Source of the DNA: an archaeon
Lineage (GTDB): Archaea; Nanobdellota; Nanobdellia; Woesearchaeales; GCA-2686295
Length of the DNA stretch: 64,000 nt
Assembly: GCA_043817405.1 (NCBI GenBank)
Contig: JBDRGV010000051.1
Location: forward strand, 1,960-65,959
Direction of reading: 5' to 3'
The notes below the pieces were generated by a model. It searched no databases. It saw only the letters and a program-made list of their open reading frames with translations, and was not told where the DNA came from. The position numbers and the translations under genes were made by a program. Below are positions 1 through 64,000 of the stretch, piece by piece (within the stretch, counting starts at the first letter, position 1; each line of letters begins with the position of its first letter).

Positions 1-494
1 AATTCTCAGACAATCCAGATTACAAAACAACTTTCCCACCTCATTGTTTACAGAACACAAAAGGTGCAGAGTTTGTTCCTGCAACAAAACCTGAAAAACC
101 ATACATTATCAGTTGGCAAGATGAAGATTTCGATGCTGATGAAATATTCAACAGACGAAACATCGTTCTGTACAAGGATGCTTTCGATGTGTTTGACGAA
201 GTCGATGGAACACCTTGGGCCTATGAAGTATTAAACATTATAGACCCTACAAGAGTTTTGGTTTATGGTGTCGCAACTAATTACTGTGTTGATTTTGCAG
301 TCAAAGGTTTGCTTGAACGAAAGAATGGCTTTGAAGTTGACGTAGTAACCAATGCAATGAAAGAGATTCCAGAATGTAATTTGGAAGATAAATTCAAAGA
401 ATGGGAGGATTTGGGTGCTAATCTGATGACACTATCTAAAGAAGGATTTCTTGAGTATAATAATCCTAAAAACCCATATCTCGGACTAATATGA
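1..494 (+). CDS. pncA: Nicotinamidase (isochorismatase family), 5'-truncated at window edge
   Basis: Frame open from nt 3 with no stop. Motifs PHCLQNTKGAEF and VLVYGVATNYCVDFAV are typical of PncA/isochorismatase. Sits next to NAD genes. Confidence 0.6.
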   Translation, partial: FSDNPDYKTTFPPHCLQNTKGAEFVPATKPEKPYIISWQDEDFDADEIFNRRNIVLYKDAFDVFDEVDGTPWAYEVLNIIDPTRVLVYGVATNYCVDFAVKGLLERKNGFEVDVVTNAMKEIPECNLEDKFKEWEDLGANLMTLSKEGFLEYNNPKNPYLGLI

Positions 495-514
495 AAAAAA
501 CAGAGGAATGAAAA

Positions 515-1894
515 ATGAAAAAACCTAATAAAATAATCATTCCTGAAATAGATGTTGTTCAGGTTCAAAGAGAAATTGAAGATTTCATAATTGACACAAT
601 TATCAATGCAGGTTCCACAGGAGGCGTTATTGGACTTAGTGGAGGTGTTGATTCAACCACAACTGCTGCTCTTGCAAAGAGTGCTTTTGACAGGTATAAT
701 GAAAACAATGATAATAAATTAACACTAGAAGGTTATATTCTACCTTCAAAAATAAATAGTCCTGATGATGCAAAAGATGGTGTCGCAGTTGCAAGAACAT
801 TAGGAATTAATTATCAGGTTTTAAGCATTGATCAGCAAATTGAGAGCTATAAAATCACTAATCCTGAAAGTATTTCTAATAAATTTCACAAAGGAAACCT
901 CACTTCCAGAATCAGAGCAAATATTCTTCATTCAAAAGCTGCTTTTGGAAATAAGTTAGTTATTGGAACTGGAAATAAAGATGAGGATTTCAGTTTGGGA
1001 TACTACACTTTATTTGGTGATGGTGCTGTTCATTTAAGTCCTATTGGTAATCTTTCTAAACGTTTTGTCAGACAGATTGCAGAACATTATGGTTTTGAGA
1101 ATATTGCTAATCGTGAACCAACGGCAGGCTTAGAAGCAGGACAAACTGATTTCAAAGATTTGGGTTACAGTTATTTCTTTGTTGAAATGCTTTCTGAAGC
1201 TTTGAAACAAGGTTTCAAATATAAAAATATTGTAGCCAGTCCGCAATTAAATGATGTGTACAAGAATGATTCTAATAATTATACTAAACAATATGACAAG
1301 CAAAAGTTCAAAACCATAGAAGATGCAATAGAGGATATTTATCATAGGCATGAAAGTGCCATGTTTAAAGCAGATATTGTACATCCACCGATGGCGCCTG
1401 TAACCTTGATTTATGATGGTGAAAAAAGAAAAGATAAATCTGAAATTAAAAGAAAAGGTTACGAACCTCCGATTCCAACAACAGACATTATTATTGAATA
1501 CAAAAACGGTGTGAAAGAAGGTCTTGTTTTGATTGAAAGAAATAATCCACCCTATGGTCTGGCTATTCCAGGTGGCTTTGCTGAAAGAGGAATTACTTTA
1601 GAACAAAACGCCATAAAAGAAGCTTTGGAAGAGACTGGTTTGAGTATTGATATAGAAACTCCTGAAAGACCTTTATGTGTACATTCCAATCCTAGCAGGG
1701 ATCCTAGAAACCATATGATTAGCGCTACTTACATTGCCAGAGGTCATGGAACCATTAGGGCTGGCGATGATGCTGCAAAAGCAGCTCTTTATTCAATTCC
1801 TGAAGTTAAAGAATTACTGAAAAAAGATGCTTTTGTTTTTGATCACGGACGAATCATTGAGAAATATCTGAAACATAGAGGTTTATATGACTAA
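515..1894 (+). CDS. nadE: NH3-dependent NAD+ synthetase (PP-loop SGGVDS) fused to a C-terminal Nudix hydrolase domain
   Basis: N-terminus has GLSGGVDSTT, the PP-loop ATP pyrophosphatase motif. C-terminus has PGGFAERGITLEQNAIKEALEETGL, a Nudix box with a GI/K variant. An AGGAA-type ribosome-binding site lies upstream. Confidence 0.75.
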   Translation: MKKPNKIIIPEIDVVQVQREIEDFIIDTIINAGSTGGVIGLSGGVDSTTTAALAKSAFDRYNENNDNKLTLEGYILPSKINSPDDAKDGVAVARTLGINYQVLSIDQQIESYKITNPESISNKFHKGNLTSRIRANILHSKAAFGNKLVIGTGNKDEDFSLGYYTLFGDGAVHLSPIGNLSKRFVRQIAEHYGFENIANREPTAGLEAGQTDFKDLGYSYFFVEMLSEALKQGFKYKNIVASPQLNDVYKNDSNNYTKQYDKQKFKTIEDAIEDIYHRHESAMFKADIVHPPMAPVTLIYDGEKRKDKSEIKRKGYEPPIPTTDIIIEYKNGVKEGLVLIERNNPPYGLAIPGGFAERGITLEQNAIKEALEETGLSIDIETPERPLCVHSNPSRDPRNHMISATYIARGHGTIRAGDDAAKAALYSIPEVKELLKKDAFVFDHGRIIEKYLKHRGLYD

Positions 1895-2507
1895 GCAATT
1901 TAAGAGATTAGGATTCATTGGAAGGTTCAAACCTTTGCATTTAGGAGCTTCAGCAGTACTCGAAGGATTATGCAAAGAAGCAGACGAAGTAATAATTGGA
2001 ATTGGTAGTTCCAATAAATATAATCTTCGTAATCCGTTCACGGCAGAAGAAACTGAAGATATGATTGATGCATACCTTTCTCCCAATCATTCAAACTATT
2101 CAATCGTCAGAATTCCTGATTACGCACATATTCCTAAATTTAACAATGGTAATGTGTGGACAGAGCATGTACTCAAAGAATTCGGTTCTTTAGATGCTTT
2201 TGTAACTGGAAATGAGTATGTGAATAAATTGTTAGAACCTCATTATAAAATTATTCATTCAGCTGAATTTGTTCCTTTTGAAAAAAGAACCAGATTGAGA
2301 GCATCAGCCGTTAGAGTTGAAATGGCCAGAAATGGTCCTTGGCAATCAATGGTTCCTGAAGAAGTCAAAGAATACCTGCAGAATAATTCTTTGATTAAAA
2401 GATTCAAGAAAGAATTTGGATTGGAAACCATCAGCAAACTAGTAACTGATAATTACTTTATGGATGAAACTAAAGATAAAGAAAAAATTCATACAATGGA
2501 GGTATAA
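1887..2507 (+). CDS. nadM: Nicotinamide/nicotinate mononucleotide adenylyltransferase, archaeal type
   Basis: GFIGRFKPLHLGA resembles the GRFQPFHxGH nucleotidyltransferase motif (second His replaced by Ala). About 200 aa. Overlaps the nadE stop by 8 nt. Confidence 0.65.
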   Translation: MTKQFKRLGFIGRFKPLHLGASAVLEGLCKEADEVIIGIGSSNKYNLRNPFTAEETEDMIDAYLSPNHSNYSIVRIPDYAHIPKFNNGNVWTEHVLKEFGSLDAFVTGNEYVNKLLEPHYKIIHSAEFVPFEKRTRLRASAVRVEMARNGPWQSMVPEEVKEYLQNNSLIKRFKKEFGLETISKLVTDNYFMDETKDKEKIHTMEV

Positions 2508-2508
2508 A

Positions 2509-3282
2509 ATGGGACGAATCGGAAACTATGAAATCATAAAACAAATCTCCGAAGGCGGATTTGGCAGAATATACCAAGCAAAACATATCTTTCTTGATGA
2601 GTTGGCTTGCATTAAACAGAACAAGGAAGATACCGATATGGACATTCAAATTCTAAGACAAGAAGCTAAATTATTATGGAAACTCGATGAGTATCATTCA
2701 ATACCTTCTGCTAAAGATTTTTTCAAAGTGGCTAAGGGAAGTTACGCTTTAGTTATGAGTTATATCGATGGAAAAACATTGGATGAGACTATTCCTAAAA
2801 ACAAGAAGATGAATCCTGAAGATGTTTGTTGGATTACTGAAAGATTACTTGGTGCATTGCATTATTTACATTATAATGGAGTTATTCATGCAGATGTTAA
2901 ACCTCAAAACGTGATTATTGAACCTAAAAAACATGATATCAAATTGATTGATTTCGGTTTGTCATCCTACATGCCTAAGAGTATTACTAAACCTTTAGGT
3001 TATACTGAAGTTTATGCTGCTCCTGAATTAATTCTTTTGAAACCACCAATTCCTGAAACTGATTTATACGGTGCAGGCGTTGTCATGCTTACGGCTCTCG
3101 GAGGCGATATTTACACAAAGAGTTTGCCAAAAACTGTGCATAAAGACATTGCAGATTTTTGCAACAAACTCTTAAGATATGATCCTAAGGAAAGACCCAA
3201 CTGGGATAAAAATAATCCCTTATTGGAATTATCAGATATCAGACAACATGTGTTCGGAAGAAAGCATGTTTCTGAAGCCTAG
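2509..3282 (+). CDS. Hanks-type Ser/Thr protein kinase
   Basis: GGFGRIYQAK (Gly loop plus Lys), HADVKPQNVII (catalytic loop), DFGLS and APE are all present. I moved the start to the ATG 2 nt after the nadM stop. Confidence 0.7.
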   Translation: MGRIGNYEIIKQISEGGFGRIYQAKHIFLDELACIKQNKEDTDMDIQILRQEAKLLWKLDEYHSIPSAKDFFKVAKGSYALVMSYIDGKTLDETIPKNKKMNPEDVCWITERLLGALHYLHYNGVIHADVKPQNVIIEPKKHDIKLIDFGLSSYMPKSITKPLGYTEVYAAPELILLKPPIPETDLYGAGVVMLTALGGDIYTKSLPKTVHKDIADFCNKLLRYDPKERPNWDKNNPLLELSDIRQHVFGRKHVSEA

Positions 3283-3321
3283 GATGAGTTAGAGCTAGCG
3301 GTAGCTCTGGAGGTATAGAAA

Positions 3322-4293
3322 ATGTATGGATGGGGTAGCGATACCAGCACATGGAAAAAACCAGGCAAGTACAAATATGACTCTGCCAAAAGTCCTTACT
3401 TGGATTCACTAGCCAGCAAATCGGCTGCAAAAGGACCACGAACATATAATATCGGAAGTGAACCAAATATGAAATTAGTCAATCCAAGAGGAAGGGATAT
3501 TTCCAGCGATAGTGAGAACCCTATAATTATAGGTGTTGATGTAACCGGTTCGATGTCTACATGGCCAGCTGAGATTTTTGATAGGTTGCCATTGTTTTAT
3601 CAGACATTGTCTCAGTACAAAGATGACTTAGACATAAGTTTTGGAGCAATAGGTGATGCCTATTGTGACACATATCCAATTCAGGTCAATAGCTTTGGCA
3701 AAGAAGTTAATTTAGAAGAACATTTGAAAGCATTGTATCCTGAAGGTGGCGGTGGCGGACAGAATAAAGAAACCTATGAGTTGTTTGCTTATTATATTTT
3801 AGAACATTGCAAGACTCCTAAGGCAAAATCTCCTTTCATGTTTATTTTTGGAGACGAAGATTTTTACAAAACTGTCAATCCTAAACAAGTAGAGCATTAC
3901 ATCGGTGATAAATTAGAGTCGCCAATGAAATCAAAAGATGTTTGGGATAAACTATTGCAAAGGTTTGATTTGTATTTGCTTCATAAACCATATGGTTCCG
4001 GTAGTGATGACAAGGAAGTAGTTGACAGTTGGGCTAATGCAATTGGCAGACAACGAATTGTAGAGTTGCCTAGCAAAGAAAGAGCAGTTGATATTGCAAT
4101 GGGAATTGTTGCTAAGAAATGGGGTAAGTTTTCTGACTTCAAAGATAATCTTAGCGCAAGACATGATAGTGATGGAGTTAAGGACTCTGTTTACAAATCA
4201 ATTGCATTTGTTGATGTTGACAGCTCACCAAACTCTGTTGTAAAAACAACTAAGAAAGGTACAAAGACTAAACCATTGAGCGAAATGCCTTGA
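3322..4293 (+). CDS. von Willebrand factor A (vWA, TerY-like) domain protein
   Basis: MIDAS motif DVTGSM (DxSxS), with later GGGGQNKET and FIFGDED segments. A GGAGG site lies upstream. Confidence 0.65.
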   Translation: MYGWGSDTSTWKKPGKYKYDSAKSPYLDSLASKSAAKGPRTYNIGSEPNMKLVNPRGRDISSDSENPIIIGVDVTGSMSTWPAEIFDRLPLFYQTLSQYKDDLDISFGAIGDAYCDTYPIQVNSFGKEVNLEEHLKALYPEGGGGGQNKETYELFAYYILEHCKTPKAKSPFMFIFGDEDFYKTVNPKQVEHYIGDKLESPMKSKDVWDKLLQRFDLYLLHKPYGSGSDDKEVVDSWANAIGRQRIVELPSKERAVDIAMGIVAKKWGKFSDFKDNLSARHDSDGVKDSVYKSIAFVDVDSSPNSVVKTTKKGTKTKPLSEMP

Positions 4294-4425
4294 TGATTTA
4301 AAAAAATAATTTTTGTGTGGTGAACATATGCAAAGAGAAAACTTGGAAGAAAAATTAAACGAAACACATCTTTGCAGGTTCACCAATATTTTTTATGATT
4401 ATAATATACAAACAGGTGAATTAAC

Positions 4426-5343
4426 ATGAAAAATGCTAAAGCTATTGTAACCATACCACCTTACGCTCCTTTTGTCAAAGAAGTTGTAAATCATCCTATT
4501 GTTTCAGGTCTTAGATTAAATACTGTTATGCCTGTTAATGAAAGTCTTGAAGATGTTTTAGGAAGATTGTATAAAGAAACTGAAAGTGCTGGTAAAGATT
4601 TATGGATTGATTTAAAATGCAGACAGTTGAGAGTTAAAAATTTTGGTGTACCTCCATTTACAGAAATTGAGTTGACTCATAATTTAGAAGTTAATACTCC
4701 TGTAACTGCTTATTTTTCTGATGGTGAAGAAAGCGCCACTGTTTTGAGAGTTGACGGTAATAAATTAATCATGCAGGAAGGTCCTAGAAGAGTTGTTGGT
4801 CCTGGCGAATCTGTTAATATCCCTGATAGATCTTTGAAGATTGATGGTTATTTAACAGAGGTTGATAAAAATTATATTAACGCTGCTAAAAGCATTGGTT
4901 TACATAATTATATGATTTCATATGTTGAAGGCAAGGAGGATGCTGGCAAAATTTTGAAGTTGGATTTTAAAGCCAACATAATTGAGAAAATCGAATCTTT
5001 GAAGGGTCTTAATTATGTTATGAAACATTGGGTTGGTAAAACTGGCCTAATGACTGCTCGCGGTGATTTATATGTTGAAATGAAATTACCCCATCAAGTA
5101 ATTGAAGCAGAAGAAATGATTATTGGCAAGGATGAGAACGCTGTTGTCGCTTCCAGAATATTCAGTTCATTAAGTCAAAGTTTGGAACCAACTTGCGCAG
5201 ACATTGGCGATGTTGATAATCTTTTAAGAATGGGCTATCGAACTTTCATGTTTGGAGATGATATTTGCATGCAGAGAGATTCAATAATGAGTGGCCTAAA
5301 TTTATTCAAAGCAATGGCTAAAAAGTACGAGGTTGGAAAATGA
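4426..5343 (+). CDS. Truncated pyruvate-kinase-like (PK barrel only) protein
   Basis: Collinear with the pyruvate kinase A domain. AIVTIPP matches IVCTIGP; SGLRLNTVMP matches AGMNVARLNFSHG; KIESLKG matches SKIEN (Lys and Glu kept); MTARGDLYVEM matches MVARGDLGIEI. No C-terminal domain; 305 aa. Confidence 0.5.
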   Translation: MKNAKAIVTIPPYAPFVKEVVNHPIVSGLRLNTVMPVNESLEDVLGRLYKETESAGKDLWIDLKCRQLRVKNFGVPPFTEIELTHNLEVNTPVTAYFSDGEESATVLRVDGNKLIMQEGPRRVVGPGESVNIPDRSLKIDGYLTEVDKNYINAAKSIGLHNYMISYVEGKEDAGKILKLDFKANIIEKIESLKGLNYVMKHWVGKTGLMTARGDLYVEMKLPHQVIEAEEMIIGKDENAVVASRIFSSLSQSLEPTCADIGDVDNLLRMGYRTFMFGDDICMQRDSIMSGLNLFKAMAKKYEVGK

Positions 5344-6425
5344 ATGAAGAACAGTTTATTGGAACTATTATCGGTTGTGCCATTGGTGATACTCTGGGCA
5401 TGCCTGTTGAAGGCTGGAAGAAAGAACAGATTGCAAGATATGCTGGAAGGATTACAGAACCTCGTGATCCAGTTATTGTAAAAGATAAAAATGGTAAAAT
5501 TGTTTATGGTGATGAGTTCGGTTATCTGAAATATCATACAAAATACATGAAAAAAGGTGAATGGACAGATGATACTATTTTGACATTGGCAATTGCTGAA
5601 GCGATCGCTGAGAATGGTTTGGATTTGGAAGCAATTGCAGAGTACCAATTGAAAGAATACAAGTCCAGAATACAAAAAGATGGTTCTGTTAGAGGCGGTT
5701 TTGGAAGAACCACTATCGGTGGTTTTGAAAACATGGAACGAGTTCGCAAGGGTGCAAAAACAGGTGTTGTTGGAGGACCTGGTAATGCTCCTGCGATGAA
5801 AGCAGGGCCTTTGGGTTTAGCTGCCGAATCTGAAGAACATATGATTGACCGTTATGATGATCGAAGGACTTTTTTGACAAGTGATTATGTTAAATTCGTC
5901 GAAGATGTTGCTAAAATGACTCATCTTGATCCGCGTTCAGTAAGGTCAGGAGTCATTCAGGCAAATGCTATAAACAATCTTTTGGACGGGGCTAACAAAG
6001 GTACTTTCATGACAAATATGTATCTGATTACCATGAGAGAAGAAAAAGTTCCTAAACATTACAGTTATTCATCCGGACCTTCTTTGTTTGATAAAATAGG
6101 TTGGGTCATGACACATGCACATGTTTCTCCTAATGTTGCTCACAAAAAATTAGGAAGTTCTAGTTTAGTCACTTCATCGTATCCTTTCGCTGTTTTCATG
6201 TTTCAGAAGTACTGGGATAATCCAATTGAAGGTTTGATTGAAACTGTGAATTATGGTGGCGATTGTGATACAACTGGTGCGATTTACGGTGCGCTTGCAG
6301 GTGCTAAGAACGGCATGATTTTTCCTAAGGAATGGGTTGATGTTTTGTATGAAAAAGAAAGATTGATTAACGCAGGAAAAAACCTATGGAGGCAGAGAAA
6401 TGAAAAAAGCATTGCTAATCTATAA
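5340..6425 (+). CDS. ADP-ribosylglycohydrolase (DraG/ARH family)
   Basis: N-terminal GCAIGDTLGMPVEG and C-terminal GGDCDTTGAIYGALAGAKNG are ARH signature motifs. Confidence 0.8.
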   Translation: MNEEQFIGTIIGCAIGDTLGMPVEGWKKEQIARYAGRITEPRDPVIVKDKNGKIVYGDEFGYLKYHTKYMKKGEWTDDTILTLAIAEAIAENGLDLEAIAEYQLKEYKSRIQKDGSVRGGFGRTTIGGFENMERVRKGAKTGVVGGPGNAPAMKAGPLGLAAESEEHMIDRYDDRRTFLTSDYVKFVEDVAKMTHLDPRSVRSGVIQANAINNLLDGANKGTFMTNMYLITMREEKVPKHYSYSSGPSLFDKIGWVMTHAHVSPNVAHKKLGSSSLVTSSYPFAVFMFQKYWDNPIEGLIETVNYGGDCDTTGAIYGALAGAKNGMIFPKEWVDVLYEKERLINAGKNLWRQRNEKSIANL

Positions 6426-7248
6426 GAAAAGCAAGTATGATATCCAAAGAAATTCTCCTGACAAATACATAAGAGACTATGCTGAGTCTGATGATGAAAC
6501 TGCTGTTGCGAGCAGAGAACAGCATAAAATCCATAAGGATTCTTTGGAAAGAGTCATTTCTGATTTAGATAAATCTGATTTTGATTATCAGACAATTTAT
6601 AGAGCTGATTTTGACAAATCAAAAGTTGATGATCATAATCTAGTGATTGCTTTTGGTGGCGATGGAACTTTTTTCAATGTGGCTCATTATATTTATGACA
6701 GACCTCTTCTAGGTGTTAATCCAGGCACTAGCGTTGGTTTTTATTGTCATGCAAACAGTGATGATTTCCATGAAGTAATAAATAGTATTGATGAGCAACC
6801 GATTACAAAAGTTCACAGATTAGAATTAGAGTTGAATGGAAAAATCATTCCTGAGCAGGTTTTGAATGATATTTTGATTGCAGATAATAATCCTGCAGCT
6901 TACACCTATTATTCTGTTGAAGACCATGGAGATGTGAATATCAAGAGGAGCAATGGTTTGTTGGTTGCAACTGCTGCTGGCTCTACTGCGTGGATTCGAA
7001 ATTTGAGAGGTGCAGTATTGCCTTTAGAATCTCCTTTAATTCAATATCATCACAGAGATGTTAATAGTCCTTTCTTCATAACTGATGGATTAAAAGTTAA
7101 ATCTTATTCTAGACAGGCAGATATATATGTTGATGGTGATCATTTGATGTATCCTTTTAATTTGGAAAGTGAACTAGTTATTAGAAATGGTAAACCTTTG
7201 CATATAATTGGCGAATTTACTGAGAAGAGAAGAAAGTATTTTGATTAG
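6400..7248 (+). CDS. nadK: NAD+ kinase
   Basis: GGDGT motif (LVIAFGGDGTFF). NDILIAD...NGLLVATAAGSTAW matches the NadK NE/D and GSTAYS regions. Confidence 0.8.
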   Translation: MKKALLIYKKSKYDIQRNSPDKYIRDYAESDDETAVASREQHKIHKDSLERVISDLDKSDFDYQTIYRADFDKSKVDDHNLVIAFGGDGTFFNVAHYIYDRPLLGVNPGTSVGFYCHANSDDFHEVINSIDEQPITKVHRLELELNGKIIPEQVLNDILIADNNPAAYTYYSVEDHGDVNIKRSNGLLVATAAGSTAWIRNLRGAVLPLESPLIQYHHRDVNSPFFITDGLKVKSYSRQADIYVDGDHLMYPFNLESELVIRNGKPLHIIGEFTEKRRKYFD

Positions 7249-8369
7249 TATCGTCTGATTATTTCTTTGTATGCATTAGCTATTTTATTCATTTTGCTTC
7301 TTGGGTATATTGTGTTGGCTAATGTTTTTCCTGTTAATGGTTTGTCTGATCCAACTCCTGCAAAATGATATCTTATTTCTCCAAGTCTTGAATGAGAGCA
7401 ATTATTATCGAGCATCGCCATCTGCATCCATTCCATATCTAAGAAGTCTCCGCCTGCATCTAAGTCTTTTTCTAAGTTTTTCTTCATTTGTCTTAAAACT
7501 GATACTGTGTTTACTGTTTTTCCTTCTAATGCATCTTCACCAATTTCATTTTGAAAAATAGTCCATGCACTTGTATCATCAATAAGTTGATTGTAGATTG
7601 GAATATCTTGTACTTCTCCAGATAATATTTTCTTTTCGTCTAGAGCTGCAAATGGCACGTATATTCTGCCCACTTGATATCCTTTGTCAATTATTCCAAT
7701 TTTTCCGTAGTGAAATATGTTTATGTCAATTCCTGGAAATTCAGAGTTTGATATTAGAAATAATTGTTGTAATAAATTCTTTGCTTGGTCTGCGAATACA
7801 TAGTCAAAGTTCATTACCGGTTTTTCATCGATTTTAAATACACGATGATTTATAAAATCACTTTTACAATCCGCATCCATTTCTAAACCATCTATTGATA
7901 ATGCCTGTAAAGGTCCAAATATAACGTTTAATTGATTAGTATCTTTTATTGCTTTTTCGTCAACATAATGAAACATTAAATCCACATTGTCATAAGCTAA
8001 ATCTACGAATCTTCTGTTTGCTTTTGATCTTTGCTGTTCATAATCTTTTATTGTTAAGGGAATTTCTCTGTTTAGCAGATATTGTAAACCTTTATGTAAA
8101 TCTTCATCTCTTAATAGTCTAATGTCTCCTCTTGAGTTTATGATATGAAGTTTATTATTAAAGTAGAAATGTGGTTCTGTTGATTTTTTTGGTTGGTAGA
8201 AGTATTTTTCATATAAAAATGTTAATTCATTTCTTAAAAAACCGTTGTGAATAACTATTTCACCAATATTTTTGAGTTGTTCTTTTCGTGTTTCCATATC
8301 AGGATGGGCTATTCTATCGTAAATATAATTTCCTAATTGTCTTTTATCCATTAAATCTGTTAGTTCCAT
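7245..8369 (-). CDS. Hypothetical protein (374 aa), convergent with nadK
   Basis: Long ORF in good coding context. I recognise no family signature. Confidence 0.5.
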   Translation of the reverse strand: MELTDLMDKRQLGNYIYDRIAHPDMETRKEQLKNIGEIVIHNGFLRNELTFLYEKYFYQPKKSTEPHFYFNNKLHIINSRGDIRLLRDEDLHKGLQYLLNREIPLTIKDYEQQRSKANRRFVDLAYDNVDLMFHYVDEKAIKDTNQLNVIFGPLQALSIDGLEMDADCKSDFINHRVFKIDEKPVMNFDYVFADQAKNLLQQLFLISNSEFPGIDINIFHYGKIGIIDKGYQVGRIYVPFAALDEKKILSGEVQDIPIYNQLIDDTSAWTIFQNEIGEDALEGKTVNTVSVLRQMKKNLEKDLDAGGDFLDMEWMQMAMLDNNCSHSRLGEIRYHFAGVGSDKPLTGKTLANTIYPRSKMNKIANAYKEIIRRY

Positions 8370-8427
8370 AATTTCTCCTCTTTTAAATTATGAACTTCAA
8401 AAACTTTTTTTGTTTTTGTTAGTTCCA

Positions 8428-8841
8428 TTATGCTTCTCCTGTTTCGTTCGAGTAAAAAGGTTTTTCTTTACCAAATTCTTTTTCTAGAAATTCATCTGCG
8501 TTTTTTTGATTGTTTAATTCAAAATCAATTACATCTATTTCTGATAATGCATCTTCTATCATGACGTTTTTGGCCGCCATGTAAACCGCTGACGCAGGTT
8601 TGTAAATACTCCAGCTTAAGAATTTCTTTATGAAAGGATGGTTTTCTAGTTTTTGTAAATAGTTTTCTGCTTCGTTTATGTTTTTTGAAAAATGTTTTTT
8701 TAATGTGAAATATTTATTCATGAATTTCTCGTTTTCAAATTCTAGTGTTAAGTCGTCCAAGTATGTTGTGTCAGATGGTGTGTGTCCTAGGTTTATTCCT
8801 TTGTATTTCAATGGTCCCGTCATTTCAACTTTTATTTGCAT
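8428..8841 (-). CDS. Hypothetical protein
   Basis: 137-aa ORF on the minus strand, in an apparent operon with the next three genes. Confidence 0.4.
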   Translation of the reverse strand: MQIKVEMTGPLKYKGINLGHTPSDTTYLDDLTLEFENEKFMNKYFTLKKHFSKNINEAENYLQKLENHPFIKKFLSWSIYKPASAVYMAAKNVMIEDALSEIDVIDFELNNQKNADEFLEKEFGKEKPFYSNETGEA

Positions 8842-8900
8842 CTTATTTGTTAGGAATGAAACTTTGTTTAAAAAGGTTTATCTATCGTCGAGAAGAAAGT

Positions 8901-9701
8901 TTATTTTGCTGCTGTTTTAATGGCGTCCACTATAAATTTTAGTCCATTTCCTTGATAATCTCCTTGTGGTCTGTATTCCCATATTCCTAGTTTTTTTGGC
9001 TTTGCTTTTTTTATCATCAAAAGAACAATATCTGGCGATGCACCTGTTGAACCGGATTCATGCGGATAAATATTTTGTATTTGATATTTTTTATCAAAGC
9101 AATCCACATCTATATCAAAGTGATTTGCTCTTGTGAATTGTCCGTACAAGAAGTCTTCTATGTTTTTTCCGAAGTAATGTTCGAATTCTTTTGATGTGTT
9201 AAAATAATTTTCAACTGTGATGTTTTTTATGTTTTCTGCGACCCAATCCATGTATGAGGCGTAGTTGTAACTAATGTTTTCATCTATGTTGATATAATCA
9301 GAGTGATAATCCAGTCTTGCAACACGATCTTTTTTTTCGTATAATGTTATTGCACCTAGATGGCTGGGACCTATTGCTATTAATAAATCAAATTCTTTGC
9401 TTGTTTTCAGAATTCTTTTTCTCTCTTTTTCTATCATTTTTATTTCTGAGTTTGAAACTTTCTGGGAAAAAATATATGGCATTCCTTCTAAACGATCTAC
9501 TTTCATTGTTAGTTCATATGGTTCTCCAACAACTGCCTCGCCTAAATCTTCAATGTTCAATCCTGCTGTCAGCTCTAAGATTTGTTTTCTTACAGGAGAA
9601 GTTACTTCAGGAATATATTTAGAAATACAAGCTAAATAATCAGTATCATTTATAGGTACTTCTTCTATTGGAATTCCTATTAAGCCTATTTTTTTCCTCA
9701 T
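8901..9701 (-). CDS. Arginase/ureohydrolase-fold protein, divergent
   Basis: Three segments resemble the arginase family. IAIGPSHLG matches GGDHS; RLDYHSDY matches DAHxD; HFDIDVDCFD matches SxDxDxxDP. Metal ligands are partly substituted. Confidence 0.4.
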   Translation of the reverse strand: MRKKIGLIGIPIEEVPINDTDYLACISKYIPEVTSPVRKQILELTAGLNIEDLGEAVVGEPYELTMKVDRLEGMPYIFSQKVSNSEIKMIEKERKRILKTSKEFDLLIAIGPSHLGAITLYEKKDRVARLDYHSDYINIDENISYNYASYMDWVAENIKNITVENYFNTSKEFEHYFGKNIEDFLYGQFTRANHFDIDVDCFDKKYQIQNIYPHESGSTGASPDIVLLMIKKAKPKKLGIWEYRPQGDYQGNGLKFIVDAIKTAAK

Positions 9702-9727
9702 ACAAGAAAAAGGGAATAAAGAAAGTT

Positions 9728-10192
9728 TTATATGTCTTTGTCAAGATAAGCTGTTGCCTGCTGTTTCATCAATAAGTATCCGTTTCCAAAGAATTTTGTT
9801 CTAGATGGTGTCAATACTTCTTTTATACCTGTGCTTTTTAAAAAGTCTTCTAAGCATCTCTCTGATTTTGTTATGATCTCTACTGGTTTTAAGCCACTTA
9901 ATCCGTTTATCAATAAAGCCACTTGTCCTTTCACTATTTCAGAATCTGAAGTTCCTTGATAAGTTATAACTCCATCCGAGAATGTTGCATGTATATAGGT
10001 ATTTGTTGTACAGTTATTTACCCTATTGTTTGGGCTTTTATATTCACTTGGGAAAGGTTTTAATTTTTCCCCTAAAGATATCATTTGTCTGTAGAATTGA
10101 TAAGGATCTATTTCTTTTAAAGCATTGAGATTTTTGCTTTGTTCTTCTAAATAATTACAATAATCATTTATTGTTTTCTTTTTTTCAGACAT
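9728..10192 (-). CDS. sufE: SufE-like sulfur acceptor protein
   Basis: NRVNNCTTNTYIHA matches the ENxVxGCxSxVWL Cys loop. SDSEIVKGQVALL and LTPSRTKFFGNGYLLM match the SufE C-terminal motifs. Confidence 0.65.
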   Translation of the reverse strand: MSEKKKTINDYCNYLEEQSKNLNALKEIDPYQFYRQMISLGEKLKPFPSEYKSPNNRVNNCTTNTYIHATFSDGVITYQGTSDSEIVKGQVALLINGLSGLKPVEIITKSERCLEDFLKSTGIKEVLTPSRTKFFGNGYLLMKQQATAYLDKDI

Positions 10193-10233
10193 TTTAAATG
10201 GAGAAATGGTTTTTTACTTAAAAAGTTATTTAG

Positions 10234-10614
10234 TTATTTTCGAAGACTTAGAACTATTTGTAGTTGGTTTTCGTAAAAACCAATATGTGTTGTATGGTAA
10301 TCTTCTGATTCTTTTCTCATTGTTTTTGATTTATATAAAAGATTTTTTTTCTGAACAACTTTTTTGTTAATTAATTTTTGTTCAATATTTGGGAATAATT
10401 CAGGCGCTTTTGCTTCGTACCATAACATTATGATACTTGTATAAGAAAGATTTGGAATTCCCGTTATCTTGGCTCCAACATAATCTTCTTTAATAAATTT
10501 CAAATCTTGTAATTCATCTAGAGATTCTATTTTCTGAAGTTCAGGAATGTTTTCTCTTAGATAATTGACTCCTTCTGCTTCATATTTTTTAAAATGTTTA
10601 TCAAATTTACTCAT
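10234..10614 (-). CDS. Hypothetical protein
   Basis: 126-aa ORF; no recognisable motif. Confidence 0.4.
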   Translation of the reverse strand: MSKFDKHFKKYEAEGVNYLRENIPELQKIESLDELQDLKFIKEDYVGAKITGIPNLSYTSIIMLWYEAKAPELFPNIEQKLINKKVVQKKNLLYKSKTMRKESEDYHTTHIGFYENQLQIVLSLRK

Positions 10615-10745
10615 TTTATATTAGATTGCACTATTTATTTATAAAGTTTTTGATTAGTTGTAACTTAATAGTGGTAAAATATAGAAAAGTTTATAAATGA
10701 ATCAATATTCATATTCTATAAAACATCATAAAAAGAGGTTATAAA

Positions 10746-11084
10746 ATGGGAAATATAATAAACGACGAATTAAAAAGTCAAGGATACAATCTAAAAGAAA
10801 GAGCATACGTGATAGGCGGCACAATTGCAGGTGTTGTAGCACCAGTTGTGGCTGCAAGATATCTTATGTTTAACGGGCCTGCTGAAAATTTTATGGGCGA
10901 AGCGCTAGCATGGACTTTTTCAGTAGTTCTTAATGCAACTACGATGATAATTAAACCATATATACCTGTTCCAGTATATACAGGATTAGCAGGTTTCGGA
11001 ATAGGATCTTTAGCAGCACACAATTCTCAACAAAAAAGAATAAAACAAGAAAGTCAATTGGAAAACATAGCACAGGAGAATTAA
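10746..11084 (+). CDS. Gly-rich small membrane protein
   Basis: Two hydrophobic, Gly-rich segments. Upstream GAGG site. First gene of a three-gene operon. Confidence 0.45.
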   Translation: MGNIINDELKSQGYNLKERAYVIGGTIAGVVAPVVAARYLMFNGPAENFMGEALAWTFSVVLNATTMIIKPYIPVPVYTGLAGFGIGSLAAHNSQQKRIKQESQLENIAQEN

Positions 11085-11085
11085 A

Positions 11086-11487
11086 ATGAGCAACAAATTA
11101 AAAGAAATAAGTTACAAACTAGGACTGACAAAAGAAAACAGAATAGAATTATCAGATGTTATGTATGAAACAGCAACAGTTGTTGATAAAGACTATGAAG
11201 AGGAAGAAGATAATCTGCCTTTAGGAACTGCTTTAGATAACATGGCCTTAGGTATTGCAATGAGTGAAAACGAAAAGTATAACGTTACATTCAAAGGTGA
11301 AAAAACTCATTTTAGTTTTGATGACGAAGAACTTTTTGAAATGTACAAAGTTGGAGATATAGTGACAATAGGTTACAAAGAAAAAAACAAAATCACATCT
11401 AACTACGTTCCACCAAACCTTAATGAAAAAGTTGATATAGAAACAGAATTTGCAGGATATCAATTTGTTAATGTGCAGAAAGAATAA
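11086..11487 (+). CDS. Hypothetical protein, paralog A of a tandem pair
   Basis: Shares motifs with the next gene: DKDYEEEEDN vs NKHYEEADDS; KGEKTHFSFDDEELFEMYKVGD vs KGIQSFFNLDDEEIFNQFKIGD; GYQFVNVQKE vs GYEFVSVEKKH. Confidence 0.5.
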   Translation: MSNKLKEISYKLGLTKENRIELSDVMYETATVVDKDYEEEEDNLPLGTALDNMALGIAMSENEKYNVTFKGEKTHFSFDDEELFEMYKVGDIVTIGYKEKNKITSNYVPPNLNEKVDIETEFAGYQFVNVQKE

Positions 11488-11489
11488 AA

Positions 11490-11900
11490 ATGAACAAACT
11501 ACTAACATTAGGACTCGGCATTGTAACAATAGTTTCACTATATGCTTGTAAAGAAACCAGAACAGAAGTTTCTAACAAAGTATTTTATGATCCGGCAGTT
11601 GTTATTAATAAACATTATGAAGAAGCGGATGATTCTACTGCAGTAGCAATTGCAGCAAAAAGTGGCGATTTAACTGCAATAAATCATGACAACCGATACG
11701 TTATTAGTTTTAAAGGTATACAATCATTCTTTAATTTAGACGATGAAGAAATCTTCAATCAATTCAAAATTGGAGATTCAGTAAACGTTGGTTACAAAAA
11801 AGAATTTAAGGTCACTTACAACAAGCATAAAAACTTCGAAGAAGAAATAAGCAGAGTTATTTTAGGATATGAATTTGTAAGTGTTGAGAAAAAACATTAA
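11490..11900 (+). CDS. Hypothetical lipoprotein-like protein, paralog B of a tandem pair
   Basis: Same family as 11086..11487 but with an N-terminal signal/lipobox-like LGLGIVTIVSLYAC. Confidence 0.5.
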   Translation: MNKLLTLGLGIVTIVSLYACKETRTEVSNKVFYDPAVVINKHYEEADDSTAVAIAAKSGDLTAINHDNRYVISFKGIQSFFNLDDEEIFNQFKIGDSVNVGYKKEFKVTYNKHKNFEEEISRVILGYEFVSVEKKH

Positions 11901-12382
11901 TTAAAACTTTTTATTTCTTTCCAGACACCATCAACTTTCTTAAACAAATAATATTCTGAAATAAAGCTTTCCTGATTTAGTAATTCATTAGTTTTATTGA
12001 AGTTTAATGTTGATCTTGAAATTGTTATGTGTGGTTTGTAATTATCTCCACTAAATTGTTTTTCCATTTCATCGAAATCAGAACTTGCATAGTTTCTTAC
12101 AACTTGAACAATGTTTTTATGCAATTGAAAAAGTTCATCGGGTCTTGATAATGTTAGTACTAATATATTATTATGAAAATATTCAAAGCTTTGTGTTTTG
12201 GTTTTAAAAGGAGTTATTTTTATTTTAGACAAATCACATATTAAGTTTTTTTCTTGTTCAGAATCCATATGAAAAAAACAAAGTGTCGCATGAAAACCTA
12301 AAGTTGATGAAACAATATTGTCTTGTTTTAAGATTAAATTAAGCAGTTCCTTATTTGGTCGAAAGCAAGCCACGTAATCCAT
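11897..12382 (-). CDS. 2H phosphoesterase (LigT/ThpR-like RNA 2',3'-cyclic phosphodiesterase)
   Basis: Two HxTx motifs (FHATLCFF and KPHITISR) at the spacing expected for the 2H fold. 161 aa. Confidence 0.6.
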   Translation of the reverse strand: MDYVACFRPNKELLNLILKQDNIVSSTLGFHATLCFFHMDSEQEKNLICDLSKIKITPFKTKTQSFEYFHNNILVLTLSRPDELFQLHKNIVQVVRNYASSDFDEMEKQFSGDNYKPHITISRSTLNFNKTNELLNQESFISEYYLFKKVDGVWKEIKSFN

Positions 12383-12465
12383 ATTATTAGAAATCTTTTA
12401 TTTGTTATAAATTTTTTGAATAAATTTATATATGATAGTATGTTTGCTGTTCTTGAGGTGGCATA

Positions 12466-12636
12466 ATGGCTAAAAAAAGAGATTTTCCAACATTCGCAAC
12501 CATTCTATTAGCTTTGGCAATTTTGTGGTTATTAGGCGACTTAGGAGTGCTAAGTGTAAATATACCCTGGCTTCCAGTAATATTAATCATAATCGCCATA
12601 GGTTGGATAATCAATAACTATACAATAAGACAATAA
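12466..12636 (+). CDS. Small (56 aa) two-TM membrane protein; not in the ORF track
   Basis: GAGGTG lies 6 nt before the ATG. Translation MAKKRDFPTFATILLALAILWLLGDLGVLSVNIPWLPVILIIIAIGWIINNYTIRQ is strongly hydrophobic. It competes with the minus-strand ORF 12426..12614. Confidence 0.4.
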   Translation: MAKKRDFPTFATILLALAILWLLGDLGVLSVNIPWLPVILIIIAIGWIINNYTIRQ

Positions 12637-12648
12637 TCAAGCAATGAT

Positions 12649-13074
12649 TTATTGCAGAAATAATTCTGTTTTATTTTTCATATAATTATAGATTTGGTTA
12701 TAGAAATAACCAGTTCCCTGGGTTATAACATCATCTTTGAACTTTATTATGTGTTCTTCTGAGTTCATTATGTCTTTAGGGCTTAAACCGTTTAGAGCAG
12801 GTATTAGAATTCCCATGAAGCATTGTGCCAAGTAAACATCTGCAGTACCTTTGAAGAATAATTTGTCATCTATTAGCTCTGCAGAAACATAGTTTTCAAA
12901 AGCTTTACTTATTTTGTTTTCTGCTGTTTTTAATTCATCAGGAAAAGGTTCTAGTTGTTCATAATCATTATACATATATGAGAATAAAAACTCCCGACAG
13001 TTCATCTTCTTCAGATTTAGATAGTCTCCTTTCTCATTGAGAAAGTTTATTGTGTCATCGATTGTTTTGTTCAT
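12649..13074 (-). CDS. SufE-like protein lacking the conserved Cys
   Basis: FKGTADVYLAQCFMGILIPALNGLSPKDI aligns to the SufE SDS...VKG...LSG region of 9728..10192. The Cys loop is replaced by KISKAFENYV. Confidence 0.45.
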   Translation of the reverse strand: MNKTIDDTINFLNEKGDYLNLKKMNCREFLFSYMYNDYEQLEPFPDELKTAENKISKAFENYVSAELIDDKLFFKGTADVYLAQCFMGILIPALNGLSPKDIMNSEEHIIKFKDDVITQGTGYFYNQIYNYMKNKTELFLQ

Positions 13075-13104
13075 GGTAGAAGGAATATTGAGAATATTAT
13101 AAAC

Positions 13105-13965
13105 CTATTTCTTTTTTTCAGTTTCTTCTAAAGTTTCTTCTTCAATAACTGCTTCTTTCTTCTTCTCTTTTTTCTCCTCTTTGATTTTCTTCTTTATGGC
13201 TTCTGCTTCTTCGTTAATATAACCGTGTTTCTGAGCAAAGAAAGGCAGCAGGAAGAATCTGTTGCCAAACCAAAGGATTAAGCCTACAAATATTGCTACT
13301 AAAGCATATGGCATGAATTGCAAGTAAAACATGGCCAGTTCATCAGACATTAGTTCGATTGATTTCAGAAGAATTGCTTTAGGATCAATGTCTATCGGAA
13401 AATTCAAGTATTTTACAAAATCAACTTTGGCCATTACACCCAGTAAAAAATCGCTTTTGAACAAAAAGTATGGAATAATAAATAGTATGGGCACAAGGGT
13501 CAATAGTTTCTTTGACAAATAATCTATTGTTAAAACCAAATCATTGTTTACAAAGAATAAAACCAGTAGAAGTGCAAATAAAAAGTTCAGAATTTGTAGT
13601 TTCAGAATAGGATGCTCTTTTTGTTTTTCTTCCAGAAAAGCCTGCCCTTCATCAATGCTTTCATTATAATTTTTTTCAATGGATGGTGTTAAATCCTCAG
13701 TAATTCTTTGGATTTGCGACTCTATTACATCTTCAGGCAAATCACCCAATTCCTGCTCCACATAGTCTCTCGCGGTTTCAGAAACAACACCAGTCATATT
13801 AGTGCTTATGGCATTTCCTCTGGTTTCAAAATAATCAAGAGTTATGCGCATCATTCCAATTCCAACGATGGAAATGACCACAAAGCCCAAAGCCAACCAC
13901 AGAACAAGATTTATCGCTTTATTATATTTGTTAAGCCTCTTAGCTCTATACTGGCGTATATTCAT
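13105..13965 (-). CDS. Multi-pass membrane protein with Lys/Glu-rich C-terminal tail
   Basis: Several hydrophobic segments. C-terminus KKKIKEEKKEKKKEAVIEEETLEETEKKK. Confidence 0.5.
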   Translation of the reverse strand: MNIRQYRAKRLNKYNKAINLVLWLALGFVVISIVGIGMMRITLDYFETRGNAISTNMTGVVSETARDYVEQELGDLPEDVIESQIQRITEDLTPSIEKNYNESIDEGQAFLEEKQKEHPILKLQILNFLFALLLVLFFVNNDLVLTIDYLSKKLLTLVPILFIIPYFLFKSDFLLGVMAKVDFVKYLNFPIDIDPKAILLKSIELMSDELAMFYLQFMPYALVAIFVGLILWFGNRFFLLPFFAQKHGYINEEAEAIKKKIKEEKKEKKKEAVIEEETLEETEKKK

Positions 13966-14031
13966 TAGTTAAAACTATGGAGTATACTATAAAAAACTTT
14001 GTCGACACTTAAAAAAGAGTAATGATTACAA

Positions 14032-15060
14032 TTAAAAGATACATTGCAAAAAAGAAGGATGATTTTCTCTTTTAACACTATCATAACAAGAATTTTTTTT
14101 ACTTTTATCTTGATTTAAATCACAAATAGAATTATCGTCTAATGCAACAGCAACGTTTTTGTAGCAGTAAGACATTTTAAAATCAGACGGAATTCCTTTT
14201 TTATTCTCACAAATTGAAGTATCACCTGTTCCAACTGCTGAAGCAATATAACATCTTTCTTTACCAAGAGCAAATTCAATTTTGTCACAAGTGCTTAAAT
14301 CAAATGTTTGCTTGCCAACCGCTTCATAACAATAATCTTTGTTACCTTTAATCATGTCGCAAATAGTCGCATCTTTATTTACATTTGCACTCGTGCCAAA
14401 ACATCTGTCTTTAAGATCTTCATTTTGAACTTCTTCACAAATAGCCAGGTCTCCCTTTGCACCACCTATTTCAGATAAACAGTAATCTTTCTCTTCCAAT
14501 CTATCAATAAAATTGCAAATTGACTCATTATTTTGTTTGATGGCTATTTCTGAAAAACATATGGTGCCATACACATCTGCCTTTTCGCAAAGTGACAAAT
14601 CAGAAGTTACAGAACCAAGAGTTGCATAACATTGACTTTTTTGAGCTTTATTTGTTTTCTCTTCACAATCACCCAAATAATGTAGACTTAATATTTGTGG
14701 AGAACAACCTCTATAACCACCCCATGCAGGATCTATACTTACTACTCCGCCAATTTCATTGCATTTTGTTTCATCAACATCTTTATAGACAATGCTTACT
14801 CCACCAGCATCAGGACAAACATCAGAGCAAGAATATTGTTCAATTAGTGTCAATCCATTTTTATCATACATCCCTAATGTTTTTGGATATCTTAATGGAT
14901 TAATTTTTTCATTATTAGGATGCACATTAATTTCTCTTAATTGTTCTTGTTCTGCAATAATGTCTTCATCTGTAAGGATTTTATTAGAATTGACTGTTTG
15001 ACATCCCATCAACAATAACAATAACAAAATAGAAATTAAAAATAAAATTCTTTTATCCAT
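14032..15060 (-). CDS. Secreted/lipoprotein Cys-rich repeat protein
   Basis: Signal peptide plus lipobox LLLMGCQ. At least 6 repeats of the form CY..(G)....DLS.C.K, about 20 aa each. Confidence 0.55.
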   Translation of the reverse strand: MDKRILFLISILLLLLLMGCQTVNSNKILTDEDIIAEQEQLREINVHPNNEKINPLRYPKTLGMYDKNGLTLIEQYSCSDVCPDAGGVSIVYKDVDETKCNEIGGVVSIDPAWGGYRGCSPQILSLHYLGDCEEKTNKAQKSQCYATLGSVTSDLSLCEKADVYGTICFSEIAIKQNNESICNFIDRLEEKDYCLSEIGGAKGDLAICEEVQNEDLKDRCFGTSANVNKDATICDMIKGNKDYCYEAVGKQTFDLSTCDKIEFALGKERCYIASAVGTGDTSICENKKGIPSDFKMSYCYKNVAVALDDNSICDLNQDKSKKNSCYDSVKRENHPSFLQCIF

Positions 15061-15111
15061 AGTATAATCTAATTATACTATTATATAAAATTATCTAAAG
15101 CTTCAATTCAA

Positions 15112-15627
15112 TCAGAAGTCTTCCGGCTCGAAGTATTCCTTTGGATGTTTACAGCATGGACATTCTTTTGGAGGCTCTGTGCCTGTGTGTATGTGCCCGC
15201 ATTTACTGCATTTCCACTTTATTGGCTTGTCTCGCTTGAAAACGGTTCCTTTTCTAACCATTTCCAGAAGTCTTTTGTATCTTTCTTCATGTACTTTTTC
15301 AACAATACCTATGGTTGTGAATAGTCTTGCAGCTTCAACATTTCCTTCTGCTTTTGCTTCCTTAGCAAATGTTGGATACATGTCGGTTGTTTCATAATGC
15401 TCGCCTTCCATGGCTGCTTTTAGATTGTTTTCTGTGTTGCTTATTCCCTTTAGAAGCTTGAATTCTTCTTTAGCATGCTGGAATTCATTCACTGCAGTCT
15501 CTTCGAAGATTTTAGCGATGTAATGATAGCCTTCTTTTCTAGCTATTTTTGCAAAGTAATCATATTTGTTTCTAGCCATGCTCTCGCCGGCAAAAGCAGC
15601 GTTTAAATTATCCTCAGTTTTAGTCAT
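15112..15627 (-). CDS. rbr: Rubrerythrin
   Basis: Ferritin-like E..H diiron motifs plus a C-terminal rubredoxin-like WKCSKCGH...CPCCKHP. Start moved to the ATG (MTKTEDN), which has GAGGTG 8 nt upstream; the ORF-track start is a TTG. Confidence 0.85.
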   Translation of the reverse strand: MTKTEDNLNAAFAGESMARNKYDYFAKIARKEGYHYIAKIFEETAVNEFQHAKEEFKLLKGISNTENNLKAAMEGEHYETTDMYPTFAKEAKAEGNVEAARLFTTIGIVEKVHEERYKRLLEMVRKGTVFKRDKPIKWKCSKCGHIHTGTEPPKECPCCKHPKEYFEPEDF

Positions 15628-15714
15628 AATTATGCACCTCAATGTTCGTTAATAAGAACTAGTATTTAAGAATTATGAAAAGTTTATATATTAAAATCAA
15701 TTCCTAGTTCTACA

Positions 15715-16098
15715 ATGACACTAACTATCGATGATTTTGTAAATCCATTATTTGATAAAACAACTCCCAGAAGACATTACATTCCTGCAAGGGAAGAAAT
15801 TTATCATCTTCTTGAAGACGACGATTTCATGAATGAGGAAGAAGCTATGATGATGGGAGAAAGCGAACCTCAATTCAAAGAGAAAAAAGAACTCGCTATT
15901 GAAGGAGTTACAGTTACTGATAATTTCAATCAAGTTGGATATACTTATTGTTTGCTCGATGGAATGTTGTTTGTTAATTATTGGAATAAGAAGGAAGAGA
16001 AGAATGTTCGTTTAATTGAGAAGCCAATTAAAACATATGAAGATTTTGATAAATGTCTTAAAGCTGCAGATAGAAAGATAATGAAAAAATATCGTTAA
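15715..16098 (+). CDS. Hypothetical protein
   Basis: 127-aa ORF; no motif. Confidence 0.4.
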   Translation: MTLTIDDFVNPLFDKTTPRRHYIPAREEIYHLLEDDDFMNEEEAMMMGESEPQFKEKKELAIEGVTVTDNFNQVGYTYCLLDGMLFVNYWNKKEEKNVRLIEKPIKTYEDFDKCLKAADRKIMKKYR

Positions 16099-16102
16099 AA
16101 AA

Positions 16103-17053
16103 TTAAATCACAATTCTCTCGGCTTCTTTTGGATTGTAAACGTCAAATACAATCATTGCCAAGTTCTTACTGAAGTTATCGTTTCCAGGCGCCATGCAGA
16201 GTGTTTTGCCAATGTGATCTTTGAACTCTCCAGAAATATCAACTGTTTCATGGATGTGACCGTGTAAAGTTAAGTATGGTTGATGGTTTTCTATGAAAGA
16301 ACGTAGGGCTATACTTCCAACATGCTGCGTGTTAGGATTAAAGAATTTTCCATTTGGTTTCATGGCCATTGTTTCTATAATGGTTTCCTCTTCCAATCTT
16401 CTGGAAGGACTGGCATAAACATAATCAAGATAGGTGTTGTCAGGTGGCGTGTGAACAACGTATATTGTTTTCTCAGGATTAGTTGTGAATACTCTTTTTT
16501 CCAAGTCTTTCTGTATGGAACTTCTTTTTTCTGTTTTTTCAGAGAATGTGAATCTGCGCCAACCATTATTTGTGCTTTTAACACCATTCAATCTATAATT
16601 ACTATTTTTTCGTTGATCATATCTTTCTTCAAGGTTTTTTGGAACATTACTGAAATCATATTTCTCCCAATCTTTGATTCCAAAAGGAGATATGGGAACA
16701 TATGAATAACCAGCTATATCAAAATCATTGTTTAGTTTCAATCTCTTTCCATGAATCATTTCAAAAAGATCTTTTCGTTCTTCAAGAATTGGCAGGTTCA
16801 CTTTGCAATCATCGTTTCCCATGAGAAATAATTTTGTATTGGGAAGGTTTTTCTTTAAAGGAAGCAGTAATTCTGGTAAACGATTTCTTAAAAAATCAGC
16901 TTGACCTTCAATAAATTTATCTCTGGGAAAACGCTTGGGAGCTATGTCGCCTCCTATAATTACTAACTCTGCTTTATTGGAAATAGCATAGTCAACTAAT
17001 TTATTATATTGTAATTCATTCCCGTGAATATCAGAAGTGTAAATGGTTAACAT
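16103..17053 (-). CDS. Calcineurin-like metallophosphoesterase
   Basis: SDIHGN, GGDIAPK, VVHTPP and LHGHIHE signature motifs. Confidence 0.75.
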   Translation of the reverse strand: MLTIYTSDIHGNELQYNKLVDYAISNKAELVIIGGDIAPKRFPRDKFIEGQADFLRNRLPELLLPLKKNLPNTKLFLMGNDDCKVNLPILEERKDLFEMIHGKRLKLNNDFDIAGYSYVPISPFGIKDWEKYDFSNVPKNLEERYDQRKNSNYRLNGVKSTNNGWRRFTFSEKTEKRSSIQKDLEKRVFTTNPEKTIYVVHTPPDNTYLDYVYASPSRRLEEETIIETMAMKPNGKFFNPNTQHVGSIALRSFIENHQPYLTLHGHIHETVDISGEFKDHIGKTLCMAPGNDNFSKNLAMIVFDVYNPKEAERIVI

Positions 17054-17089
17054 GATATAAGGGAATAAAAAAGATTATTTAAAAGTTGT

Positions 17090-17458
17090 TTAATTCACAA
17101 ACTTCATGGTTTGTTTGACTTTTAATTTATCTGCCACTACCATTATTCCTGCGACTATAAATGTGGTGACTGTTATGATTAATCCAAGTAGCAAATCTGA
17201 AACAATGTTATCACCTATCAAAAAAAGTTCTCCGTGCCACCAATGATCTACAACTCCAAATATTGCTCCTCCGAGTAATAATTGGTTTAACCATGAATGG
17301 TATTTGCTTGTATTCCAAGAAGGAATTTTCTTTCTTAAAAAATAATGTATTATTGCCGCGGTTGTTGGTACTGCATAACAAGTCATATTATCATCTCCAT
17401 TAGTGTTTTGTAAATAAAATTTTTTCATAGTATTTAAAGATTTTGTTTCAAAAAACAC
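17090..17458 (-). CDS. Small membrane protein
   Basis: Hydrophobic 122-aa ORF. Confidence 0.4.
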   Translation of the reverse strand: MFFETKSLNTMKKFYLQNTNGDDNMTCYAVPTTAAIIHYFLRKKIPSWNTSKYHSWLNQLLLGGAIFGVVDHWWHGELFLIGDNIVSDLLLGLIITVTTFIVAGIMVVADKLKVKQTMKFVN

Positions 17459-17507
17459 AATATTTATATATAAGTAATGAATATATATTCATAACTAGGT
17501 GATAAAC

Positions 17508-17669
17508 ATGCCAAATAAAGACGGAACAGGACCAGAAGGAAAAGGGCCAAAAACAGGTAGAGGAACGGGAAACTGCAAAGATGCAGAACCAGTTAAAAAA
17601 GGACCAGGACCTTGCGGTCAAGGATTAAAAAAAGGTCTAGGAAGAAGATTTGCAAATAGAGGTAACTAA
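17508..17669 (+). CDS. DUF5320-family small protein (53 aa); not in the ORF track
   Basis: AGGTGA lies 6 nt upstream. MPNKDGTGPEGKGPKTGRGTGNC...GPCGQGLKKGLGRRF matches the DUF5320 pattern MPxxDGTGPxGxGPxTGRGxGxC. Confidence 0.6.
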   Translation: MPNKDGTGPEGKGPKTGRGTGNCKDAEPVKKGPGPCGQGLKKGLGRRFANRGN

Positions 17670-17670
17670 A

Positions 17671-17988
17671 ATGCCAGGATATAATAGAAAAGGACCAAAT
17701 GGAGACGGACCAAAAACAGGAAGAAGTAAAGGTTATTGCTCAAAGAAAACCCAATACAAAGTAGTTGAAGAAGAAACAATAGGTAGAGGTAGAGGAGGAG
17801 AAGGATTAAGGTTTAACAGAAGCGAAAGACCAAGAAACTATTTCAATCGACAACGACAAAATGAAACAAGTAATGAAGATATTCCACAAGGAGAACTAGA
17901 AAATAGAATTGATGGACAAGGTTTAGGGCCATGTGGTCAAGGATTAAAACAACATTTAAGAAGAAGATTTGATTATAAAAACAAGTAA
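17671..17988 (+). CDS. DUF5320-family protein (105 aa), tandem paralog
   Basis: MPGYNRKGPNGDGPKTGRSKGYC...GPCGQGLKQHLRRRF. Starts 2 nt after the previous stop. The ORF-track TTG start at 17650 is probably too early. Confidence 0.6.
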   Translation: MPGYNRKGPNGDGPKTGRSKGYCSKKTQYKVVEEETIGRGRGGEGLRFNRSERPRNYFNRQRQNETSNEDIPQGELENRIDGQGLGPCGQGLKQHLRRRFDYKNK

Positions 17989-18011
17989 TAAAATAATTGA
18001 GAAATTTTAGA

Positions 18012-18317
18012 ATGCCAAGACCATGCAAAAGAAGGAGAGTTAGAGGACAACCGAGCTCTTCTTACTTCAAGCCAGCCGGAATAAGGAAAATTGATTTAGA
18101 AGAATTAACATTATTGGTTGATGAATTCGAAGCCATAAGATTAAAAGACTTCGAAGGAATGGATCAAGAAAAAGCTGCAAAACAAATGGGTATCTCGCAG
18201 CCAACATTTCACAGATTAATTTTATCTGCCAGAAAAAAAATAGCAGATGCAATTGTTAATGGAAAAGCTATAAAAATAGAAGGCGGTAACTATAAACTAG
18301 AAAACAATGAACGATAA
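18012..18317 (+). CDS. DUF134 (UPF0251) putative DNA-binding protein
   Basis: MPRPCKRRRV...FKPAGI...LTLDEFEAIRLKDFEGMDQEKAAKQMGISQPTFHRLI is the DUF134 signature. Start moved to the ATG at 18012. Confidence 0.7.
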   Translation: MPRPCKRRRVRGQPSSSYFKPAGIRKIDLEELTLLVDEFEAIRLKDFEGMDQEKAAKQMGISQPTFHRLILSARKKIADAIVNGKAIKIEGGNYKLENNER

Positions 18318-19134
18318 GTACAAAAAACTAATAATCCTTGGAATTACAGCAATAATAGTTATTCTTTCATACATTTTCCTACGAAAAGTTGACCCTTTTT
18401 TATTAACAGAATTTGGAAACAATTTACCACTTCCTTTATTTACTATTATAATTGCAGTAGTTGATGGATTTAATCCGTGCAATCTGTTCATTCTTACAAT
18501 GCTTCTAAGTTTGATATTAACTGAGTCTCAATCAAGAAAAAGAACCTTTGCAGTTGGTTATAGTTTCATAATGGTTGTTTACATATTCTACTTTTTGTTC
18601 ATGGCTGCATGGCTAAATGTGTTCAAATATGTGGGCTTCATAACACCGCTAAGAATCACAATTGCTTTATTAGCAATAATAGCAGGGCTGATAAACGTCA
18701 AAGAACTGTTCTTTTACAGACAAGGTATAACTTTAATGGTTCAAGATAAATTTGTAGGACCTTTAAAAGAAAGAATACAAAAAGTCGCTGAAATAATAAA
18801 AAAAGGATCAATACCAACACTTATCGGTGCATCAGTCATTCTTGCAATATTCTCTTCACTCGTTGAACTACCATGTACTGCAGGCTTTCCAATAATATAC
18901 ACAGGAATATTAACAGGACATTCAATAACAGGATTGGGTCATTATCTGTATCTTGCCTTGTACAATCTATTCTATGTAACTCCATTACTAGTCATAGTAA
19001 CTGTCTTTGGACTTACATTCAAAGGTAAGCAAATAAAGAAAGAAACCATGGCTTTGATAAAATTCATAGGTGGAACAATCATGCTACTTCTAGGAATAGT
19101 TCTTCTATTTAACCCAGGAATAATTGGTGTATAG
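18307..19134 (+). CDS. CcdA/DsbD-like (DsbD_2) thiol-disulfide transfer membrane protein
   Basis: Cys in TM segments: DGFNPCNLFIL matches CcdA SPCV.P, and ELPCTAGFPIIYTGIL matches SPCIGPIL. Overlaps the DUF134 gene by 11 nt. Confidence 0.45.
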   Translation: MNDKYKKLIILGITAIIVILSYIFLRKVDPFLLTEFGNNLPLPLFTIIIAVVDGFNPCNLFILTMLLSLILTESQSRKRTFAVGYSFIMVVYIFYFLFMAAWLNVFKYVGFITPLRITIALLAIIAGLINVKELFFYRQGITLMVQDKFVGPLKERIQKVAEIIKKGSIPTLIGASVILAIFSSLVELPCTAGFPIIYTGILTGHSITGLGHYLYLALYNLFYVTPLLVIVTVFGLTFKGKQIKKETMALIKFIGGTIMLLLGIVLLFNPGIIGV

Positions 19135-19159
19135 AAAAAAATAAAAAAAATTAAATTAT

Positions 19160-19702
19160 TTATTCTTCAACTACAGGTTCTTCAAAGTTTTCTTTGTACA
19201 TAAATCTGTACCATGGTTTCTTCTCAACCATGTTTCCTTCACCATCCATTTCGAATTTCTGAGTGGCTGTTCCTTTGATAAAGCCTAAGAATTTTACAGG
19301 TTCTTTTGCTTTTAGTTTTACAGCTCCTGTTTCTTCATTAACATCTACGATTTCAAGACCTTCCATTTTAGCTAATCTTTCTTGGTACATTTCTTGGAAT
19401 CGATCAATGTTTTGCTGCAGTCTCTGCTGTGCATTTTCGTTTTCAACGTTTCCTAGAGCGTTTTCCAAACCAGTTTGAAGTTTTTCTTGGTTTTGCACTT
19501 TTAATTGCTCACCAGTACCATCTTGAAGCTGAGTTTGCTCTTGTTCTTGTTCCATTATAAGCATTGGTTCTCCTTCTCCAACGCCTTCTCCAGCACCTTC
19601 AGGAGCGCCTTCACCAGCACCAGTTACTTCAGGTTGACCTTGCGCTATAACAAATGAACTGACTAAAAATAACGCAACCAACATAATTAATATTTTTCTC
19701 AT
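19160..19702 (-). CDS. Secreted coiled-coil protein
   Basis: Signal peptide MRKILIMLVALFLVSSFVIA, then GEG/EG repeats and a Q/E-rich coiled coil. Confidence 0.5.
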   Translation of the reverse strand: MRKILIMLVALFLVSSFVIAQGQPEVTGAGEGAPEGAGEGVGEGEPMLIMEQEQEQTQLQDGTGEQLKVQNQEKLQTGLENALGNVENENAQQRLQQNIDRFQEMYQERLAKMEGLEIVDVNEETGAVKLKAKEPVKFLGFIKGTATQKFEMDGEGNMVEKKPWYRFMYKENFEEPVVEE

Positions 19703-19804
19703 ATTATCACCCATACTTAACATCGTTAAGCACAGTATATAAAGCTTGTGAAAAAGTTCATTTTCTTAGAAAAATTTTTATAGATTATGTGAGTAGAAGG
19801 TTAT

Positions 19805-20686
19805 ATGAGAGAGGTGACACATTTCTACTTAGCAGTTATAGGATTCATTATTTTGATTGCAAGTTCTGTTTCTTCAATATTCTTTCACAATCCACAATTC
19901 TATGTGTTCTTCTGCTTATCATCTGTTCTGGTTCTGGACTATTTGGATTTCAGAATTAGAAAAAAGTCACTAATAAGTTTTTTCATGAAAAAAACACATC
20001 ATTCAGCTGTAATGTTCTTCATAATAGCATCAATAGTCTTCGCAGTGGTTGTTGATTTATTATATGGAGTTGTGCTGTTTAAAATTTGGAGTTGGCCAAG
20101 CTACACAACAATTAATTGGGTCATACTATACACTCTCATAAATTTTTTCTTCATAATCCTAGTCTATGAAACCTATATGATAACTCAACATTTTCTATCA
20201 AAGAACTTCATCCAAAAACATTATAGAAAAATATCTATTTCAAAAAACAACCATTTCAAAGCAACAATTGTATCGCTTAGCCTAATATTTCTATTTTTAC
20301 CACTAGCTTATTTCTTCTTATTCGGAGAAAAACTTGGTGGATTTGTAATGATTCTCCCATTCATAGGGCTATGGTTAATATGTGATTCAATATTATATCT
20401 TCATGGACAAACACCAATAGTGCAAAAGATAATGACCGGTGATGGAAGGACCATTGCAGGAATATTAATAACCACTACTTTTCTGGTTTTAACCCATGAA
20501 TTTGTCAATTCATTCTCATCCGAATGGGTTTATTTAAACATCCCGTTCATGAATCTTCAGATTGGAAGCGTTCCAGTAATGGTAATAGTAGGTTGGATTC
20601 CTCTAGTGTTATTTTGTATTTCATTCTTAGACTTGACAAAAATATTAGAAAAAGAAGTGTTTGATAAAAAGCGAATTAAAGAATAA
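19805..20686 (+). CDS. Polytopic membrane protein
   Basis: 293 aa with 8 or more hydrophobic segments. Confidence 0.5.
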   Translation: MREVTHFYLAVIGFIILIASSVSSIFFHNPQFYVFFCLSSVLVLDYLDFRIRKKSLISFFMKKTHHSAVMFFIIASIVFAVVVDLLYGVVLFKIWSWPSYTTINWVILYTLINFFFIILVYETYMITQHFLSKNFIQKHYRKISISKNNHFKATIVSLSLIFLFLPLAYFFLFGEKLGGFVMILPFIGLWLICDSILYLHGQTPIVQKIMTGDGRTIAGILITTTFLVLTHEFVNSFSSEWVYLNIPFMNLQIGSVPVMVIVGWIPLVLFCISFLDLTKILEKEVFDKKRIKE

Positions 20687-20689
20687 AAA

Positions 20690-21685
20690 TCACAAGCGAA
20701 GATTCATTAATTCTTTAACAGCTTTATTCACATCATCATTATTTACTTCTTTATGGTATTTAATATCTTGATTAGCATGATTGTATTTATCGTCGTAGTA
20801 GTTCAGAAGTAAGTATTCTGCAATGTACAGATAATCTTTCTTATCTACTTTCTCAGTTAGTTCTTCCACCACCTTACTACTTAGTTGAACTTTTAAGCTT
20901 GAGATTATCTCCTTGATTTTTTTATCTTCTCCATGTGTGAAGTAATCCCTGACTATTCTTTTAGCTCTGTTTTTAATTGAACAGGTTATTAGGATTGTTT
21001 TTGATTCTTGCATTGCTTTGAATAGTTTGTTTGGAACGTAGATATTACCTATCTTTTTTGCTTCGCCTTCGATAAAGACAGTTTTTTCTTTCTTTAGTTT
21101 ATTTAGTTGTTCCCAAAGTCTGCTCTCAAACATTTTTTGAGTTGTTGGTTTAAGTCCAATTGCTCCAAAGACTGAACTTCGATGTTTGGCTAAACCTTCT
21201 AGGTCTATGGATGGTTTTAGTTTTTTTATTAAATCTGTTTTACCACAGCCAGCAAGACCTTGTAAAACGATGAGTTTGAATGGAGGACTTTGCTCTAGTT
21301 GATTTCTTATGTAAGCTCTAAAAGATTTGTAACCGCCTTTTAATTGGAAAACTTCATAGCCCAAAGACTCTATAAGTTCAGTTATTGTTTTAGATCTAAT
21401 TCCGCCTCGCCAGCAATAAACAATGATTGTTTTCTTTTTGTTAATTTCTTTGTATTCATTTATGAAATCATTAACTTTGGACTTATAGATTGCAAAGCCT
21501 TTATCGAAAGCTTGCTCCTTGTTTTTTTTATAAAGAATCCCTATTTCCTTTCTTTCTTCATTTGTAAATATTGGAGAGTTAATTGATTCTGGAATATTAT
21601 CTTCTTCAAACTCCTTAGGGGAGCGAGTATCTATGAAAACAGGGTTGAGTTTTATTGCTTTTTCTATTGAAATAACTTTAACCAT
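20690..21685 (-). CDS. selU: tRNA 2-selenouridine synthase (rhodanese + P-loop)
   Basis: Rhodanese active loop YCWRGGIRS followed by QLKGGYKSFRAY and Walker A QGLAGCGKT. Collinear with SelU/MnmH. Confidence 0.75.
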   Translation of the reverse strand: MVKVISIEKAIKLNPVFIDTRSPKEFEEDNIPESINSPIFTNEERKEIGILYKKNKEQAFDKGFAIYKSKVNDFINEYKEINKKKTIIVYCWRGGIRSKTITELIESLGYEVFQLKGGYKSFRAYIRNQLEQSPPFKLIVLQGLAGCGKTDLIKKLKPSIDLEGLAKHRSSVFGAIGLKPTTQKMFESRLWEQLNKLKKEKTVFIEGEAKKIGNIYVPNKLFKAMQESKTILITCSIKNRAKRIVRDYFTHGEDKKIKEIISSLKVQLSSKVVEELTEKVDKKDYLYIAEYLLLNYYDDKYNHANQDIKYHKEVNNDDVNKAVKELMNLRL

Positions 21686-21768
21686 AAGAAAAGAAAAGAA
21701 TAAAGGGTTTATTAATGTTGGGGGATAAACATTTAAATAATCAACCCAATTATCTATAATGAATTAAT

Positions 21769-22242
21769 ATGAGTGAATTCCTATATGACATTCTATTAGA
21801 AGCAAATTATCTAGATGCAAGTCACGAATCTAAAGAGAAAAACAATAAGCGATTGTTCTCAGCACAACTCTACGATGTGGCATTTGCAACTCCACTTGTT
21901 GAAGGAGGAATCATTACAATATATATACCTGAGGATGTTGAAGCACTATACAGACACGATTTTAAGAAAATACGTACTTCTCCAAAACATAACACCCATC
22001 TTGGTAATGTTATCACGTTGTGGCAATACGGCATAGTTGATACTGAGCAAACTCCAACTACAACCGCCTATGTGAAAAAAGATTTTTCAATGAATAATGC
22101 TGAAGACTTAGCCATGGCAGAACTTAAAGACGTGATAAACCTAATAAAATTCAACAATGAATATCACAAAGTAGACTTGACCATAATTGAAAGCCAACAT
22201 TTCAAAGACTGGAAACAAGAACATAACTGGAATGATTTCTAA
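21769..22242 (+). CDS. Hypothetical protein
   Basis: 157-aa ORF. Confidence 0.45.
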   Translation: MSEFLYDILLEANYLDASHESKEKNNKRLFSAQLYDVAFATPLVEGGIITIYIPEDVEALYRHDFKKIRTSPKHNTHLGNVITLWQYGIVDTEQTPTTTAYVKKDFSMNNAEDLAMAELKDVINLIKFNNEYHKVDLTIIESQHFKDWKQEHNWNDF

Positions 22243-22294
22243 TTGAATTGAAGCCATAAAAGCATTTATATATCATTTAGTATATATAGATTGT

Positions 22295-22999
22295 ATGGAA
22301 AAGAAATTTAAGATTATTATTTCAATTGTTTTGTTATTAGTAATATTGACAGTACTTGTTCTAGTAAGTATAAAAGACAATTACACAACAGGACCTATGC
22401 TTCCAAGGATAGATAATGAAACCATGTCTGAAATGTATTTGAATGAAGCTAGAAATGACGTGGCTGAATCAGAACAATTGCTTGTAGAAGCAAAAGAAGC
22501 TGTAAGCGATTATAAATTCTTTGACAGATTCTTTATAAAACGAACCATTAGAAAAATGGAACGAAAAATTAATGAGGCAAAAGAAGACTTAGCAAGACTC
22601 GAAGAAGCTCATTTAAATCAAGATTATTTTGCAGTTGCTAGCGCATGGTATAGTGTTTCTGGCAAAACAAGTTATGCAAACCATTACCTGAACGGCGTTC
22701 TTGAAGGAAAAACAAAGAAAGATTGGAATAAAGTAGACTCATACTCTCCTGATACAATAGAAGGAGTATTTGTCAAAGACTTAGGACATCCTTTCTCAGG
22801 CTCTGCAATTATGACAGATGATGGTTATTATAGAATAAGCGGAGATTTAGTTGAAGAAATACTTGCTTTGGAAGATGGAACAAAAATCGGAATTGTAGGG
22901 ACAATCTCTGAAAGCAAAAGAACCATTCCGGAAGCAGGAGACTTTGTTACAATCACAGAAAAAGTGATTGATGTTGAGTCCTATGAAGTTATAGAATGA
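22295..22999 (+). CDS. Membrane-anchored hypothetical protein
   Basis: N-terminal TM anchor then a soluble domain. Confidence 0.45.
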   Translation: MEKKFKIIISIVLLLVILTVLVLVSIKDNYTTGPMLPRIDNETMSEMYLNEARNDVAESEQLLVEAKEAVSDYKFFDRFFIKRTIRKMERKINEAKEDLARLEEAHLNQDYFAVASAWYSVSGKTSYANHYLNGVLEGKTKKDWNKVDSYSPDTIEGVFVKDLGHPFSGSAIMTDDGYYRISGDLVEEILALEDGTKIGIVGTISESKRTIPEAGDFVTITEKVIDVESYEVIE

Positions 23000-23394
23000 A
23001 AAAACAATTTACAAAAAAAGATTCACTTATCATCTTAATAGGTTTCATAGGTATTATTCTATTTGGAATCGGTTTAGGGCTCCTTTATTCATCTTTGCCA
23101 GCCCATCATCCAGAGAAAAGTAAACAAGCCTGCGAAAGCGTTGGTGGAGAATGGACTGATGAACAAATTTGTCTTTTATCCTATAAACAAGCAGGCGAAG
23201 TATGCACTGATGGAGGACAATGTATTAGTGGAGTTTGTTTCCCACCAGAATTAACTGAAGAACAAAAAGTGATTCTTGCTAAAGAGCCTTTGAAAAACAT
23301 TGTTGGCACATGTTATCCTGAGGATCTAGTAACCGGTTGTGTTGAACAAGTAATTCTAGGCACAGTATCAAAAGAATCAATGTGTATGGATTAA
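22996..23394 (+). CDS. Membrane-anchored Cys-rich small protein
   Basis: TM anchor plus 8 Cys. Overlaps the previous gene by 4 nt. Confidence 0.45.
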   Translation: MKKQFTKKDSLIILIGFIGIILFGIGLGLLYSSLPAHHPEKSKQACESVGGEWTDEQICLLSYKQAGEVCTDGGQCISGVCFPPELTEEQKVILAKEPLKNIVGTCYPEDLVTGCVEQVILGTVSKESMCMD

Positions 23395-23398
23395 TGGT

Positions 23399-23857
23399 TT
23401 AAGCCACGTTGATTTGAACCTTTTTAGTCATATCAAAACCTTTAACATCTAGTCTTGCCACTAAATACCAATTAGTTCTTATTTTTGTTCCTAAAAGCAT
23501 TTGTGCTGTTTTCATAACCGTTCCTAGTGCACCTTCGGGTGGTTGTTGACTTTCAACATTGGCAGGAATGGTTATTTTAAATTGATAAACTAAAGGTTGG
23601 CTTCCAGGCAGATATTCTTTTTCTCGGTCCAATGGTTGTTTAAAATCAAATATCTTCACAGTTCTATAGGATTTATTTGTGCCGTATCCTTGAGATATTT
23701 TTTGCTCTCCAAATAATCTTATGGACAACTCTTTTCCTTGAAGAGGTTTTTTTAGTTTTAATGAAACCGTTCCCTCAATGGTTTGACCTGGTGCATAATT
23801 ATAATTATTCAACTGAATCTCAATTTTTCCTTTACCGAATCCAAACATGTTTATCAC
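23399..23857 (-). CDS. Arrestin-like / Spo0M N-domain protein
   Basis: MINMFGFGKGKIEIQL..YAPGQTIEGTVSLKL...Q..KELSIRLFGEQ matches the Spo0M/arrestin-N pattern. Confidence 0.45.
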   Translation of the reverse strand: MINMFGFGKGKIEIQLNNYNYAPGQTIEGTVSLKLKKPLQGKELSIRLFGEQKISQGYGTNKSYRTVKIFDFKQPLDREKEYLPGSQPLVYQFKITIPANVESQQPPEGALGTVMKTAQMLLGTKIRTNWYLVARLDVKGFDMTKKVQINVA

Positions 23858-23910
23858 CTACTATAAAAATATAAAGACCTATATAAAATGTTTTTGGTTC
23901 GTAAATGTTT

Positions 23911-23940
23911 CGGTTTTTCTTAGAAACAACATATAAACCT
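23911..23940 (+). promoter_or_regulatory. Conserved promoter box (copy 1) upstream of the PIN gene: ...ttttcttagaaacaacatataaac + 25 nt + ATG
   Basis: 24-nt identity with copy 2. ATATAAA sits about 25 nt before ATG, an archaeal leaderless geometry. Coordinates approximate (+/-2). Confidence 0.45.
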
Positions 23941-23958
23941 TTATTTCTATGTTAATTT

Positions 23959-24357
23959 ATGAAAGTTTACTTTGACACTAATATTTATCTTGACTTCTTT
24001 GAAGATAGAAACGATGGTTTAAGACCTTTGGGAGAGTATGCTTTTAATTGTTTTAAAAGAGGAATTGAGTGTGAGTTTTACATTGTTTTTTCAGAGCATG
24101 TTCTGGATGAATTAATTGACTTTGGAATTAGCAATGAAGATTTAGATGAACTTTTCGACTGGATTGGAATAAAACTATTAATGGTTGATAAGTGTAAAAA
24201 TGATTATAGAGAGGTTAAAAACATTATGAGAAAACACAACATTCATTATAAAGATGCTTTGCATCATGTAATCGCTCAAAGAACCTCTGATAGATTATTA
24301 ACAAATGACAATGAACTAAAACTACTTCCTGATTCTACAGGTTACGAAACTTTTTAA
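23959..24357 (+). CDS. PIN-domain (VapC-like) protein
   Basis: N-terminal MKVYFDTNIYLDF, then acidic residues in SEHVLDEL and TNDNE. 132 aa. Confidence 0.45.
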   Translation: MKVYFDTNIYLDFFEDRNDGLRPLGEYAFNCFKRGIECEFYIVFSEHVLDELIDFGISNEDLDELFDWIGIKLLMVDKCKNDYREVKNIMRKHNIHYKDALHHVIAQRTSDRLLTNDNELKLLPDSTGYETF

Positions 24358-24634
24358 TATTATGTTTTTCGAAAGAATTAATACCTTTCTTTTTTTCTTC
24401 CCAATGTTCATAGGCTAATTTATCCAACTCATCTTTTGAAAGTCTTTTGATATTTTTAACACTGCCTCTGAGTTTTGCAAGTCCTCTTATGGCTCTTTCT
24501 TTTTCTAGTTCAATCAGTTTTGCTCTGATGGCATCTCTTATGAACTCTGTTCTTGTTGAGTATCGATTTATGGTTAATGAAGAGTCAATATCTTTTAGTA
24601 ATTGATCTTCCATCTTCAGGCTAATGATATTCAT
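24335..24634 (-). CDS. Ribbon-helix-helix (CopG-like) DNA-binding protein
   Basis: ISLKMEDQLLKDIDS...RSEFIRDAIRAKL is an RHH signature. TTTATAAA lies about 30 nt upstream. It overlaps the PIN gene's 3' end convergently. Confidence 0.55.
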   Translation of the reverse strand: MNIISLKMEDQLLKDIDSSLTINRYSTRTEFIRDAIRAKLIELEKERAIRGLAKLRGSVKNIKRLSKDELDKLAYEHWEEKKKGINSFEKHNIKKFRNL

Positions 24635-24692
24635 GGTAATACTTAGTATATACGCTTGTTTATAAATTTTACTTAAAGAAAATCGAAAATCC

Positions 24693-24722
24693 TCCGACTT
24701 TTCTTAGAAACAACATATAAAC
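24693..24722 (+). promoter_or_regulatory. Conserved promoter box (copy 2) upstream of the toxin-like/Zn-ribbon-AbrB operon
   Basis: ttttcttagaaacaacatataaac is identical to copy 1; ATG follows at 24744. Coordinates approximate. Confidence 0.45.
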
Positions 24723-24743
24723 AATTAGTTCTATTGTTAAGCT

Positions 24744-25067
24744 ATGATTTCGAAAGATTTAAATAAAATAACATATTCTAATGACATACGTTTTGAGGAT
24801 TTGTTATTCGTACGATTTCAAGGGTTTAGAGTTTCGGTGACAAAGTCTGCGTTGAATGACATGCTTAAAAACAACCTAGACTTAACCGACATAAAACAAG
24901 TGCTTGAAAAAGGCAGAACAAGTCCAAGAAAAAGAAAAAAGAACACCATTGAAAAATGGTTGGATAAAAAAGGAAAAATAATAGAAGTCGTAGTTGCAAT
25001 GGATTATAATGAAACATTAAGAAAAAAAGAATGGGTGTTAATACACTGCGGAGTGTTTTCAAAATGA
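24744..25067 (+). CDS. Putative toxin-like small protein (DUF4258-like?)
   Basis: 107 aa, translationally coupled (ATGA overlap) to a zinc-ribbon/AbrB protein. Has a conserved promoter box. Confidence 0.35.
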   Translation: MISKDLNKITYSNDIRFEDLLFVRFQGFRVSVTKSALNDMLKNNLDLTDIKQVLEKGRTSPRKRKKNTIEKWLDKKGKIIEVVVAMDYNETLRKKEWVLIHCGVFSK

Positions 25068-25366
25068 AATGTCATAAATGTAATATAAAGATGGAATATA
25101 AGAATGGTTTGGAATTCAACCAAGGAATGCTTGATGGATGGAAATGTAAAAAATGTGGCGAAATATACTATGATTCAGACCAGGCACAAAGAATATTACT
25201 TATGAACAAATTAAAAAATCAAGGATTTGAAATAAGCTTGAACAGAGTCAAAAGCAATTTAATACTGAGAATTCCGAAAGCAGTGAGCGAAGCAATAGGA
25301 CTCGATGAAAAAAAGAAAGTAAACTTAACTCTAGTAAGTAAGAATGAAATAAGAATAAGAGCCTAA
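25064..25366 (+). CDS. Zinc-ribbon + AbrB/SpoVT swapped-hairpin DNA-binding protein (antitoxin-like)
   Basis: CHKCNIKMEY...CKKCGEIYYD zinc ribbon, then LILRIPKAVSEAIGLDEKKKVNLTLVSKNEIRI (AbrB/MazE-like). Confidence 0.55.
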   Translation: MKCHKCNIKMEYKNGLEFNQGMLDGWKCKKCGEIYYDSDQAQRILLMNKLKNQGFEISLNRVKSNLILRIPKAVSEAIGLDEKKKVNLTLVSKNEIRIRA

Positions 25367-25449
25367 AGATTATTTACAAAAGAAAAGTTTTCAGATAATA
25401 AATGGAAACTTTAGAAATATTTAAATAAATCATTCTCCAATAGAAGCTT

Positions 25450-26256
25450 ATGAAGTTTTTAAAAGTATTGTTGGTAATCATTCTAATTTCAGTATTAGCA
25501 TCTTCAGTATTTGCAATTATGGGGCCTCTTCCTAGTTATATGAAAGAAAGCATTAGAACAGAGGAGGGTTTTACATTAGTCAAGCAGTTTGAGCATAAGA
25601 ACTTTTATTATGCTAAAGACATTATAGTTTTATGTTTTCCCAGACCAATGGGTTTTGAAGGGTTTTGTAGTAATATGACCTTGGACACAGAATTAATAAC
25701 ATCTGTGAGAATTAATGGCAAGGATGTTGATTATTCATTTGTTTACTTGGATGATTTAGAGCAATATGGTCTTTCATATTATGACTGGAATCGTATGGAT
25801 AAAAAGTCACTTTCAGATAACAAACCACTTTCTGCAATTAAAATTGAGAAAACATTTCTTAACAATGTTAATTACGACTTAACAATTAATGAACATGAAT
25901 TCGTTGTAACATACGAAGTAAAACCATATTTTGTTGTTGCTTTGTTTTTTACAGTAATTGTTTTGGGTTTTGTATCTTTATACATGAAAAAACTAAAAAC
26001 AAAAAAGAAAATGTTCATAACAAGCATAGTTCTCTTGACATTATCTTTATTGTACTTGAATTTTAAAGATACAGACTTTGTTATGTTTCTGATACCTACA
26101 TTCTTATTCTTCATAACAGATTATATGAAAACAAATATGAATTCTGATTATAACAATATAACTTTGAAATGGTGGTATGGCATTCTTGTAGTAATCGGTT
26201 TAATTATAATTGGTTTTGTGATTCTAATAGTAGCAAATACAAGGTATATGATTTAG
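25450..26256 (+). CDS. Membrane protein
   Basis: Signal/TM N-terminus and C-terminal TM segments. Confidence 0.45.
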   Translation: MKFLKVLLVIILISVLASSVFAIMGPLPSYMKESIRTEEGFTLVKQFEHKNFYYAKDIIVLCFPRPMGFEGFCSNMTLDTELITSVRINGKDVDYSFVYLDDLEQYGLSYYDWNRMDKKSLSDNKPLSAIKIEKTFLNNVNYDLTINEHEFVVTYEVKPYFVVALFFTVIVLGFVSLYMKKLKTKKKMFITSIVLLTLSLLYLNFKDTDFVMFLIPTFLFFITDYMKTNMNSDYNNITLKWWYGILVVIGLIIIGFVILIVANTRYMI

Positions 26257-26287
26257 AATAAGTTTCTAGTTTATAATTCATACTTCT

Positions 26288-27463
26288 CTAACCAAGCCCG
26301 TACTTCTCAACCAATGCAAGCCATTTTGCGTAATAACTTGGTTCAAGTATTGGTCCCATTTTATTGATTTTCTCATAGTTAAGCGCATCAAGATGTTCTT
26401 CGCCTATGGTTTCAAATGCGATGCCTTCAGATAGCTTTACTACTATAGGAATTGACATTATATATCCCACATTGGTGTATTCTGCGGCTTTATAGGTTGG
26501 AATGGTTGGTCTTGTTGTTTCTATAAAGCAATAGCCTGTGTCTCTGTAATCATATTGGTCTGCACATTTTATTCCAGCCACCGCATGGTTTTCTGGATCA
26601 AAAGCTATGTATGCTGTTTCATAGCCTAACTCTTTTAATAGAAATATTAACAGAGTTGATTTTTCACCGCAAACACCTGTATTTGTGTAAAGAACTTGGT
26701 AAGGGTATTTGCCTGTTACATTATTGGTTTTAAAAGCGTTTTGATCATAGGGAATGTTTTGCACTAGACTAATGGCAACCCTTGCTTTATCATCGTTTGA
26801 AAGGTCCAGTGCTTTGATTTTGGTTGACAATTCTACTAAATAGGGCTCTTGTATTTTGTTGTTTAACTCTCGTTCCAAGAAATCTTTCTTTGTGGGTACT
26901 GGCTCATATTCATAGTATGAAATTGTTCTTGGTAGAGAAGCCAAGTAGCTGTTTAATTCTCCATAAACAGTTAATTTGATTGAATTACTTTCACCTCTCA
27001 AAGTGTATTCAAAGTAAATATCCTTAGGATTTATTTTATATTTAGAAATACATCTTTCTTTGTCAGGAATAAACCCTTCTTCACAACCACAAACACTTGC
27101 TTTGTAAATTAAAGCGCCATCCTGACAATATTTAGGAATGGTTGTTGAGCATTCACCATAGGGTGTGTTGTCTCTGCAATACTTAATTTCTTCACAAATG
27201 TTTTCAATTGGTTTAAAACCTTCTTCACAGCCACATTCGGTTGCTGATTCAATTAAAGACTCGTTAATGCATTTGAAAGGCTTGTTGGTTGAACATTGAT
27301 AGTTAGAAGTATTATCACCACACACAGTGTCAGGAATGCATTCATTGTTGAAAAGCTTTTCATCGCCAGAACAAAAGCTTGGTAGAGAGATGTCTTGGTT
27401 TGAATAGAAGTAGAAACCTACGGCGATTAAAAGTATAAGTATAAACACACCACTTTTTGACAT
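26288..27463 (-). CDS. Secreted transglutaminase-like cysteine protease with Cys-rich N-terminal repeats
   Basis: Signal peptide. Five repeats of the form C..C.C(E/D)EGF. Core TGVCGEKSTLLIFLLKELGYETAYIAF..NHAVAGIKC...GYCFIETT is the transglutaminase-like Cys-His-Asp triad. Confidence 0.6.
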   Translation of the reverse strand: MSKSGVFILILLIAVGFYFYSNQDISLPSFCSGDEKLFNNECIPDTVCGDNTSNYQCSTNKPFKCINESLIESATECGCEEGFKPIENICEEIKYCRDNTPYGECSTTIPKYCQDGALIYKASVCGCEEGFIPDKERCISKYKINPKDIYFEYTLRGESNSIKLTVYGELNSYLASLPRTISYYEYEPVPTKKDFLERELNNKIQEPYLVELSTKIKALDLSNDDKARVAISLVQNIPYDQNAFKTNNVTGKYPYQVLYTNTGVCGEKSTLLIFLLKELGYETAYIAFDPENHAVAGIKCADQYDYRDTGYCFIETTRPTIPTYKAAEYTNVGYIMSIPIVVKLSEGIAFETIGEEHLDALNYEKINKMGPILEPSYYAKWLALVEKYGLG

Positions 27464-27577
27464 AAAAAGAATAAATAGAAGGATGGGTTTTTAATTGTTT
27501 TGAAAAAGATGATTGGTTGATACTAGTTACGTACAATAAAAAGAAACATTTATATCAGTTTAATCATTCCTAAGATT

Positions 27578-27982
27578 ATGAATCAACAAGCAGTAAATCA
27601 TGGTCAAGAATTTGATGAATCAGTTGCTAAATATAATGAATGGTTAGCATCATCAGAAGATTCAAAAGTTCAGAGAAGAAATAATTGGAAAGATTTCCTT
27701 AAAGGCATGGGTTCTGTTTTAGATATTTTTGGTAATTATTTTAGTAAAAAAAATATGAATGGTCACCCACTATATTCTAGAGTTGATTTGACAGCTGAAC
27801 AAAAAGATTCCATCGGACTTGCTTCTGATTGGCAAAGAGTTGATAGAAATTTAGATAAAATTATTTTAGGTGATTCATCAAATGGAGATATTTCTGTTGA
27901 AGATGCAAAAGCTGGAAAACAGCTGATTCAACAAATGTATGATAATTATAAGAATGTTTATATTTCTCACACCTTAAAATAA
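27578..27982 (+). CDS. Hypothetical protein
   Basis: 134-aa ORF. Confidence 0.4.
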   Translation: MNQQAVNHGQEFDESVAKYNEWLASSEDSKVQRRNNWKDFLKGMGSVLDIFGNYFSKKNMNGHPLYSRVDLTAEQKDSIGLASDWQRVDRNLDKIILGDSSNGDISVEDAKAGKQLIQQMYDNYKNVYISHTLK

Positions 27983-28057
27983 TAACTTCTCTTTTTGAAA
28001 CTTCTTCACTTCGTAAAAAGTAACAAATATTATAAAGTAAAAGATTATTTTATTATT

Positions 28058-28909
28058 ATGAAAGCAACAGAATTATACAAAAAGCTTGAGAAAGAATTCA
28101 TTACTTCTGAAATGAGTGATGACTGGGCTGAACGCATGGAGTCCATTAAGAATTTTCTTAGTGAGAACTACAGAAAGAGGTCAATGGGTTTAGTTTGTGA
28201 TTTTGCAACAAAAATAAATAAAGTTTATACAGCTGTTTTTCCATCAAACAAAGTCATGCAGAGAATTCTTGACGATGAAGTTCAAGATGCCATGCTATTT
28301 GTTCACCACCCCGCTATTTGGGATATTAGAAATGCTCCAGAAGTTTTTCAGCAAATGGATGGAGAACTATTGCAGAAGTTTAAAGATAGAAGAATTTCAA
28401 TTTACAATTTACATGTGCCTCTGGATAATTTTGGAGAATATTCAACTTCCGTGACATTGGCAAAAGCTGTCGATGTTAAACCAGGAAAAGCTTTTGGTCC
28501 TTACTTCGGATCCTTATGCGGTGTATTTGGAAAGACCTCCATTGTGACGGTTCAAGATTTAAAAACTAAATATGAAGAAGCTGTCAGACACGAAGTAAAG
28601 CTGTATAACTATGGAACTGATGAAATTAAAGATGGAATGGTTGCAGTTATCGGTGGTGGTGGAAACATGATTGAAATGCTAGAAGAAATAAAAAAAGAAG
28701 GAGTTAATACTTTTGTAACCGGGATTAGCAGTGTAAATTATCATTCTAAAGCATCGCATGAATTCACTGAAAAAAATAAAATAAATATTTTGGGCGGAAC
28801 ACATTACTCTTCTGAAAAGTTTGCCTGCATAGCAATGGTTGATTACTTTAAGAGAGAAAAATTGGATTCTGAATTTGTAGAAGATGAAGCTGTAATGGAA
28901 GATATGTAG
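28058..28909 (+). CDS. Nif3-family (DUF34) dinuclear metal-centre protein
   Basis: LFVHHPAIW and ILGGTHYSSEKFA (the GHYxTE-like motif). Start moved to the internal ATG (MKATELYKK). Confidence 0.7.
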   Translation: MKATELYKKLEKEFITSEMSDDWAERMESIKNFLSENYRKRSMGLVCDFATKINKVYTAVFPSNKVMQRILDDEVQDAMLFVHHPAIWDIRNAPEVFQQMDGELLQKFKDRRISIYNLHVPLDNFGEYSTSVTLAKAVDVKPGKAFGPYFGSLCGVFGKTSIVTVQDLKTKYEEAVRHEVKLYNYGTDEIKDGMVAVIGGGGNMIEMLEEIKKEGVNTFVTGISSVNYHSKASHEFTEKNKINILGGTHYSSEKFACIAMVDYFKREKLDSEFVEDEAVMEDM

Positions 28910-28939
28910 GGTTTCGAAAATATTTTTTGTAGTCAACAC

Positions 28940-29356
28940 TTAGCATGCTCTTAACGCTTTCAGGAAGTCATCTTTCGTCTTATTCTTAAATTTACCCTTT
29001 TCATAATTTTTCCAGAGTTTCTCCACTCTCTCTGCAAAGATTAAGTCTTCTTTTGATTCCTCTATGACTGTTTTTAAACATTCGTTAAATGATTTCATTA
29101 ATAACTTAACCTTGTTATTTCTAATGTTAAGAACATATAATTGCGTACCACTTACTACTCTTGATTTATTTATTATATTTTCTTCTTCTAGTTCTCTTAT
29201 AAGCTCATATAATTTGGGTTTTGAAATATTGATTTCTTCCAGGATATCTCCAGCTGCAAAGTCTAATTCTCCCAATTCAAGGATGAATTCTACAACTCTG
29301 TTTCTTAAAGTTTTTCCATAAAGCTGAGAAAAAGCTCCAAATTTTGTTTCTTTCAT
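28940..29356 (-). CDS. Winged-helix transcriptional regulator
   Basis: LRNRVVEFILELGELDFAAGDILEEINISKPKLYELIRELEEENII is wHTH-like. Confidence 0.5.
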   Translation of the reverse strand: MKETKFGAFSQLYGKTLRNRVVEFILELGELDFAAGDILEEINISKPKLYELIRELEEENIINKSRVVSGTQLYVLNIRNNKVKLLMKSFNECLKTVIEESKEDLIFAERVEKLWKNYEKGKFKNKTKDDFLKALRAC

Positions 29357-29507
29357 AATTTTAGTTTGTTTTCGATTTCTACCGATATTAAAGCTTTATT
29401 CATAGTTAATTTTAGTTAACTATCAGTTAATAATAATTAACTCTCCTTTATAAATATTTCTATTATTACTAAAATATTAATGGTTATTAAGTGTTACTGT
29501 AGAAAAA

Positions 29508-29521
29508 CCGGAAATTCTCCG
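29508..29521. promoter_or_regulatory. CCGGAAAT-nn-TCCG motif, copy 1 (ccggaaattctccg)
   Basis: Intergenic, upstream of wHTH regulator 28940..29356. Confidence 0.35.
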
Positions 29522-29573
29522 AAAATTCTTTATTAAACATCTATTAATTTAATGAATCTTTAAAGTCTTGTTT

Positions 29574-30491
29574 TTATGCAAATTCATACTGCTTTATGTA
29601 TTCTTCATAGCAAAACTTACAGATGGCTTCTTTTTTTCCTCTTTTAGAATTATTTAATGCAGTTATATAACTTGATTTTCTTGTGGCCCTAATTGCTAAC
29701 GGCATTAAATCTTTGTTCATTAACAACCAATTTAATAAAAGTCTACCGACCCTTCCATTTCCATCTATAAAAGGGTGAATTATCTCAAATTGAGAGTGAG
29801 ATTGAAAAGCTATTTCAAATTCATTCATACTCTTGAAAGCTTTTTTTATCCACTTTAAAAGCTGTTTCATTCTTTCTTCAACAAACAAGAAAGAAGTTGT
29901 GAGTTCATCTCCCGCATAGTTTTGAGCTTTCTTGTATTTTCCCAAAGTTTCATCTGATTCTATATCTTCATTGACTAACGCATGCAACATCAACAAGGCA
30001 TTTTCATTCGGTAAAGAATCTTTGTTATTCTCAACATAGGTCCAAGCTTTTAGCATATTGGAAGCCATGTACAGCTCTTTTTTTGTATGATTATTTGGAA
30101 CTGCGTCTGCAAACAAATAATTAAAAGTCTCACCAGGAGTCATAGTAGATCCTTCTATTTCATTACTATTGGCTATGAATACACTAAGAAATCTCTCTTT
30201 GGATTTCTCAACTGAGACTTCATCTAAAGAATCTAAATATTTCTTTTGTTCAGCAGATAGTTTTTTCATTTCTTCATGTTTTTTATAAGATAACTCATCT
30301 TTGAAATCAACCAAAATCCAATCTTCCTCTTTGTAAGAATATTTCATACACTCAAATTCTTCTTTTGGAACCGCTCTTTTTTTGCCAATATATTTTATGG
30401 TCTTTTGAATTACTTTGTCTTTTTTACGTATAGAATCAACTAGATAAAGATACTCGTTTCCATTTATTTTCTTTGTAACAATACTGACCAT
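29574..30491 (-). CDS. Fic/Doc family protein (AMPylase-like)
   Basis: HPFIDGNGRVGRLLLNWLL is the canonical Fic motif HPFx(D/E)GNGRxxR. Confidence 0.8.
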   Translation of the reverse strand: MVSIVTKKINGNEYLYLVDSIRKKDKVIQKTIKYIGKKRAVPKEEFECMKYSYKEEDWILVDFKDELSYKKHEEMKKLSAEQKKYLDSLDEVSVEKSKERFLSVFIANSNEIEGSTMTPGETFNYLFADAVPNNHTKKELYMASNMLKAWTYVENNKDSLPNENALLMLHALVNEDIESDETLGKYKKAQNYAGDELTTSFLFVEERMKQLLKWIKKAFKSMNEFEIAFQSHSQFEIIHPFIDGNGRVGRLLLNWLLMNKDLMPLAIRATRKSSYITALNNSKRGKKEAICKFCYEEYIKQYEFA

Positions 30492-30500
30492 TTTGTTATT

Positions 30501-30513
30501 TAACCACTACATA
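30501..30513. promoter_or_regulatory. TGTAG box (taaccactacata), TATA-adjacent copy in the Fic-1 promoter; second copy at about 30565-30577
   Basis: The minus strand reads TTTATAAATATGTAGTGGTTAAA + about 9 nt + ATG of Fic-1. The same 13-mer repeats about 64 nt further upstream. Confidence 0.35.
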
Positions 30514-30670
30514 TTTATAAATCTTTCGACTAAAACAAAAAAAAGTTAGAAAAAAATAAGGTTTTTAACCACTACATAAAGAAAATCATCCAGCAACCCT
30601 CGAAAGAATCACTGTGGATCATTTTAATAATAATAGTATTATAATATTTATAAAATTTATTGAAAAATCA

Positions 30671-30684
30671 CCGGAAATCTTCCG
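30671..30684. promoter_or_regulatory. CCGGAAAT-nn-TCCG motif, copy 2 (ccggaaatcttccg)
   Basis: Intergenic, upstream region of Fic 29574..30491. Confidence 0.35.
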
Positions 30685-30745
30685 ATTTGTTAAACTTTAT
30701 TCTGAGACAACTTCAGCAATGTTTTCACACTGTTTTAATTTTCCT

Positions 30746-31219
30746 TTATTCATAAAGTAGATTAGTGTCAGTATTGTCTTTCTTATATTCAACTGAGAAA
30801 AAAGAAACATTTGATGAATCTCCAAGTTCTCTCTTAAGATATTTTCGCATTTTTTTTATTTCTTTTTTTGTAAGGTTGTCGATGGAAAATTCAATATCTC
30901 CGCGAGTATAAATGTCTGCCATTAAAGGCGATTTCTCAAACGATATATCGGGCTTTTTCTGCTGTAGCATTTTTCCCACAACAGAATAAAAATTACTTGC
31001 CTGCTCAGCAAAAAAAGGAATAGTGTTGCCTGTTTCTATAATATCTATATTTGCGTCTTTTTGGTTCGGAAAATACAACAATGCATAAGTGTCATTAGTA
31101 CCGGGAGATGAAACCTTCAAAGCATACAAGAAAACATCTGATTCACTTTGAGCTATTTCTGATTTTAACTTTTCTTCATCAAGGTCTCTAATCAACCTCA
31201 AAAGTGTTGCTTTAGGCAT
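30746..31219 (-). CDS. Hypothetical protein (start re-called)
   Basis: CTTTATAT lies about 27 nt upstream of the ATG (MPKATLLRLIRD), giving a leaderless geometry. The ORF-track start at 31408 would run through the promoter motif. Confidence 0.4.
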   Translation of the reverse strand: MPKATLLRLIRDLDEEKLKSEIAQSESDVFLYALKVSSPGTNDTYALLYFPNQKDANIDIIETGNTIPFFAEQASNFYSVVGKMLQQKKPDISFEKSPLMADIYTRGDIEFSIDNLTKKEIKKMRKYLKRELGDSSNVSFFSVEYKKDNTDTNLLYE

Positions 31220-31254
31220 TTTAAGAAAAGAAAAGCAGTTATGCATATAAAGCT

Positions 31255-31273
31255 TTCCGGAAATCTTCCGGAA
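31255..31273. promoter_or_regulatory. CCGGAAAT-nn-TCCG motif, copy 3 (ttccggaaatcttccggaa), abutting the TATA box of gene 30746..31219
   Basis: Longest and most palindromic copy. Sits immediately upstream of CTTTATAT at the BRE position. Confidence 0.4.
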
Positions 31274-31296
31274 TTTATTATAAAAGCTATATAAAC

Positions 31297-31665
31297 TTGT
31301 TTCTAAGACAGATTGATTATGAAAATAAACAAAAAAGTTGGATTGAAACAACAAGCATAATTTTGGTTTTAATTTTTGGTTTGTCTTATTACATTTTGTT
31401 ACTATCATTTTTTAGTCATTATGTTGGGAAAGCAGGCATTCTAATGACTAAATTGTATGAAAACAATAAGAAAGTTTTTGTGGTTGTTAGTACCTTAGTT
31501 TTTTTTGGGATTATGTTTCCTATTCTAAGTCAACCTTTAGGTTCTGAAAAAGTTTTTGAAATATACTGTTATGTAATATTAGCAGGTATAGTTACGTATG
31601 TCGTTACATGGTTAGCGAAAGAAAAAGATTCTACTACAAAAGATAAAATAAAAAAAGTCAAATAA
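31297..31665 (+). CDS. Small membrane protein (TTG start; alternative ATG at 31444)
   Basis: Three hydrophobic segments; start uncertain. Confidence 0.3.
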   Translation: MFLRQIDYENKQKSWIETTSIILVLIFGLSYYILLLSFFSHYVGKAGILMTKLYENNKKVFVVVSTLVFFGIMFPILSQPLGSEKVFEIYCYVILAGIVTYVVTWLAKEKDSTTKDKIKKVK

Positions 31666-31765
31666 AGTGTTAAATCATGTATAATTTTATTCTACCCCCA
31701 TCCCCTACAAGTACCTTTTCTCCAAACCAAAACTCTTAAAAACCACCATCCCTTTTCTTTTTCCA

Positions 31766-32284
31766 ATGAACGTAAAATCCGCAATCCAATCTCGAAGAAG
31801 CATTCGTAAGTACAAAGATAAACCTGTTCCAGATAAACTCATAAATGAAATAATAAACTCAGCTCGTTTAGCGCCTTCTGGCAACAACATTCAGCCTTCT
31901 AAATACTTAATTATTAAAGATGAGAAAACTAAAAAGGAACTAAAAGATAACAAAGTAATTAGAGATGGCTGGGAATACAAGGCTCCAGTAATAATCGTTT
32001 GTTGCACCAATCCAGAAGCATACACTAAAAGAGACAAAAATTGGGATGAAGAAAATAAAATAAGGGCAATAAGAGATCTATCAATAGCTTCTTCATATCT
32101 AATGCTTCAAGCAACTGAATTAAAACTTGGTACTTGCTATGTTGGCTGGATTGATAAAGAAAAAATAAAAGAAGTTCTTAAAATTCCTAAACATTACATT
32201 GTACCCTACATAATTACATTAGGTTATCCTGATGAATCTCCAGGACCCAGACCTAGAAAAGAAATGAATGAAATAATTCTGTAG
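31766..32284 (+). CDS. Nitroreductase family protein
   Basis: RRSIRKYKDKPV...ARLAPSGNNIQP is the nitroreductase N-terminal signature. 172 aa. Confidence 0.75.
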   Translation: MNVKSAIQSRRSIRKYKDKPVPDKLINEIINSARLAPSGNNIQPSKYLIIKDEKTKKELKDNKVIRDGWEYKAPVIIVCCTNPEAYTKRDKNWDEENKIRAIRDLSIASSYLMLQATELKLGTCYVGWIDKEKIKEVLKIPKHYIVPYIITLGYPDESPGPRPRKEMNEIIL

Positions 32285-32287
32285 GAT

Positions 32288-32303
32288 TTCCGGAAATTAC
32301 TCC
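32288..32303. promoter_or_regulatory. CCGGAAAT-nn-TCC motif, copy 4 (ttccggaaattactcc)
   Basis: Intergenic, between the nitroreductase and the MNT-HEPN operon. Confidence 0.3.
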
Positions 32304-32387
32304 AAAAGAATTAAGGATTAATATTTATAAAGTTAAGCACACAAAAACCGATAACTTTAAATATCAGTTGAGAATATTAGTTATCAA

Positions 32388-32918
32388 ATGGTTATTAAAG
32401 ATATCAAAAATAAAATTGCAGAATACTTTTTCCTAAATCCGACAATAAAACTAAGAGTCAGAGAAATAGAAAGAAAAACAAAAACAGCCCTCCCATCAGT
32501 TATTCGCTACACTCGAGAACTTGAAGAAGAAGACATCCTGAAAAGCCAAAACATTTCAAATGTAAAGCTTTACTCCGCAGACAGAGCATCAAAAAAATTT
32601 CTACTCGGGAAAAAAATTTACAACTTGAAACGAGTTTTTAATACAGGACTAGTGAATTACCTTATAAAAGAATACGACAACTCACCAATAATACTATTTG
32701 GATCATACTCGAAAGGAGAAGACATAGAAGATAGTGATATAGACTTGTACATAGAAAGCCCAAGCAAAACTAAAGCTAAAATAGAAAAATATGAAAAAGA
32801 ACTTCAGAGAGACATTCAGATATTTAAATACAACAAATTTAAAGAAATAGAAAACAAAGAACTAGCAAACAACATAATAAACGGAACAATACTACATGGA
32901 TTCATAGAGGTGTTTTAG
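32388..32918 (+). CDS. Minimal nucleotidyltransferase (MNT) with N-terminal HTH
   Basis: LFGSYSKGEDIEDSDIDLYIE matches GSxxxGxxxxxSDIDL. The stop is adjacent to the start of the HEPN gene. Confidence 0.7.
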   Translation: MVIKDIKNKIAEYFFLNPTIKLRVREIERKTKTALPSVIRYTRELEEEDILKSQNISNVKLYSADRASKKFLLGKKIYNLKRVFNTGLVNYLIKEYDNSPIILFGSYSKGEDIEDSDIDLYIESPSKTKAKIEKYEKELQRDIQIFKYNKFKEIENKELANNIINGTILHGFIEVF

Positions 32919-33338
32919 ATGAAAGAAAGCTGTTGGAATGACTGCATAGAGTCAAATTCCTCAATAAAAATTACATCCGACAAAGCAAAAGCAATATCTC
33001 TAATCGAAACAGCAGAAGGGAGAATTGTTTATTTAAAAGAAGCAATCATAAAAGAAGAAACCGCGAATTATATATTTGAAAGTATCTACACATCAATTCT
33101 AGAATTACTCCATGCTTTGACACTTAAAGAAGGATACAAAGTCCAAAATCATATTTGTCTGGGATTCTACCTAAAAGACGTGTTAAAAAAAGACGACTTA
33201 TTCAGAACATTCGATGATTTACGCTACAAAAGAAACTCAATAACATACTACGGAAAAAGAATGAATTATGAAACCGCAAAGAAAGCAATAGCAGATGCCA
33301 AGAAACTAATAGAAAAAATCAAACAGATAAATTCTTAA
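32919..33338 (+). CDS. HEPN-domain protein (partner of MNT)
   Basis: All-helical, 139 aa. DLRYKRNSITYYG sits at the position of the HEPN Rx4-6H motif, with Tyr in place of His. Confidence 0.5.
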   Translation: MKESCWNDCIESNSSIKITSDKAKAISLIETAEGRIVYLKEAIIKEETANYIFESIYTSILELLHALTLKEGYKVQNHICLGFYLKDVLKKDDLFRTFDDLRYKRNSITYYGKRMNYETAKKAIADAKKLIEKIKQINS

Positions 33339-33420
33339 TAATTATATCCTTCAACTCATATGCCCAACCAAAACCTTTATTCCTATCCTCACCAAACCAC
33401 CAGCTTAAAAAACAACAAAA

Positions 33421-33500
33421 TCTTTCTTCTTTTAATGAACGTAAAAACTGCCATCGAATCTCCAAAACCAAGACCTAGAAATAAAATAATTCTTCAATCT
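33421..33500 (+). pseudogene. Decayed partial duplicate of the nitroreductase gene (N-terminal start joined to C-terminal end)
   Basis: aatgaacgtaaaaactgccatcgaatctcc matches the 31766 start ATGAACGTAAAATCCGCAATCCAATCTCG. ccaagacctagaaataaaataattct matches its 3' end ccagacctagaaaagaaatgaatgaaataattctg. The upstream aaaccaccagc box is also copied. Confidence 0.45.
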
Positions 33501-33856
33501 TCTCTGTGATTCAACATATACATTGTGCCTAATGACAAATATATACAATCCAATAACATCATCTCAATTCCTATAAAACTAATCAAAGATACTTTTTTTT
33601 CTTCTTTATGATGTGCAACTCTTTCTTCCATAAAATTTTCATCTGATTCATATGCTAGTTTTCTTGCTGCAACTGAATCTGCATATGCAATGTCTTTTTC
33701 CAATTGAGATTCAGAATATTCTCTCAGACATTCATATATAACTTCAGGGTCTCACAAAAGGAGCAATGAAAACTTCTGAAATCACAAAGCACACACTATC
33801 AAACATCTATGTTGCAGAAAAGTTCTTGGATGTAAAGTTTGAGATAGAAGGGAAAG

Positions 33857-34303
33857 TTATTCGGGTTGATTAGTAAGTTTCTTTTCAGATTTCTTTCGTT
33901 TTTTTTCTCGTCGAGCATCATATATTGTAACACTTAAAAGTTGCAACCATAAAGTTCCTCCACCTATCCAGCCGATAATCGCTCCTTTCTTTTTTTCATT
34001 TTGATAAATATTATTCTCTGAAATATAAGCTTCATTTGTTTCTAGTTTTTGTTTTTCATGTTTAAGAGAGTCAACATATGACAAATCGATTTTCACTTGT
34101 TCTGACAAATAAGTTTCAAGATTATTATATGGAACAGTTATTGAATAATTCAGTTTTTGTTCTAATTTTTGAAATTTCCTAACTAGTGGTGGAGAATAAG
34201 TTTTGTAAAGACCATACGTCAAAATAGTAAAAGACACAGCTAAAGTAGAAAGAAATAATTTTTCACCTGAAGAAAACCAACTATTCTTTTTTTCTTTATT
34301 CAT
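33857..34303 (-). CDS. Membrane protein
   Basis: Two TM segments; 148 aa. Confidence 0.4.
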   Translation of the reverse strand: MNKEKKNSWFSSGEKLFLSTLAVSFTILTYGLYKTYSPPLVRKFQKLEQKLNYSITVPYNNLETYLSEQVKIDLSYVDSLKHEKQKLETNEAYISENNIYQNEKKKGAIIGWIGGGTLWLQLLSVTIYDARREKKRKKSEKKLTNQPE

Positions 34304-34340
34304 AAAAAAGCATTAATAGAATAACACATATTAACATTAT

Positions 34341-34363
34341 ATCGATATATACCTATAGATTTC
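34341..34363. promoter_or_regulatory. Near-palindromic operator-like element, copy 1 (atcgatatatacctatagatttc)
   Basis: Core ctataggtatatacctatag is a perfect 20-nt palindrome; each copy carries an overlapping half. This copy is upstream of membrane gene 33857..34303. Confidence 0.4.
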
Positions 34364-34826
34364 AAAAAGGCCTATAATGTTTGTGAGATGAAATGAAAGG
34401 AAGATTCCAAAAACTCAAATCATTATATTTAGCGTATTCTATAAGTTGGCAAAAAGAAAAAAGGCCTAAAGTGTAAGAAAGACCTAGATAAACACTAGCA
34501 AAAATTGAATCTTTAAAATCATCTTTCTTTATATCATCCAAAACTCCTAAATTTTCAATCTCTTCTTTTTGTTCTTTTAAGTTTTCAAAATTTATTGTTA
34601 GACCTTCTTTATCAACAATTTCTTCAAAAGAAGAATAATACTCTAAATTATTCATAGTGCTAACAATTTTATTGTACTTATCAAGTAAAGGATCTGAAGG
34701 TTCAGAAATATAATAAGCAGAGTGAATAAACAAAGGAATAGATAAAATAAACGCAGAGCCATAAACTCTTAATGGATGTTTTTTAATTGTCTCTTCTAAA
34801 CTTTTATATAATTTTTTAATACCCAT
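34362..34826 (-). CDS. Membrane protein
   Basis: Hydrophobic segments. TTTATAC lies 25 nt upstream of the ATG. Confidence 0.4.
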   Translation of the reverse strand: MGIKKLYKSLEETIKKHPLRVYGSAFILSIPLFIHSAYYISEPSDPLLDKYNKIVSTMNNLEYYSSFEEIVDKEGLTINFENLKEQKEEIENLGVLDDIKKDDFKDSIFASVYLGLSYTLGLFSFCQLIEYAKYNDLSFWNLPFISSHKHYRPF

Positions 34827-34863
34827 AAAAAAAGAAGAGACAAAGAATAGTATAAACCTTCTA

Positions 34864-34885
34864 TCGACATATACCTATAGATTCT
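34864..34885. promoter_or_regulatory. Near-palindromic operator-like element, copy 2 (atcgacatatacctatagattc)
   Basis: Sits immediately upstream of the TATA box (TTTATAC) of gene 34362..34826. Confidence 0.4.
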
Positions 34886-35522
34886 CATTCAAAAAAGGCA
34901 TTACTTTCTTTTCAGCGACACGAATGTGAAACTGAAAAGTAGAATAGGAAACACCTGCAATTTTAGCAAGTGATTTCAAATCAATCTTTCTCGGATAGTT
35001 ATAGTAATTATTTTGAATTGCTATCTGCAAACAATTTCTCTGTTTTTTAGTAAGATCTGGAAATACATTCAAGGTTTGCACATTGTTTATTTTCTTTTGT
35101 TTTATCCAATGAAGCTTTGCATTAAACTTTCCATAGGATTTTATTATCTTCATCAATTTCTCTTTATCCCATGAAGCCAGTTCAAAAACATAGGTTCCTT
35201 CTCTGTTAACCATTGAAGGCTTTATTTGAAAAACGCCTGCTTGAAAAAAATCCTTGTTGGCAATATGTTGTTTTGCCCTTGCAATAAGCAGATTATTCTC
35301 ATACTCCAGATTCAGTGTTCTCTTATCTTTTTTCATGTCAGAAATAAAACTCTTAACCCCTTTTTCAGAACCAAGCAATTGACTCGTTGCAGTAACTTCA
35401 ATGTAATCATCAAAGACTTTACTGGAAACAGGATAAGCTAAAACAACGACCTTATGCTTTCTGGCCAAATTACTTGCTAAAGCATTCTCATTCCAAGGAA
35501 CCGATAGTTTCATTACCCACAT
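34875..35522 (-). CDS. HTH_10 (Bat/COG3413-like) archaeal transcriptional regulator
   Basis: C-terminal LTKKQRNCLQIAIQNNYYNYPRKIDLKSLAKIAGVSYSTFQFHIRVAEKKVM is the HTH_10 signature. Confidence 0.55.
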   Translation of the reverse strand: MWVMKLSVPWNENALASNLARKHKVVVLAYPVSSKVFDDYIEVTATSQLLGSEKGVKSFISDMKKDKRTLNLEYENNLLIARAKQHIANKDFFQAGVFQIKPSMVNREGTYVFELASWDKEKLMKIIKSYGKFNAKLHWIKQKKINNVQTLNVFPDLTKKQRNCLQIAIQNNYYNYPRKIDLKSLAKIAGVSYSTFQFHIRVAEKKVMPFLNENL

Positions 35523-35523
35523 G

Positions 35524-35545
35524 AACTATAGGTATATACCGAGAT
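35524..35545. promoter_or_regulatory. Near-palindromic operator-like element, copy 3 (inverted; aactataggtatataccgagat), abutting the start codon of the HTH_10 regulator
   Basis: Directly adjacent to the ATG of 34875..35522. Candidate autoregulatory site. Confidence 0.4.
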
Positions 35546-35562
35546 TTAAAAATCTAATGCTC

Positions 35563-36111
35563 TCAAAAAACATGCCCCAACAGCACCTTAACCCCTATCC
35601 CAATCAAAACTATTCCTCCTACCAGCATGCTCACTTTTGGTTTGAACTTTAATTTACTTCCAAAGAATAATGCAAATGTTCCTACCATAAACACCACTAG
35701 TCCAACTATTATTGCAGAACTCCATAGTTCTATGTTTATTATACTAAAGGTTATCCCCAAAGCCAACGCGTCTATGCTTGTTGCTATGGATACTAACATC
35801 AATGGTTTCCATTCAGTCCATTTTATCGTAATCTCTTTTTCTTTTGAGAAACTCATTAGTATCATTCTTATTCCTATGAATAATAACAGTCCAAAAGCAA
35901 CCCAGTGGTCAAATCCTTGCATATGATCTAAGAAAGAAGTTGATAACAAATAACCAATAACTAGCATTATAAAGTGAAATACTCCAAAAGATAAAGGAAT
36001 TATCAAATCTTTAAAATTTATTTTCTTTGAAAAAGAACCTATTACAGTAGATACTGCAAATATATCCATCGATAAGGCCAAAGCCGTTAAAAAAACAAAT
36101 CCAACATCCAT
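35563..36111 (-). CDS. mntP: Manganese efflux pump MntP (DUF204)
   Basis: LALSMDIFAVS and SIATSIDALALGITFS, the paired MntP half-motifs. Six TMs; 182 aa. Confidence 0.7.
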   Translation of the reverse strand: MDVGFVFLTALALSMDIFAVSTVIGSFSKKINFKDLIIPLSFGVFHFIMLVIGYLLSTSFLDHMQGFDHWVAFGLLLFIGIRMILMSFSKEKEITIKWTEWKPLMLVSIATSIDALALGITFSIINIELWSSAIIVGLVVFMVGTFALFFGSKLKFKPKVSMLVGGIVLIGIGVKVLLGHVF

Positions 36112-36173
36112 AGAATAAACAAATAGTTGTTTCTTATATAAAGTTAACTAGAATATCCACACTAAAATTATAA

Positions 36174-36212
36174 GTGTCTACAAAAACAAAAAAGTTTATA
36201 AATGTAGACACC
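36174..36212 (+). repeat. Direct repeat copy 1 flanking Fic-2 (gtgtctaca-N21-tgtagacacc; contains TTTATAAA). Acts as the Fic-2 promoter/operator
   Basis: 9-bp inverted arms gtgtctaca / tgtagacac around a TATA box. ATG at 36225. Confidence 0.45.
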
Positions 36213-36224
36213 TTATAATTATTT

Positions 36225-37124
36225 ATGTTCATAGAAAAAAGAAAACAAGGGAAAAAAGAAAAATATTACTTAATCCATTCTTACAGAGTCGGTGACAAAG
36301 TAAAAAGAATATCAAGGCATCTTGGATCAAACTTAAATAAGAACACCCTCGCACAACTAAGAGCAAGAGCAGAAATATTAATTTTAGAACAGATAAAAGA
36401 ACAGAGTCCCTACGAGTTTGAACTAAATAAAGATGAAATTGAATATTACAATAAATTTAATCATAAAATTGAGATAATCCACTTTCAAGAAAAAGATTGG
36501 CAACTATTCACACAAGCATTTACCTACAACACAAATGCGATAGAAGGCTCAACAGTCGTGAAAACAGAAGTAAAAAAGTTGTTGGGAAAAAAAGAAAGCC
36601 CAACAAATGATGATGAGAAAGAAACCTTAAATGTTGCCAATGCAGTTGAATTTATAAGAAAAACAAAAGAAAAGTTATCGGTTGAACTAATTAAAGAAAT
36701 TCACAAGATTTGCTTTCAAAGCACTAAACAATTTGCAGGAACAACTAGAAAAGTTGAAGTTGTTATAAGAGACTCTCATGGGAACATAGTTCATCAAGGA
36801 GCACCTGCAAATATGGTTGAAACATTACTAAAAGAACTGGTTGAGTGGTATCATAAGCACAAGAATAAATATCCTCCACTACTCCTGGCAGCAATTACAC
36901 ACAACCAATTTGAAGATATTCACCCATTTCAAGATGGAAATGGTAGAGTTGGAAGATTATTGTTAAATTATGTTTTATTACAGTTTAATTATCCTCCAAT
37001 AAATATCACTTTAAAAGACAAAGCTAAATACTATGAAACATTGCAGAGATATCATAAAACAAGCGACATTAAATCAACTTTAAAATTTCTAATAGCAGAA
37101 TACAAAAAACAATACAAGAAGTAG
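36225..37124 (+). CDS. Fic/Doc family protein, paralog 2
   Basis: HPFQDGNGRVGRLLLNYVLL Fic motif. The N-terminal region resembles Fic 29574..30491. Confidence 0.8.
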   Translation: MFIEKRKQGKKEKYYLIHSYRVGDKVKRISRHLGSNLNKNTLAQLRARAEILILEQIKEQSPYEFELNKDEIEYYNKFNHKIEIIHFQEKDWQLFTQAFTYNTNAIEGSTVVKTEVKKLLGKKESPTNDDEKETLNVANAVEFIRKTKEKLSVELIKEIHKICFQSTKQFAGTTRKVEVVIRDSHGNIVHQGAPANMVETLLKELVEWYHKHKNKYPPLLLAAITHNQFEDIHPFQDGNGRVGRLLLNYVLLQFNYPPINITLKDKAKYYETLQRYHKTSDIKSTLKFLIAEYKKQYKK

Positions 37125-37165
37125 GTGACCACAAAAACTAAAAAACTCAACATTTGTAGACACCT
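37125..37165 (+). repeat. Direct repeat copy 2, immediately downstream of Fic-2 (gtgaccacaaaaactaaaaaactcaacatttgtagacacc)
   Basis: About 75% identical to copy 1, including tgtagacacc. Followed by a TATA-rich stretch and small ORF 37257. Confidence 0.4.
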
Positions 37166-37256
37166 ATTTTTATAGATATTATATAAAGTTAATGAAAAAC
37201 ACTATGAATAAATTTATATATAAAGAAATTCAATTTCATATACGAGGTGATTTTTC

Positions 37257-37397
37257 ATGGCACTAGATTATACACAAATAATGTTAGCAATTTGTATCGG
37301 AACTTTGGCAGCTTTAGTATACACATTAAGAGTTCTTGTATCATTAGAGAAAAAAGTTTCCAGATTATTAAAACATAATGATATAAGTGAAGAATAG
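37257..37397 (+). CDS. Small (46 aa) membrane peptide; not in the ORF track
   Basis: GAGGTGA lies 8 nt upstream. Translation MALDYTQIMLAICIGTLAALVYTLRVLVSLEKKVSRLLKHNDISEE. Confidence 0.35.
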   Translation: MALDYTQIMLAICIGTLAALVYTLRVLVSLEKKVSRLLKHNDISEE

Positions 37398-37474
37398 AAC
37401 TATTGAAAGATAAGTTAAAAAAAGTTGTTTAAAGTTAACTCAACCTTTTTATATCTCTTCACATTCTTTTCCAT

Positions 37475-38140
37475 ATGAAAGTATACTTAGCCAACAAAAC
37501 TTCAGAATCATTCATTAAAGAATTTGAAAATCTTTCTAATGTTAAAGTAAACTATGAAATTAACTCAAACATTCTAAACCAAAAAGATTGTTTCTTAATT
37601 GATGTTTATAATACATTCATCAAACCAGTAACAACTATTGATGATGATATGACCATGGAAAGATTAGGAAAAATGGCTTATCTTAGGGGTGAAAAAGTTT
37701 CAGAAGATTTTATCATAAAAGGACAACCTGTTAGAAAAGGATTTAAAGAATTCTTAAAACATTACAATGACGTAAAAATAGGAATCCATTCCGACAGCAT
37801 ATATGATAATCAATTTCAAGAACTACATGATTATTGGGGTTTTGAAGGATTGGTTGAAAAATACTTCTATGAAATAACTGGAATTCCAGAAAAAGAATGG
37901 ATGTTCAAAAACTCTAATAAAATGGATTCGAAGTACTTTATACAAACATGGGATAATAAAAAATATATTAAAGATTTCAAGTATATGATTCAAGCAATGA
38001 ATACAAATAAAGAAAACACTTTAATCATAGGAGATGGACTAACAGACATTACTCCCGCAGTTCATTATAATATTGACCTCTTAGTGGTTCCACCGCAAAC
38101 AATGCAACCAAACTTTGATTTTAAAGAGTTAATAAAATAA
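37475..38140 (+). CDS. Hypothetical protein
   Basis: 221-aa ORF. Confidence 0.4.
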   Translation: MKVYLANKTSESFIKEFENLSNVKVNYEINSNILNQKDCFLIDVYNTFIKPVTTIDDDMTMERLGKMAYLRGEKVSEDFIIKGQPVRKGFKEFLKHYNDVKIGIHSDSIYDNQFQELHDYWGFEGLVEKYFYEITGIPEKEWMFKNSNKMDSKYFIQTWDNKKYIKDFKYMIQAMNTNKENTLIIGDGLTDITPAVHYNIDLLVVPPQTMQPNFDFKELIK

Positions 38141-38183
38141 CTCTCTCTAAACCTATTTAAATCTCTCTTTATTCCCTTTCTTC

Positions 38184-38732
38184 ATGGTTAAAGAAATTAT
38201 GAAATACATTTGCGAATTCAAAACTTGTGGAGCAGAATATAATTCCAGAAGTGAAGCTCAGAGATGTGAAGATTTTGGATTCATCGGTCCTGAGATTAAA
38301 AGTAATTTTATTTTCCGTTCCGACGCTCCTGGCCATGGTAAATATTATAATATCACTACTAGCACCATTGTGGAAGGCCATCGTAGAACAACTGAATACA
38401 GACAAATTTACGGAGACTTAGAATCTCTAAAGATAAAAGAACAAAGATTTAATCAAAAGAGTGAGGAACAACAGAAGAAAGAGCTTCAAGAGATTGACAT
38501 GATGGATATTATACCAACTACTACTAAATCATTAGCAATTTCTCTTGTTCAGGGTTATTACAAGATTCTTCCAAAAAAAGAATTCCAAGAAGTAAGCGAA
38601 TTTCTTTATAATGCTAATTGTATGGCTCCTTATAGAGAACCCTGGTATATGGGCTTTAATTTAAAATTCCAAAGAGAACCTTTTTTAAAAGACATGGATA
38701 CTATAATTGAAGAACTAAAGAAGTTTCCTTAA
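38184..38732 (+). CDS. Hypothetical protein
   Basis: 182-aa ORF. The N-terminal CEFKTCG...RCEDFG region may be a metal-binding knuckle. Confidence 0.4.
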   Translation: MVKEIMKYICEFKTCGAEYNSRSEAQRCEDFGFIGPEIKSNFIFRSDAPGHGKYYNITTSTIVEGHRRTTEYRQIYGDLESLKIKEQRFNQKSEEQQKKELQEIDMMDIIPTTTKSLAISLVQGYYKILPKKEFQEVSEFLYNANCMAPYREPWYMGFNLKFQREPFLKDMDTIIEELKKFP

Positions 38733-38779
38733 TACTTTCCTCAACCTTTTTATATATCTTTTAATTCCCATTCTCTACA

Positions 38780-39124
38780 ATGTCATTAAATGATGCACTA
38801 GCCAATATGAATGATCTTTATAATAAGATTACTGATAAAGGAATGGATATTTATCAGTTTGATTATAGCTATTCACTTTGGAAGTATCATCGATATGAGG
38901 ATGTAACTGACATATACACTATTCTTCTTCCTAAAGGTAAAAAATATATTTCTGAAGATAACATTGAAAGACTAAAGGGTTATGATAAGAAAATCCCAAG
39001 AACATCTATGCCTCTAAAGGATATAGTATCAGGAAGAATAAAGATTAAACCTGTAAAAGAAATGCCGACATTAAATACACTCCGAGAACTAATCTCTCAT
39101 GGAGTTCATTTTTCTAGAAGATAA
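38780..39124 (+). CDS. Hypothetical protein
   Basis: 114-aa ORF. Confidence 0.4.
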   Translation: MSLNDALANMNDLYNKITDKGMDIYQFDYSYSLWKYHRYEDVTDIYTILLPKGKKYISEDNIERLKGYDKKIPRTSMPLKDIVSGRIKIKPVKEMPTLNTLRELISHGVHFSRR

Positions 39125-39125
39125 T

Positions 39126-39380
39126 TCACTTCTTATATATCTTCTTTCGATGTCCTACTTTTATTACCAGAATAAACAACTCTTTTCTATAGATATCTGC
39201 AATTATCCTATAATCTCCTGCTCTTAATTTGTATGATTTTTCACCAACCAATTTTTCAAAGTATGCTTCAGGCCTTATCCTGGATCTTTCTATCACAGAT
39301 ATTATTCTTTTTCTAATCTCTTTTGGTAGTTTTGCTAGTTGTTTCTTAGCTAAATCCGAAAGTTCTACTGTATAACTCAT
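39126..39380 (-). CDS. relE: RelE/ParE-family toxin
   Basis: KSYKLRAGDYRIIADIYRKELFILVIKVGHRKKIY is the RelE signature. Overlaps the upstream antitoxin gene by 4 nt. Confidence 0.7.
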   Translation of the reverse strand: MSYTVELSDLAKKQLAKLPKEIRKRIISVIERSRIRPEAYFEKLVGEKSYKLRAGDYRIIADIYRKELFILVIKVGHRKKIYKK

Positions 39381-39646
39381 AGTCCTAACTCTTTTTTAAC
39401 TTCAGCAAGAGTGTGTGTCTTGCCTTCTTTGTATTCTTTTCTAGCTATTTCTATATCTTTCAGAGTCTCTTCAGATAGCTCCATTGTATCTTCTAACAAA
39501 TCCCATAGAACATCTTCATAGCTTTCATTAGAATATCTTTTCTTTGCTTTTAATTCGTTTAACAAATCTTTGCTTATTTGAATAGTTGTATTGGCCATAG
39601 CATCTATATAAGTCACTATAGTATTTAAAGATTGTGCTTTGGACAT
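39377..39646 (-). CDS. Antitoxin partner of RelE (start re-called to ATG)
   Basis: 89 aa and acidic. TTTTTATTA lies about 23 nt upstream of the ATG (MSKAQSL). The ORF-track start is a GTG. Confidence 0.5.
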   Translation of the reverse strand: MSKAQSLNTIVTYIDAMANTTIQISKDLLNELKAKKRYSNESYEDVLWDLLEDTMELSEETLKDIEIARKEYKEGKTHTLAEVKKELGL

Positions 39647-39696
39647 AATTGTATTTAGAATAATCACCTTAATAAAAACTATGCAACAAAACTCGC

Positions 39697-39708
39697 AAGA
39701 TTTCCGGC
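39697..39708. promoter_or_regulatory. CCGGAAAT motif, copy 5 (reverse orientation, caagatttccgg)
   Basis: Between the divergent promoters of the RelE-antitoxin operon and the HExxH protein gene. Confidence 0.3.
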
Positions 39709-39753
39709 ATACCTTTATAAAATTCTCTTTATCCCCATTCTTAGGTGGTTATT

Positions 39754-40221
39754 ATGGAAGAATACACACAAGAACAACACGGAAAAGATTCTAAAATCTA
39801 TGATCCATATCCTTTTATAAGGAAAATAATAAAAACCAATTTTATTCTAAGTTGTGCTGTTTTGACTTGGGGTTTTACGCTGGCAACTCTCAATTATAAA
39901 GCTTGCAGGTCTGAAAAGATAGTTGATGAAACACACTTGCAAGAGATAATCATAGAAGAGTCCAAAGCTTTGGATATGAAAAATAAGGATATCACCGGAA
40001 GATTCACCGAAGCACCTTTTGGCCATGGTCAGGCGATAAAACTTGATTATAATAAATACGAGATAATATTAGATAAGAAAGGAAGAAACAGGGGTGTTCT
40101 GAAGCATGAACTGTATCATATACTCAAAGGCCATGCAGAAGAAAAAGACAACCTGTTGATATATCTGTTCATAGAAGAACCACAGGCAGCTCTTTACGGA
40201 GCCTATGGTATAAAACTATAA
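39754..40221 (+). CDS. Membrane-anchored HExxH zincin-like protein (DUF45/SprT-like?)
   Basis: N-terminal TM, then LKHELYHILKGHAEE (HELxHxxxxH). AGGTGG lies 6 nt upstream of the ATG. Confidence 0.4.
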   Translation: MEEYTQEQHGKDSKIYDPYPFIRKIIKTNFILSCAVLTWGFTLATLNYKACRSEKIVDETHLQEIIIEESKALDMKNKDITGRFTEAPFGHGQAIKLDYNKYEIILDKKGRNRGVLKHELYHILKGHAEEKDNLLIYLFIEEPQAALYGAYGIKL

Positions 40222-40296
40222 GAAAACACCATGCTATAAAAAATTAAAGCAAGTTTTATATACTTTAATAAAAATAATCAATCGGAGTTGATAAAC

Positions 40297-40500
40297 ATGG
40301 TAAAAACTAAAATGAGTAAATGTTGTAATTTAAGTAAATATGGAACAGGATGTTGCGCCTATTTCTTAGGATTTATTGGTGCAGCTATTTATTACATCTC
40401 AACAGCTACAGGTTTTTGGAACGGAGTACTTGGTGTTCTACAAGCAATAGTGTGGCCTTTGTTCTTAGTGCTAGATTTATTAAAGTTTCTAGGCGCATAG
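40297..40500 (+). CDS. Small membrane protein with N-terminal CC..CC motif
   Basis: MVKTKMSKCCNLSKYGTGCCAYFLGF followed by two TM helices. GGAG lies upstream. Confidence 0.4.
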   Translation: MVKTKMSKCCNLSKYGTGCCAYFLGFIGAAIYYISTATGFWNGVLGVLQAIVWPLFLVLDLLKFLGA

Positions 40501-40514
40501 AATAAATAATCATT

Positions 40515-40535
40515 CTAGAACAATCTTTGTTTTTT
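40515..40535 (+). terminator. Repeat/terminator-like element, copy 1 (ctagaacaatctttgtttttt)
   Basis: 5-bp hairpin aacaa-tct-ttgtt plus a T6 run, right after the stop of 40297..40500. Confidence 0.4.
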
Positions 40536-40581
40536 AAATTAATTTCAAAAAATTTATAAATATATTCCTCAGCAGATAAAC

Positions 40582-40884
40582 ATGAGGGTTTTGGCTTTAT
40601 TTTCACTGGTAATAGTAGCTCTGCTAATTTCATGCTCTACAAATATAACACTCCAAGACAGGGTTAATGATGCTTTAGTAGGTAAAAACATAACTCATTA
40701 TTCTATAGCAGGAGTACCACTAACTCATGTAATAGAAGAATCTGACATTGGAAAAGCAGAGAACGCGTTGTATCAAAAACAAGAATACATTAGAGTAAAG
40801 ATAGGTCAAACTATATCTTGGAACCTGTATCTTGACAAAGAAACACTAGAGATTATACACACAGAACAATTATTTGTAACATGA
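40582..40884 (+). CDS. Small lipoprotein
   Basis: Signal peptide plus lipobox LLISCST. Confidence 0.45.
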   Translation: MRVLALFSLVIVALLISCSTNITLQDRVNDALVGKNITHYSIAGVPLTHVIEESDIGKAENALYQKQEYIRVKIGQTISWNLYLDKETLEIIHTEQLFVT

Positions 40885-43800
40885 AAAAAATTATTCCTTG
40901 GATATTAGTATTCTTAATCGTTAGTATGATTGTTTCTGCAGAAGTAAGAGTATCAAATAACGAAAAAAGCTTTATCTCCAAAGAAGAAAAGAAGGAAGTC
41001 ATTCTTAACATGCCAGGTATAAAGCAAACAGATATAACCATGAAGAAAGAACTGAAAGAACAAGGTTACAAATATACTTTCTATCAACAAAAATATAAAA
41101 ATTTAGAGGTATATGGTGCACAGATAAGCATCATCGAGAAAAACGAGAAATTAGTTTCTATAAAATCCAATTATGAAGAATTTGATATAAACACTAATCC
41201 ATTGTTAAGCTCAGAAGATGCTAGGGAGATAGTCTGCGATGATATTGGACTTGTTGTGAAATTAGAGCCAAAACTAATCATCTACAAAAACCAATTCAAA
41301 GGAGCCGATTATCTACTGGCTTACATCATAGAAACGCCACTGCTAGAAGGACCTGAAAGATGGCGATACATCATTGATGCAAGGACTGGAAATATAGTTA
41401 TAAAAGAGACTCTTGTAATAGAAATATATGGTTATGTTACAGCACAAGTATTTCCAGAAACACCTGCGCAAACACAAATAACAGTCAATCTGACAAATAA
41501 CAATATAACTTTATGGCAGAATGGTAGCTTTGTCGCTTCTACATTGACCAATAATGGATTTTACAACATATCAGGATATGATAACAATATAATATTAAAA
41601 TCAAATCTTGAAGGACCATATGTAAAAGTTCTGAACGCAAACCAGACAAGAGCCTATTTTGAGTACAACGGAACTGGAAATGAGAGTTACAGCTGGAACT
41701 GGAATGTCTCTGACAACAACTCTGACAGGAATGAAGAGTCAAACATGTTCTATCACATAAATATTGCTCATGATTATTTCACGAGCGGTGAACCTTTCAA
41801 CATAACACAGATGAATTATCAGATGAACGCTACAGTACAATACGGTTTAGTATGCAATGCATTCTATGATACAGTTGACAAAAATATATACTTCTACGGT
41901 GGCGCTGGTGGTTGCGACAACCCTGCACTTAGTGCAGATATAATTTATCATGAATATGTTCACGCAGTGACCACTGAGATTTACGATTGGTTTCCTTATT
42001 ATAAAATCACAGGCGCCATGAGTGAAGGTTTCTCAGACTATTTCGCAGCCACAATAACAAATGACCCTGCAATTGGAAATGGCAACTGGAATCCATACAT
42101 TAGGAACATCAGCAATACAAGAAGCTATATCAACAACTATGCAGAATGTCCATCAGGTCAAAATCCTAGTCCAGGCAATGATTACTGTTATGTGCATTCA
42201 AACTCAGACATTTTTAGCGGAGCATTATGGGATTTTAGGCAATTAGTAGGTAATGAAACTGCAGATACCTTGATAATGAGAACAATAAAAGCACAGCCTC
42301 ATAGTTTCTCAGAATTCATGGAAGACATGCTAATATTAGATGATGACAATGCTAATCTTTCTGATGGAACACCAAACAGTACATTCATCTGCCAGGCATT
42401 TACCAACCATGATATATATTCTTATTATTGTAATGAGACAAAACATTCTTTTGACATATCTGAAACTACTTTAAACTGGTACGATGCCGCTGCAAACGGC
42501 CAAATAGTATCTTCATCTGAATCAACTGATGGAACACAAGGAATGGATGATGATGACATAACAAAGCCAATCAATCTAAGCTTTTTATTCCCTTTCCACG
42601 GAAGCAAGTACTCAAAAATATACATCGGTTCAAACGGTCTGGTGACCTTGCAGAATTACTCAGTTTCTATATTCTGGGATGACTGCTTCATACCAGACAG
42701 CAACCTGCCAAACACAGTCATCGCACCATTATGCACTGACCTTGATCCAAGCAGTGGCGGAGATGTGTATTATTGGTCTCAAAGCGACAAGTTTGTCGTT
42801 GAGTGGAAAAATGTTGTGCCTTATGGACAGAGCGAACAACTAAATATAGAATTGATAATTTTCAATAACGGAAGCATAGTCATGCAGTTCCAAAACATCT
42901 CTGGAATCAGCAGCACTTCAACAAAGATAGGTGTAGAAGATGATATTGGTTTGGCAGCAGATCTGTTGAATTATACTGATGTAAATTCTCTTGATCCTTC
43001 TGCGTTCATATTCATACCAACAAATACTGCTCCTAATCTGACTTCTTCTGCTCCAGACATAAATACAAGCATTTCAGAACCTAACAATCAGACTTTCAAC
43101 ATAAGTTATGATGATTTTGAGAGCGACACTATATCTATAAAATGGTATGTTGATGGTATTCTTTTTGCTGAGAACTCTACGATATTTGCTTATAACAGCA
43201 CATACACTTCTTCAGGAAGCCATAACATAACAGTAAATATCAGCGATTATCTCGACACTACAAGTTATTCATGGATGCTTGTTGTCAACAACACAGATAC
43301 TATACCTTCCATTAACAGTTATTCTCCTGGCAATGGCAATGTCTCCATGGTCGAGAATAACACACAATTTTTCAACCACTCATCAAGTGATGTTGATGGT
43401 GATACATTAAGCTATTCATGGTATCTTAATAATTCTTTAGAAGCAAACACTAGTTATTGGAGCTTTACAGCCAACTTCACTACTGCCGGAAACTGGAATT
43501 TAACCTTGGTTGTCTCAGACCCTCAAGGTAATAATGTTAGCAATTACTGGAATCTGCTTGTGAACAACACCAACAGAGCACCTATCTGGAACTCATTCGA
43601 AAACCAATCAATACTAAGCAACGAAACGCTCAATTATTACTTGAACACGACTGATCCTGACGGAGATAGTGTGAGCTTTTGGGTGAATGAAAGTGCTGTA
43701 AATGTTTCTACAGACAACCTGACTTATACACCTGTTAATTTCACAGGAAACAAATCCATAAGTATAGCTGCTATGGACTATGAATCCAATACTACAATTA

Positions 43801-44819
43801 CATTGATTATAACAGTCGTTGCAATTAATTATTCACCGGTATTCAGCGGAACAATACTAAATCAAACATGGAATGAAAACACAGCAAAAACCAGTGCTTT
43901 CGATCTCGATGACTATTTCTCAGATACTGATAGCAACTTAACATTCAACTATACTAGCACTAATAACATCATAGTTTCCATATCTGCAACAAATATTGTC
44001 AGCTTCTCACAGCCTGCTGATTGGTACGGTACTGAAACCATAATATTCAACGCGACGGATGGAACAAACCATGTAGACTCAAACAACATAACATTAACGG
44101 TTAGTGAAGTCTTCTCAAGTAGTGGGGGCGGAGGAAGCGGAAGCGTTCCAGTTGCAGAAGATACAATTTTAAGATCATGGCCTATTGTAAATACTGGCGA
44201 TTCAAAAACATTGATGATTAACAAAGCAGAGATTCCTTTGAAAAGCATAAGCTTTGAGGCTGCATCCAAACTCGCTTCACCAAATATAGTAGTTCAAAAA
44301 CTTGATTCAGCTCCAACTGTTGGTGCAAAATCAGGCAATATTTACAAATACATAAAAATAACTCCAACAAGGATGGATGTAGCAAGCGTTAACATAATAT
44401 TTTATGTCAACAAAGAATGGATTAAAAACAATTCGATTCTGAACGAAGATATTGCATTGTTCAGGTATACTGACAAATGGGTTGAGCTTCCTACAGTTAT
44501 TTTAGATCAAAATCTGACTGATGTGATATACAATGCAACAGGTCTAGGATTCAGCTATTTCGCAATTGCAGAGAAAGAAAAAATTATTACTCTCGCTTCT
44601 GACAAAGGTACAATGTTTGAATGGGTGGATGATAATGAAACAGAGGAAATAATTGAAAAAGAAACTGTAGAAGAAGTAAATAAATCTATTACACCAATAG
44701 TAGAAAATGATTCGAAAGATTTCAAACCAATACCATATTTATTAAGTGCATTGTTGTTGTTCATAATAGTTTACATATCTAAATCCTATAAGAATAAAAA
44801 AAACATTTCTAAGAATTAA
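40881..44819 (+). CDS. Giant secreted thermolysin-like (M4/M36-like HExxH) metalloprotease with PKD/cadherin-like repeats and a C-terminal TM anchor
   Basis: Signal peptide. IIYHEYVHAVTTE matches thermolysin HELTHAVT, and GAMSEGFSDYFAA matches E...SD. Three or more repeated modules each contain a DxDGD segment (SDVDGDTLSY, TDPDGDSVSF, DDFESDTISI). Ends with a hydrophobic anchor and a KNKKN tail. Confidence 0.75.
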   Translation: MKKIIPWILVFLIVSMIVSAEVRVSNNEKSFISKEEKKEVILNMPGIKQTDITMKKELKEQGYKYTFYQQKYKNLEVYGAQISIIEKNEKLVSIKSNYEEFDINTNPLLSSEDAREIVCDDIGLVVKLEPKLIIYKNQFKGADYLLAYIIETPLLEGPERWRYIIDARTGNIVIKETLVIEIYGYVTAQVFPETPAQTQITVNLTNNNITLWQNGSFVASTLTNNGFYNISGYDNNIILKSNLEGPYVKVLNANQTRAYFEYNGTGNESYSWNWNVSDNNSDRNEESNMFYHINIAHDYFTSGEPFNITQMNYQMNATVQYGLVCNAFYDTVDKNIYFYGGAGGCDNPALSADIIYHEYVHAVTTEIYDWFPYYKITGAMSEGFSDYFAATITNDPAIGNGNWNPYIRNISNTRSYINNYAECPSGQNPSPGNDYCYVHSNSDIFSGALWDFRQLVGNETADTLIMRTIKAQPHSFSEFMEDMLILDDDNANLSDGTPNSTFICQAFTNHDIYSYYCNETKHSFDISETTLNWYDAAANGQIVSSSESTDGTQGMDDDDITKPINLSFLFPFHGSKYSKIYIGSNGLVTLQNYSVSIFWDDCFIPDSNLPNTVIAPLCTDLDPSSGGDVYYWSQSDKFVVEWKNVVPYGQSEQLNIELIIFNNGSIVMQFQNISGISSTSTKIGVEDDIGLAADLLNYTDVNSLDPSAFIFIPTNTAPNLTSSAPDINTSISEPNNQTFNISYDDFESDTISIKWYVDGILFAENSTIFAYNSTYTSSGSHNITVNISDYLDTTSYSWMLVVNNTDTIPSINSYSPGNGNVSMVENNTQFFNHSSSDVDGDTLSYSWYLNNSLEANTSYWSFTANFTTAGNWNLTLVVSDPQGNNVSNYWNLLVNNTNRAPIWNSFENQSILSNETLNYYLNTTDPDGDSVSFWVNESAVNVSTDNLTYTPVNFTGNKSISIAAMDYESNTTITLIITVVAINYSPVFSGTILNQTWNENTAKTSAFDLDDYFSDTDSNLTFNYTSTNNIIVSISATNIVSFSQPADWYGTETIIFNATDGTNHVDSNNITLTVSEVFSSSGGGGSGSVPVAEDTILRSWPIVNTGDSKTLMINKAEIPLKSISFEAASKLASPNIVVQKLDSAPTVGAKSGNIYKYIKITPTRMDVASVNIIFYVNKEWIKNNSILNEDIALFRYTDKWVELPTVILDQNLTDVIYNATGLGFSYFAIAEKEKIITLASDKGTMFEWVDDNETEEIIEKETVEEVNKSITPIVENDSKDFKPIPYLLSALLLFIIVYISKSYKNKKNISKN

Positions 44820-44822
44820 TAC

Positions 44823-45020
44823 CTATTCCAGAACAATCTTTGTTTTTTCTCTGAATTTAGAAGTCGCCACACTAACTAGTTTATAGTTTTTCAAATTCTG
44901 AGCTTCAGCATATATTTTTGCAGAGTTTACGGATGTAAAAGTTTTAGGTCTTTTAGTCCTATTTCTAGGTATATGTACTGAAGTTCGCATTCTCTTCAAA
45001 GAGGTTTTCATTCGTACCAT
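44823..45020 (-). CDS. Small basic protein (65 aa), speculative
   Basis: CTTATAAATA lies about 24 nt upstream of the ATG. The protein is K/R-rich. It overlaps the terminator-like repeat. Confidence 0.25.
   Translation of the reverse strand: MVRMKTSLKRMRTSVHIPRNRTKRPKTFTSVNSAKIYAEAQNLKNYKLVSVATSKFREKTKIVLE
44828..44848 (+). terminator. Repeat/terminator-like element, copy 2 (ccagaacaatctttgtttttt)
   Basis: 19-nt identity with copy 1, right after the stop of the giant protease gene. Confidence 0.4.
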
Positions 45021-45138
45021 TTTCTCAACAAAACACAGAGTTATTTATAAGCTTTACTATAATACATTGACCAAACTCTATGTTGCTATGTTGCGAAACA
45101 CAGAAACATTTAAATACCCATAATTCCAAAAATAAGTC

Positions 45139-45408
45139 ATGCCTGATGAAAAACTTGCAAGAGCAATAATGTCCAGAGTAAGAAGAGATATACTTCATAT
45201 TCTAACAATAAAACCTAAACAACCAGTACATTTGATAGCTGACGAGTTAAAAATCACTGAATCATCGGCTTCAAAACATTTGAAATTACTTCATGATCTA
45301 GACATTCTTGAGTTTCATGATGAAGGAAAAGAAAGATTTTATTCTTTAAAAATTCTAGAAATAAAAGAATTACTCAACGCATATGGTACTGTAATAAGAA
45401 AACTGTGA
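45139..45408 (+). CDS. ArsR/SmtB-family wHTH regulator
   Basis: RRDILHILTIKPKQPVHLIADELKITESSASKHLKLLHDLDILE is the ArsR signature. Confidence 0.65.
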   Translation: MPDEKLARAIMSRVRRDILHILTIKPKQPVHLIADELKITESSASKHLKLLHDLDILEFHDEGKERFYSLKILEIKELLNAYGTVIRKL

Positions 45409-45417
45409 GGGAGTAAA

Positions 45418-45915
45418 ATGACATTTGAAAATAATCTTGGACTATTAAGAACAAAACAAGCAGAAATACTGTCTGAGAACATCAAAGTTAGAAAGTTAAC
45501 TGCAGAAGATGCAATGATAAAACCGGTGCTATTATATCCTGATGATGATGTTCAAACCATACTGAAAAAATTAAAAAAAGAAAGCATAAACGATTGCATA
45601 GTCGTCAATAAAAATAAAACCTTCCTGGGAGAAATAAGCAATGAAGATATCAACAAATTATTTTTAGATCAGATTAAGAAAGAACCATTAGTACAAAAAC
45701 TCAACAGAGGTTACAAACGAGAATTTAATTATAAATCTGCAAAAGACCTAATGAATAAACACAAATCAACCGCTAAATTAAATACACCCATAAATAAAAT
45801 TATAGAATTACTATGCAAAGAATGTTTTCACTACATTCCCATCACAGACGATGACGAACAGGTCATAGGTGTCGTAACACCAAGCAGCATCATAAATCTA
45901 TTGAAAGACTATTAA
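45418..45915 (+). CDS. CBS-domain pair protein
   Basis: Two CBS-like units (TAEDAMIKPV...FLGEIS and AKDLMNKH...VIGVVT). Confidence 0.6.
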   Translation: MTFENNLGLLRTKQAEILSENIKVRKLTAEDAMIKPVLLYPDDDVQTILKKLKKESINDCIVVNKNKTFLGEISNEDINKLFLDQIKKEPLVQKLNRGYKREFNYKSAKDLMNKHKSTAKLNTPINKIIELLCKECFHYIPITDDDEQVIGVVTPSSIINLLKDY

Positions 45916-45917
45916 GA

Positions 45918-48653
45918 ATGAACAATCAAGAAAATAAAACCTATTGGCATCAAATATCTGTAGATGAAACTTTATTAGAATTAAAATCTTCAATCCATGG
46001 TTTAGAAGAGAATGAAGCAAAAAACAGACTCAAAATCAATGGTCCAAATACAATTGCTCAAGAAGAAAAAAATAAAGTTCTCAAACTATTGTTCAGAAAC
46101 TTTAACTCATTACTAATATACATCTTATTAGGAAGCGCCCTAATATCACTTTTTTCCAACCACCTAATTGAATTCACAGTAATTGCAATCATAATACTCA
46201 TAACAGGATTATTCGGTTTTATACAAGAATATCACGCCGGAAAATCACTTCAAGCACTATCTAAACTAACGGTTAAACATGTTGAAGTTTTACGCCATGG
46301 GGAAAAAACTCAAATCAACAAAGAAGAATTAGTTGTGGGAGATGTAATTGTTCTAAAAAGAGGAATGATAGTTCCAGCAGATGTTAGGGTTATCGAAAAC
46401 AAAGGATTATCTGCCGATGAATCAATTCTAACGGGCGAATCAATACAAAAATACAAACGAATAGATGAAATAGAAGAGCTGGAAGTCCCAATAAGTGACC
46501 AACACAACATGTTATTCGCAGGAACAAGCATAACAAATGGTCATGGACACGGAATAGTCATTGCAACTGGTTTAGAATCAGAAATCGGAAAAATATCTCA
46601 AACCCTGAAGAAAATAGGTTTTCAAAGAAGCCCTTTGCAAAAACAAATAGATGAAATGAGCAGAAGAATCGCCTACACAATCATTTTTGCATGCGCATTT
46701 CTTCTAATAATATTATTCACAAAGAACTTCGGAATATTTGAATCACTAATATTAGTTGGCGCAGTAGCAGTCTCAGGAATACCAGAAAGTTTTCCTTTAG
46801 CCATGACAATGTCCTTATCCAATGGTGTTAAAAGAATGGCCAAGAAGAATGCCATAGTAAAAGATCTGAGCTCCGTTGAAACCCTAGGAACCACAACCGT
46901 GATTTGCACCGATAAAACCGGTACACTAACGGAAAATAAAATGCTCGTAGAAAAAGTTTTCTTTGCAGACGGAACCGAAATTGAAGTAAAAGGACATGAA
47001 TATAATCCAACAAACACATTTTCAAACAAACAAGGAGTTTTCGAAAAACACCGATTCACCAACTATCAAGAATTCTTTAAAGCATGTATTCTGTGCAATA
47101 ATGCACAGCTTTTAATCAAAGATGAAGAATGGGCTCTATCGGGAGAACCAACCGAAGGAGCAATATTATCATTGGCTAAAAGCGCAGGTTTTGACGATCT
47201 CACAATAAAAAAAGAAAATAAACAACTACTGGAAATCCCTTTTGACCCATTCGAAAAATTCATGATAACAATAAATGAACATGAAAATCAAAAAACTGCT
47301 TATCTAAAAGGAGCGGCTGAAAAAATCCTTGAGAAATGCACTCATATAAGAACAAAAAATAAAGAAGTAATCAAACTAAACCAAAAACTGATTGATGAAA
47401 TATTAGCACAGGTAAATCATTATAGCAACCAAACCTATAGAGTTCTGGGAATTGCAACCAAACAAGTAGATAATATACAATCAAATCTTAATTCAGAATT
47501 CATATTTGAAGGACTGATGGGAATTGACGACCCCATACGTGAGCAAGCATATCAAGCAGTAAAAGAATGTCAAAGCGCCAACGTCAGAGTAATAATGATT
47601 ACCGGAGACCATAAACACACAGCCAAAAGTGTCGGGAAGAAACTCGGCCTAATGACATCAAATGAAGATTTAATTCTTGAAGGACATGAACTTGATAAGA
47701 TGAGTGATGAAGAATTGGATAAAATTATTTCTAAAGTAGTAATATTTTCAAGAACAACACCAGACCATAAGTTTAGAATTGTATGTTCTCTGCAAAGAAA
47801 AGGTGAAATTGTAGCTATGACTGGTGACGGAGTAAACGACGCACCCGCATTAAAAAAAGCTGATATAGGTGTTAGCATGGGTAAATCAGGGACAGATGTG
47901 GCCAGAGAAGCATCAAACATGGTGCTAACAGACGATCATTTCTCAACCATAGTCAATGCAATAAAAGAAGGAAGGACCATTTACAGCAACATAAGACGGT
48001 TCATATACTATCTGTTAACAGGCAACATGACAGAAGTAATACTCATAATATCAACCATCTTGATTGGATTAACGACGCCTTTAACAGCCCTAATGATTCT
48101 ATTCATTAATTTAGTAACAAGCACATTTCCAGCGATGGCGTTAAGCGTTGAATCCACCCATATAAAAGTGATGAAACAAAAACCTAGAAATCCAAGTGAA
48201 AAAATATTATCACATTATATTTTATTAAAAATACTTGTATTGGTTCCCCTATTGTTTTTAGGAACATTAGCATTATTCTTGTGGGAACTAAACACGCCTG
48301 GTGGAAGCATAGAAAAAGCTCGAACAGTGGCATTTGCAACGCTTATAATGTTTGAACTACTGCATACATTTAATGCAAGATCACTACACACAACCATCTT
48401 TAACAAGAACTTCTTTTCAAACAAATACATATTCATAGCAGTAGGCACATCATTGGCATTAACATTACTAACAATATATAGTGGAATAGGACAAAAAATC
48501 TTTAACACAGTTTCATTATCAGCCACGGAATGGATAATGATAACAATTGTAAGCAGCCTAGTAATAATAGTTGCAGAGATAATAAAATCACTTATAAAAA
48601 GCGAATTCAAAGAGCAAAAAAGACTGAAAGGATTAGAAATACAAGTTGAGTAA
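45918..48653 (+). CDS. Cation-transporting P-type ATPase (P2-type)
   Basis: ICTDKTGTLTENKM (DKTGT), MITGDHKHTA, TGDGVNDAPALKKADIGVSMG, and a 10-TM layout. 911 aa. Confidence 0.85.
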   Translation: MNNQENKTYWHQISVDETLLELKSSIHGLEENEAKNRLKINGPNTIAQEEKNKVLKLLFRNFNSLLIYILLGSALISLFSNHLIEFTVIAIIILITGLFGFIQEYHAGKSLQALSKLTVKHVEVLRHGEKTQINKEELVVGDVIVLKRGMIVPADVRVIENKGLSADESILTGESIQKYKRIDEIEELEVPISDQHNMLFAGTSITNGHGHGIVIATGLESEIGKISQTLKKIGFQRSPLQKQIDEMSRRIAYTIIFACAFLLIILFTKNFGIFESLILVGAVAVSGIPESFPLAMTMSLSNGVKRMAKKNAIVKDLSSVETLGTTTVICTDKTGTLTENKMLVEKVFFADGTEIEVKGHEYNPTNTFSNKQGVFEKHRFTNYQEFFKACILCNNAQLLIKDEEWALSGEPTEGAILSLAKSAGFDDLTIKKENKQLLEIPFDPFEKFMITINEHENQKTAYLKGAAEKILEKCTHIRTKNKEVIKLNQKLIDEILAQVNHYSNQTYRVLGIATKQVDNIQSNLNSEFIFEGLMGIDDPIREQAYQAVKECQSANVRVIMITGDHKHTAKSVGKKLGLMTSNEDLILEGHELDKMSDEELDKIISKVVIFSRTTPDHKFRIVCSLQRKGEIVAMTGDGVNDAPALKKADIGVSMGKSGTDVAREASNMVLTDDHFSTIVNAIKEGRTIYSNIRRFIYYLLTGNMTEVILIISTILIGLTTPLTALMILFINLVTSTFPAMALSVESTHIKVMKQKPRNPSEKILSHYILLKILVLVPLLFLGTLALFLWELNTPGGSIEKARTVAFATLIMFELLHTFNARSLHTTIFNKNFFSNKYIFIAVGTSLALTLLTIYSGIGQKIFNTVSLSATEWIMITIVSSLVIIVAEIIKSLIKSEFKEQKRLKGLEIQVE

Positions 48654-48764
48654 AAGAAAAGCAACCAACCATAATATCTGTTCTACAATTATTTCAACTC
48701 AATCCACAATGAACCCATTTGCTTTTTAACAATATTTATAAATGATGTGCACATATAATTTTTT

Positions 48765-49658
48765 ATGGCATTTCCTGATTTAAAACAAATTTTCATTGAT
48801 AGTTTTGGAAAGATAATATTAATAATTTCCATATTTGTCATCACTGCTCTGATTGCCAGAATAGTTGGTTTTGTCTTAAAGAGATTTTTCAAAAGATCAT
48901 CAAAGATACTTAATGTTGACCCCACAAAGTATACTTTCATCAGATACCTTATTTCAGCAGCCATTTACTTAATTGGAATTAGTATTGCAATTTCCATGAT
49001 TCCTTCTCTAAGATCGCTAGCAGTTTCTTTATTAGCCGGTGCAGGTATTCTTGTAATTGTTATTGGATTTGCATCACAACAAGCCTTTTCAAACATTATA
49101 AGCGGAATATTCATTGTGATTTTCAAACCCTTTAGAATAGGCGACCGGTTGAAGATAGGAACTGATCTGAGAGGAATAGTTGAAGACATTACACTAAGGC
49201 ATACGGTGATAAGAGATTTTGAGAACAAAAGAATAATCATACCTAACTCAGTCATAAACAATGAAATATTAGAAAATTCAACCATTGGAGATGAGAAAAT
49301 CTGCAAATGGGTCGAATTTGGAATAAGCTACGACTCAGATGTTGACAAAGCAAAGAAGATTATGATGGAAGAAGCATTAAAACATCCAAAACACATTGAC
49401 AATCGAACAAAAGAAGAACAAGAGAATAAAGACCCAATTGTAAGGGTTAGAATTGTTGGTTTTGGAGATTCTTCAGTGAACCTAAGAGCATATGTTTGGG
49501 CTAAAAATCCTCCAGATGCATGGATGATTGGATGCGATCTTAATGAAAACATAAAGAAAAGATTTGACAAAGAAGGAGTGGAAATACCATTTCCCTACAG
49601 AACAATTGTGTTCAAAGATAATAAATCTTCAAAAAAGAAAAGCATAAGCAGAAAATAA
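48765..49658 (+). CDS. MscS-family mechanosensitive channel
   Basis: Three TMs, then FKPFRIGDRLKIGTDLRGIVEDITLRHTVIRDFENKRIIIPNS, the MscS beta-domain signature. Confidence 0.75.
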   Translation: MAFPDLKQIFIDSFGKIILIISIFVITALIARIVGFVLKRFFKRSSKILNVDPTKYTFIRYLISAAIYLIGISIAISMIPSLRSLAVSLLAGAGILVIVIGFASQQAFSNIISGIFIVIFKPFRIGDRLKIGTDLRGIVEDITLRHTVIRDFENKRIIIPNSVINNEILENSTIGDEKICKWVEFGISYDSDVDKAKKIMMEEALKHPKHIDNRTKEEQENKDPIVRVRIVGFGDSSVNLRAYVWAKNPPDAWMIGCDLNENIKKRFDKEGVEIPFPYRTIVFKDNKSSKKKSISRK

Positions 49659-49683
49659 CTCATCACCATAAAGGAGGCGACAA

Positions 49684-50751
49684 ATGAAAATTTCAAAATT
49701 CATAAAACGATCATCTCATAAAACCGGTATGGGTCCTGGAAGCGTTGTTTATGTTGGCAAGAAAAGATCCGCCAAACCAACATTCGAGCTCATCGATTAT
49801 AATTTCGAGAATGTTTCTGAAAAAAAACTTAAAACAATTGAAGAATCATTTCCTTTCAAAGACATGCCCAGTGTGACCTGGTTGAATATCATGGGTTTGC
49901 ACGATACAAGCATCATTGAAAAAGTAGGAAATCATTTCGGTCTCCATCCACTTATACAGGAAGACATTGTTAGCACCGGTCAAAGACCAAAAATGGAGGA
50001 TTTTGAAAACTACCTATTCATCGTTCTCAGAATGCTTTATTATGATAAGAAAAATGAACTTTCTGCCGAACAGGTCAGCATAGTTATAGGTCCTAATTTT
50101 GTCATTAGTTTTCAAGAACAAGAGGGTGATGTTTTTGACGATGTAAGAACAAGAATTAAGGATACAAAGTGGAGAATTAGGAAAAGTGGCAGTGATTATT
50201 TGGCCTATGCTTTGATTGATTCAATTATTGATAACTATTTTCTTGTGCTTGAAAAATTGGGCGACAAACTAGAAGACCTGGAAGAAGAACTAAATACAAA
50301 CCCTAGTCAGAAAACTTTGAATGAAGTATACATCATGAAAAAGGAGCTTGTCTTTTTAAGAAAGTCTGTTTGGCCTCTTAGAGAAGTAATAAGCAAATTC
50401 CATAAGAGCGAATCTAAGCTCATACAAAAACAAACTGTAAGGTACATTAATGATTTGTACGAACACACAATCCAAGTTATTGATACCATTGAAAGCTTTC
50501 GTGATATGATTTCAAGCATGATTGATGTTCATCTTTCAAGTTTAAGCAATAAAATGAACGAAGTTATGAAAGTGCTGACGATTTTTGCAGCGATATTCAT
50601 TCCACTAACTTTCATTGCAGGGATTTATGGAATGAATTTTGAAGTAATGCCTGAACTCTCGTGGCCCTACGGCTACGCTTTTGCATGGGCAATCTTTTTA
50701 TCAGTTGGAATTGGAATGCTAGTTTTTTTCAAAAAGAAAAAATGGATTTAA
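49684..50751 (+). CDS. corA: CorA magnesium/cobalt transporter
   Basis: YGMNFEVMPEL (GMN motif) between two C-terminal TMs; long N-terminal soluble domain. Confidence 0.8.
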   Translation: MKISKFIKRSSHKTGMGPGSVVYVGKKRSAKPTFELIDYNFENVSEKKLKTIEESFPFKDMPSVTWLNIMGLHDTSIIEKVGNHFGLHPLIQEDIVSTGQRPKMEDFENYLFIVLRMLYYDKKNELSAEQVSIVIGPNFVISFQEQEGDVFDDVRTRIKDTKWRIRKSGSDYLAYALIDSIIDNYFLVLEKLGDKLEDLEEELNTNPSQKTLNEVYIMKKELVFLRKSVWPLREVISKFHKSESKLIQKQTVRYINDLYEHTIQVIDTIESFRDMISSMIDVHLSSLSNKMNEVMKVLTIFAAIFIPLTFIAGIYGMNFEVMPELSWPYGYAFAWAIFLSVGIGMLVFFKKKKWI

Positions 50752-50788
50752 AAAGAACTAATTAGAATAAGTTATTCAATAAATCTCA

Positions 50789-51688
50789 TCACATCTCTTC
50801 CAATCTTTTAATCCTTTCTTCAATTGGCGGATGTGTAGAAAACAATCTACTTCGTCCACTTTTCTTTTTTCTAAAAGGCGAACTAATGAACAAGTGAGCA
50901 GTTGCTTTATTTGCAGTGTCAACCAGTGGGTCAGGATCTTTAGAAATCTTCTTCAAAGCCGAAGCAAGTCCCGGAGGGTATCTTGTAAACATAGCGCCCG
51001 AAGCATCTGCCATGTACTCTCTCTTTCTACTAATGGACAATTTAATCAATTCAGCTATTATAGGAGCTAAAATAGCCAATACCAATCCAACCACTATAAA
51101 AATAATAGTCGCATTACCACTGTTTTTTCGACCGCTTCCTTTTCCACCCCAAAGAAAACTTCTAAGTAAAAACTGACTTAGTAAAAGAATAACTCCAACA
51201 AGAACAGCCGCAAGCATCATCACCTTAATATCATTATTCTTGATGTGACTCATCTCATGAGCAACAACCCCTTCCAACTCCTGCCTGTTCAACTTCTCCA
51301 AAAGGCCAGTTGTAACCGCAATGGAAGCATTCTCGGGTTTTCTTCCGGTTGCAAAAGCATTAAGAGCAGAATCTTTAATCACATAGCATTTAGGCGTAGG
51401 TAACCCTGCTGCCAATGACAATCCTTCAACGGTGTGAAACAGATGAGGATATTCTTGTTTAGTAACTTCCTTAGCACCAGATATGCTCATAATCATCCTG
51501 TCGCCAGTAGAAAAAACAACTAAAGTGTAAATCACTCCAAATATGGTTGTTATGATCAAACCCATAAAAATATCTCCCATGTACAAGCCAAATGCAAAAC
51601 CAAACAGAGATATAATTAAGAAAAATAAAACTATGAGGAACCATGTCTTCACATTGTTCCTCCTAATCTCATCAAAAGTTATTCGCAT
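50789..51688 (-). CDS. htpX: HtpX-like M48 zinc metalloprotease
   Basis: VAHEMSHIKNND (HExxH), four TMs, C-terminal LFSTHPPIEERI. Confidence 0.8.
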   Translation of the reverse strand: MRITFDEIRRNNVKTWFLIVLFFLIISLFGFAFGLYMGDIFMGLIITTIFGVIYTLVVFSTGDRMIMSISGAKEVTKQEYPHLFHTVEGLSLAAGLPTPKCYVIKDSALNAFATGRKPENASIAVTTGLLEKLNRQELEGVVAHEMSHIKNNDIKVMMLAAVLVGVILLLSQFLLRSFLWGGKGSGRKNSGNATIIFIVVGLVLAILAPIIAELIKLSISRKREYMADASGAMFTRYPPGLASALKKISKDPDPLVDTANKATAHLFISSPFRKKKSGRSRLFSTHPPIEERIKRLEEM

Positions 51689-52245
51689 CAGAATTCTACT
51701 TTAACGTTTTTCCTTTCTTCTGCTGAGGTTTCGAAAGATGCTTCTTCTTTAAAACCAAGAGTTCCTGCAATTACATTGTTTGGAAAAGTCTGAATCTTAG
51801 TGTTGAAGACCATAACAATGTCGTTGTAGTGCTGTCTTGAATAAGCAATCTTGTTTTCTGTTCCAGCCAGTTCTTCCTGAAGCTGCATAAAGTTCTGATT
51901 AGCTTTCAAATCAGGATAATTCTCTGAAACCGCAAACAGGCTCTTCAAAGTTTCACTCAGCATATTACTTGCTTTTCCTTTTTCATCAGGAGTGGTTGCT
52001 TTCATAACAGCCGCTCTTGCCTTAGTAATATTTTCAAGAGTTGTCTTCTCATGCTTCATATAACCCTTGACAGCATTAACCAAATTAGGAATCAAATCGT
52101 TTCTTCTCTTAAGCTGAACATCTATTTGTGCAAAAGAGTTCTTGACCTGATTCTTCAATCTAATAAGTCTGTTAAACAGTCCAACAATTAAAAGAACTAT
52201 TACAACGACTATAATTATCACAATCCATAATGTTGATAAAGCCAT
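51688..52245 (-). CDS. lemA: LemA family protein
   Basis: N-terminal TM, then [13 protein letters not shown]...[18 protein letters not shown] is LemA-typical. Overlaps htpX by 1 nt. Confidence 0.75.
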
Positions 52246-52417
52246 TTTTTTATTCCTCCCCTATAGGTTTATTATTTTGTTAAACAATATTGGTTATTTA
52301 AATGTTATGAATTAATACAATTAGAATTTAAATTATAAAAAAAATTCCAAACTAGAATTCAATCAAAGAGTAATTATTCTCATTGGTTTATGTTAAAAAA
52401 TGATTTTGGTTCTATGA

Positions 52418-52489
52418 CTAATTATTATCATCATCATCAGGATCATAATCATCAAAATCGTCTTCGTCACCATAATTATAGTTGTTCAT
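52418..52489 (-). CDS. Tiny acidic peptide (23 aa, MNNYNYGDEDDFDDYDPDDDDNN), speculative
   Basis: Strong GGAGGT lies 8 nt upstream of the ATG, in an otherwise empty 400-bp AT-rich spacer. Confidence 0.2.
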   Translation of the reverse strand: MNNYNYGDEDDFDDYDPDDDDNN

Positions 52490-52652
52490 TTTTCATTACC
52501 TCCAATAGTCTATAATTCAGATGTTTTCAAGCACCTTTTAGCGCATATCTGAATGTTTTATCGCAACGTGTATACTCTATTATTTAAATTTTATGAAAAT
52601 AAACGGTTTAAGTTAGAAAAGAATTATAAACCAGCGAAGTTGGTGTTTTCAA

Positions 52653-53081
52653 ATGGTAGAATTTAACTCCGATGGTAGCCTGAAGCTTCCTAAACAAATG
52701 CTTGATAGAAAAGAAGAAAACGAAAAAAAGATGCATACACAAAAATGTATGACTATAAAACGAGAAATCATGAGCTTTACAGCTCCAAAAAAATGTGTTC
52801 TAAGACTTGTTTTATCGGATGTTTTCAACAATGATTCCAGATTCGTAGATACTATTTATGGTTATTTTAAAGATAGAGCAATGGTTCCAAACAGGCTAAC
52901 AAAAATAAGTGATAAAGAATTCGAAGTTGAAATTGGAACTGATTTTAGAAGGTGCACAGACTGCAATTCATTAATAAACGAATTCAGAGAGTTTTTGCCA
53001 GGAAATGTAATTGAAGAAAAAGGAAGCTGTAGCTTTGAAGGGCAAATAAAGAATTTCTCCTATGAAGATTATTTCGATTGA
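52653..53081 (+). CDS. Hypothetical protein
   Basis: 142-aa ORF. Confidence 0.4.
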   Translation: MVEFNSDGSLKLPKQMLDRKEENEKKMHTQKCMTIKREIMSFTAPKKCVLRLVLSDVFNNDSRFVDTIYGYFKDRAMVPNRLTKISDKEFEVEIGTDFRRCTDCNSLINEFREFLPGNVIEEKGSCSFEGQIKNFSYEDYFD

Positions 53082-53140
53082 TTGAATTTTCTCCTCTAAA
53101 ATTAACTATATTTTTATAATAGCGCCCTTTCTAAGCATAA

Positions 53141-53890
53141 ATGGCAAACTTTTGGTCGATTGTAAAAAAGGTTATTGGAGAAGCCGATGTGCTTTTGCTT
53201 CTGCTGGACGCAAGACTGGTTAATGAAACAAGAAATATTGAGATTGAAAAAAGAGTCAAAGAAGCCAATAAACCCTTAATCTATGTTATTACAAAATGCG
53301 ATTTGGTTGAAAACAAAGAAGATACTGAAATACACAAAAAAGATTTGAAACCATGTGTTTTTGTTTCTTCAAGTAAATATTATGGAGTAACAATTCTCAG
53401 GGATAGAATACTAACTGAAGCCGCCAAGCATAAAATAAAATCCACATCAATTAAAGTCGGTGTTCTTGGTTATCCCAATGTTGGAAAATCTTCTTTGATT
53501 AATGCCATGAGTGGCGGTAGTGGTGCTTCAACCAGTTCCATGAGTGGCCACACCAGAGGGCTTCAAAAAATTAGAAGTGATAATCGAATTATGTTTCTAG
53601 ACACGCCAGGAGTTATTCCTTATATGGAAAAAGAAAGCGAGAAACATTCCATGATTGGTTCCGTTGACTTTACCAAAGTTAAAGATCCTGATTTAACAGT
53701 TATGAAAATCATGGAACAATTTCCAGGTAAAATCGAGGCCTATTATGGCGTTGAAATCAATGATGATTTTGAAGCTTCTCTTGAAAACATTGCTCGTTCT
53801 AAGAACATTGTTAAAAGCGGTAATCAACTCAATATTGATCAAATGGCTCGAACAATTTTGAAAGACTGGCAAAAAGGAAACATAAAGTAA
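53141..53890 (+). CDS. Circularly permuted GTPase (RbgA/YlqF/Nug1-like, ribosome biogenesis)
   Basis: G4 (ITKCDL) comes before G1 (GYPNVGKSSLIN) and G3 (DTPGV), the circularly permuted order. Confidence 0.7.
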   Translation: MANFWSIVKKVIGEADVLLLLLDARLVNETRNIEIEKRVKEANKPLIYVITKCDLVENKEDTEIHKKDLKPCVFVSSSKYYGVTILRDRILTEAAKHKIKSTSIKVGVLGYPNVGKSSLINAMSGGSGASTSSMSGHTRGLQKIRSDNRIMFLDTPGVIPYMEKESEKHSMIGSVDFTKVKDPDLTVMKIMEQFPGKIEAYYGVEINDDFEASLENIARSKNIVKSGNQLNIDQMARTILKDWQKGNIK

Positions 53891-53891
53891 T

Positions 53892-55682
53892 TCAATGCTT
53901 TCTCATTTCAAACTTCACTTTTCTATAGGTTGGTATTACATACTTGTGGTCGTAAGAAACGTGTATAAGTATGTTGTAGGCCGTTGATATCATCATCAAA
54001 CCAGTAACTATCATGGCAACAGAGACCATCAAGAACCAAGCACTAACTCCTAATGCATATATCAACAATGGAGAGAACAACCCAATCAATGATAGCACCA
54101 AACCGTAAATCATTTTTTTCAATATGTTACGAGTTTTCATTATTCTAGTGCCACCTTCGAGGTTGGTCAATATTCTTACTAGCTGCTCAATTACTTGTTT
54201 AAATAGGTTAGTGGCTTTTATGAAGAAAAACATTGTACCTATAAAACCGATTCCAATAATTATATATATAGGTATTTTTGCATTAAAGTATGACGCTAGT
54301 TCCGAGGCTCCAACCAATATGAATAATGTTATTAAACTATTTTTTAAGTATTGACCCATTAATGTTCGAAGTTTTTTTGTGTGGTGATTTTCTATCTCTA
54401 TTTCTTCAAATAAAGTTTTTATGTAAAATGATAATGAACTCGTGGTTTTATGAAATCCGTTCTTTGTAGATATTAGCGCTGATATTTTCTTGTAGTTTCC
54501 AAGACCTATGGACATAATTATTGATGTGAATAGTATTACAACTGAGATTATGGTTACAAGATCTATTTGTGATCCTAAACCCATACTTTCTTTTGCCACC
54601 AGCAATGAGAATGCTCCCGGAGGCAGCATGGCTATTGCACTGAAAACAGCTCCTTCGTTTGAAAAGTTTGCAAAGATTTTTGTTGTGACTCCAATTGCAA
54701 TGAATAGACCTATTATTGATACTAGCATCAATACTATTATTGGAATTATGTATTCAAATATGGATGTTATGTTTATCAAAGTTCCAATTGCTATGAAGAA
54801 GAACGATGAAAGCATTAGTGAGTGTGGTTTTATTGAATGTTCAAACTTTTTTGACTCTGCAAATGTTGCGATGATGCTTCCTGCCAAGAATGCGCCTGCG
54901 CTTGGACTTAGGTGTAGTACATAACTCAGATATGCAAATGCAGTGCATAATGCTAGACTGATAAACATTATGAATTCTTCGCCTGCGTTTTTAGTCACCC
55001 ATGTTATGATTTTTTCTGCAAATTTTGAAACCAAGACATAGATTATTACTAGTATTGTCAAGTTTATAACTAGACTTTGTATTGCTGAGACCAGTCCTGC
55101 TGCGCCTGCTTTGCTCAATGAGCTGAAGAATGTCAGCGCAAATACTCCAAAAGCGTCTTCTAGTACCAGTACCGCAACCAACAATGGCACTTCGCTTCTT
55201 TTTATCAGTTGTTTCTGTCTGAGTATGCTGGTTACTATTGCGGTGCTTGAGAATGAGAATATTACTCCTGCAAATGCAGCTGTTGTTGTGCTAAAGCCCA
55301 ATAGTACTGTTGCTACGAATATTGTGAAAAACATGATGCCAACTTTAAAAAGCGTCACTGTTATGGCTTTCATACCTATTTTCGTTAATCGTTTTAACGA
55401 AAATTCCATTCCAATTACAAACAAGAATAATATTGCGCCCAGTTCTATCATTAGGTCAATCAAGCCAGCATCTTGAACCAATCCGAATCCGCTTGGTCCA
55501 ATGATCATTCCAACTATTAGCAGTCCTAGAACTAGTGGTTGTCTGAACTTAGCAGATAGCAGTCCGGCTATTATTGCAAATAGCATCAGAATAGCTATGA
55601 TTATTAATGGGTTGTCTATCATTTTATGGCGGGAACTGTATGCAGGAATACAAAAGTATATACTGAAATACCCCTGAATCAT
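53892..55682 (-). CDS. Monovalent cation:proton antiporter (CPA2/Kef-type) with extra C-terminal TM region
   Basis: LVLGLLIVGMIIGPSGFGLV is CPA N-terminal. At least 12 TMs. The alternative start MIDNPL at 55622 is possible. Confidence 0.7.
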   Translation of the reverse strand: MIQGYFSIYFCIPAYSSRHKMIDNPLIIIAILMLFAIIAGLLSAKFRQPLVLGLLIVGMIIGPSGFGLVQDAGLIDLMIELGAILFLFVIGMEFSLKRLTKIGMKAITVTLFKVGIMFFTIFVATVLLGFSTTTAAFAGVIFSFSSTAIVTSILRQKQLIKRSEVPLLVAVLVLEDAFGVFALTFFSSLSKAGAAGLVSAIQSLVINLTILVIIYVLVSKFAEKIITWVTKNAGEEFIMFISLALCTAFAYLSYVLHLSPSAGAFLAGSIIATFAESKKFEHSIKPHSLMLSSFFFIAIGTLINITSIFEYIIPIIVLMLVSIIGLFIAIGVTTKIFANFSNEGAVFSAIAMLPPGAFSLLVAKESMGLGSQIDLVTIISVVILFTSIIMSIGLGNYKKISALISTKNGFHKTTSSLSFYIKTLFEEIEIENHHTKKLRTLMGQYLKNSLITLFILVGASELASYFNAKIPIYIIIGIGFIGTMFFFIKATNLFKQVIEQLVRILTNLEGGTRIMKTRNILKKMIYGLVLSLIGLFSPLLIYALGVSAWFLMVSVAMIVTGLMMISTAYNILIHVSYDHKYVIPTYRKVKFEMRKH

Positions 55683-55869
55683 ATTTATTGATATACTCCT
55701 ATATAAACTTTATGATTCAACAAAAAAAATAAAAAACACACCAAAAACAAATCAAAAAATACCAGTGATTCTTCCAGAAATTATTTAAAGAAATTAAATT
55801 GTAATAAAATTTATGAAATTCAGAAAAGAAAAACTTTTCTGAGTTCATAAATTATTTAAGAGGAAATTT

Positions 55870-57801
55870 ATGAAATTTAAAACATTCACACTGGACAAAT
55901 TCCAAGAAGATTCAATTATAGCAATTGAAAATAACAAGTCAGTTCTAGTCTCAGCACCAACCGGCTCTGGAAAAACATTAATCGCAGATTATATCATAGA
56001 CAAATTCCTAAAAGAAAACTCAAGAATCATTTATACCGCACCAATAAAAGCCCTGTCAAACCAGAAATACAAAGAATTCACAGACTCCTACGGCAAAGAC
56101 AAAATCGGTTTAATCACAGGCGATTTAGTTATCAATCCAGACGCACAAATATTGATAATGACCGCCGAAGTATACAGAAACATGACCATTGTCAATGATT
56201 ACGCCCTGGATTCGGTTGCCTATTGCATAATGGATGAAATCCACTACATAAGCGATTACGAAAGAGGTCATGTGTGGGAAGAATCAATAATTTTTAGTCC
56301 AAAACACATAAACTTTTTATTTCTTTCAGCAACAATCCCCAACGCAGAAGAATTTGCATCATGGATTGAAAGCATAAGAGAAACTCCTGTCCAGGTCATA
56401 AAGTCAGACGTTAGACCGGTTCCTTTAGAAAGAAAATTCTATGATTCAGAAATAGGACTTGCAACCCTTGATGAGATACAAAACAAAAAAGAACTGGATA
56501 AATATCCTGACTATAAACATTCCATGAGAGGAAAATATAGATCCGCAAGAGTTCAAAAACCAGACTTCAGAAATCTCATAGCAGAACTTGGAGATAAACT
56601 TCCATGCATATACTTCGTTTTTTCAAGAGCAAAAACAATGGACTATGCAGCAATTCTCGCAACTAAAAAACAATACTTATCACCGGAAGAACAAAAAAAA
56701 GCAATATCCATTGCAAGCAACGAATTCAATAAACTGAATAAAGAAGTACTTTCTTTGAAAACAACACAGAAACTAAGAGCATGCATCCCTAAAGGAGTTG
56801 CTTTCCACAATGCAGGAATACTTCCAGAGTTAAAGCACATCGTTGAAAAACTCTTTTCAGAAGGATTAATTAAAGTATTATTTGCAACCGAAACCTTCGC
56901 AGTCGGAATAAACATGCCTGCAAAAACCGTCTGCTTTGACAGTCTAAGAAAATATACAGATACAGGCTTTAGATACCTGACATCCAAAGAATACTTTCAA
57001 ATCTCAGGAAGAGCCGGCAGAAGAGGAATTGATAAAAAAGGATTGTCGGTTGCAATGATTTTTCGCCCAGGCACAGAAATAGATAGAATAAAAGAATTCA
57101 CCACCGCAGATGTGTTGCCATTAAAATCACAATTCAAACTAACATACAACACTGTTTTGAATATGATTAATCAGCACACAGCCGAAGAAAACACTAAAAT
57201 TCTAACCATGAATTTCTTCACGTACCAAACACTCAAAGGTGCAACGTCAAATAGACTACTGGGATCAATAAAGGCTCGATTCACAAAAGCAACAAAACTA
57301 TTGACCGGACTGGGATATATAAAAAATGATAAACTAACAAACCTGGGAATATTCACAACGAAAATATTCGGAGATGAACTGGAAGTTTCCCAAATATTCA
57401 ACGGTGAAATAAACCTTGATGAATATACAATATTGCTGCTGCTTGCATCACTGGAATATGAAGGTAAAAGAGACACTAAATTCTACAAAACATTCGGAGA
57501 CTCCAGATCAAGAAAACTCTTTAACAAAATACAAGAAAACCCCCTACTCAGAAGAGGACTGTGGTCTCGAAACATTGACAAGATGACTGCAATTATTCAC
57601 CCACTATACAATCAAAAAAAGTTCCTTGAAATACTAAAAAACACCACCATGCTCGAAGGCGACCTAATAAGAATTCTGATGCGTGTAATGGACAAACTAG
57701 AACAAATAGGCAAAGCGACCAACAATGACAAACACAAAGCAATGGTTAATAACTGCAAAGAAATAATCAAGAAATCACTAGAAGGAATACATTTGTTCTA
57801 A
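55870..57801 (+). CDS. Ski2/Mtr4-like DExH-box helicase (short form)
   Basis: SAPTGSGKT (motif I), YTAPIKALSNQKY (Ski2-type Ia), DEIHY (II), SAT (III), QISGRAGRRGID (VI). Confidence 0.75.
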   Translation: MKFKTFTLDKFQEDSIIAIENNKSVLVSAPTGSGKTLIADYIIDKFLKENSRIIYTAPIKALSNQKYKEFTDSYGKDKIGLITGDLVINPDAQILIMTAEVYRNMTIVNDYALDSVAYCIMDEIHYISDYERGHVWEESIIFSPKHINFLFLSATIPNAEEFASWIESIRETPVQVIKSDVRPVPLERKFYDSEIGLATLDEIQNKKELDKYPDYKHSMRGKYRSARVQKPDFRNLIAELGDKLPCIYFVFSRAKTMDYAAILATKKQYLSPEEQKKAISIASNEFNKLNKEVLSLKTTQKLRACIPKGVAFHNAGILPELKHIVEKLFSEGLIKVLFATETFAVGINMPAKTVCFDSLRKYTDTGFRYLTSKEYFQISGRAGRRGIDKKGLSVAMIFRPGTEIDRIKEFTTADVLPLKSQFKLTYNTVLNMINQHTAEENTKILTMNFFTYQTLKGATSNRLLGSIKARFTKATKLLTGLGYIKNDKLTNLGIFTTKIFGDELEVSQIFNGEINLDEYTILLLLASLEYEGKRDTKFYKTFGDSRSRKLFNKIQENPLLRRGLWSRNIDKMTAIIHPLYNQKKFLEILKNTTMLEGDLIRILMRVMDKLEQIGKATNNDKHKAMVNNCKEIIKKSLEGIHLF

Positions 57802-57835
57802 AATTCTTAATAAAGAAAACTTTTTATAATATAAC

Positions 57836-59296
57836 ATGTTTTCTATGCCTATGAAAAAATTATTTTTAGTAATACTAATATTTTTGTTGATTCCTTTTTC
57901 TTTTGCAGTAACTCCCGTTGATGTTGGCATTTGTGATAAAAGCTTGGAAGCAGCCGATGCACAGGTTCAAAGCTGCATCGATACCTGTACCATTGAAAGT
58001 AAACCTGCATTGGATGCCTATAATATAAAACAAGCAGAGTTGGAAGGTATTTCTAATGATCCTGTGAACAACTGTGAAGGCTACGCCGCATGTAGTTCAT
58101 TCTGCCAAAATAAAGACTATGGATTTGATCCTGACGATGAAACTCTTAATCCTGCAATAGTTCTTAGTGCTATGGCATCATGTTTAGAAGAAACATGTCC
58201 TGACGCAATAGCCACCTGTGAAGCTCGAAAGGTTCAACTTCAACAGGGAATAGGTAATGACTTTTATTATGCTTACAAATGTGTTTGTGAAAGCTGTATT
58301 TTACCAGGATGCAGATATCAAAAGATGAGTGCCTGTGCTGAACTAACAGGTTTTTGTGATGAAGTAAGAAAATCTGCTTTTAACGCAGCATATGGAAGTT
58401 CTGTTAAATCTTGGATTGGTTGTAATAGTTCAACAACAAACATTGCAATTCTAACTAAAATTGGAACCGCCGGATTAACCGGAGATACAAAAGAACCAAA
58501 AAAAGAACCCGAACCAGATCCTAAAATAACAACTCCAGATAATAAGCCAATCACAACACCAAAAGAACCAGAGAAAAAGCTAACCGTGAAACAAGAACAG
58601 AAAAAACAAGAAAACCAACAGCAAATTCAAAAAATAAAAAACAAACCAAAAGTTGAAGTTATTGAAGTAAATACTCCTGAAGGAAAAAAAGAAATTATTC
58701 TTAACAATCCTGATAATTCAAAACCAGACATTGTTGATAAGGCCAAGTATCACTTAAAAAACGAAATAAAAACATCAATATCAGACAAAATTGGAGACAT
58801 ACCCATAATTGGACCCTACAAGGATTACATTGTTAAATTCTTTGAGGATCAACAGAGTGATGAAACAAAAACAACTGACACTCAAATTCAACTTGGATCT
58901 TCTAAAAAGGGGGCTCAATTATTTAATATGGTAGATGGAACTGGTGATAAAGAACTATCCTTGTCTCCTGGGAAAAATCTAATACCTTCAACTCCCCTGA
59001 CAAAACCCTATGAATGGGTACTAAATGAATTAGGTTTCGTCGTTAAAAAATCAATGGCTAAGGGATTAGAAAAAGAATATGCTTTTGCTCTAAATGTCGC
59101 AAGACTTCAAAGAGAAAAATATGGTTCAAGCTGGTCTCAAACCATTAAGAACACAATCACATTTGTGGGAGAAGAACTAGGCGAAGACCCAGCAGCACAG
59201 ACTTTGGAATCTTTCTCAAAAAAAGAATATCAAAAACAAGACGCAAGAGTTAAGGCATACATTATGCAGATGAAAATGAATGGTGAACTCAAATGA
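57836..59296 (+). CDS. Secreted Cys-rich protein with Pro/Lys/Glu low-complexity linker
   Basis: Signal peptide, 20 or more Cys in the N-terminal domain, linker KEPKKEPEPDPKITTPDNKPITTPKEPEKK. Confidence 0.5.
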   Translation: MFSMPMKKLFLVILIFLLIPFSFAVTPVDVGICDKSLEAADAQVQSCIDTCTIESKPALDAYNIKQAELEGISNDPVNNCEGYAACSSFCQNKDYGFDPDDETLNPAIVLSAMASCLEETCPDAIATCEARKVQLQQGIGNDFYYAYKCVCESCILPGCRYQKMSACAELTGFCDEVRKSAFNAAYGSSVKSWIGCNSSTTNIAILTKIGTAGLTGDTKEPKKEPEPDPKITTPDNKPITTPKEPEKKLTVKQEQKKQENQQQIQKIKNKPKVEVIEVNTPEGKKEIILNNPDNSKPDIVDKAKYHLKNEIKTSISDKIGDIPIIGPYKDYIVKFFEDQQSDETKTTDTQIQLGSSKKGAQLFNMVDGTGDKELSLSPGKNLIPSTPLTKPYEWVLNELGFVVKKSMAKGLEKEYAFALNVARLQREKYGSSWSQTIKNTITFVGEELGEDPAAQTLESFSKKEYQKQDARVKAYIMQMKMNGELK

Positions 59297-60255
59297 AAAT
59301 TAGAACCATAATATTTTGGTTAATCATTTTAGGTATTGGATATTATCTATACACTCATCCTGCAATCATAGAAGATAATTTGCCCATGCTCGAGAATATT
59401 ATTGAAAAGGCCAAAGGAGTATTTAACAATGATTCTCCCCAGGTAAAAGAAATGTCTACATTCATTAAAGATAATGATTTGGAGAGGCTAAAAATAGAAG
59501 ATGGTGATACTGTATTTATCAGATTTAGCACAGATTCAATGGTTACCATAAATCAAGAGATATATGATGTTGCGTTGGAAGCCTATGATATTTTTCAAAA
59601 ACCACTAATAGTAGAAGGATACTTTTTGGAAGAACCATTTTTCCAATTACAAACAACAAATCCAAATGAAGAAGACACATTATTTTTCACAGACATTAGA
59701 ACTTCCGAATTTATGATTGAAAATGATATAATGATTTTTGATGTGTTTGTTGGAAATGTTGAAGTTAAAGACGATGAAGTTTTAGTCGAAGTTGAATACA
59801 TTGGACCTGAAGAAGACTTCTTTGCAGACTATGCAGGCATGTGCTTTGTAATTATTCAGGATGTGCCATGGGTAGAAGACATAACCATAACCTATCTAAA
59901 AAAAGATTTATGCCTATCTATGAAAACAACATCAACAAATGTATTGGAACTTTACGCCGAAGAAATCTCTATGGATAAGTTTCTAGAAAACCTTGAGTTG
60001 GAACAATGCGAACCAAAAGAAACATCTGTTGATGAGAACATGAATGAATATACGGATGATGGCGATGAAAATATAGCAATGGGAGGTTCGGGTTTAGAAT
60101 GCTCAACGGATGTTAAACAAGCATACCAAGAATACATTGCAGCCTATAACAAGCTAGTCTACCTTCAAGGAGATACAGAAGCAGCAGAGGCAGCTTACAT
60201 TCCCTACAAATTCTACAAAGAGTGCTATGAATCACATCCTGAAATGGAAGAGTAG
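59293..60255 (+). CDS. Membrane-anchored acidic protein
   Basis: N-terminal TM; acidic soluble domain. 4-nt overlap with the previous gene. Confidence 0.45.
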   Translation: MKIRTIIFWLIILGIGYYLYTHPAIIEDNLPMLENIIEKAKGVFNNDSPQVKEMSTFIKDNDLERLKIEDGDTVFIRFSTDSMVTINQEIYDVALEAYDIFQKPLIVEGYFLEEPFFQLQTTNPNEEDTLFFTDIRTSEFMIENDIMIFDVFVGNVEVKDDEVLVEVEYIGPEEDFFADYAGMCFVIIQDVPWVEDITITYLKKDLCLSMKTTSTNVLELYAEEISMDKFLENLELEQCEPKETSVDENMNEYTDDGDENIAMGGSGLECSTDVKQAYQEYIAAYNKLVYLQGDTEAAEAAYIPYKFYKECYESHPEMEE

Positions 60256-60265
60256 AAAAAATTAA

Positions 60266-61606
60266 TTATAACATATGTTCTCTAAAATAATTCATGCCTT
60301 TAGGATATTTGTTGATGTTATCTAATGTTTTCTTGAAGTTATCCTTGAGTTTCATGGCTTCTTTCTTTGCAAGCCCCGAAGTTGTTTCATAGCTTATCTT
60401 TGGTTCTAGAACGGTCCTTTCTTCTTCGCTAACATTTGTTATTCCAAAGAGTTTAGGTGAGTTGAACATCTTCGTGTCATGTTGCAATCCAAAAATGCTT
60501 GTTGAAACCAAGTCAATAAACTCTGAGTTTTCTTTCAAGAAATCAATGGTGTCTAAGAATTCTTCTTTTGTTTCTGTAGGAAATCCAAACATTATGTAGG
60601 TCACATTTTTTATTCCACAAAGATGCGAGTTCTTAAGAACTTCTTTCACATCCAATACTCTAGTTCCTTTTTTCATAAGGTCAAGAATTCTTTGGTTTCC
60701 GGACTCAACACCCCAGATAACCATTGTCAAACCTGCTTTTTTCAACTTAGCCAACACTTCAGAAGTATACTCTTTTGTCGGTCTCAATTGACAGGTCCAT
60801 TTTATGTTCAGATCCTTAACAATGTCTGCAAACGCCAATAATCTATTAACATGTATCATGTCATCTATCAGGAAAAAATATTTTTGTTTAGATAATTCTA
60901 TATTTCTCTTAATAATCTCCAAAGGATATTCAACATACTTCACATTTTTATGATGGGTGCAAAAAACGCATTGCTTGTAATAACAACTACTGGATGTTTT
61001 TATTGGAATAACAATTTCAGGAGTGAAGTATTCCTGCAGGTTGTAAACGTCGAATTTAGTTTCATAACCAAAATTAAGTTTTGTTCTATCAATTTTTTTC
61101 TCATTAACAAAATCCAATAGTTCAACCTCATCGGCCAAAGTCTTATCGGCGATTAAACTTAGTTTAGCATTAATGGCCGGACCACCAATGACAGTTTTTA
61201 CTTTGCCTTTCAAAGCTCTGAGCATTGAAAGCGCATAGAATGCCTGACTAGAATAAACAATGCTAAACGCGACCACATCGGGCTGCTTATCGATTATTTG
61301 TTTAAGTAGCTCATCAAATAGCTCAGGGTTTTTTCCATTGACAACCAGTTTGTTATTATCAGAGTAAACCTTTGAACTTTCTTTGAAATAATCGTTAACG
61401 ATTTTATCATAATTAACCCACTTCTTTTTTTCTTGAAAATATTGTTGGTACTTGGGAAATCTTAGTCTGTGAAATTCTAAGTTTAAATCCAGAACATTAA
61501 CCTCTCCTTGATGGTTTGCTTTTAGAAATGAATACATGCCTGTTAAAGAAAAAGGCGGACTTGCAGGTGTGCAAAAAGGCAGATAAACAAGTAAAACAGT
61601 TTTCAT
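60266..61606 (-). CDS. B12-binding-domain radical SAM protein (class B-like)
   Basis: N-terminal B12-binding-like Rossmann region (VLLVYLPF...VVAFSIVYSSQ...TVIGGPAIN). Cys cluster SSSCYYKQCVFC (C-x4-C-x2-C). Start moved to MKTVLL. Confidence 0.7.
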   Translation of the reverse strand: MKTVLLVYLPFCTPASPPFSLTGMYSFLKANHQGEVNVLDLNLEFHRLRFPKYQQYFQEKKKWVNYDKIVNDYFKESSKVYSDNNKLVVNGKNPELFDELLKQIIDKQPDVVAFSIVYSSQAFYALSMLRALKGKVKTVIGGPAINAKLSLIADKTLADEVELLDFVNEKKIDRTKLNFGYETKFDVYNLQEYFTPEIVIPIKTSSSCYYKQCVFCTHHKNVKYVEYPLEIIKRNIELSKQKYFFLIDDMIHVNRLLAFADIVKDLNIKWTCQLRPTKEYTSEVLAKLKKAGLTMVIWGVESGNQRILDLMKKGTRVLDVKEVLKNSHLCGIKNVTYIMFGFPTETKEEFLDTIDFLKENSEFIDLVSTSIFGLQHDTKMFNSPKLFGITNVSEEERTVLEPKISYETTSGLAKKEAMKLKDNFKKTLDNINKYPKGMNYFREHML

Positions 61607-61613
61607 TTTATTA

Positions 61614-62708
61614 TTATGAAATCTCCCTGACATCCAGGTTGAAAAGTTCCTCGATTTTTTCAAATCTCATGCCATCTTCAGGGCAGACAAAAGTTATTGC
61701 GTGACCTTTCTTATCGGTTCTGCCGGTTCTGCCGATTCTATGAATGTAAAACTCAGACCTTGTGGGAACATCATAATTAAGCACCAGGTCAACATTGTCA
61801 ATGTGCAAACCTCTGGCAGCCACATCGGTGGCAACTAGGATTTGTATTCTACCACTCTTAAAAAGGTTAAGATGTTTTAACCTTTCATTCTGAGTCAAAT
61901 TACTGCTAATGGTTTTAACACTAAACTTATTATCGAGAAGAAATTTAGTTATTCCATCACATTTAAGTTTGGTATTGCAGAAAATCAATACTTTCTGAAT
62001 CATCTCATCAGAAAACAATCTAAGAAGAGTCTTGTTCTTATCCAACATTTCACAAAACAATTTTTCTTGAACAATATTCTTAGGAATCTGAGAACCAACG
62101 GTTAAATATTCATAGTCAACAATGATCTCATTCATGAAGTTTTCGACCTTCTCGGTAATGGTTGCTGAAGAAAGAATTATCTGAGCATCATTGCTGGCTC
62201 TTCTCTTCACATAAACACAATCATCAAAGAAACCGTCATCAAACATTTGATCGCTTTCATCGAAAACAAGAAGTTTTACAGCACCGGCTTTAATCTGCTT
62301 ACTGTTAATGTGCTGTATTAATCTTCCGGGAGTTCCAACCATTATATGGTTTCTCTTGGTGGTGGTTTTATAATCATTTGAAATCTCTCGGCCACCATAG
62401 AGCATGCCGACCTTAAAACCCAGGGGATCACAGACTCTCTGAATCTCCTTTCCAACCTGAATACAAAGTTCCCTGGTGGGAACGAGAACAATCATCTGAA
62501 CACCAAGCTTTTTGTTAATCTTACCTAAAAAACCAATGGTAAAAGCCAAAGTCTTACCAGTACCGGTCCTTGAAGTAAAAACGATGTTCTTACCTTGAAG
62601 CGCTAAAGGAATGACTTTCTCTTGAACCTCGAACAGCTCTTTGAACTTCAAAATATCTAAAGCAGATATTACTTCTTTCTTCAATTTAAGCTCTGAAAAT
62701 GATTTCAT
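61614..62708 (-). CDS. DEAD-box RNA helicase
   Basis: Q motif. SRTGTGKTLAF (I), PTRELCIQ (Ib), DESDQM (II; DESD variant of DEAD), SAT (III), HRIGRTGRTDKKG (VI). Confidence 0.85.
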   Translation of the reverse strand: MKSFSELKLKKEVISALDILKFKELFEVQEKVIPLALQGKNIVFTSRTGTGKTLAFTIGFLGKINKKLGVQMIVLVPTRELCIQVGKEIQRVCDPLGFKVGMLYGGREISNDYKTTTKRNHIMVGTPGRLIQHINSKQIKAGAVKLLVFDESDQMFDDGFFDDCVYVKRRASNDAQIILSSATITEKVENFMNEIIVDYEYLTVGSQIPKNIVQEKLFCEMLDKNKTLLRLFSDEMIQKVLIFCNTKLKCDGITKFLLDNKFSVKTISSNLTQNERLKHLNLFKSGRIQILVATDVAARGLHIDNVDLVLNYDVPTRSEFYIHRIGRTGRTDKKGHAITFVCPEDGMRFEKIEELFNLDVREIS

Positions 62709-62800
62709 AGAAAGAACGAGAATAAAATTGTTTAAAAGTGTTGTGATGAAAAACAGATAATTTAAACTAAAAAAAAGAAATGAAAAAAATTATAAAAAAA

Positions 62801-63793
62801 TTAGTATTCAACAGCTCTTGCTAGTCTTTTAGCATGGGCAATCCATTTCTTAATATCAACTACGCCAGGCACAAGTTTGACTAACTTTCGCTTCTTGTTT
62901 ACTTCAACTAATGTTTGATTTAGATTTTCAGGATTTCTATTCTGCAACTCCATTACTGTATCAACACCACAGTCTTCAAGAAGATCTGAATACTCAATAC
63001 CAATTCCACTGATTCTCATTAAATCAACTCTGTTAATCCATTGAAGGATTGTTGATGATTTAAGCTTAAGATCTTTTGCAATATTAACTCTTCCATTGAC
63101 GGTTTTACCTGCATTTAAGAGTTGTTTTAAATTCTTGATTTCTATTTTTTGAAGTTTAGCAGCATTTCTTTTTCCAATTCCTTTAACTGATGCAAGTTCA
63201 TATTTAAGTAAAGGATTTCTTGAAACTTTTTTTACAACCTTCTTTGATGCTTGAACTTTTACACTCTTAACTTTTGGTTTGTTTAAATTAGCCAATATTC
63301 TTGCATTGATTTTCTTTTGCTCACTCTGCATTTTATTTATTGCTCTTGAAAGTAAAACATTTTCTTTTTTAACAGAAGAATAAGCTGATTTAAGTTTGAT
63401 TAACTCTTTTTTGCTTGCTGAGTCTTTACTTTTCAATTTTTTATCAACAGCAACTACTTTTTTGTTAAAATTTGCAATTACGTTTTTTAATCTAATTTCA
63501 AGTTTATTAACTGTTAAACTTTTTTTGTTTAAGGCTGTAAATGAATTTCCTAAGTTTTTAATTACAATTTTTAAACCATTTAATTCATTTGTGGTTGTGT
63601 TTAGTCTTTGTGGAACATTTGATAGCTTGTTTAATCTAACAAAGATATCTTTGTGTTCTATCTTCATTTTTAGAACTAATTTTTCATGTTCTTCTCTGGT
63701 TCTCATAAGAGAATAAACATCATCTTTGACTCTATTAAAAGATCTTATTAACTTTTTGTCCAATTTTGGAAAATTAAAATTCATAGTTATCAC
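62801..63793 (-). CDS. Lys-rich coiled-coil protein with C-terminal tandem helix-hairpin-helix (DUF4332-like)
   Basis: LASVKGIGKRNAAKL and ISGIGIEYSDLLEDCGVDTVMEL are HhH motifs. Confidence 0.5.
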   Translation of the reverse strand: MITMNFNFPKLDKKLIRSFNRVKDDVYSLMRTREEHEKLVLKMKIEHKDIFVRLNKLSNVPQRLNTTTNELNGLKIVIKNLGNSFTALNKKSLTVNKLEIRLKNVIANFNKKVVAVDKKLKSKDSASKKELIKLKSAYSSVKKENVLLSRAINKMQSEQKKINARILANLNKPKVKSVKVQASKKVVKKVSRNPLLKYELASVKGIGKRNAAKLQKIEIKNLKQLLNAGKTVNGRVNIAKDLKLKSSTILQWINRVDLMRISGIGIEYSDLLEDCGVDTVMELQNRNPENLNQTLVEVNKKRKLVKLVPGVVDIKKWIAHAKRLARAVEY

Positions 63794-63903
63794 CTGGGGA
63801 ATAAGAATCCTGTTGTATTTATAAAGTTAACTGGGTGTCACCCCTTGAAAGTGCTAATTTTAAGTTATTTTGTGAATTATTTCTTCTTAATCACAAACAA
63901 GCG

Positions 63904-64000
63904 TTATTCTATTGTAAACCCGCGTTTTTTGAACTCATGAGCATAGAGGTAGAATTTTCCATCTCTAACCGCAGGACAGCGTTCTGAGAATTTCACTGTT
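63904..64000 (-). CDS. C-terminal fragment of an unidentified gene running off the window end
   Basis: Minus-strand frame open from the window edge to TAA at 63904-63906 (translation ...TVKFSERCPAVRDGKFYLYAHEFKKRGFTIE). Confidence 0.3.
   Translation of the reverse strand, partial: TVKFSERCPAVRDGKFYLYAHEFKKRGFTIE

What the first reader, a model, noticed from the sequence alone, without database searches (positions are those of the whole stretch)
515..1894. NadE-Nudix fusion protein
The PP-loop NAD synthetase domain (SGGVDS) is fused to a C-terminal Nudix domain. The Nudix box is slightly non-canonical: GGFAERGI...IKEALEETGL has GI in place of GE, and K in place of R. NadM-Nudix fusions are known; a NadE-Nudix arrangement is unusual. 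It would couple the last step of NAD synthesis with ADP-ribose or NAD(H) hydrolysis in one polypeptide.
Basis: seen in the sequence. Interest (0 to 1): 0.6.

Follow-up and report, generated by a model that had tools for sequence, protein, structure and literature searches.

The report
NAD synthetase fused to Nudix hydrolase

Summary
Window 515..1894 (+) is one uninterrupted 459-aa ORF with a complete NH3-type NAD synthetase domain (PP-loop SGGVDS) and a C-terminal Nudix domain. The Nudix box has Ile and Lys where Glu and Arg are canonical.

The window comes from an NCBI archaeal MAG, where the protein is annotated only as "NAD(+) synthase". In eight related DPANN loci, nadE, nudix and a nadM-like gene are separate. 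In most they are tightly packed neighbours inside an NAD salvage operon. The window protein is therefore a fusion of two adjacent genes.

It is not unique. A second, distantly related family of at least eight NadE-Nudix fusion clusters sits in the same operon, and rough trees indicate independent origins.

The odd Nudix box is a clade trait. L/I plus K covary in the DPANN clade, E plus R in a bacterial sister clade, and the REUxEE glutamates are kept.

The closest characterised relatives are the ADP-ribose pyrophosphatase domains of NadM-Nudix and NrtR. The most likely function is NAD synthetase plus ADP-ribose pyrophosphatase, co-expressed for NAD recycling without channelling.

Caveat: a one-base insertion in the linker, for example in the A6 run, would split the ORF into two genes, and reads could not be checked.

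The parts
515..1894 (+). Complete NadE-Nudix fusion ORF, 459 aa, with an ATG start and a TAA stop
515..1414 (+). NH3-dependent NAD synthetase (NadE) domain, aa 1-300. It ends with the clade's conserved C-terminal motif HPPxAPVTLxY.
   Evidence: Pfam PF02540 E 2e-50 and TIGR00552 above its cut-off. PDB 2e18, 3p52 and 3fiu match at E 1e-25 to 1e-29. The C-termini of 14 relatives were compared.
638..655 (+). PP-loop ATP-pyrophosphatase motif SGGVDS (aa 42-47)
   Evidence: The motif is invariant in the eight-fusion alignment A3.
1415..1456 (+). Lys/Glu-rich linker of 14 aa, DGEKRKDKSEIKRK (aa 301-314). It contains the A6 run at 1422-1427. It replaces the stop codon, spacer and start codon seen in relatives.
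   Evidence: The full-length model has pLDDT below 50 over aa 281-316.
1457..1891 (+). Nudix hydrolase domain (aa 315-459). It starts at the family's N-terminal motif GYxxPIPTTD.
   Evidence: Pfam PF00293. Stand-alone homologues reach 71% identity. AF2 pLDDT is 92 and Foldseek hits 2yyh, 2fml, 3gz8, 2qjt and 2qjo.
1574..1642 (+). Nudix box GFAERGITLEQNAIKEALEETGL. Box position 7 is Ile (canonical Glu) and position 15 is Lys (canonical Arg). The glutamates at box positions 16, 19 and 20 are kept.
1688..1714 (+). X-loop NPSRDPRNH, 16-24 residues after the Nudix box. Its P-x-R-(D/S)-x-R pattern is shared with the NadM-Nudix ADP-ribose pyrophosphatases 2qjo and 2qjt.
   Evidence: The role of the X-loop is taken from PMC5389931.
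1760..1774 (+). AGDDA motif, nearly invariant in the family and shared with 2qjo, 2qjt, 2fml and 3i9x
1..494 (+). Operon neighbour: 3' part of a nicotinamidase-like (PncA, isochorismatase family) gene, cut by the window edge
   Evidence: The same position is occupied in L001, L003, L004 and L095.
1887..2507 (+). Operon neighbour: NadM-like nicotinamide/nicotinate-nucleotide adenylyltransferase. Its start overlaps the fusion ORF's stop by 8 nt.
2464..5343 (+). Operon neighbours conserved with the NAD genes in relatives: a Ser/Thr kinase (2464-3282), a 323-aa protein with no family match (3322-4293) and a protein resembling only the pyruvate kinase barrel (4426-5343)
   Evidence: The same trio follows the nadM-like gene in L003, L004, L093 and L095. 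L001 and L096 hold the kinase and the unknown protein before the held DNA ends.
5340..7248 (+). Operon neighbours: ADP-ribosylglycohydrolase (5340-6425) and NAD kinase (6400-7248)

Best explanation
The ORF encodes a bifunctional protein made by in-frame fusion of two neighbouring genes of a conserved archaeal (DPANN-type) NAD salvage and recycling operon.

The N-terminal 300 residues are a single-domain, ammonia-type NAD synthetase (NaAD + ATP + NH3 -> NAD + AMP + PPi). A Lys/Glu-rich linker of 14 aa lies inside a longer stretch predicted with low confidence. It leads to a complete Nudix domain of the NadM-Nudix/NrtR lineage. This domain most likely hydrolyses free ADP-ribose to AMP and ribose-5-phosphate.

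The two reactions are not consecutive. They belong to one recycling loop. NAD-consuming enzymes and the operon's ADP-ribosylglycohydrolase release nicotinamide and ADP-ribose. Nicotinamide returns to NAD through PncA, PncB, NadM and NadE. ADP-ribose is split by the Nudix domain, and the ribose-5-phosphate can feed PRPP for PncB.

Fusion would fix 1:1 co-expression of two proteins that relatives already translate from tightly packed, often overlapping genes. No channelling is implied.

What is shown: the domain identities, the operon context, the separateness of the genes in relatives, recurrence of the fusion, and conservation of the metal-binding residues. What is inferred: the substrate (ADP-ribose), catalytic competence of the L/I-K box, and the physiological rationale.
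For: Domains: Pfam and NCBIfam hits. PDB NadE homologues match at E 2e-29. The Nudix model has pLDDT 92, and its top solved matches are 2yyh, the NrtR family protein 2fml, the NrtR-ADPR complex 3gz8, and NadM-Nudix 2qjt and 2qjo. With the family profile, 2qjo scores 4e-14 and 2qjt 7e-14. The X-loop P-x-R-(D/S)-x-R and the GDDA motif are shared with them.

Operon: pncA, nadE::nudix, nadM-like, Ser/Thr kinase, unknown protein, PK-barrel-like protein, ADP-ribosylglycohydrolase and NAD kinase lie in the window. The same set occurs in relatives, with PncB and sometimes NrtR.

Fusion of neighbours: the closest NadE homologues (52-59% identity) are about 300 aa and lack a Nudix domain. The closest Nudix homologues (up to 71%) are 110-202 aa, mostly about 150, and stand alone. 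In eight distinct DPANN loci the genes are separate, and where measured they lie -8 to +14 nt apart. The junction keeps the whole NadE C-terminus (VTLIY) and the whole Nudix N-motif (GYxxPIPTTD).

The architecture is viable and recurrent. P0281, P0304, P0393 and others are colinear NadE-Nudix proteins. Two of them sit in the same operon. Rough NJ trees place the window's domains among unfused relatives and away from that family.

The box is under selection. L/I+K occurs in 84 of 120 homologues and E+R in 25 of 120. The glutamates at box positions 16, 19 and 20 are kept in 114, 120 and 114 of 120. An active Nudix enzyme with Lys in place of Arg, E. coli YffH, is on record (PMC5389931). Archaeal single-domain NadE is an ammonia-dependent NAD synthetase and archaeal NadM uses both NMN and NaMN (PMC3376133).
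Against: The fused ORF is known from one MAG contig only. Its 90% cluster has one member. An extra base at almost any position from 1415 to 1452, for example in the A6 run at 1422-1427, would give two ordinary overlapping genes.

No biochemical data exist for any member of this Nudix clade. The best structural match, 2yyh, is itself uncharacterised.

PMC2330246 describes the canonical signature as strictly conserved in active Nudix hydrolases and reports that NrtR proteins with perturbed signatures are inactive. Activity of the L/I-K box is therefore unproven.

The two enzyme reactions are not sequential, so the selective benefit of fusion is unclear. The fusion may be neutral.
Confidence: 0.6

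Rival explanations
1. The fusion is an assembly or sequencing artefact, or a very recent inactivating frameshift. Under this view the organism really has two genes: nadE ending ...YDGEKKKR*, and nudix starting MMVKKRKDKSEIKRKGYEPPIPTTD at ATG 1413, overlapping by about 25 nt. One base of an A7 run would have been lost.
For: Simulating every single-base indel shows that an insertion at almost any position from 1415 to 1452 restores a NadE stop within a few codons and a Nudix ORF with ATG/ATG/GTG starts at 1413-1421. The linker contains the A6 run at 1422-1427. All eight related DPANN loci have two genes. The fused protein is a singleton cluster.
Against: About 19-21% of random positions inside the window's other long ORFs also give such a 'clean' split after a +1 insertion, so this is weak evidence. 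The window carries intact ORFs of 1312, 911, 643 and 596 aa, which is not the pattern of an indel-rich assembly. The implied overlap of about 25 nt is longer than the -8 to +14 nt spacing in relatives. The same architecture exists and has diversified in another lineage within the same operon, so the fusion is biologically tolerated.
Confidence: 0.15
2. The Nudix domain is catalytically active but ADP-ribose is not its main substrate. It might cleave NAD(H) or NaAD, which would give NMN or NaMN plus AMP. It might cleave diadenosine polyphosphates, or remove ADPR caps from RNA.
For: Substrate specificity cannot be read from sequence. The X-loop residues differ in detail from 2qjo and 2qjt (RDPR against RSLR and RSVR). 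The box variant (L/I-K, with Glu for Asp at box position 4) marks a distinct subfamily. An archaeal ADPR-type Nudix, Saci_NudT5, decaps ADPR-RNA (PMC10663502). Foldseek also finds NudC, NUDT12 and Ap4A/Ap6A hydrolases at E near 1e-7 to 1e-8.
Against: By both sequence and fold, the closest relatives with a known ligand or activity are ADPR binders or hydrolases: NadM-Nudix, NrtR and EF2700. There is no NudC-type SQPWPFPxS motif. A zinc-ribbon domain was found only in the unrelated protein P0354. The operon contains an ADP-ribosylglycohydrolase, which produces free ADPR. Hydrolysing NAD beside its own synthetase would be a futile cycle.
Confidence: 0.17
3. [quoted passage not shown]
For: Two of the most conserved signature residues are replaced. 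PMC2330246 reports that NrtR proteins with perturbed signatures lack activity, and that restoring the canonical signature in Slr1690 raised its rate 600-fold. The family profile matches the NrtR family members 2fml (E 1.7e-27) and 3gz8.
Against: According to PMC2330246, replacements in NrtR are 'more or less random'. Here the replacements are fixed (L/I and K) and covary, and the three glutamates at box positions 16, 19 and 20 are 95-100% conserved. In most genomes the protein is a free-standing protein of about 150 aa with no partner domain. Genuine NrtR regulators with wHTH domains are encoded separately beside the operon in some relatives.
Confidence: 0.07

Closest known systems
Bifunctional NadM-Nudix (NMN adenylyltransferase / ADP-ribose pyrophosphatase; Synechocystis slr0787 PDB 2qjo, Francisella PDB 2qjt/2r5w)
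   Same: An NAD-biosynthetic enzyme is fused to a C-terminal Nudix domain of the same Nudix lineage. The family profile matches at E 4e-14 and 7e-14. The X-loop P-x-R-x-x-R and the GDDA motif are shared. Fold matches have Foldseek probability 1.00.
   Different: The partner domain is NadE, a PP-loop amidotransferase that catalyses the last step, not the adenylyltransferase. NCBIfam NadM-Nudix models score 16-32 bits against cut-offs of 354-449. The adenylyltransferase is a separate downstream gene. The Nudix box has I/K where NadM-Nudix has the canonical E/R.
Single-domain NH3-dependent NAD synthetase NadE (M. jannaschii MJ1352; P. horikoshii PDB 2e18)
   Same: It has a full NadE core with the SGGVDS PP-loop and no glutaminase domain. 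PDB hits score E 2e-29. The archaeal enzyme is characterised as ammonia-dependent (PMC3376133).
   Different: It carries the clade-specific C-terminal extension of about 70 aa that other DPANN NadE proteins have, and in addition a fused Nudix domain of 145 aa.
Uncharacterised archaeal NadE-Nudix fusion family (P0281, P0387, P0390-P0394, P0304; 403-423 aa)
   Same: Same domain order, colinear alignment over about 430 aa, and the same operon: (PncB, PncA) NadE::Nudix, NadM-like, Ser/Thr kinase, unknown protein (PK-like).
   Different: Identity is only 32-38%. The NadE and Nudix halves of that family fall in other clades than the window's in rough NJ trees, so the fusion events look independent. 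Most members have a canonical or near-canonical box (E or Q at position 7, R or K at position 15) and a shorter linker.
Stand-alone DPANN Nudix proteins next to nadE (for example AYK26_05950 of 'Euryarchaeota archaeon SM23-78', P0123)
   Same: Identity is 60-71% and the L/I-K Nudix box is the same. The operon position, between nadE and the nadM-like gene, is the same in seven of eight loci.
   Different: They are separate proteins of about 150 aa with their own start codons. Where measured, nadE and nudix lie -8 to +14 nt apart.
NrtR Nudix-related transcriptional regulators (EF2700 PDB 2fml; Shewanella NrtR PDB 3gz8)
   Same: Same Nudix lineage with ADPR as the ligand. The family profile matches 2fml at E 1.7e-27 and there are fold matches.
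   Different: There is no winged-helix DNA-binding domain. The catalytic glutamates are conserved, whereas many NrtR proteins have degenerate signatures.
Aquifex aeolicus Nudix protein, PDB 2yyh
   Same: It is the best solved relative: 42% identity, TM 0.77/0.89, and E 2e-49 with the family profile.
   Different: It stands alone, has the canonical E/R box, and no function is given in the entry. It belongs with the bacterial sister clade, which is not linked to NAD genes.

Membership tests
NAD synthetase NadE (PF02540 / TIGR00552), NH3-dependent single-domain type | Full-length match to the family model above the curated cut-off | tested here: met
   PF02540 scores 171.5 bits (cut-off 21) over profile positions 3-238 of 242. 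TIGR00552 scores 159.7 bits (cut-off 63.65).
NAD synthetase NadE (PF02540 / TIGR00552), NH3-dependent single-domain type | PP-loop ATP-binding motif SGGxDS | tested here: met
   SGGVDS lies at aa 42-47 and is invariant across the eight fusion proteins.
NAD synthetase NadE (PF02540 / TIGR00552), NH3-dependent single-domain type | No CN_hydrolase glutaminase domain (this separates it from glutamine-dependent NadE) | tested here: met
   No CN_hydrolase hit. The relative L004 does carry CN_hydrolase+NadE.
NAD synthetase NadE (PF02540 / TIGR00552), NH3-dependent single-domain type | Amidation of NaAD (rather than NaMN) with ammonia | not testable with these tools
   Inferred from characterised archaeal MJ1352 (PMC3376133). 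Francisella-type NMN synthetase activity is not excluded, since 3fiu is among the top PDB hits.
Nudix hydrolase superfamily (PF00293) | Nudix alpha/beta/alpha fold | tested here: met
   The AF2 model has pLDDT 92.4. All 50 listed Foldseek PDB matches (best E 3e-16) are Nudix-family structures.
Nudix hydrolase superfamily (PF00293) | Canonical Nudix box GX5EX7REUXEEXGU | tested here: not met
   The box reads G-x5-I-x7-K-E-A-L-E-E-T-G-L. The first Glu and the Arg are replaced, and the E, EE, G and U positions are kept. The variant is fixed in the DPANN clade.
Nudix hydrolase superfamily (PF00293) | Metal-dependent pyrophosphohydrolase activity | not testable with these tools
   The glutamates at box positions 16, 19 and 20 are conserved in 114, 120 and 114 of 120 homologues. 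YffH is an active enzyme with K in place of R.
ADP-ribose pyrophosphatase, NadM-Nudix/NrtR lineage ('ADP-ribose (2)' clade of PMC5389931) | Closest characterised relatives by sequence and fold belong to this lineage | tested here: met
   2fml, 3gz8, 2qjo, 2qjt and 3i9x rank directly after the uncharacterised 2yyh.
ADP-ribose pyrophosphatase, NadM-Nudix/NrtR lineage ('ADP-ribose (2)' clade of PMC5389931) | X-loop and downstream motifs shared with the ADPR-bound structures | tested here: inconclusive
   P-x-R-(D/S)-x-R and GDDA align with 2qjo and 2qjt.
ADP-ribose pyrophosphatase, NadM-Nudix/NrtR lineage ('ADP-ribose (2)' clade of PMC5389931) | Preference for ADP-ribose as substrate | not testable with these tools
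   Supported only by context: ADP-ribosylglycohydrolase, PncA and NadE/NadM lie in the same operon.
Bifunctional NadM-Nudix (NCBIfam PRK05379 models) | N-terminal NMN adenylyltransferase domain fused to the Nudix domain, with a score above the model cut-off | tested here: not met
   The best NadM-Nudix model scores 32.3 bits against a cut-off of 354, and only the Nudix half matches. The adenylyltransferase is the separate gene at 1887-2507.
NrtR transcriptional regulator | C-terminal winged-helix domain (WHD_NrtR) after the Nudix domain | tested here: not met
   The query has no WHD hit, and the protein ends 14 residues after the Nudix match. True NrtR genes (NUDIX+WHD_NrtR) are separate genes in L004, L091 and L094.

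The most novel reading that the evidence does not exclude
NadE and this L/I-K-box Nudix protein form an obligate functional unit in DPANN-type archaea. The recurrent independent fusions would be the trace of a physical NadE-Nudix complex. In this reading the Nudix partner has been retuned, through the covarying E-to-L/I and R-to-K change. It might act on a substrate other than free ADP-ribose, such as NaAD, NAD or an ADPR derivative. Or it might gate NAD synthetase according to ADPR level. This unit would work within a not yet described NAD-homeostasis module that also contains a NadM-like enzyme lacking the second His of HxGH, a Ser/Thr kinase, an unknown protein of about 320 aa and a PK-barrel-only protein.
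Probability: 0.15. Interest if true: 0.65.

Novelty: new variant of a known kind. Interest (0 to 1): 0.38.

Why it matters
Gene fusions of this 'Rosetta stone' type are direct evidence that two proteins work together. Two apparently independent NadE-Nudix fusions were found. The same neighbourhood also holds NadE-NMNAT, PncA-NadE and Nudix-NadM-like fusions. Together they tie this uncharacterised Nudix subfamily to NAD recycling in genome-reduced DPANN-type archaea, which probably depend heavily on salvage.

The finding extends the NadM-Nudix paradigm to the last enzyme of the pathway. It offers a natural test of whether a Nudix box lacking the canonical first Glu and the Arg can be active. 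It also flags a conserved operon whose kinase, unknown-protein and PK-like members have no assigned role.

It does not reveal a new kind of system. Both enzymatic parts belong to well-known families.

Tried and rejected
1. Phage origin. I suspected this at first from the AT-rich sequence, the kinase, the ADP-ribosylglycohydrolase and the NAD genes. No phage record covers 80% or more of the protein. The protein is from an archaeal MAG with DPANN relatives. There are no PADLOC hits except generic kinase models.

2. Genome-contig scan with the single protein. It returned only five bacterial Nudix loci and no relatives of the fusion.

3. Metagenome-contig scan with the Nudix alignment. 78 of 80 loci belong to the bacterial sister clade with the canonical box and have no linked NAD genes. 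Only L011 and L012 were informative.

4. Mixed alignment A2 (query plus NadE plus Nudix homologues) for a full-length model. MAFFT stretched the NadE sequences over the whole query, so A2 was discarded. A3, the eight fusion proteins, was used instead. It gave only a moderate model (pLDDT 70.7, pTM 0.55) with low confidence over aa 281-316.

5. Shine-Dalgarno test for an internal Nudix start at 1413. Only 29% of the window's ORF starts have an SD-like motif against a 14% background, so the absence of one is uninformative.

6. Reconstructing the ancestral junction at nucleotide level. The closest relatives are only 59% and 71% identical, so this was not possible. Only a single-indel scenario could be simulated.

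7. Two source papers cited for NadM-Nudix and for Slr1690 are not held. The afdb50 fold library is unavailable.

8. Three literature searches found no description of a NadE-Nudix fusion or of this DPANN operon.
Full report
**Observation**

Window 515..1894 (+) is a single 459-aa ORF with an ATG start, a TAA stop and no internal stop. Pfam finds NAD_synthase at aa 19-266 (E 2.2e-50) and NUDIX at aa 335-445 (E 4.5e-11). NCBIfam TIGR00552 (nadE) scores 159.7 bits against a cut-off of 63.65. The C-terminal part gives weak hits to the Nudix half of the NadM-Nudix models.

The PP-loop SGGVDS is at aa 42-47. The Nudix box GFAERGITLEQNAIKEALEETGL is at aa 354-376.

An AlphaFold2 model of the last 160 residues, built with 61 homologues, has pLDDT 92.4 and pTM 0.85. 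Its best solved matches are all Nudix folds.

**Origin**

The identical protein is NCBI MFH1589813.1, 'MAG: NAD(+) synthase [archaeon]'. It is the only member of its 90% cluster and lies on a 73.7-kb contig.

The closest NadE homologues (52-59% identity) are proteins of about 290-335 aa from Woesearchaeota and Nanoarchaeota MAGs. None of the other 119 listed homologues carries a Nudix domain. The Nudix part alone finds stand-alone proteins of 110-202 aa, mostly about 150, from the same groups, at up to 71% identity. An initial suspicion of a phage origin was dropped.

**What it is: a fusion of neighbouring operon genes**

Ten contexts of relatives were retrieved. In seven distinct DPANN loci nadE is directly followed by nudix. 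In five of these the next gene is a nadM-like gene.

- L001/L002, L003, L004/L005, L011 and L093 have nadE | nudix | nadM-like. Spacing between nadE and nudix is -4 to +14 nt.
- L012 has the same order, but the exact nudix start was not determined.
- L091/L092 has nadE fused to a different adenylyltransferase domain, followed by a separate nudix that overlaps it by 8 nt.
- In an eighth locus, L094, nudix lies between pncA and an ADP-ribosylglycohydrolase gene.

The surrounding genes are the same as in the window. They include nicotinate phosphoribosyltransferase and nicotinamidase upstream. Downstream lie a Ser/Thr kinase, an unknown protein of about 320 aa and a protein resembling only the pyruvate kinase barrel. 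An ADP-ribosylglycohydrolase, NAD kinase and sometimes NrtR also occur.

In the window the order is pncA (1-494, cut by the edge), nadE::nudix (515-1894) and nadM-like (1887-2507). These are followed by the kinase (2464-3282), the unknown protein (3322-4293) and the PK-barrel-like protein (4426-5343). The ADP-ribosylglycohydrolase (5340-6425) and NAD kinase (6400-7248) come last.

The junction is seamless. The NadE part keeps the clade's complete C-terminal motif (...HPPMAPVTLIY, aa 300). A Lys/Glu-rich linker of 14 aa follows (DGEKRKDKSEIKRK). The Nudix part then begins at the family's conserved N-terminal motif (GYEPPIPTTD, compare MTVRDGYRNPIPTTD in P0122).

A full-length model built on a shallow alignment has low confidence over aa 281-316 and pTM 0.55. 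That fits two independently folding domains on a flexible tether.

**Is the fusion real?**

No stop and no ATG, GTG or TTG start occurs in frame in the linker. However, a one-base insertion at almost any position from 1415 to 1452, for example in the A6 run at 1422-1427, would yield two ordinary genes. These would be NadE ending ...YDGEKKKR* and Nudix starting MMVKKRKDKSEIKRKGY..., overlapping by about 25 nt.

I measured how special that is. About 19-21% of random positions in the window's other long ORFs give an equally clean split, so the evidence is weak. Shine-Dalgarno analysis was uninformative. The window's long intact ORFs, up to 1312 aa, argue against an indel-rich assembly.

The strongest argument for biological plausibility came from the exhaustive HMMER search of 1.84 billion cluster representatives. 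P0281 (421 aa) and P0304 (412 aa) are NAD_synthase+NUDIX proteins. They align colinearly with the query over about 430 residues at 34% and 32% identity.

They belong to a family of at least eight 90% clusters that are 47-75% identical to P0281. Two members sit in the same operon:

- L095: PncB, PncA, NadE::Nudix, NadM-like, kinase, unknown protein, PK-like.
- L096: NadE::Nudix, NadM-like, kinase, unknown protein.

Rough NJ trees place the window's Nudix domain inside the stand-alone DPANN clade. They place its NadE with the unfused NadE proteins of about 300 aa. The other fusions form their own Nudix clade. The window protein is therefore most simply an independent, second origin of the same architecture.

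Other fusions among these neighbours also occur:

- NadE-NMNAT: P0113, P0260, P0275, P0299.
- PncA-NadE: P0259, P0287.
- Nudix-NadM-like: P0298, P0302.
- Nudix-Nudix-NadM-like: P0274.
- Classic NMNAT-Nudix: P0318, P0340, P0375.

I put the chance that the window's fusion is real at about 0.8. Reads could not be examined.

**The non-canonical Nudix box**

Among 120 homologues, box positions 7 and 15 are L/I+K in 84 and E+R in 25, with almost no mixed states. The L/I-K state goes with Glu at box position 4 and Asn at position 12 and marks the DPANN clade. The E-R state marks a bacterial sister clade at 40-50% identity. The glutamates at box positions 16, 19 and 20 are kept in 114, 120 and 114 of 120.

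None of the 83 sister-clade loci examined has a detectable relative of the window's NAD genes nearby.

PMC5389931 suggests that the first Glu stabilises the loop-helix-loop of the box. It also lists an active enzyme, E. coli YffH, with Lys in place of Arg. A fixed, covarying replacement looks like a compensated structural change under purifying selection. It does not look like the 'more or less random' decay described for inactive NrtR proteins (PMC2330246). That activity is retained is an inference.

**Function**

By sequence profile and by fold, the nearest relatives with a known ligand or activity are the following, and all of them bind or hydrolyse ADP-ribose:

- the NrtR-family protein EF2700 (2fml, E 1.7e-27);
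- the ADPR pyrophosphatase domains of Synechocystis and Francisella NadM-Nudix (2qjo at 4e-14, 2qjt at 7e-14);
- the NrtR-ADPR complex 3gz8.

The X-loop, said in PMC5389931 to lie about 17 residues after the box and to select the 'X' moiety, reads NPSRDPRNH in the window. It shares P-x-R-(D/S)-x-R with 2qjo and 2qjt, as does the GDDA motif.

Archaeal single-domain NadE (MJ1352) is an ammonia-dependent NAD synthetase, and archaeal NadM uses both NMN and NaMN (PMC3376133).

The best-supported mechanism is a bifunctional NAD synthetase / ADP-ribose pyrophosphatase within an operon that recycles both breakdown products of NAD. Nicotinamide returns through PncA, PncB, NadM and NadE. ADP-ribose, partly released by the ADP-ribosylglycohydrolase, is split by the Nudix domain into AMP and ribose-5-phosphate. 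The ribose-5-phosphate can feed PRPP, the link drawn for bacteria in PMC2330246.

The two reactions are not consecutive, so fusion gives stoichiometric co-expression and not channelling.

Three rivals remain:

- an indel artefact or recent frameshift (0.15);
- another dinucleotide or ADPR-RNA as substrate (0.17; compare Saci_NudT5 in PMC10663502);
- a non-catalytic sensor domain (0.07).

**Comparison and novelty**

This works like NadM-Nudix but is not a member of that family, because the adenylyltransferase domain is absent from the polypeptide. It is not an NrtR, because it has no wHTH domain. It is a member of the NadE family and of the Nudix superfamily, with a variant box.

Three literature searches found no description of a NadE-Nudix fusion or of this operon. 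The proteins exist in public databases under generic names.

I rate it a new variant of a known kind, of moderate interest. It is useful as Rosetta-stone evidence and as a pointer to an uncharacterised, conserved archaeal NAD module. It is not a surprise in mechanism.

Noticed in passing
window 1887-2507 (+), motif at about 1938-1949: The NadM-like adenylyltransferase downstream of the fusion reads GRFKPLHLGA. The second His of the nucleotidyltransferase HxGH motif is Ala. In the five related loci read (L001, L003, L004, L011, L012) the same position is Ala or Gly. The protein scores below the curated NMNAT cut-offs (99 against 127 bits, 83 against 181 bits). The family also has a conserved C-terminal extension (RFRKEFGLETL...). 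Whether it is still an NMN/NaMN adenylyltransferase is open.
   Followed up: partly
window 2464-5343 (+); L003, L004, L093, L095 (partly L001, L096): A Ser/Thr protein kinase, an unknown protein of about 320 aa and a protein of about 300 aa resembling only the pyruvate kinase barrel follow the nadM-like gene in the window and in L003, L004, L093 and L095. L001 and L096 hold the kinase and the unknown protein before the held DNA ends. The unknown protein has no Pfam, NCBIfam, PADLOC or PDB sequence match and contains a DVTGSM stretch. Their role in an NAD operon is unknown.
   Followed up: partly
window 5340-7248 (+): An ADP-ribosylglycohydrolase (PF03747, E 3e-50) is followed by a divergent NAD kinase (PF01513; NCBIfam NAD kinase models score about 56 bits, below cut-off). 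The two overlap by 26 nt. They extend the cluster to NADP synthesis and ADP-ribose release.
   Followed up: partly
P0113/L091, P0260, P0275, P0299, P0259, P0287, P0298, P0302, P0274: Many other pairwise fusions of the same operon's genes exist in public metagenomes. They include NadE-NMNAT (NadD-like in P0113), PncA-NadE, Nudix-NadM-like (the reverse order to classic NadM-Nudix) and a Nudix-Nudix-NadM-like protein of 539 aa.
   Followed up: partly
L004 90-770, L091 6427-7089, L094 1-274: NrtR-type regulators (NUDIX + WHD_AraR/WHD_NrtR) are encoded next to the operon in three related loci. NrtR was described as a bacterial regulator family, and binding sites were not searched here.
   Followed up: no
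L006-L010, L013-L090: A bacterial sister clade of the Nudix domain (40-50% identity, canonical E/R box, includes Aquifex 2yyh) shows no detectable relative of the window's NAD genes within the flanks held. The NAD linkage and the L/I-K box therefore go together.
   Followed up: partly
L004 3008-4999, L012 944-2971: In L004 the nadE gene upstream of the stand-alone nudix is the long, glutaminase-fused form (CN_hydrolase+NAD_synthase, 663 aa). L012 has a similarly long open frame at that position, not scanned for domains. The Nudix partner is therefore not tied to one NadE type.
   Followed up: no
window 40881-44819 and 45918-48653 (+): Two very long ORFs (1312 and 911 aa) and most of the remaining window were not examined.
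   Followed up: no

What the first reader, a model, noticed from the sequence alone, without database searches (positions are those of the whole stretch)
4426..5343. 305-aa mini pyruvate kinase-like protein
It aligns along the whole PK A-domain barrel with the catalytic Lys/Glu (KIES) and the ARGDL loop retained. It lacks the C-terminal allosteric domain and most of the B lid. A stand-alone PK barrel inside an NAD cluster is not a standard arrangement. It may be a phosphotransferase with a different substrate.
Basis: partly seen in the sequence, partly recalled or inferred. Interest (0 to 1): 0.55.

Follow-up and report, generated by a model that had tools for sequence, protein, structure and literature searches.

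The report
Mini pyruvate-kinase paired with vWA protein
This 305-residue protein is a real but stripped-down pyruvate-kinase-type enzyme from a large uncharacterised family that always sits next to a dedicated vWA partner protein, inside NAD-vitamin recycling operons of tiny symbiotic archaea and some bacteria, and beside a protein kinase in giant phages, so it is probably not the ordinary glycolytic enzyme that databases call it.

Summary
ORF 4426-5343(+) encodes a 305-aa protein with the pyruvate kinase (PK) A-barrel plus a shortened B lid and no C domain (Pfam PF00224 52.6 bits; AF2 pLDDT 94.9; top 50 PDB fold hits all PKs). All PEP/Mg2+/phosphoryl-transfer residues are conserved family-wide. 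It is not a one-off truncation: about 210 clusters at 50% identity, nearly all ~300 aa, score 300-360 bits on their own profile against 60-77 for E. coli PykA/PykF. It fails NCBI's PK equivalog model (66.8 vs 306.4 bits).

A ~320-aa "hypothetical" protein with a vWA fold and MIDAS motif lies directly upstream in 67/67 loci. In DPANN archaea the pair sits in a PncB-PncA-NadE-NUDIX-NMNAT-Ser/Thr kinase-vWA-miniPK-NadK-NrtR operon. In Chloroflexota and Acidobacteriota it lies between an NMNAT-like gene and NadE. In huge phages it follows a DnaJ-kinase.

Best reading (about 0.45): an unregulated, K+-independent-type PEP-dependent phosphotransferase, most simply a true PK, docked by its vWA partner and feeding ATP to NAD salvage. 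An altered acceptor remains a serious rival (about 0.3). I found no description of this pairing in the literature. Verdict: new variant of a known kind, moderately high interest.

The parts
4426..5343 (+). Mini-PK: PK A-barrel plus a shortened B lid, no C domain, 305 aa
   Evidence: ORF. PF00224 52.6 bits. AF2 pLDDT 94.9. Foldseek top 50 hits all PKs. Family profile 363 bits against PykF 77.
4513..4521 (+). R30-L31-N32, equivalent to PykF R32/N34 (PEP phosphate ligand; monovalent-cation ligand)
   Evidence: Alignment with PykF. R30 99% and N32 98% conserved in 84 diverse members. Coordinates verified.
4609..4632 (+). D62-L-K-C-R66-Q67-L-R69, the end of strand beta3. D62 is the cation-site Asp, Q67 is position 117 of rabbit PK, and R69 is the nucleotide-phosphate Arg (role assigned from memory). 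R66 is a family-specific invariant.
   Evidence: Position-117 logic from PMC4374775.
4615..4848 (+). Shortened B (lid) domain, aa 64-141, with a ~26-residue deletion relative to PykF. It contains G125-P-G-E128-S-V-N131, where PykF has K156 at the E128 position.
   Evidence: strands 80-83, 93-97, 102-110, 113-116, 129-131; position 128 is Q in 56 and E in 18 of 84 members.
4987..4998 (+). K188-I-E190-S, the catalytic Lys and a Mg2+ ligand Glu (PykF K220/E222)
   Evidence: (K 99%, E 100%).
5056..5070 (+). A211-R-G-D214-L, containing the Mg2+ ligand Asp (PykF D246)
   Evidence: (D214 99%; position 213 is D in 58 and G in 21 of 84).
5149..5157 (+). A242-S243-R244. S243 replaces the PK Thr (PykF T278, PEP carboxylate/proton-donor position). 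R244 replaces Gln.
   Evidence: (S 96%; R in 66 of 84).
3322..4293 (+). Invariant partner: a 323-aa vWA-fold protein with MIDAS motif D73-V-T75-G-S77 (nt 3538-3552). It is labelled 'hypothetical' in all records, has no Pfam domain, and matches phrog_2971.
   Evidence: AF2 pLDDT 91.2. Foldseek hits integrin beta-I, vWF-A and NorD vWA domains. Upstream of the mini-PK in 67/67 loci.
2464..3282 (+). Hanks-type Ser/Thr protein kinase. The real start is probably 2509, right after the NMNAT stop.
   Evidence: Pkinase 135.5 bits. Gene call in L099. Present in 40/42 archaeal and 4/4 viral loci, fused to DnaJ in phages.
1887..2507 (+). Archaeal-type NMNAT-like nucleotidyltransferase whose signature reads H-L-G-A instead of H-x-G-H (nt 1920-1949)
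   Evidence: (NF002243 99 bits against a cutoff of 127). Upstream of the mini-PK in 41/41 archaeal and 15/15 bacterial loci.
515..1894 (+). NAD synthetase (NadE) fused to a NUDIX hydrolase
   Evidence: PF02540 171.5 bits and PF00293 43.3 bits.
1..494 (+). 3' part of a nicotinamidase (PncA, isochorismatase family), cut by the window start
   Evidence: PF00857. tblastn with L002 PncA covers nt 12-440.
5340..6425 (+). ADP-ribosylglycohydrolase. Its start overlaps the mini-PK stop (ATGA), which suggests translational coupling.
   Evidence: PF03747 172 bits. Junction sequence. This slot is variable in relatives (ARH, IU-nucleoside hydrolase, radical SAM).
6400..7248 (+). Divergent NAD kinase, the last gene of the operon
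   Evidence: PF01513 30.8 bits. NCBIfam NAD kinase models match at about 56 bits, below cutoffs. Recurrent downstream of the mini-PK in 40/60 archaeal loci.
7245..8369 (-). Convergent 374-aa protein with no detectable homology. It recurs next to the operon in many relatives. Membership in the system is uncertain.
   Evidence: No Pfam, PHROG, PDB or PADLOC hit. tblastn hits at 23-44% identity in many archaeal loci.

Best explanation
The gene encodes the catalytic core (A barrel plus short B lid) of a pyruvate-kinase-type enzyme that has lost the allosteric C domain. It instead works with a dedicated vWA-domain partner encoded immediately upstream.

Shown. The fold is PK. Every residue that binds PEP, Mg2+ and the transferred phosphoryl group in PK is conserved across about 200 sequence clusters. 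The family is separate from canonical PKs. The vWA gene accompanies it in every locus examined. In archaea and bacteria the pair is embedded among the ATP-consuming last steps of NAD synthesis and salvage (NMNAT-like, NadE, PncB, NadK), often with the ADP-ribose-sensing regulator NrtR. In huge phages the pair follows a DnaJ-Ser/Thr kinase.

Inferred. The enzyme takes the phosphoryl group from PEP and passes it to a nucleoside diphosphate, most simply ADP, so it would be a true pyruvate kinase. Its cation-site pattern (Leu113/Gln117/Val120-type, Ser76 lost, invariant Arg66) suggests that it is K+-independent. Lacking the C domain, it would not need sugar-phosphate activation. It could therefore turn the PEP pool into ATP when NAD+ is low and upstream glycolysis (GAPDH) is stalled, which would power NAD resynthesis. 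The vWA MIDAS site is proposed to dock or regulate the enzyme, or to tether it to a client. The Hanks kinase would add phosphorylation control.
For: Fold and residues. PF00224 scores 52.6 bits. The AF2 model has pLDDT 94.9. Foldseek returns only PKs in its top 50. R30, N32, D62, K188, E190, D214 and S243 are at least 96% conserved in 84 diverse members, and R69 (the nucleotide-phosphate Arg) is 96% conserved.

Cation site. The pattern matches K+-independent PKs described in PMC4374775.

Precedent. PMC10176505 states that some PK isozymes lack the C domain and cites the Entamoeba 'smallest PK'.

Context. The NAD operon is conserved in 5/5 long contigs and across about 90 loci. vWA is upstream in 67/67 loci. 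NMNAT-like is upstream in 56/56 archaeal and bacterial loci. The bacterial gene downstream is a glutamine-dependent NadE. A natural fusion joins the mini-PK to a QueC/NadE-type PP-loop ATP pyrophosphatase.

PEP supply. Enolase is present in 122/123 and PEP synthase in 111/123 complete Woesearchaeales genomes, whereas canonical K00873 PK is present in only 39/123 (preprint 10.64898/2026.05.13.725050).

Partner theme. The same vWA family pairs with adenylosuccinate synthetase homologues in three phage lineages, which also points to adenylate supply.
Against: No activity data exist. The protein scores far below NCBI's PK equivalog cutoff (66.8 vs 306.4 bits). The B-domain Lys that I recall contacting the nucleotide phosphates in rabbit PK (K206; PykF K156) is Gln or Glu in the family. 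Family-specific invariants (R66, D278, mostly R244) hint at a remodelled acceptor pocket. A plain PK would not obviously need an obligatory vWA partner. The phage copies have no NAD genes within +/-8 kb, so the NAD link is not universal. The NAD-salvage enzymes release AMP and PPi, and PK cannot recycle those without adenylate kinase. I could not test whether genomes carrying the mini-PK also carry a canonical PK.
Confidence: 0.45

Rival explanations
1. It uses PK chemistry on a different acceptor. The mini-PK/vWA pair would be a new two-component enzyme that uses PEP (or ATP) to phosphorylate an NAD-pathway metabolite such as NAD/NaAD, nicotinamide or nicotinate riboside, ADP-ribose or ribose, or a residue on the vWA protein itself acting as a phospho-carrier. 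This would fill or bypass a step of NAD(P) salvage.
For: The PEP/Mg2+ half of the site is intact while the nucleotide half is changed. The K156(PykF) equivalent is Q or E, H37 is variable, and new invariant R66, D278 and frequent R244 appear. The protein fails the PK equivalog cutoff. It forms a separate family. It is strictly coupled to NMNAT-like and NadE genes in archaea and bacteria. A fusion to a PP-loop domain exists. The obligatory partner suggests a composite active site or a carrier.
Against: R69, the Arg that binds the nucleotide beta-phosphate in PK, is conserved. PK nucleotide binding is known to be permissive (my own knowledge). NAD kinase, NMNAT, NadE, PncA and PncB already cover the known steps in the same operons. 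The phage triads lack NAD genes nearby. vWA domains are normally protein-binding adaptors rather than catalytic subunits (PMC9503650).
Confidence: 0.3
2. It is simply the housekeeping glycolytic pyruvate kinase of a reduced genome, and its place in the NAD cluster is incidental.
For: Public records name it pyruvate kinase. The catalytic residues are intact. Most Woesearchaeales have enolase but no canonical K00873 PK. C-domain-less PKs exist.
Against: The NAD-operon position and the vWA partner are conserved in 67/67 loci across two domains of life and in phages, which is far beyond chance. Close homologues (52-54% identity) occur in large-genome Chloroflexota and Acidobacteriota, including an 8.8-Mb chromosome; these lineages normally possess a canonical PK, but that is inferred and was not tested here. 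Phages carry it with a kinase and without glycolysis genes.
Confidence: 0.1
3. It is a signalling or conflict module. The kinase, vWA protein and PK-like protein would act as a sensor/switch analogous to the TerY-P triad, or as a phage counter-defence or host-takeover cassette. The PK-like protein would sense PEP or energy state rather than carry metabolic flux.
For: A vWA + Ser/Thr kinase pair recalls the TerY-P triads, which PMC11090510 describes as phosphorylation-dependent switches and stand-alone defence cassettes. The module is mobile between archaea, bacteria and huge phages. The phage kinase carries a DnaJ domain. The slot downstream of the mini-PK is variable. ADP-ribosylglycohydrolase and NrtR lie nearby.
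Against: The module has no PP2C phosphatase and no effector nuclease or toxin. The vWA protein and mini-PK match no PADLOC model. Full conservation of catalytic residues over about 200 clusters indicates turnover rather than binding alone. Sequence conservation is high (60-70% among Woesearchaeota), unlike fast-evolving conflict genes. Bacterial loci mostly lack the kinase (1/16).
Confidence: 0.12

Closest known systems
Canonical pyruvate kinase (EC 2.7.1.40; Pfam PF00224 + PF02887; e.g. E. coli PykF/PykA, PKM)
   Same: It shares the (beta/alpha)8 A barrel with an inserted beta-barrel B lid. It shares the PEP/Mg2+/phosphoryl-transfer residues (PykF R32, N34, D66, K220, E222, D246; T278 is Ser here). 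It shares the Arg that binds the nucleotide beta-phosphate.
   Different: There is no C domain, so no known allosteric site and no C-C tetramer interface. The B lid is shorter by about 26 residues. The B-domain Lys is Q or E. The family has its own invariants (R66, Q67, D278). Identity to PKs is about 20%, with 60-77 bits on the family profile against 300-360 for members. It is below the TIGR01064 cutoff. It has an obligatory vWA partner and sits in an NAD operon.
C-domain-less 'smallest' pyruvate kinase of Entamoeba histolytica (Kumari et al. 2020, cited in PMC10176505)
   Same: It is a PK that lacks the C domain, which supports the idea that an A+B core could function as a PK.
   Different: I could not obtain its sequence or text, so relatedness is untested. 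It is a eukaryotic glycolytic enzyme with no reported vWA partner or NAD-operon context (from the title and citation only). The present family is about 300 aa.
TerY-P triad (TerY-like vWA + PP2C phosphatase + Ser/Thr kinase)
   Same: A vWA protein with a MIDAS motif is encoded next to a Hanks-type Ser/Thr kinase, and the module is mobile between genomes.
   Different: A PK-like enzyme takes the third place instead of a PP2C phosphatase. The kinase has no zinc-ribbon or OB fusion. The vWA protein matches no Pfam or PADLOC model. The context is NAD metabolism rather than tellurite resistance or restriction.
NrtR-controlled NAD salvage regulons (PncA-PncB-NadM/NadD-NadE, NUDIX); Rodionov et al. 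2008, PMC2330246
   Same: The same salvage genes and an NrtR-type NUDIX-wHTH regulator are clustered with the mini-PK in 41/60 archaeal loci.
   Different: The NAD literature I searched or read reports neither a PK-like nor a vWA gene as a regulon member. I did not read PMC2330246 itself. NrtR operator sites were not searched here. No NrtR gene lies within this window.
Phage NAD+ reconstitution pathways NARP1 (Adps+Namat), NARP2 (Nampt+Nmnat), NARP3 (PnuC+NadR-like)
   Same: They are auxiliary metabolic modules carried by phages that bear on NAD+ and energy supply during infection.
   Different: None of the defining NARP genes is next to the phage mini-PK. The NARP3 paper contains no occurrence of 'pyruvate' or 'vWA', and none of the NARP papers listed contains 'pyruvate kinase'; 'vWA' was not searched in the NARP1/2 papers.
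Phage vWA-like + adenylosuccinate-synthetase (PurA-like) gene pairs (cluster-C mycobacteriophages, Rhizobium jumbo phages, Vibrio phage Va1)
   Same: The same vWA family (phrog_2971) lies directly upstream of, or one gene from, a phosphoryl-transfer enzyme of nucleotide metabolism. In mycobacteriophages it follows a DnaJ-like kinase.
   Different: The enzyme partner is PurA-like instead of PK-like. These pairs are annotated only as hypothetical proteins, and no function has been reported.

Membership tests
Pyruvate kinase (PF00224 / TIGR01064, EC 2.7.1.40) | (beta/alpha)8 A-domain barrel with a B domain inserted after strand beta3 | tested here: met
   The AF2 model has pLDDT 94.9, with eight barrel strands and a five-strand insert at aa 64-141. 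Foldseek top 50 hits are all PKs, TMq 0.75-0.81.
Pyruvate kinase (PF00224 / TIGR01064, EC 2.7.1.40) | Pfam PK barrel-domain score at or above the gathering cutoff | tested here: met
   52.6 bits against 30, covering only aa 91-274.
Pyruvate kinase (PF00224 / TIGR01064, EC 2.7.1.40) | NCBIfam equivalog model TIGR01064 (or any PK subfamily model) at or above its curated cutoff | tested here: not met
   66.8 bits against 306.4. All seven PK models are far below their cutoffs.
Pyruvate kinase (PF00224 / TIGR01064, EC 2.7.1.40) | PEP, Mg2+ and phosphoryl-transfer residues (PykF R32, K220, E222, D246, T278) | tested here: met
   R30, K188, E190 and D214 are 99-100% conserved. T278 is replaced conservatively by S243 (96%).
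Pyruvate kinase (PF00224 / TIGR01064, EC 2.7.1.40) | Monovalent-cation site (rabbit N74, S76, D112, T113 carbonyl; E117 or K117) | tested here: inconclusive
   N32 and D62 are kept. The S76 equivalent is G/A/I/V, position 113 is Leu and position 117 is Gln. This pattern is seen in K+-independent archaeal PKs.
Pyruvate kinase (PF00224 / TIGR01064, EC 2.7.1.40) | Nucleotide-phosphate contacts (rabbit R119 and B-domain K206; roles recalled from memory, not retrieved from a paper) | tested here: inconclusive
   The R119 equivalent R69 is 96% conserved. The K206 equivalent (PykF K156) is Q in 56 and E in 18 of 84 members.
Pyruvate kinase (PF00224 / TIGR01064, EC 2.7.1.40) | C-terminal alpha/beta allosteric domain (PF02887) | tested here: not met
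   The protein ends at the last barrel helix, aa 284-303. This feature is not universal in the family according to PMC10176505.
Pyruvate kinase (PF00224 / TIGR01064, EC 2.7.1.40) | Catalysis of PEP + ADP -> pyruvate + ATP | not testable with these tools
   This needs an enzyme assay or genetic complementation.
vWA domain proteins (the partner, window 3322-4293) | Rossmann-like vWA fold with a MIDAS D-x-S/T-x-S motif | tested here: met
   AF2 pLDDT 91.2. Foldseek hits integrin beta-I, vWF-A3 and NorD vWA domains with prob 1.0 and E about 3e-6. D73, T75, G76 and S77 are invariant in 45 homologues. No Pfam vWA model hits by sequence.
TerY-P triad | vWA + PP2C phosphatase + Ser/Thr kinase encoded together | tested here: not met
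   vWA and kinase are present, but no PP2C was found among the neighbours scanned in the window, phage or bacterial loci. The vWA protein matches no PADLOC model.
NrtR-regulated NAD salvage operon | Clustering with PncA/PncB/NadM/NadE and an NrtR (NUDIX-wHTH) regulator | tested here: met
   Seen in relatives, with NrtR in 41/60 archaeal loci. In this window the salvage genes are present but no NrtR gene: tblastn hits only the NUDIX half of NadE-NUDIX, and the operon's 5' end lies outside the window.
NrtR-regulated NAD salvage operon | NrtR operator sites upstream of the operon | not tested
   The operon start lies upstream of the window, and no motif search was run on related loci.
Phage NAD+ reconstitution pathways (NARP1-3) | Adps+Namat, Nampt+Nmnat, or PnuC+NadR-like gene pairs | tested here: not met
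   None was found within +/-8-12 kb of the viral mini-PK copies.

The most novel reading that the evidence does not exclude
The mini-PK and its vWA partner form a previously unrecognised two-subunit enzyme that makes PEP, rather than ATP, the driving currency for a step of NAD(P) salvage. It would do this either by phosphorylating an NAD-pathway intermediate or by phospho-relay through the partner. Energy-poor DPANN symbionts, some Chloroflexota and Acidobacteriota, and huge phages would use this mobile module to rebuild nucleotide cofactors when ATP and NAD+ are scarce.
Probability: 0.25. Interest if true: 0.8.

Novelty: new variant of a known kind. Interest (0 to 1): 0.62.

Why it matters
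1. Annotation. Hundreds of DPANN and bacterial MAG records call this protein "pyruvate kinase". Metabolic reconstructions count PK when judging whether these tiny archaea can make ATP. If the family is a specialised NAD-operon enzyme rather than the glycolytic PK, or if it is the real missing PK that strict KO thresholds fail to detect, those energy budgets change.

2. NAD biology. The vWA-miniPK pair is a conserved, uncharacterised component of NAD salvage operons in two domains of life. That points to an unknown energetic or regulatory link between the PEP pool and NAD homeostasis.

3. Phage biology. Huge phages carry the same pair with a DnaJ-kinase. Other large phages pair the same vWA family with a PurA-like enzyme. 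Together these hint at a family of nucleotide-supply modules that may bear on NAD+- or ATP-depleting defences.

4. Enzymology. At about 300 residues this would be the smallest PK-type catalytic core. It offers a natural experiment on what the C domain and a full B lid contribute.

Tried and rejected
- Phage origin of the window. The first tblastn hit was a 485-kb phage, but the exact protein and more than 100 close homologues are from Woesearchaeota/Nanoarchaeota MAGs. The window is archaeal.
- Non-PK TIM-barrel family (HpcH aldolase, PEP-utilizer, PEP mutase and similar). Pfam returned only PF00224 and Foldseek returned only PKs. Rejected.
- The partner as a PRTase or other enzyme. The D-V-T-G-S motif and the fold are vWA/MIDAS. 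Rejected.
- The Aravind-lab ARG-centred anti-ADP-ribosylation system (PMC9503650). It involves ARG, phosphatases and chaperones with no PK-like gene. It is a different system.
- NARP3. This is PnuC + NadR-like and is unrelated.
- Known defence system. PADLOC hits only the generic kinase domain.
- Catalogued viral structures (BFVD). There is no PK-like match.
- Rosetta-stone search among longer family members. It gave one informative fusion, to a QueC-type PP-loop domain. The other long members have no extra Pfam domain.
- Other recurrent unknown genes (the ~296-aa insert, the ~300-314-aa downstream genes, the 374-aa convergent gene). They gave no informative hit, apart from weak NadK-like similarity of the downstream genes.
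- Literature searches for 'pyruvate kinase-like' + NAD + vWA, NadM/NrtR/DPANN, truncated PK, and Bxz1 kinase/PurA found no description of the pair.
- The Entamoeba paper is not held.
- I found no held paper that lists PK's ADP contacts, so the role of rabbit K206 rests on my own recollection.
Full report
1. THE OBSERVATION

An ATG-to-stop ORF occupies 4426-5343 (+) and encodes 305 aa. Pfam reports one family, the pyruvate kinase barrel domain PF00224, at 52.6 bits (gathering cutoff 30) over aa 91-274. A sequence search of the PDB returns pyruvate kinases almost exclusively, led by E. coli PykF (E 3e-11, aa 93-277 aligned to 121-312).

KIES is at aa 188-191 (nt 4987-4998) and ARGDL is at aa 211-215 (nt 5056-5070). 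An AlphaFold2 model built on 51 homologues is confident (pLDDT 94.9, pTM 0.91). It shows eight barrel strands with a five-strand insertion after strand 3. Foldseek against the PDB gives only pyruvate kinases in its top 50 (E about 5e-22, query-normalised TM 0.75-0.81, 18-20% identity).

The protein stops at the last barrel helix, so the C-terminal allosteric domain is absent. Two details need correction:
- The B lid is shortened by one ~26-residue deletion. About 78 residues remain (aa 64-141), so it is not mostly lost.
- The N-terminal third resembles PK by fold and by the short R-L-N and D-x-K motifs. It does not give a significant sequence score on its own.

2. A LARGE AND DISTINCT FAMILY

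The identical protein is in public records as 'MAG: pyruvate kinase [archaeon]'. More than 100 homologues at 60-70% identity, all 296-330 aa, come from Woesearchaeota/Nanoarchaeota MAGs.

An exhaustive HMMER search of 1.84 billion representatives finds 210 clusters (at 50% identity) with E<=1e-10. The best 150 are almost all ~300 aa and match end to end. A scan of one genome per species finds 302 loci. These include Chloroflexota/Anaerolineae, Acidobacteriota (an 8.8-Mb chromosome), Planctomycetota and Clostridia at 52-54% identity. Four viral contigs of 55-485 kb also carry it.

A profile built from 84 diverse members scores archaeal, bacterial and phage copies at 300-360 bits. It scores E. 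coli PykF and PykA at only 77 and 60 bits. NCBI's PK equivalog model TIGR01064 gives 66.8 bits against a cutoff of 306.4. The family is therefore a separate branch of the PK superfamily, and the database name is not backed by an equivalog-level match.

3. ACTIVE-SITE ANATOMY

In the 84-member alignment the following positions are at least 90% conserved: R30, N32, D62, K64, R66, Q67, L68, R69, G127, S165, E168, D172, K188, I189, E190, G194, A211, D214, L215, A239, S243, D259, G270 and D278.

Mapped onto PykF, the conserved set includes:
- the PEP-phosphate Arg (R32),
- the catalytic Lys (K220),
- both Mg2+ carboxylates (E222, D246),
- the PEP-carboxylate/proton-donor position (T278, here Ser),
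- two cation ligands (N34, D66),
- the Arg that binds the nucleotide beta-phosphate (R73).

The Ser76, Thr113 and Glu117 equivalents of rabbit PK are G/A/V, Leu and Gln. PMC4374775 shows that K+-independent PKs, including characterised crenarchaeal enzymes, have exactly this kind of pattern. These changes therefore do not argue against PK activity. They suggest K+ independence, possibly with invariant R66 supplying the positive charge; that last point is inference.

The real departures from canonical PK are three:
- The B-domain Lys (PykF K156, rabbit K206) is Q or E. Its role in contacting the nucleotide phosphates is from my own recollection.
- Gln is replaced by R244 in 66 of 84 members.
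- An invariant D278 sits where PK has Gly, in the M-L-S-G-E segment.

In the window the gene order is as follows:
- PncA fragment (1-494)
- NadE-NUDIX fusion (515-1894)
- NMNAT-like (1887-2507)
- Hanks Ser/Thr kinase (2464-3282)
- a 323-aa protein with no Pfam domain (3322-4293)
- mini-PK (4426-5343)
- ADP-ribosylglycohydrolase (5340-6425; its start overlaps the mini-PK stop)
- NAD kinase (6400-7248)

Five long contigs from distant relatives show the same operon, often with PncB and the regulator NrtR.

I ran tblastn with the window's proteins against all fetched loci, after removing duplicates:

| Neighbour of the mini-PK | Archaea | Bacteria | Viral |
|---|---|---|---|
| 323-aa protein, upstream on the same strand within 2.4 kb | 46/46 | 17/17 | 4/4 |
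| NMNAT-like, upstream | 41/41 | 15/15 | 0/4 |
| Ser/Thr kinase | 40/42 | 1/16 | 4/4 |

In bacteria the gene downstream of the mini-PK is a glutamine-dependent NAD synthetase. In two lineages it is an Amidohydro_2 protein instead. One family member is a natural fusion of the mini-PK to a QueC-type PP-loop ATP pyrophosphatase, which is the superfamily of NadE.

In the viral contigs the triad is DnaJ-kinase, then the partner, then the mini-PK. It lies beside DNA polymerase III alpha and RNA ligase genes, with no NAD-synthesis genes within 8 kb. The 485-kb phage has an ADP-ribosylglycohydrolase 4 kb downstream.

5. THE PARTNER

The 323-aa protein is 'hypothetical' in every record and has no Pfam hit. 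Its AF2 model (pLDDT 91.2) matches integrin beta-I, vWF-A and NorD vWA domains (prob 1.0). The MIDAS-type motif D73-x-T75-G-S77 is invariant. It matches phrog_2971, a PHROG of unknown function.

Without a mini-PK, the same family occurs in about 200 cluster-C mycobacteriophages, ten Rhizobium jumbo phages and six Vibrio phage records. In each representative inspected it lies directly upstream of, or one gene away from, an adenylosuccinate-synthetase homologue. In the mycobacteriophages it is preceded by a DnaJ-like kinase. This vWA family is therefore a dedicated companion of two different phosphoryl-transfer enzymes of nucleotide metabolism.

6. MECHANISM

The following is shown:
- The protein has a PK fold with a complete PEP/Mg2+/phosphoryl-transfer apparatus.
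- It has no allosteric domain.
- It has an obligatory vWA neighbour.
- It is embedded among ATP-consuming NAD salvage enzymes in cellular genomes.

The best inference (confidence about 0.45) is that the protein is a constitutive, K+-independent-type PEP-dependent phosphotransferase, most simply a true pyruvate kinase. The vWA partner would dock or regulate it, and a Hanks kinase would modulate it where present.

A rationale that fits the operon is as follows. When NAD+ falls, GAPDH-dependent glycolysis and FBP-type activation of ordinary PK fail, but PEP persists. An unregulated PK co-expressed with PncA/PncB/NMNAT/NadE could convert that PEP into the ATP needed to rebuild NAD+. This rationale is my inference and is not supported by any direct test.

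Two further points support the reading:
- Woesearchaeales almost always have enolase and PEP synthase, but only 39/123 have a canonical K00873 PK.
- Some PK isozymes are reported to lack the C domain, with the Entamoeba 'smallest PK' cited as the example (ref 33 of PMC10176505).

The evidence against is listed under the best explanation. In short: the changed B-domain Lys, the family-specific invariants, the unexplained need for a partner, and phage copies without NAD genes.

The main rival (about 0.3) keeps the chemistry but changes the acceptor to an NAD-pathway metabolite or to the partner itself. The 'ordinary glycolytic PK' reading (about 0.1) is disfavoured by the invariant synteny across domains and by the family's presence in large-genome bacteria and phages. 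A 'signalling/conflict triad' reading (about 0.12) is suggested by the resemblance to TerY-P. It lacks a phosphatase, an effector and any PADLOC match.

7. COMPARISON WITH WHAT IS KNOWN, AND NOVELTY

The protein works like a PK and belongs to the PK superfamily. It fails the equivalog test and lacks the C domain, so I do not file it as an orthologue of pyruvate kinase.

Targeted full-text searches and reading of the most relevant papers found no description of a PK-like + vWA pair in NAD operons or phages. The papers were the viral NAD/ADPr survey, the NARP1-3 work, the DPANN metabolism papers, the TerY-P description and the PK family reviews. The library is incomplete, so an earlier description in a subscription journal cannot be excluded.

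I rate the finding as a new variant of a known kind, with interest 0.62. It is testable with simple assays. It bears on the energy budgets inferred for DPANN archaea. It also exposes an uncharacterised, mobile, conserved component of NAD metabolism.

Noticed in passing
window 1887-2507 (motif at 1920-1949): The NMNAT-like nucleotidyltransferase of the operon reads GRFKPLH-L-G-A, so the second His of the canonical H-x-G-H signature is missing. DPANN copies mostly have H-x-G-[G/A/S] and bacterial copies H-x-G-[H/Q]. NCBIfam NMNAT models hit below their cutoffs (99 vs 127 bits). It may be a divergent NadM subfamily.
   Followed up: partly
L095 (Mycobacterium phage LinStu gp257-260), L096 (Rhizobium phage RHph_TM2_3B EVB95_018-019), L097 (Vibrio phage Va1_038-039): The same vWA family (phrog_2971) is paired with an adenylosuccinate-synthetase homologue in three unrelated phage lineages. 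In the mycobacteriophages it is preceded by a DnaJ-like protein kinase. All copies are annotated as hypothetical. This looks like a sister module to vWA + mini-PK.
   Followed up: partly
P0144 (568 aa): This protein is a natural fusion of a mini-PK (aa 6-319) with a QueC-type PP-loop ATP pyrophosphatase domain (aa 337-560). The source organism is unknown.
   Followed up: partly
window 515-1894: NAD synthetase and a NUDIX hydrolase are fused into one 459-aa protein here. In most related loci they are two adjacent genes.
   Followed up: no
window 7245-8369 (-): A convergent 374-aa ORF has no Pfam, PHROG, PDB or PADLOC match, yet it recurs (23-44% identity) next to the operon in many related archaeal loci.
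   Followed up: partly
L008 9075-9965 and equivalents in 25 of 60 archaeal loci: An extra ~296-aa gene with no detectable homology is inserted between the vWA gene and the mini-PK in about 40% of archaeal loci. It is absent from this window.
   Followed up: partly
L078 10931-11821, L081 10934-11899: In Blastocatellia and Clostridia MAGs the gene after the mini-PK is an Amidohydro_2 (PF04909) protein instead of NadE.
   Followed up: no
L013, L014, L021, L027, L030 and others: Many MAGs titled 'uncultured Methanosarcinales archaeon' carry loci 60-68% identical to the Woesearchaeota operon. One is the same 585-kb contig that one search returned for P0021. The organism labels of these bins look unreliable.
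   Followed up: no
window 4294-4425: A 132-bp AT-rich spacer separates the vWA gene from the mini-PK, whereas most other junctions in the operon overlap or abut. It could hold an internal promoter or a regulatory element.
   Followed up: no
L094 9287-11197 and 11944-14244: In one viral contig the DNA polymerase III alpha gene next to the triad is split and carries an intein-splicing-domain match at the end of the first piece.
   Followed up: no

Follow-up and report, generated by a model that had tools for sequence, protein, structure and literature searches.

Short motifs that recur between the genes of an accessory island are readily taken for the operators of a local regulator. The question raised by this locus is whether that description fits, or whether the motif belongs to something more widely shared. 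The window analyzed here is a 64,000-nt stretch of a Woesearchaeales contig with a GC content of 32.7%. An earlier note had listed five intergenic motif copies in it, assigned them to the promoter regions of island genes, and named the product of a neighboring wHTH gene as a candidate binder.

A recurrent intergenic motif

The motif has the consensus CCGGAAATCTTCCG(G), with the core CCGGAAAT..TCCG. Its symmetry is that of a dyad, CGGAA-N3-TTCCG, and a second CCGGA comes one turn of the helix later. Searching the window for CCGGAAATNNTCCG with at most one mismatch returned four matches, 29508-29521 (+), 30671-30684 (+), 31257-31270 (+), and 39694-39707 (-), where shuffled sequences predict 0.03; none of 100 shuffles gave four. 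The top enriched intergenic 8-mer of the window was ATTTCCGG, which occurs six times in five intergenic regions (0.07 expected), while no exact copy was found in ~58 kb of window coding sequence. The motif is therefore non-random and far above chance expectation. All five copies listed in the earlier note were located, and every one is intergenic. The copy that it placed at 39697 lies on the minus strand and carries one mismatch. The fifth, a perfect palindrome ATTTCCGGAAAT at 32286-32297, is a half-site because the TCCG arm is absent (CCGGAAATTACTCC).

We also ran a profile HMM on the window, trained solely on 43 sequences from other genomes that hold the motif together with a TATA box (the putative module described below). 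The same five sites were its top matches, with E-values of 2.5e-9 (31253-31296, the best), 1.9e-5 (39710-39667), 6.6e-5 (30665-30688, motif part only), 0.11 (32288), and 0.18 (29504). Rfam covariance models gave no match at E ≤ 1 between positions 23000 and 41000.

Distribution across DPANN archaea

Across 185,579 species genomes (596 Gb), the pattern CGGAAGATTTCCGG-N0-30-TTTATA matched 117 stretches, each pairing the exact 14-mer with a TATA box. At least 20 of these carry Woesearchaeota, Nanoarchaeota, or Nanobdellota MAG labels, and the remainder are single matches scattered across bacteria. Single DPANN genomes yielded four, three, and two matching contigs, and the identical 14-mer was found in at least 15 differently named MAGs with GC contents of 31-57%. 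Additional sites with at most one mismatch numbered 17 in ~457 kb of DPANN DNA, compared to none in 644 kb of bacterial chance loci. Extrapolation suggests tens of sites per genome, the scans having covered species genomes or MAGs and metagenome contigs, none of them complete. Judged by its sequence distribution, the 14-mer is a lineage-wide Woesearchaeota-like (DPANN) element and not private to the island in the window.

This bears directly on the proposal of an island-specific operator set, in which the motif (CCGGAAATCTTCCGG) would be bound by the wHTH regulator encoded at 28940-29356. The wHTH gene does adjoin the copy at 29508, its product has a weak TrmB-type HTH match, and the copies are grouped within 10 kb. 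The orthologues of this regulator (60-76% identity), however, occupy a conserved 87aa-wHTH-83aa operon whose promoter has an operator of its own, four AGTTAAYT repeats between TATA box and ATG, in the window and in loci L122, L123, L128, and L130. No CCGGAAAT site was found in ~35 kb of the orthologue loci (L122-L133), and the motif itself adjoins unrelated genes across many genomes. We regard this regulator as a very improbable binder and the island-specific reading as close to untenable. What survives of the operator proposal is the character of the motif, a dyad linked to BRE and TATA elements that resembles a transcription-factor site.

Fixed phase to the downstream promoter

In these DPANN genomes, 18 nt separate the 14-mer from a TATA box of the TTATTAA type, and an ATG comes ~22 nt later. 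In a metagenome scan that permitted gaps of 15-20 nt between 14-mer and TATA box, the gap was 18 nt in 43 of 46 matches and 17 nt in the other three, and about half of the loci, once dereplicated, had an ATG 20-24 nt past the TATA box. On the side that the species-genome scan left unconstrained, an in-phase TATA-like box was present in 12 of 20 DPANN matches versus 1 of 91 bacterial matches. In the column profile, +14 is G or A, +15 is A, and +19 is T; an A-rich BRE follows at +26/27, and TTATTAA occupies +32-38.

Twelve DPANN sites outside the seed set were classified by context as tandem (six), divergent (two), convergent (none), at a contig edge (three), or within a predicted ORF (one). For the eight tandem and divergent sites, the downstream start was 46-57 nt away in seven and 88 nt away in one, whereas the distance from the upstream stop to non-seed sites ranged from 1 to 288 nt. 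This near-constant distance to the downstream start and variable distance to the upstream stop indicate that the element is positioned by promoters, not by gene ends. One orthologous pair was examined in detail, the divergent promoters at the DUF1003 locus of L167 and L250; their coding flanks are ~79% identical and the intergenic region is otherwise poorly alignable, yet the 16-nt CGGAAGATTTCCGGAT is invariant. Our preferred explanation, which we consider probable though far from certain, is that Woesearchaeota-like DPANN archaea share a conserved promoter module, of which the motif is the upstream half.

Context of the window copies

Only the copies at 31257 and 39694 have the canonical promoter geometry. 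The doubled palindromic copy TTCCGGAAATCTTCCGGAA (31255-31273, 14-mer at 31257-31270) is as the earlier note described it, with a TATA-like box beside it, and lies in the middle of a divergent promoter region with such boxes on both sides. On the plus side, 18 nt separate the 14-mer from ATATAAA (31289-31295), and 23 nt more lead to the ATG at 31319, which opens a 13-codon ORF; the 73-aa membrane gene begins further on, at 31444. On the minus side, TTTATAT (31251-31245) follows after 5 nt and the ATG at 31219 after a further 25 nt, the latter being the start of a 157-aa ORFan (30746-31219) for which no homologues were found. The other canonical copy, CCGGAAATCTTGCG (39694-39707, minus strand, one mismatch), is followed at 18 nt by TTATTAA (39675-39669) and, 22 nt on, by the ATG at 39646 of a VapB-like/RHH antitoxin-ParE operon (39126-39646, minus strand). 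In four other contigs, too, a member of this antitoxin family is found 47-49 nt downstream of the motif. On the plus side of this copy, a TATA box at 39714-39721, 6 nt off, serves the gene at 39745-40221.

The geometry at the half-site palindrome is approximate. This copy lies 1 nt past the nitroreductase stop codon, and a TTTATAAA box (32325-32332) lies 21 nt beyond the 14-mer position at 32290, followed by the ATG at 32388 of a wHTH-MNT/HEPN pair; in L253, a homologous wHTH-MNT adjoins a motif copy. The promoter placement claimed for all five copies thus holds for 31257 and 39694 and roughly for 32290, but the two remaining copies are non-canonical and lie behind minus-strand genes. The exact 14-mer at 30671-30684 (plus strand) is 61 nt past the ORFan stop (30746) and 179 nt ahead of the Fic-1 start (30491). 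Read on the minus strand it is a hairpin followed by GATTTTTC. Past the copy itself, TTTATAA occurs at 16 nt, and a 16-codon ORF comes next. The site may be a relic promoter, a terminator-like site, or both. The degenerate copy at 29508-29521 (plus strand), CCGGAAATTCTCCG with a second unit CCGAAAATTCT, is 52 nt past the Fic-1 stop (29574) and 151 nt ahead of the wHTH start (29356); its minus strand gives a weak hairpin (-4.4 kcal/mol) and then TTTTT. Both are probably decayed modules, which may still aid termination of the upstream genes because a T-run follows the palindrome.

An alternative is that the motif acts generally as an RNA hairpin with oligo-T, terminating or insulating transcription between tightly packed genes, its nearness to the next promoter being a by-product of short intergenic regions. 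A consensus scan found terminator-like structures at 31255-31273 (both strands), 30686-30670 (-), and 29522-29508 (-), the last two correctly oriented behind the ORFan and Fic-1. The extended consensus AAAAATCCGGAAATCTTCCGGATTTTT forms a perfect 12-bp hairpin (-13.1 kcal/mol) before the T-run ATTTTTC. In tandem gene arrays it often starts 0-25 nt past the upstream stop codon, and in five contigs (L281, L273, L262, L275, and L295) the motif starts within 0-14 nt of it. Bacterial bidirectional intrinsic terminators and REPs are likewise extragenic GC-rich palindromes flanked by A/T tracts, often just past stop codons; unlike them, the motif keeps an invariant core across differing GC, holds a fixed TATA phase, and occurs in untranscribed divergent regions, and no RAYT or transposase was found among the scanned window ORFs.

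Terminators require structure only, whereas here the exact stem sequence is kept at 31-57% GC, and natural variants (CCGAAAAT..., CCGCAAAT..., and ...TTGCG, a small sample) disrupt the stem with no compensating change. Folding is weak in three of the five window copies (-4.6, -4.4, and -1.7 kcal/mol). Many copies in relatives sit between divergent TATA boxes, in a region that no transcript crosses, and none of the 12 non-seed sites was classed as convergent. It is the downstream start, not the upstream stop, to which the distance stays constant, and termination offers no explanation for the 18-nt phase to the TATA box. We therefore judge termination or insulation unlikely as the general explanation; with the hairpin and T-run often near upstream stops, such a role may exist alone or in addition.

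Genes downstream of the motif

The genes that follow the motif are chiefly antitoxins, PIN, Fic, MNT-HEPN, and recombinase genes, together with RNase J, MetRS, and NrdR. VapB-like antitoxins recur in five contigs (including the window), MazE/AbrB in four, and tyrosine recombinases in three; further families are DUF5678, PIN, DUF4258/DUF2283, Fic, HEPN-MNT, and RNase J. The motif also precedes Mrr-type nuclease, RadC-like, and NrdR-RNR genes. These gene sets are biased samples, because both large scans demanded an exact 14-mer and a one-sided TATA box. Anecdotally, an Lrp/AsnC gene adjoins one site in L281.

Another reading is that of a mobile or recombination-related repeat, either a REP/MITE-like palindrome or a cassette-exchange site, spread with toxin-antitoxin (TA) and defense cassettes. 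TA cassettes are flanked by copies in the window and in L159 (HEPN-MNT between 4510 and 5272), and three contigs have a tyrosine recombinase at 46-48 nt from the motif. Homology between the related contigs L294 and L275 stops 8 nt beyond the module TATA box; past that point the two carry unrelated defense genes, over lengths of 2.6 and 7.1 kb. Against this, Pfam detected no recombinase, integron integrase, or Y1 transposase (Y1_Tnp) among the scanned window ORFs, the conserved core spans merely 14-27 nt without attC-like R/L boxes, and the cassettes are of mixed orientation, every one having a TATA box to itself. Copies are also found ahead of housekeeping genes, at positions that are orthologous between different genomes, as with RNase J (L152 and L216) and the DUF1003 locus (L167 and L250), and 2.9 million viral contigs gave no match to the module pattern. 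Integrons have an integrase, attC sites of 60-150 nt with R''/L''/L'/R' boxes, and co-oriented promoterless cassettes, a combination not found in the window. REP/RAYT systems have a Y1 transposase and a species- or genus-specific sequence, and REP sequences are usually species-specific, not phylum-wide; the core here is found in at least 15 differently named MAGs. A mobile repeat is accordingly an explanation to which we give little credence.

The L294/L275 breakpoint also hints, at the sequence level, that the module marks a cassette-swap point. An extended form of the promoter reading, which we hold to be rather unlikely, is that of a portable DPANN 'cassette promoter', where a lineage-wide regulator would govern TA and defense cassettes through one invariant 14-mer and the module would mark the point of exchange. 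The regulator would then play in archaea the part of an SOS-type or xenogeneic-control system.

A putative docking site upstream of BRE and TATA

Returning to the promoter module, it would read CCGGAAATCTTCCG(G)(A), a T-rich linker, a purine-rich BRE, the TATA box TTATTAA, ~22 nt, and the ATG. The motif recurs, is conserved across the lineage, keeps a fixed phase, and is placed relative to downstream starts. It is most likely the docking site of a putative regulator, whose binding and regulatory sign we infer. A lineage-wide DNA-binding protein, probably a dimer, would recognize the dyad CGGAA-N3-TTCCG, or else a pair of CCGGA boxes spaced by one helical turn, bind ~10 bp upstream of the BRE, contact TFB/TBP, and thereby control how leaderless transcripts are initiated. 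At sites with a second TATA box directly on the other side of the motif, the divergent gene would also be controlled. Its targets would be mainly TA, defense, and mobilome genes with a few housekeeping genes, which would explain why the copies cluster in the TA-rich part of the window.

Several known systems offer comparisons. Ptr2 of Methanocaldococcus jannaschii and TFB-RF1 of Pyrococcus furiosus bind upstream activating sites just upstream of BRE/TATA. The motif resembles these as a short dyad at a fixed position upstream of BRE/TATA, with TBP/TFB recruitment the likely action, but differs in its unrelated sequence, lineage-wide conservation, extrapolated tens of promoters per genome, and frequent sharing by divergent promoters. 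Lrp/AsnC (FFRP) sites are 13 bp of 5-3-5 type (abcde-WWW-edcba), and CGGAA-ATC-TTCCG is such a 5-3-5 dyad, an assignment by architecture alone. The methanogen NrpR operator, GGAA-N6-TTCC, shares the GGAA/TTCC arms; identity with it was rejected, as every copy has a 3-nt spacer in place of the defining N6. The bacterial LexA/SOS box and Sulfolobus Orc1-2, acting on the ANTTTC promoter motif, define global stress regulons, among whose members are TA modules, integrases, and nucleotide-metabolism genes. Here too, one short motif precedes many unrelated accessory genes (TA, recombinase, nuclease, and NrdR-RNR). There is no sequence similarity to either, and the motif lies upstream of TATA whereas LexA sites overlap the core promoter.

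To our knowledge, hardly any work has addressed how DPANN archaea regulate transcription, as these organisms are mostly uncultivated. An invariant 14-bp element at an 18-bp TATA phase, concentrated at TA and defense promoters, offers a testable handle: it defines a candidate regulon, predicts leaderless start sites, and could serve as bait for the regulator. It also carries a warning for annotation, since 'island' motifs may be lineage-wide promoter parts and not local operators.

A candidate sixth copy

A degenerate candidate copy, TCGAAAATCCTCCG at 24683-24696 (plus strand), falls outside the 29500-39710 range of the earlier note and is without statistical support (profile E > 10). On its other side, 48 nt lead to the ATG of an RHH gene (24335-24634, minus strand), whose product was considered as a binder of the motif and is disfavored by comparative genomics. 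The candidate has canonical geometry, with 18 nt to ATATAAA (24715-24721) and 22 nt more to the ATG at 24744 of a DUF4258 and Zn-ribbon/MazE pair.

Results and discussion

The dyad-symmetric 14-mer CCGGAAATNNTCCG recurs in the window, which has a GC content of 32.7%, far more often than expected. With at most one mismatch allowed, four matches were found against 0.03 expected. This count bears out the earlier note, which had described a recurring motif with five intergenic copies. Copies matching within one mismatch lie on the plus strand at 29508-29521 and 30671-30684, and one with a single mismatch lies on the minus strand at 39694-39707. The plus-strand copy at 31257-31270 is part of TTCCGGAAATCTTCCGGAA (31255-31273), which is doubled and palindromic as had been noted and has a TATA box on its plus side. 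At 32286-32297, the fifth copy consists of the palindrome ATTTCCGGAAAT and lacks the second arm. On a simple gene map of the window (80 ORFs, 9% intergenic), ATTTCCGG was the most over-represented intergenic 8-mer, occurring six times in five regions against 0.07 expected, and no exact copy of it was found in the window's coding DNA.

The note had also read these copies as an operator set confined to the accessory island, which does not fit the spread of the motif across DPANN genomes. A scan for CGGAAGATTTCCGG-N0-30-TTTATA in 185,579 species, one genome each, returned 117 stretches, 20 of them labelled Woesearchaeota, Nanoarchaeota, Nanoarchaeia or Nanobdellota. Two further stretches came from an unclassified bin, one with the same architecture, and single MAGs gave four, three and two contigs. 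The remaining matches were scattered singly over unrelated bacteria and fit a background of chance matches. An in-phase TATA-like heptamer accompanied 12 of the 20 DPANN matches (31–57% GC) versus 1 of 91 bacterial matches. Within one mismatch, 17 extra sites were found in ~ 457 kb of DPANN DNA, while 644 kb of bacterial loci had none; at roughly one per 27 kb, this extrapolates to tens of sites per genome.

The surrounding sequence has a fixed anatomy. With sequences oriented as CCGGAAATCTTCCG, the side left free by the search pattern showed G or A at +14 and then A at +15. The linker that follows is T-rich, +19 being T in 16 of 22, and leads to an A-rich +26/27 and to TTATTAA at +32 to +38. 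In the DPANN matches of the species-genome scan, the start codon followed ~ 47–51 nt from the 14-mer. A metagenome-contig scan with TTAATAA-N15-20-CGGAAGATTTCCGG yielded 45 stretches with 46 matches, in which the gap to the TATA box was 18 nt in 43 and 17 nt in three, and never 15, 16, 19 or 20 nt. After dereplication, roughly half of the metagenome loci had the ATG 20–24 nt past the TATA box, the geometry expected of leaderless archaeal transcripts given TATA-TSS spacing. The left neighbour in this set was the end of a co-oriented gene in 15 loci, the start of a divergent gene in 10 and distant in seven. Twelve non-seed sites, meaning motif copies beyond those used to retrieve the DPANN loci, comprised six tandem, two divergent and no convergent arrangements, three at contig edges and one inside a predicted ORF. 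Of the eight in tandem or divergent position, seven lay 46–57 nt and one 88 nt from the downstream start, and their distance from the upstream stop was 1–288 nt. Given this near-constant start distance and variable stop distance, the element is positioned relative to the downstream promoter.

Most of this evidence can be explained by a DNA-level binding site, at which a putative protein would bind the motif at a fixed phase upstream of the BRE/TATA box. We favor this reading because the sequence is invariant across widely differing GC contents, the spacing is exact and the distance to starts constant, copies occur between divergent TATA boxes, and variants are uncompensated. Conservation was also observed at two loci, L167 and L250, that carry an orthologous divergent pair, DUF1003 and a protein of 106/156 aa. 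The two loci are ~ 79% identical in coding DNA and align poorly between the genes, yet both retain the TATA box and, without any change, a block of 16 nt, CGGAAGATTTCCGGAT. The motif likewise precedes RNase J in both L152 and L216, and DUF5678/retropepsin pairs in L151 and L249. Among known systems, it resembles archaeal upstream activating sites in function, and its 5-3-5 dyad resembles Lrp/AsnC-type sites, whereas its spacer is unlike that of the NrpR operator.

Within the window, the promoter placement that the note had assigned to these copies stood for two of them. The minus-strand site at 39694 is canonical, with an 18-nt gap, TTATTAA at 39675-39669, 22 nt and an ATG at 39646. So is the plus-strand site at 31257, with an 18-nt gap, ATATAAA at 31289-31295, 23 nt and an ATG at 31319, which opens an ORF of merely 13 codons; on its minus side, a TATA box lies at 5 nt, followed by 25 nt to the ORFan ATG at 31219. 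These two sites also ranked highest in the window by a profile built from other genomes only, with the other three copies below them. The site at 32290, upstream of MNT-HEPN, has its TATA box 21 nt away, and no in-phase promoter with a gene was found for the sites at 29508 and 30671. On the minus strand, the latter two read as a hairpin with a T-run, 3′ of Fic-1 and the ORFan, respectively. Within tandem arrays, and above all at these two sites, the element may plausibly also act as a terminator or insulator, given that its extended consensus is a perfect hairpin of 12 bp followed by a T-run (−13.1 kcal/mol) and that the motif often lies close behind stop codons. A sixth, degenerate copy of the module is possibly present at 24683-24696.

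Two window proteins were considered as the binder. The wHTH regulator (28940-29356), which the note had proposed, was rejected: its homologue loci contain no CCGGAAAT motif and conserve AGTTAAYT repeats instead. These homologues (60–76% identity) sit in a conserved 87aa-wHTH-83aa operon in core-gene surroundings, behind a promoter consisting of a TATA box, four AGTTAAYT repeats, which include the perfect palindrome TTAACTGATAGTTAA, and then ATGAATAAA. The same layout is found in the window at 29395-29449 (compare orthologue loci L122, 2280-2335, and L128, 9680-9730), where the operon's first gene has shrunk to a 16-codon ORF overlapping the wHTH ATG and the third is absent. Since the wHTH loci lack the motif and keep the repeats, AGTTAAYT is the natural candidate for the regulator's own operator. 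The RHH protein (24335-24634) has homologues that adjoin the motif in L149 and L216. In ten inspected loci with four different homologues of this family, the motif was found in none, and all ten carry another palindrome, TACTTAGTATA(TACTAAGTA), between TATA box and ATG, as does the window at ~ 24636-24655. RHH was therefore rejected as an autoregulated binder. In all ten loci a PIN gene lies tail-to-tail with RHH. The window pair, RHH_8 (24335-24634, minus strand) and PIN (23959-24357, plus strand), overlaps by ~ 23 nt, and relatives overlap or abut. Several Woesearchaeota genomes, of 24–50% GC, retain this convergent layout, which is unusual for a TA-like pair.

To characterize target genes, proteins flanking the motif were annotated with Pfam and clustered; in these sets, which are biased by the search patterns, TA and defence genes predominate, as in the window. 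The VapB-like antitoxin family (window gene 39377-39646) occurred on five contigs, always 47–49 nt from the motif. Four MazE/AbrB antitoxins and three tyrosine recombinases of 265–280 aa were also found nearby, along with CopG-type RHH, PIN, DUF4258/DUF2283, DUF5678, Fic, an Mrr-type nuclease and, between two sites in L159, HEPN-MNT. Bro-N/ORF6N-like and RadC-like proteins, and the housekeeping genes RNase J, MetRS, NrdR-RNR and SOD, were assigned by eye. Separately, three unrelated module-bearing contigs, L252 (~ 620-650), L253 and L257, share TATATAGTAGTTAC/TATATAGTAATAAC 3′ of the TATA box, ahead of unrelated small ORFs starting 48–49 nt past it; this may be a further operator or leader element.

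One suggestive datum points to the module as a recombination site or mobile repeat. Two metagenome contigs, L294 (3605-3651) and L275 (572-618), share the upstream gene, the module and the distal flank, and their homology breaks off 8 nt beyond the TATA box of the module. The intervening DNA (2.6 kb and 7.1 kb) holds unrelated genes, MazG-like in one and C5-methyltransferase/defence-like in the other. However, Pfam identified no recombinase or transposase among the scanned window ORFs, and no attC-like structure was found, so integron and REP readings were rejected. The module pattern had no matches in viral contigs either, where a 15-mer scan gave isolated chance matches only, among the matches listed. 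An origin-recognition box was also set aside: in L263/L292, a copy lies 74 nt away from a gene that by eye is Orc1/Cdc6-like, but it is a single one and no repeat cluster accompanies it. The motif had no match in Rfam, and full-text literature searches for it and for DPANN promoter motifs returned nothing relevant. We rate it as a cis-regulatory site, whose sequence had no description in those searches. The element extends across a lineage of poorly understood archaea and is linked to TA and defence genes.

The window is part of a 73.7-kb MAG contig in NCBI, and the closest relatives of its proteins are from Nanoarchaeota/Woesearchaeota MAGs. The wHTH regulator (minus strand) is followed by Fic-1 (29574-30491, minus), a 157-aa ORFan (30746-31219, minus), for which no homologues were found, a small membrane gene (31444-31665, plus), a nitroreductase (31766-32284, plus), wHTH-MNT/HEPN (32388-33338, plus), an HTH_10 protein (34875-35522, minus), MntP (35563-36111, minus), Fic-2 (36225-37124, plus) and the VapB-like antitoxin/ParE pair (39126-39646, minus). 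A further TA cluster (PIN, RHH_8, DUF4258 and a Zn-ribbon-MazE gene) spans 23959-25366. When Fic-1 and the nitroreductase were looked up as exact proteins, the same strain alone came back, and single-protein related-locus scans found no relatives of Fic-1 or the 39754 gene in viral contigs.

Several minor features were observed here. L001 and L134, two contigs of a single ENA metagenome sample, are 99.96–100% identical to the window over the compared span (24730-32428) and meet exactly at 29650/29651 within Fic-1, which is probably an artefact of assembly or of splitting the record and not variation between strains. Directly 3′ of MNT-HEPN, 33404-33487 is a decayed second nitroreductase copy, with the promoter and ~ 13 N-terminal codons joined to the last ~ 10 codons (76–84% identical to the intact gene at 31735-31796 and 32234-32265). 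A ~ 32-nt promoter-plus-leader element, ACCTTTTTATATCTCTTTTAATTCCCATTCTT, occurs at 37443-37474, 38151-38182, 38744-38775 and 39711-39742, each copy immediately preceding one of four successive genes on the plus strand (37475, 38184, 38780 and 39745); the last copy alone adjoins the CCGGAAAT motif. Another element, CTATAGGTATAT(A/G)(T/C)CGA, lies at 34329-34361, 34851-34883 and 35520-35550, 5′ of three consecutive minus-strand genes; two encode membrane proteins that are paralogues and one the HTH_10 regulator, whose operator this element may be. Finally, 23399-23857 (minus strand) encodes a 152-aa protein with weak Pfam matches to Arrestin_N/Arrestin_C and Spo0M, unusual in an archaeal genome.
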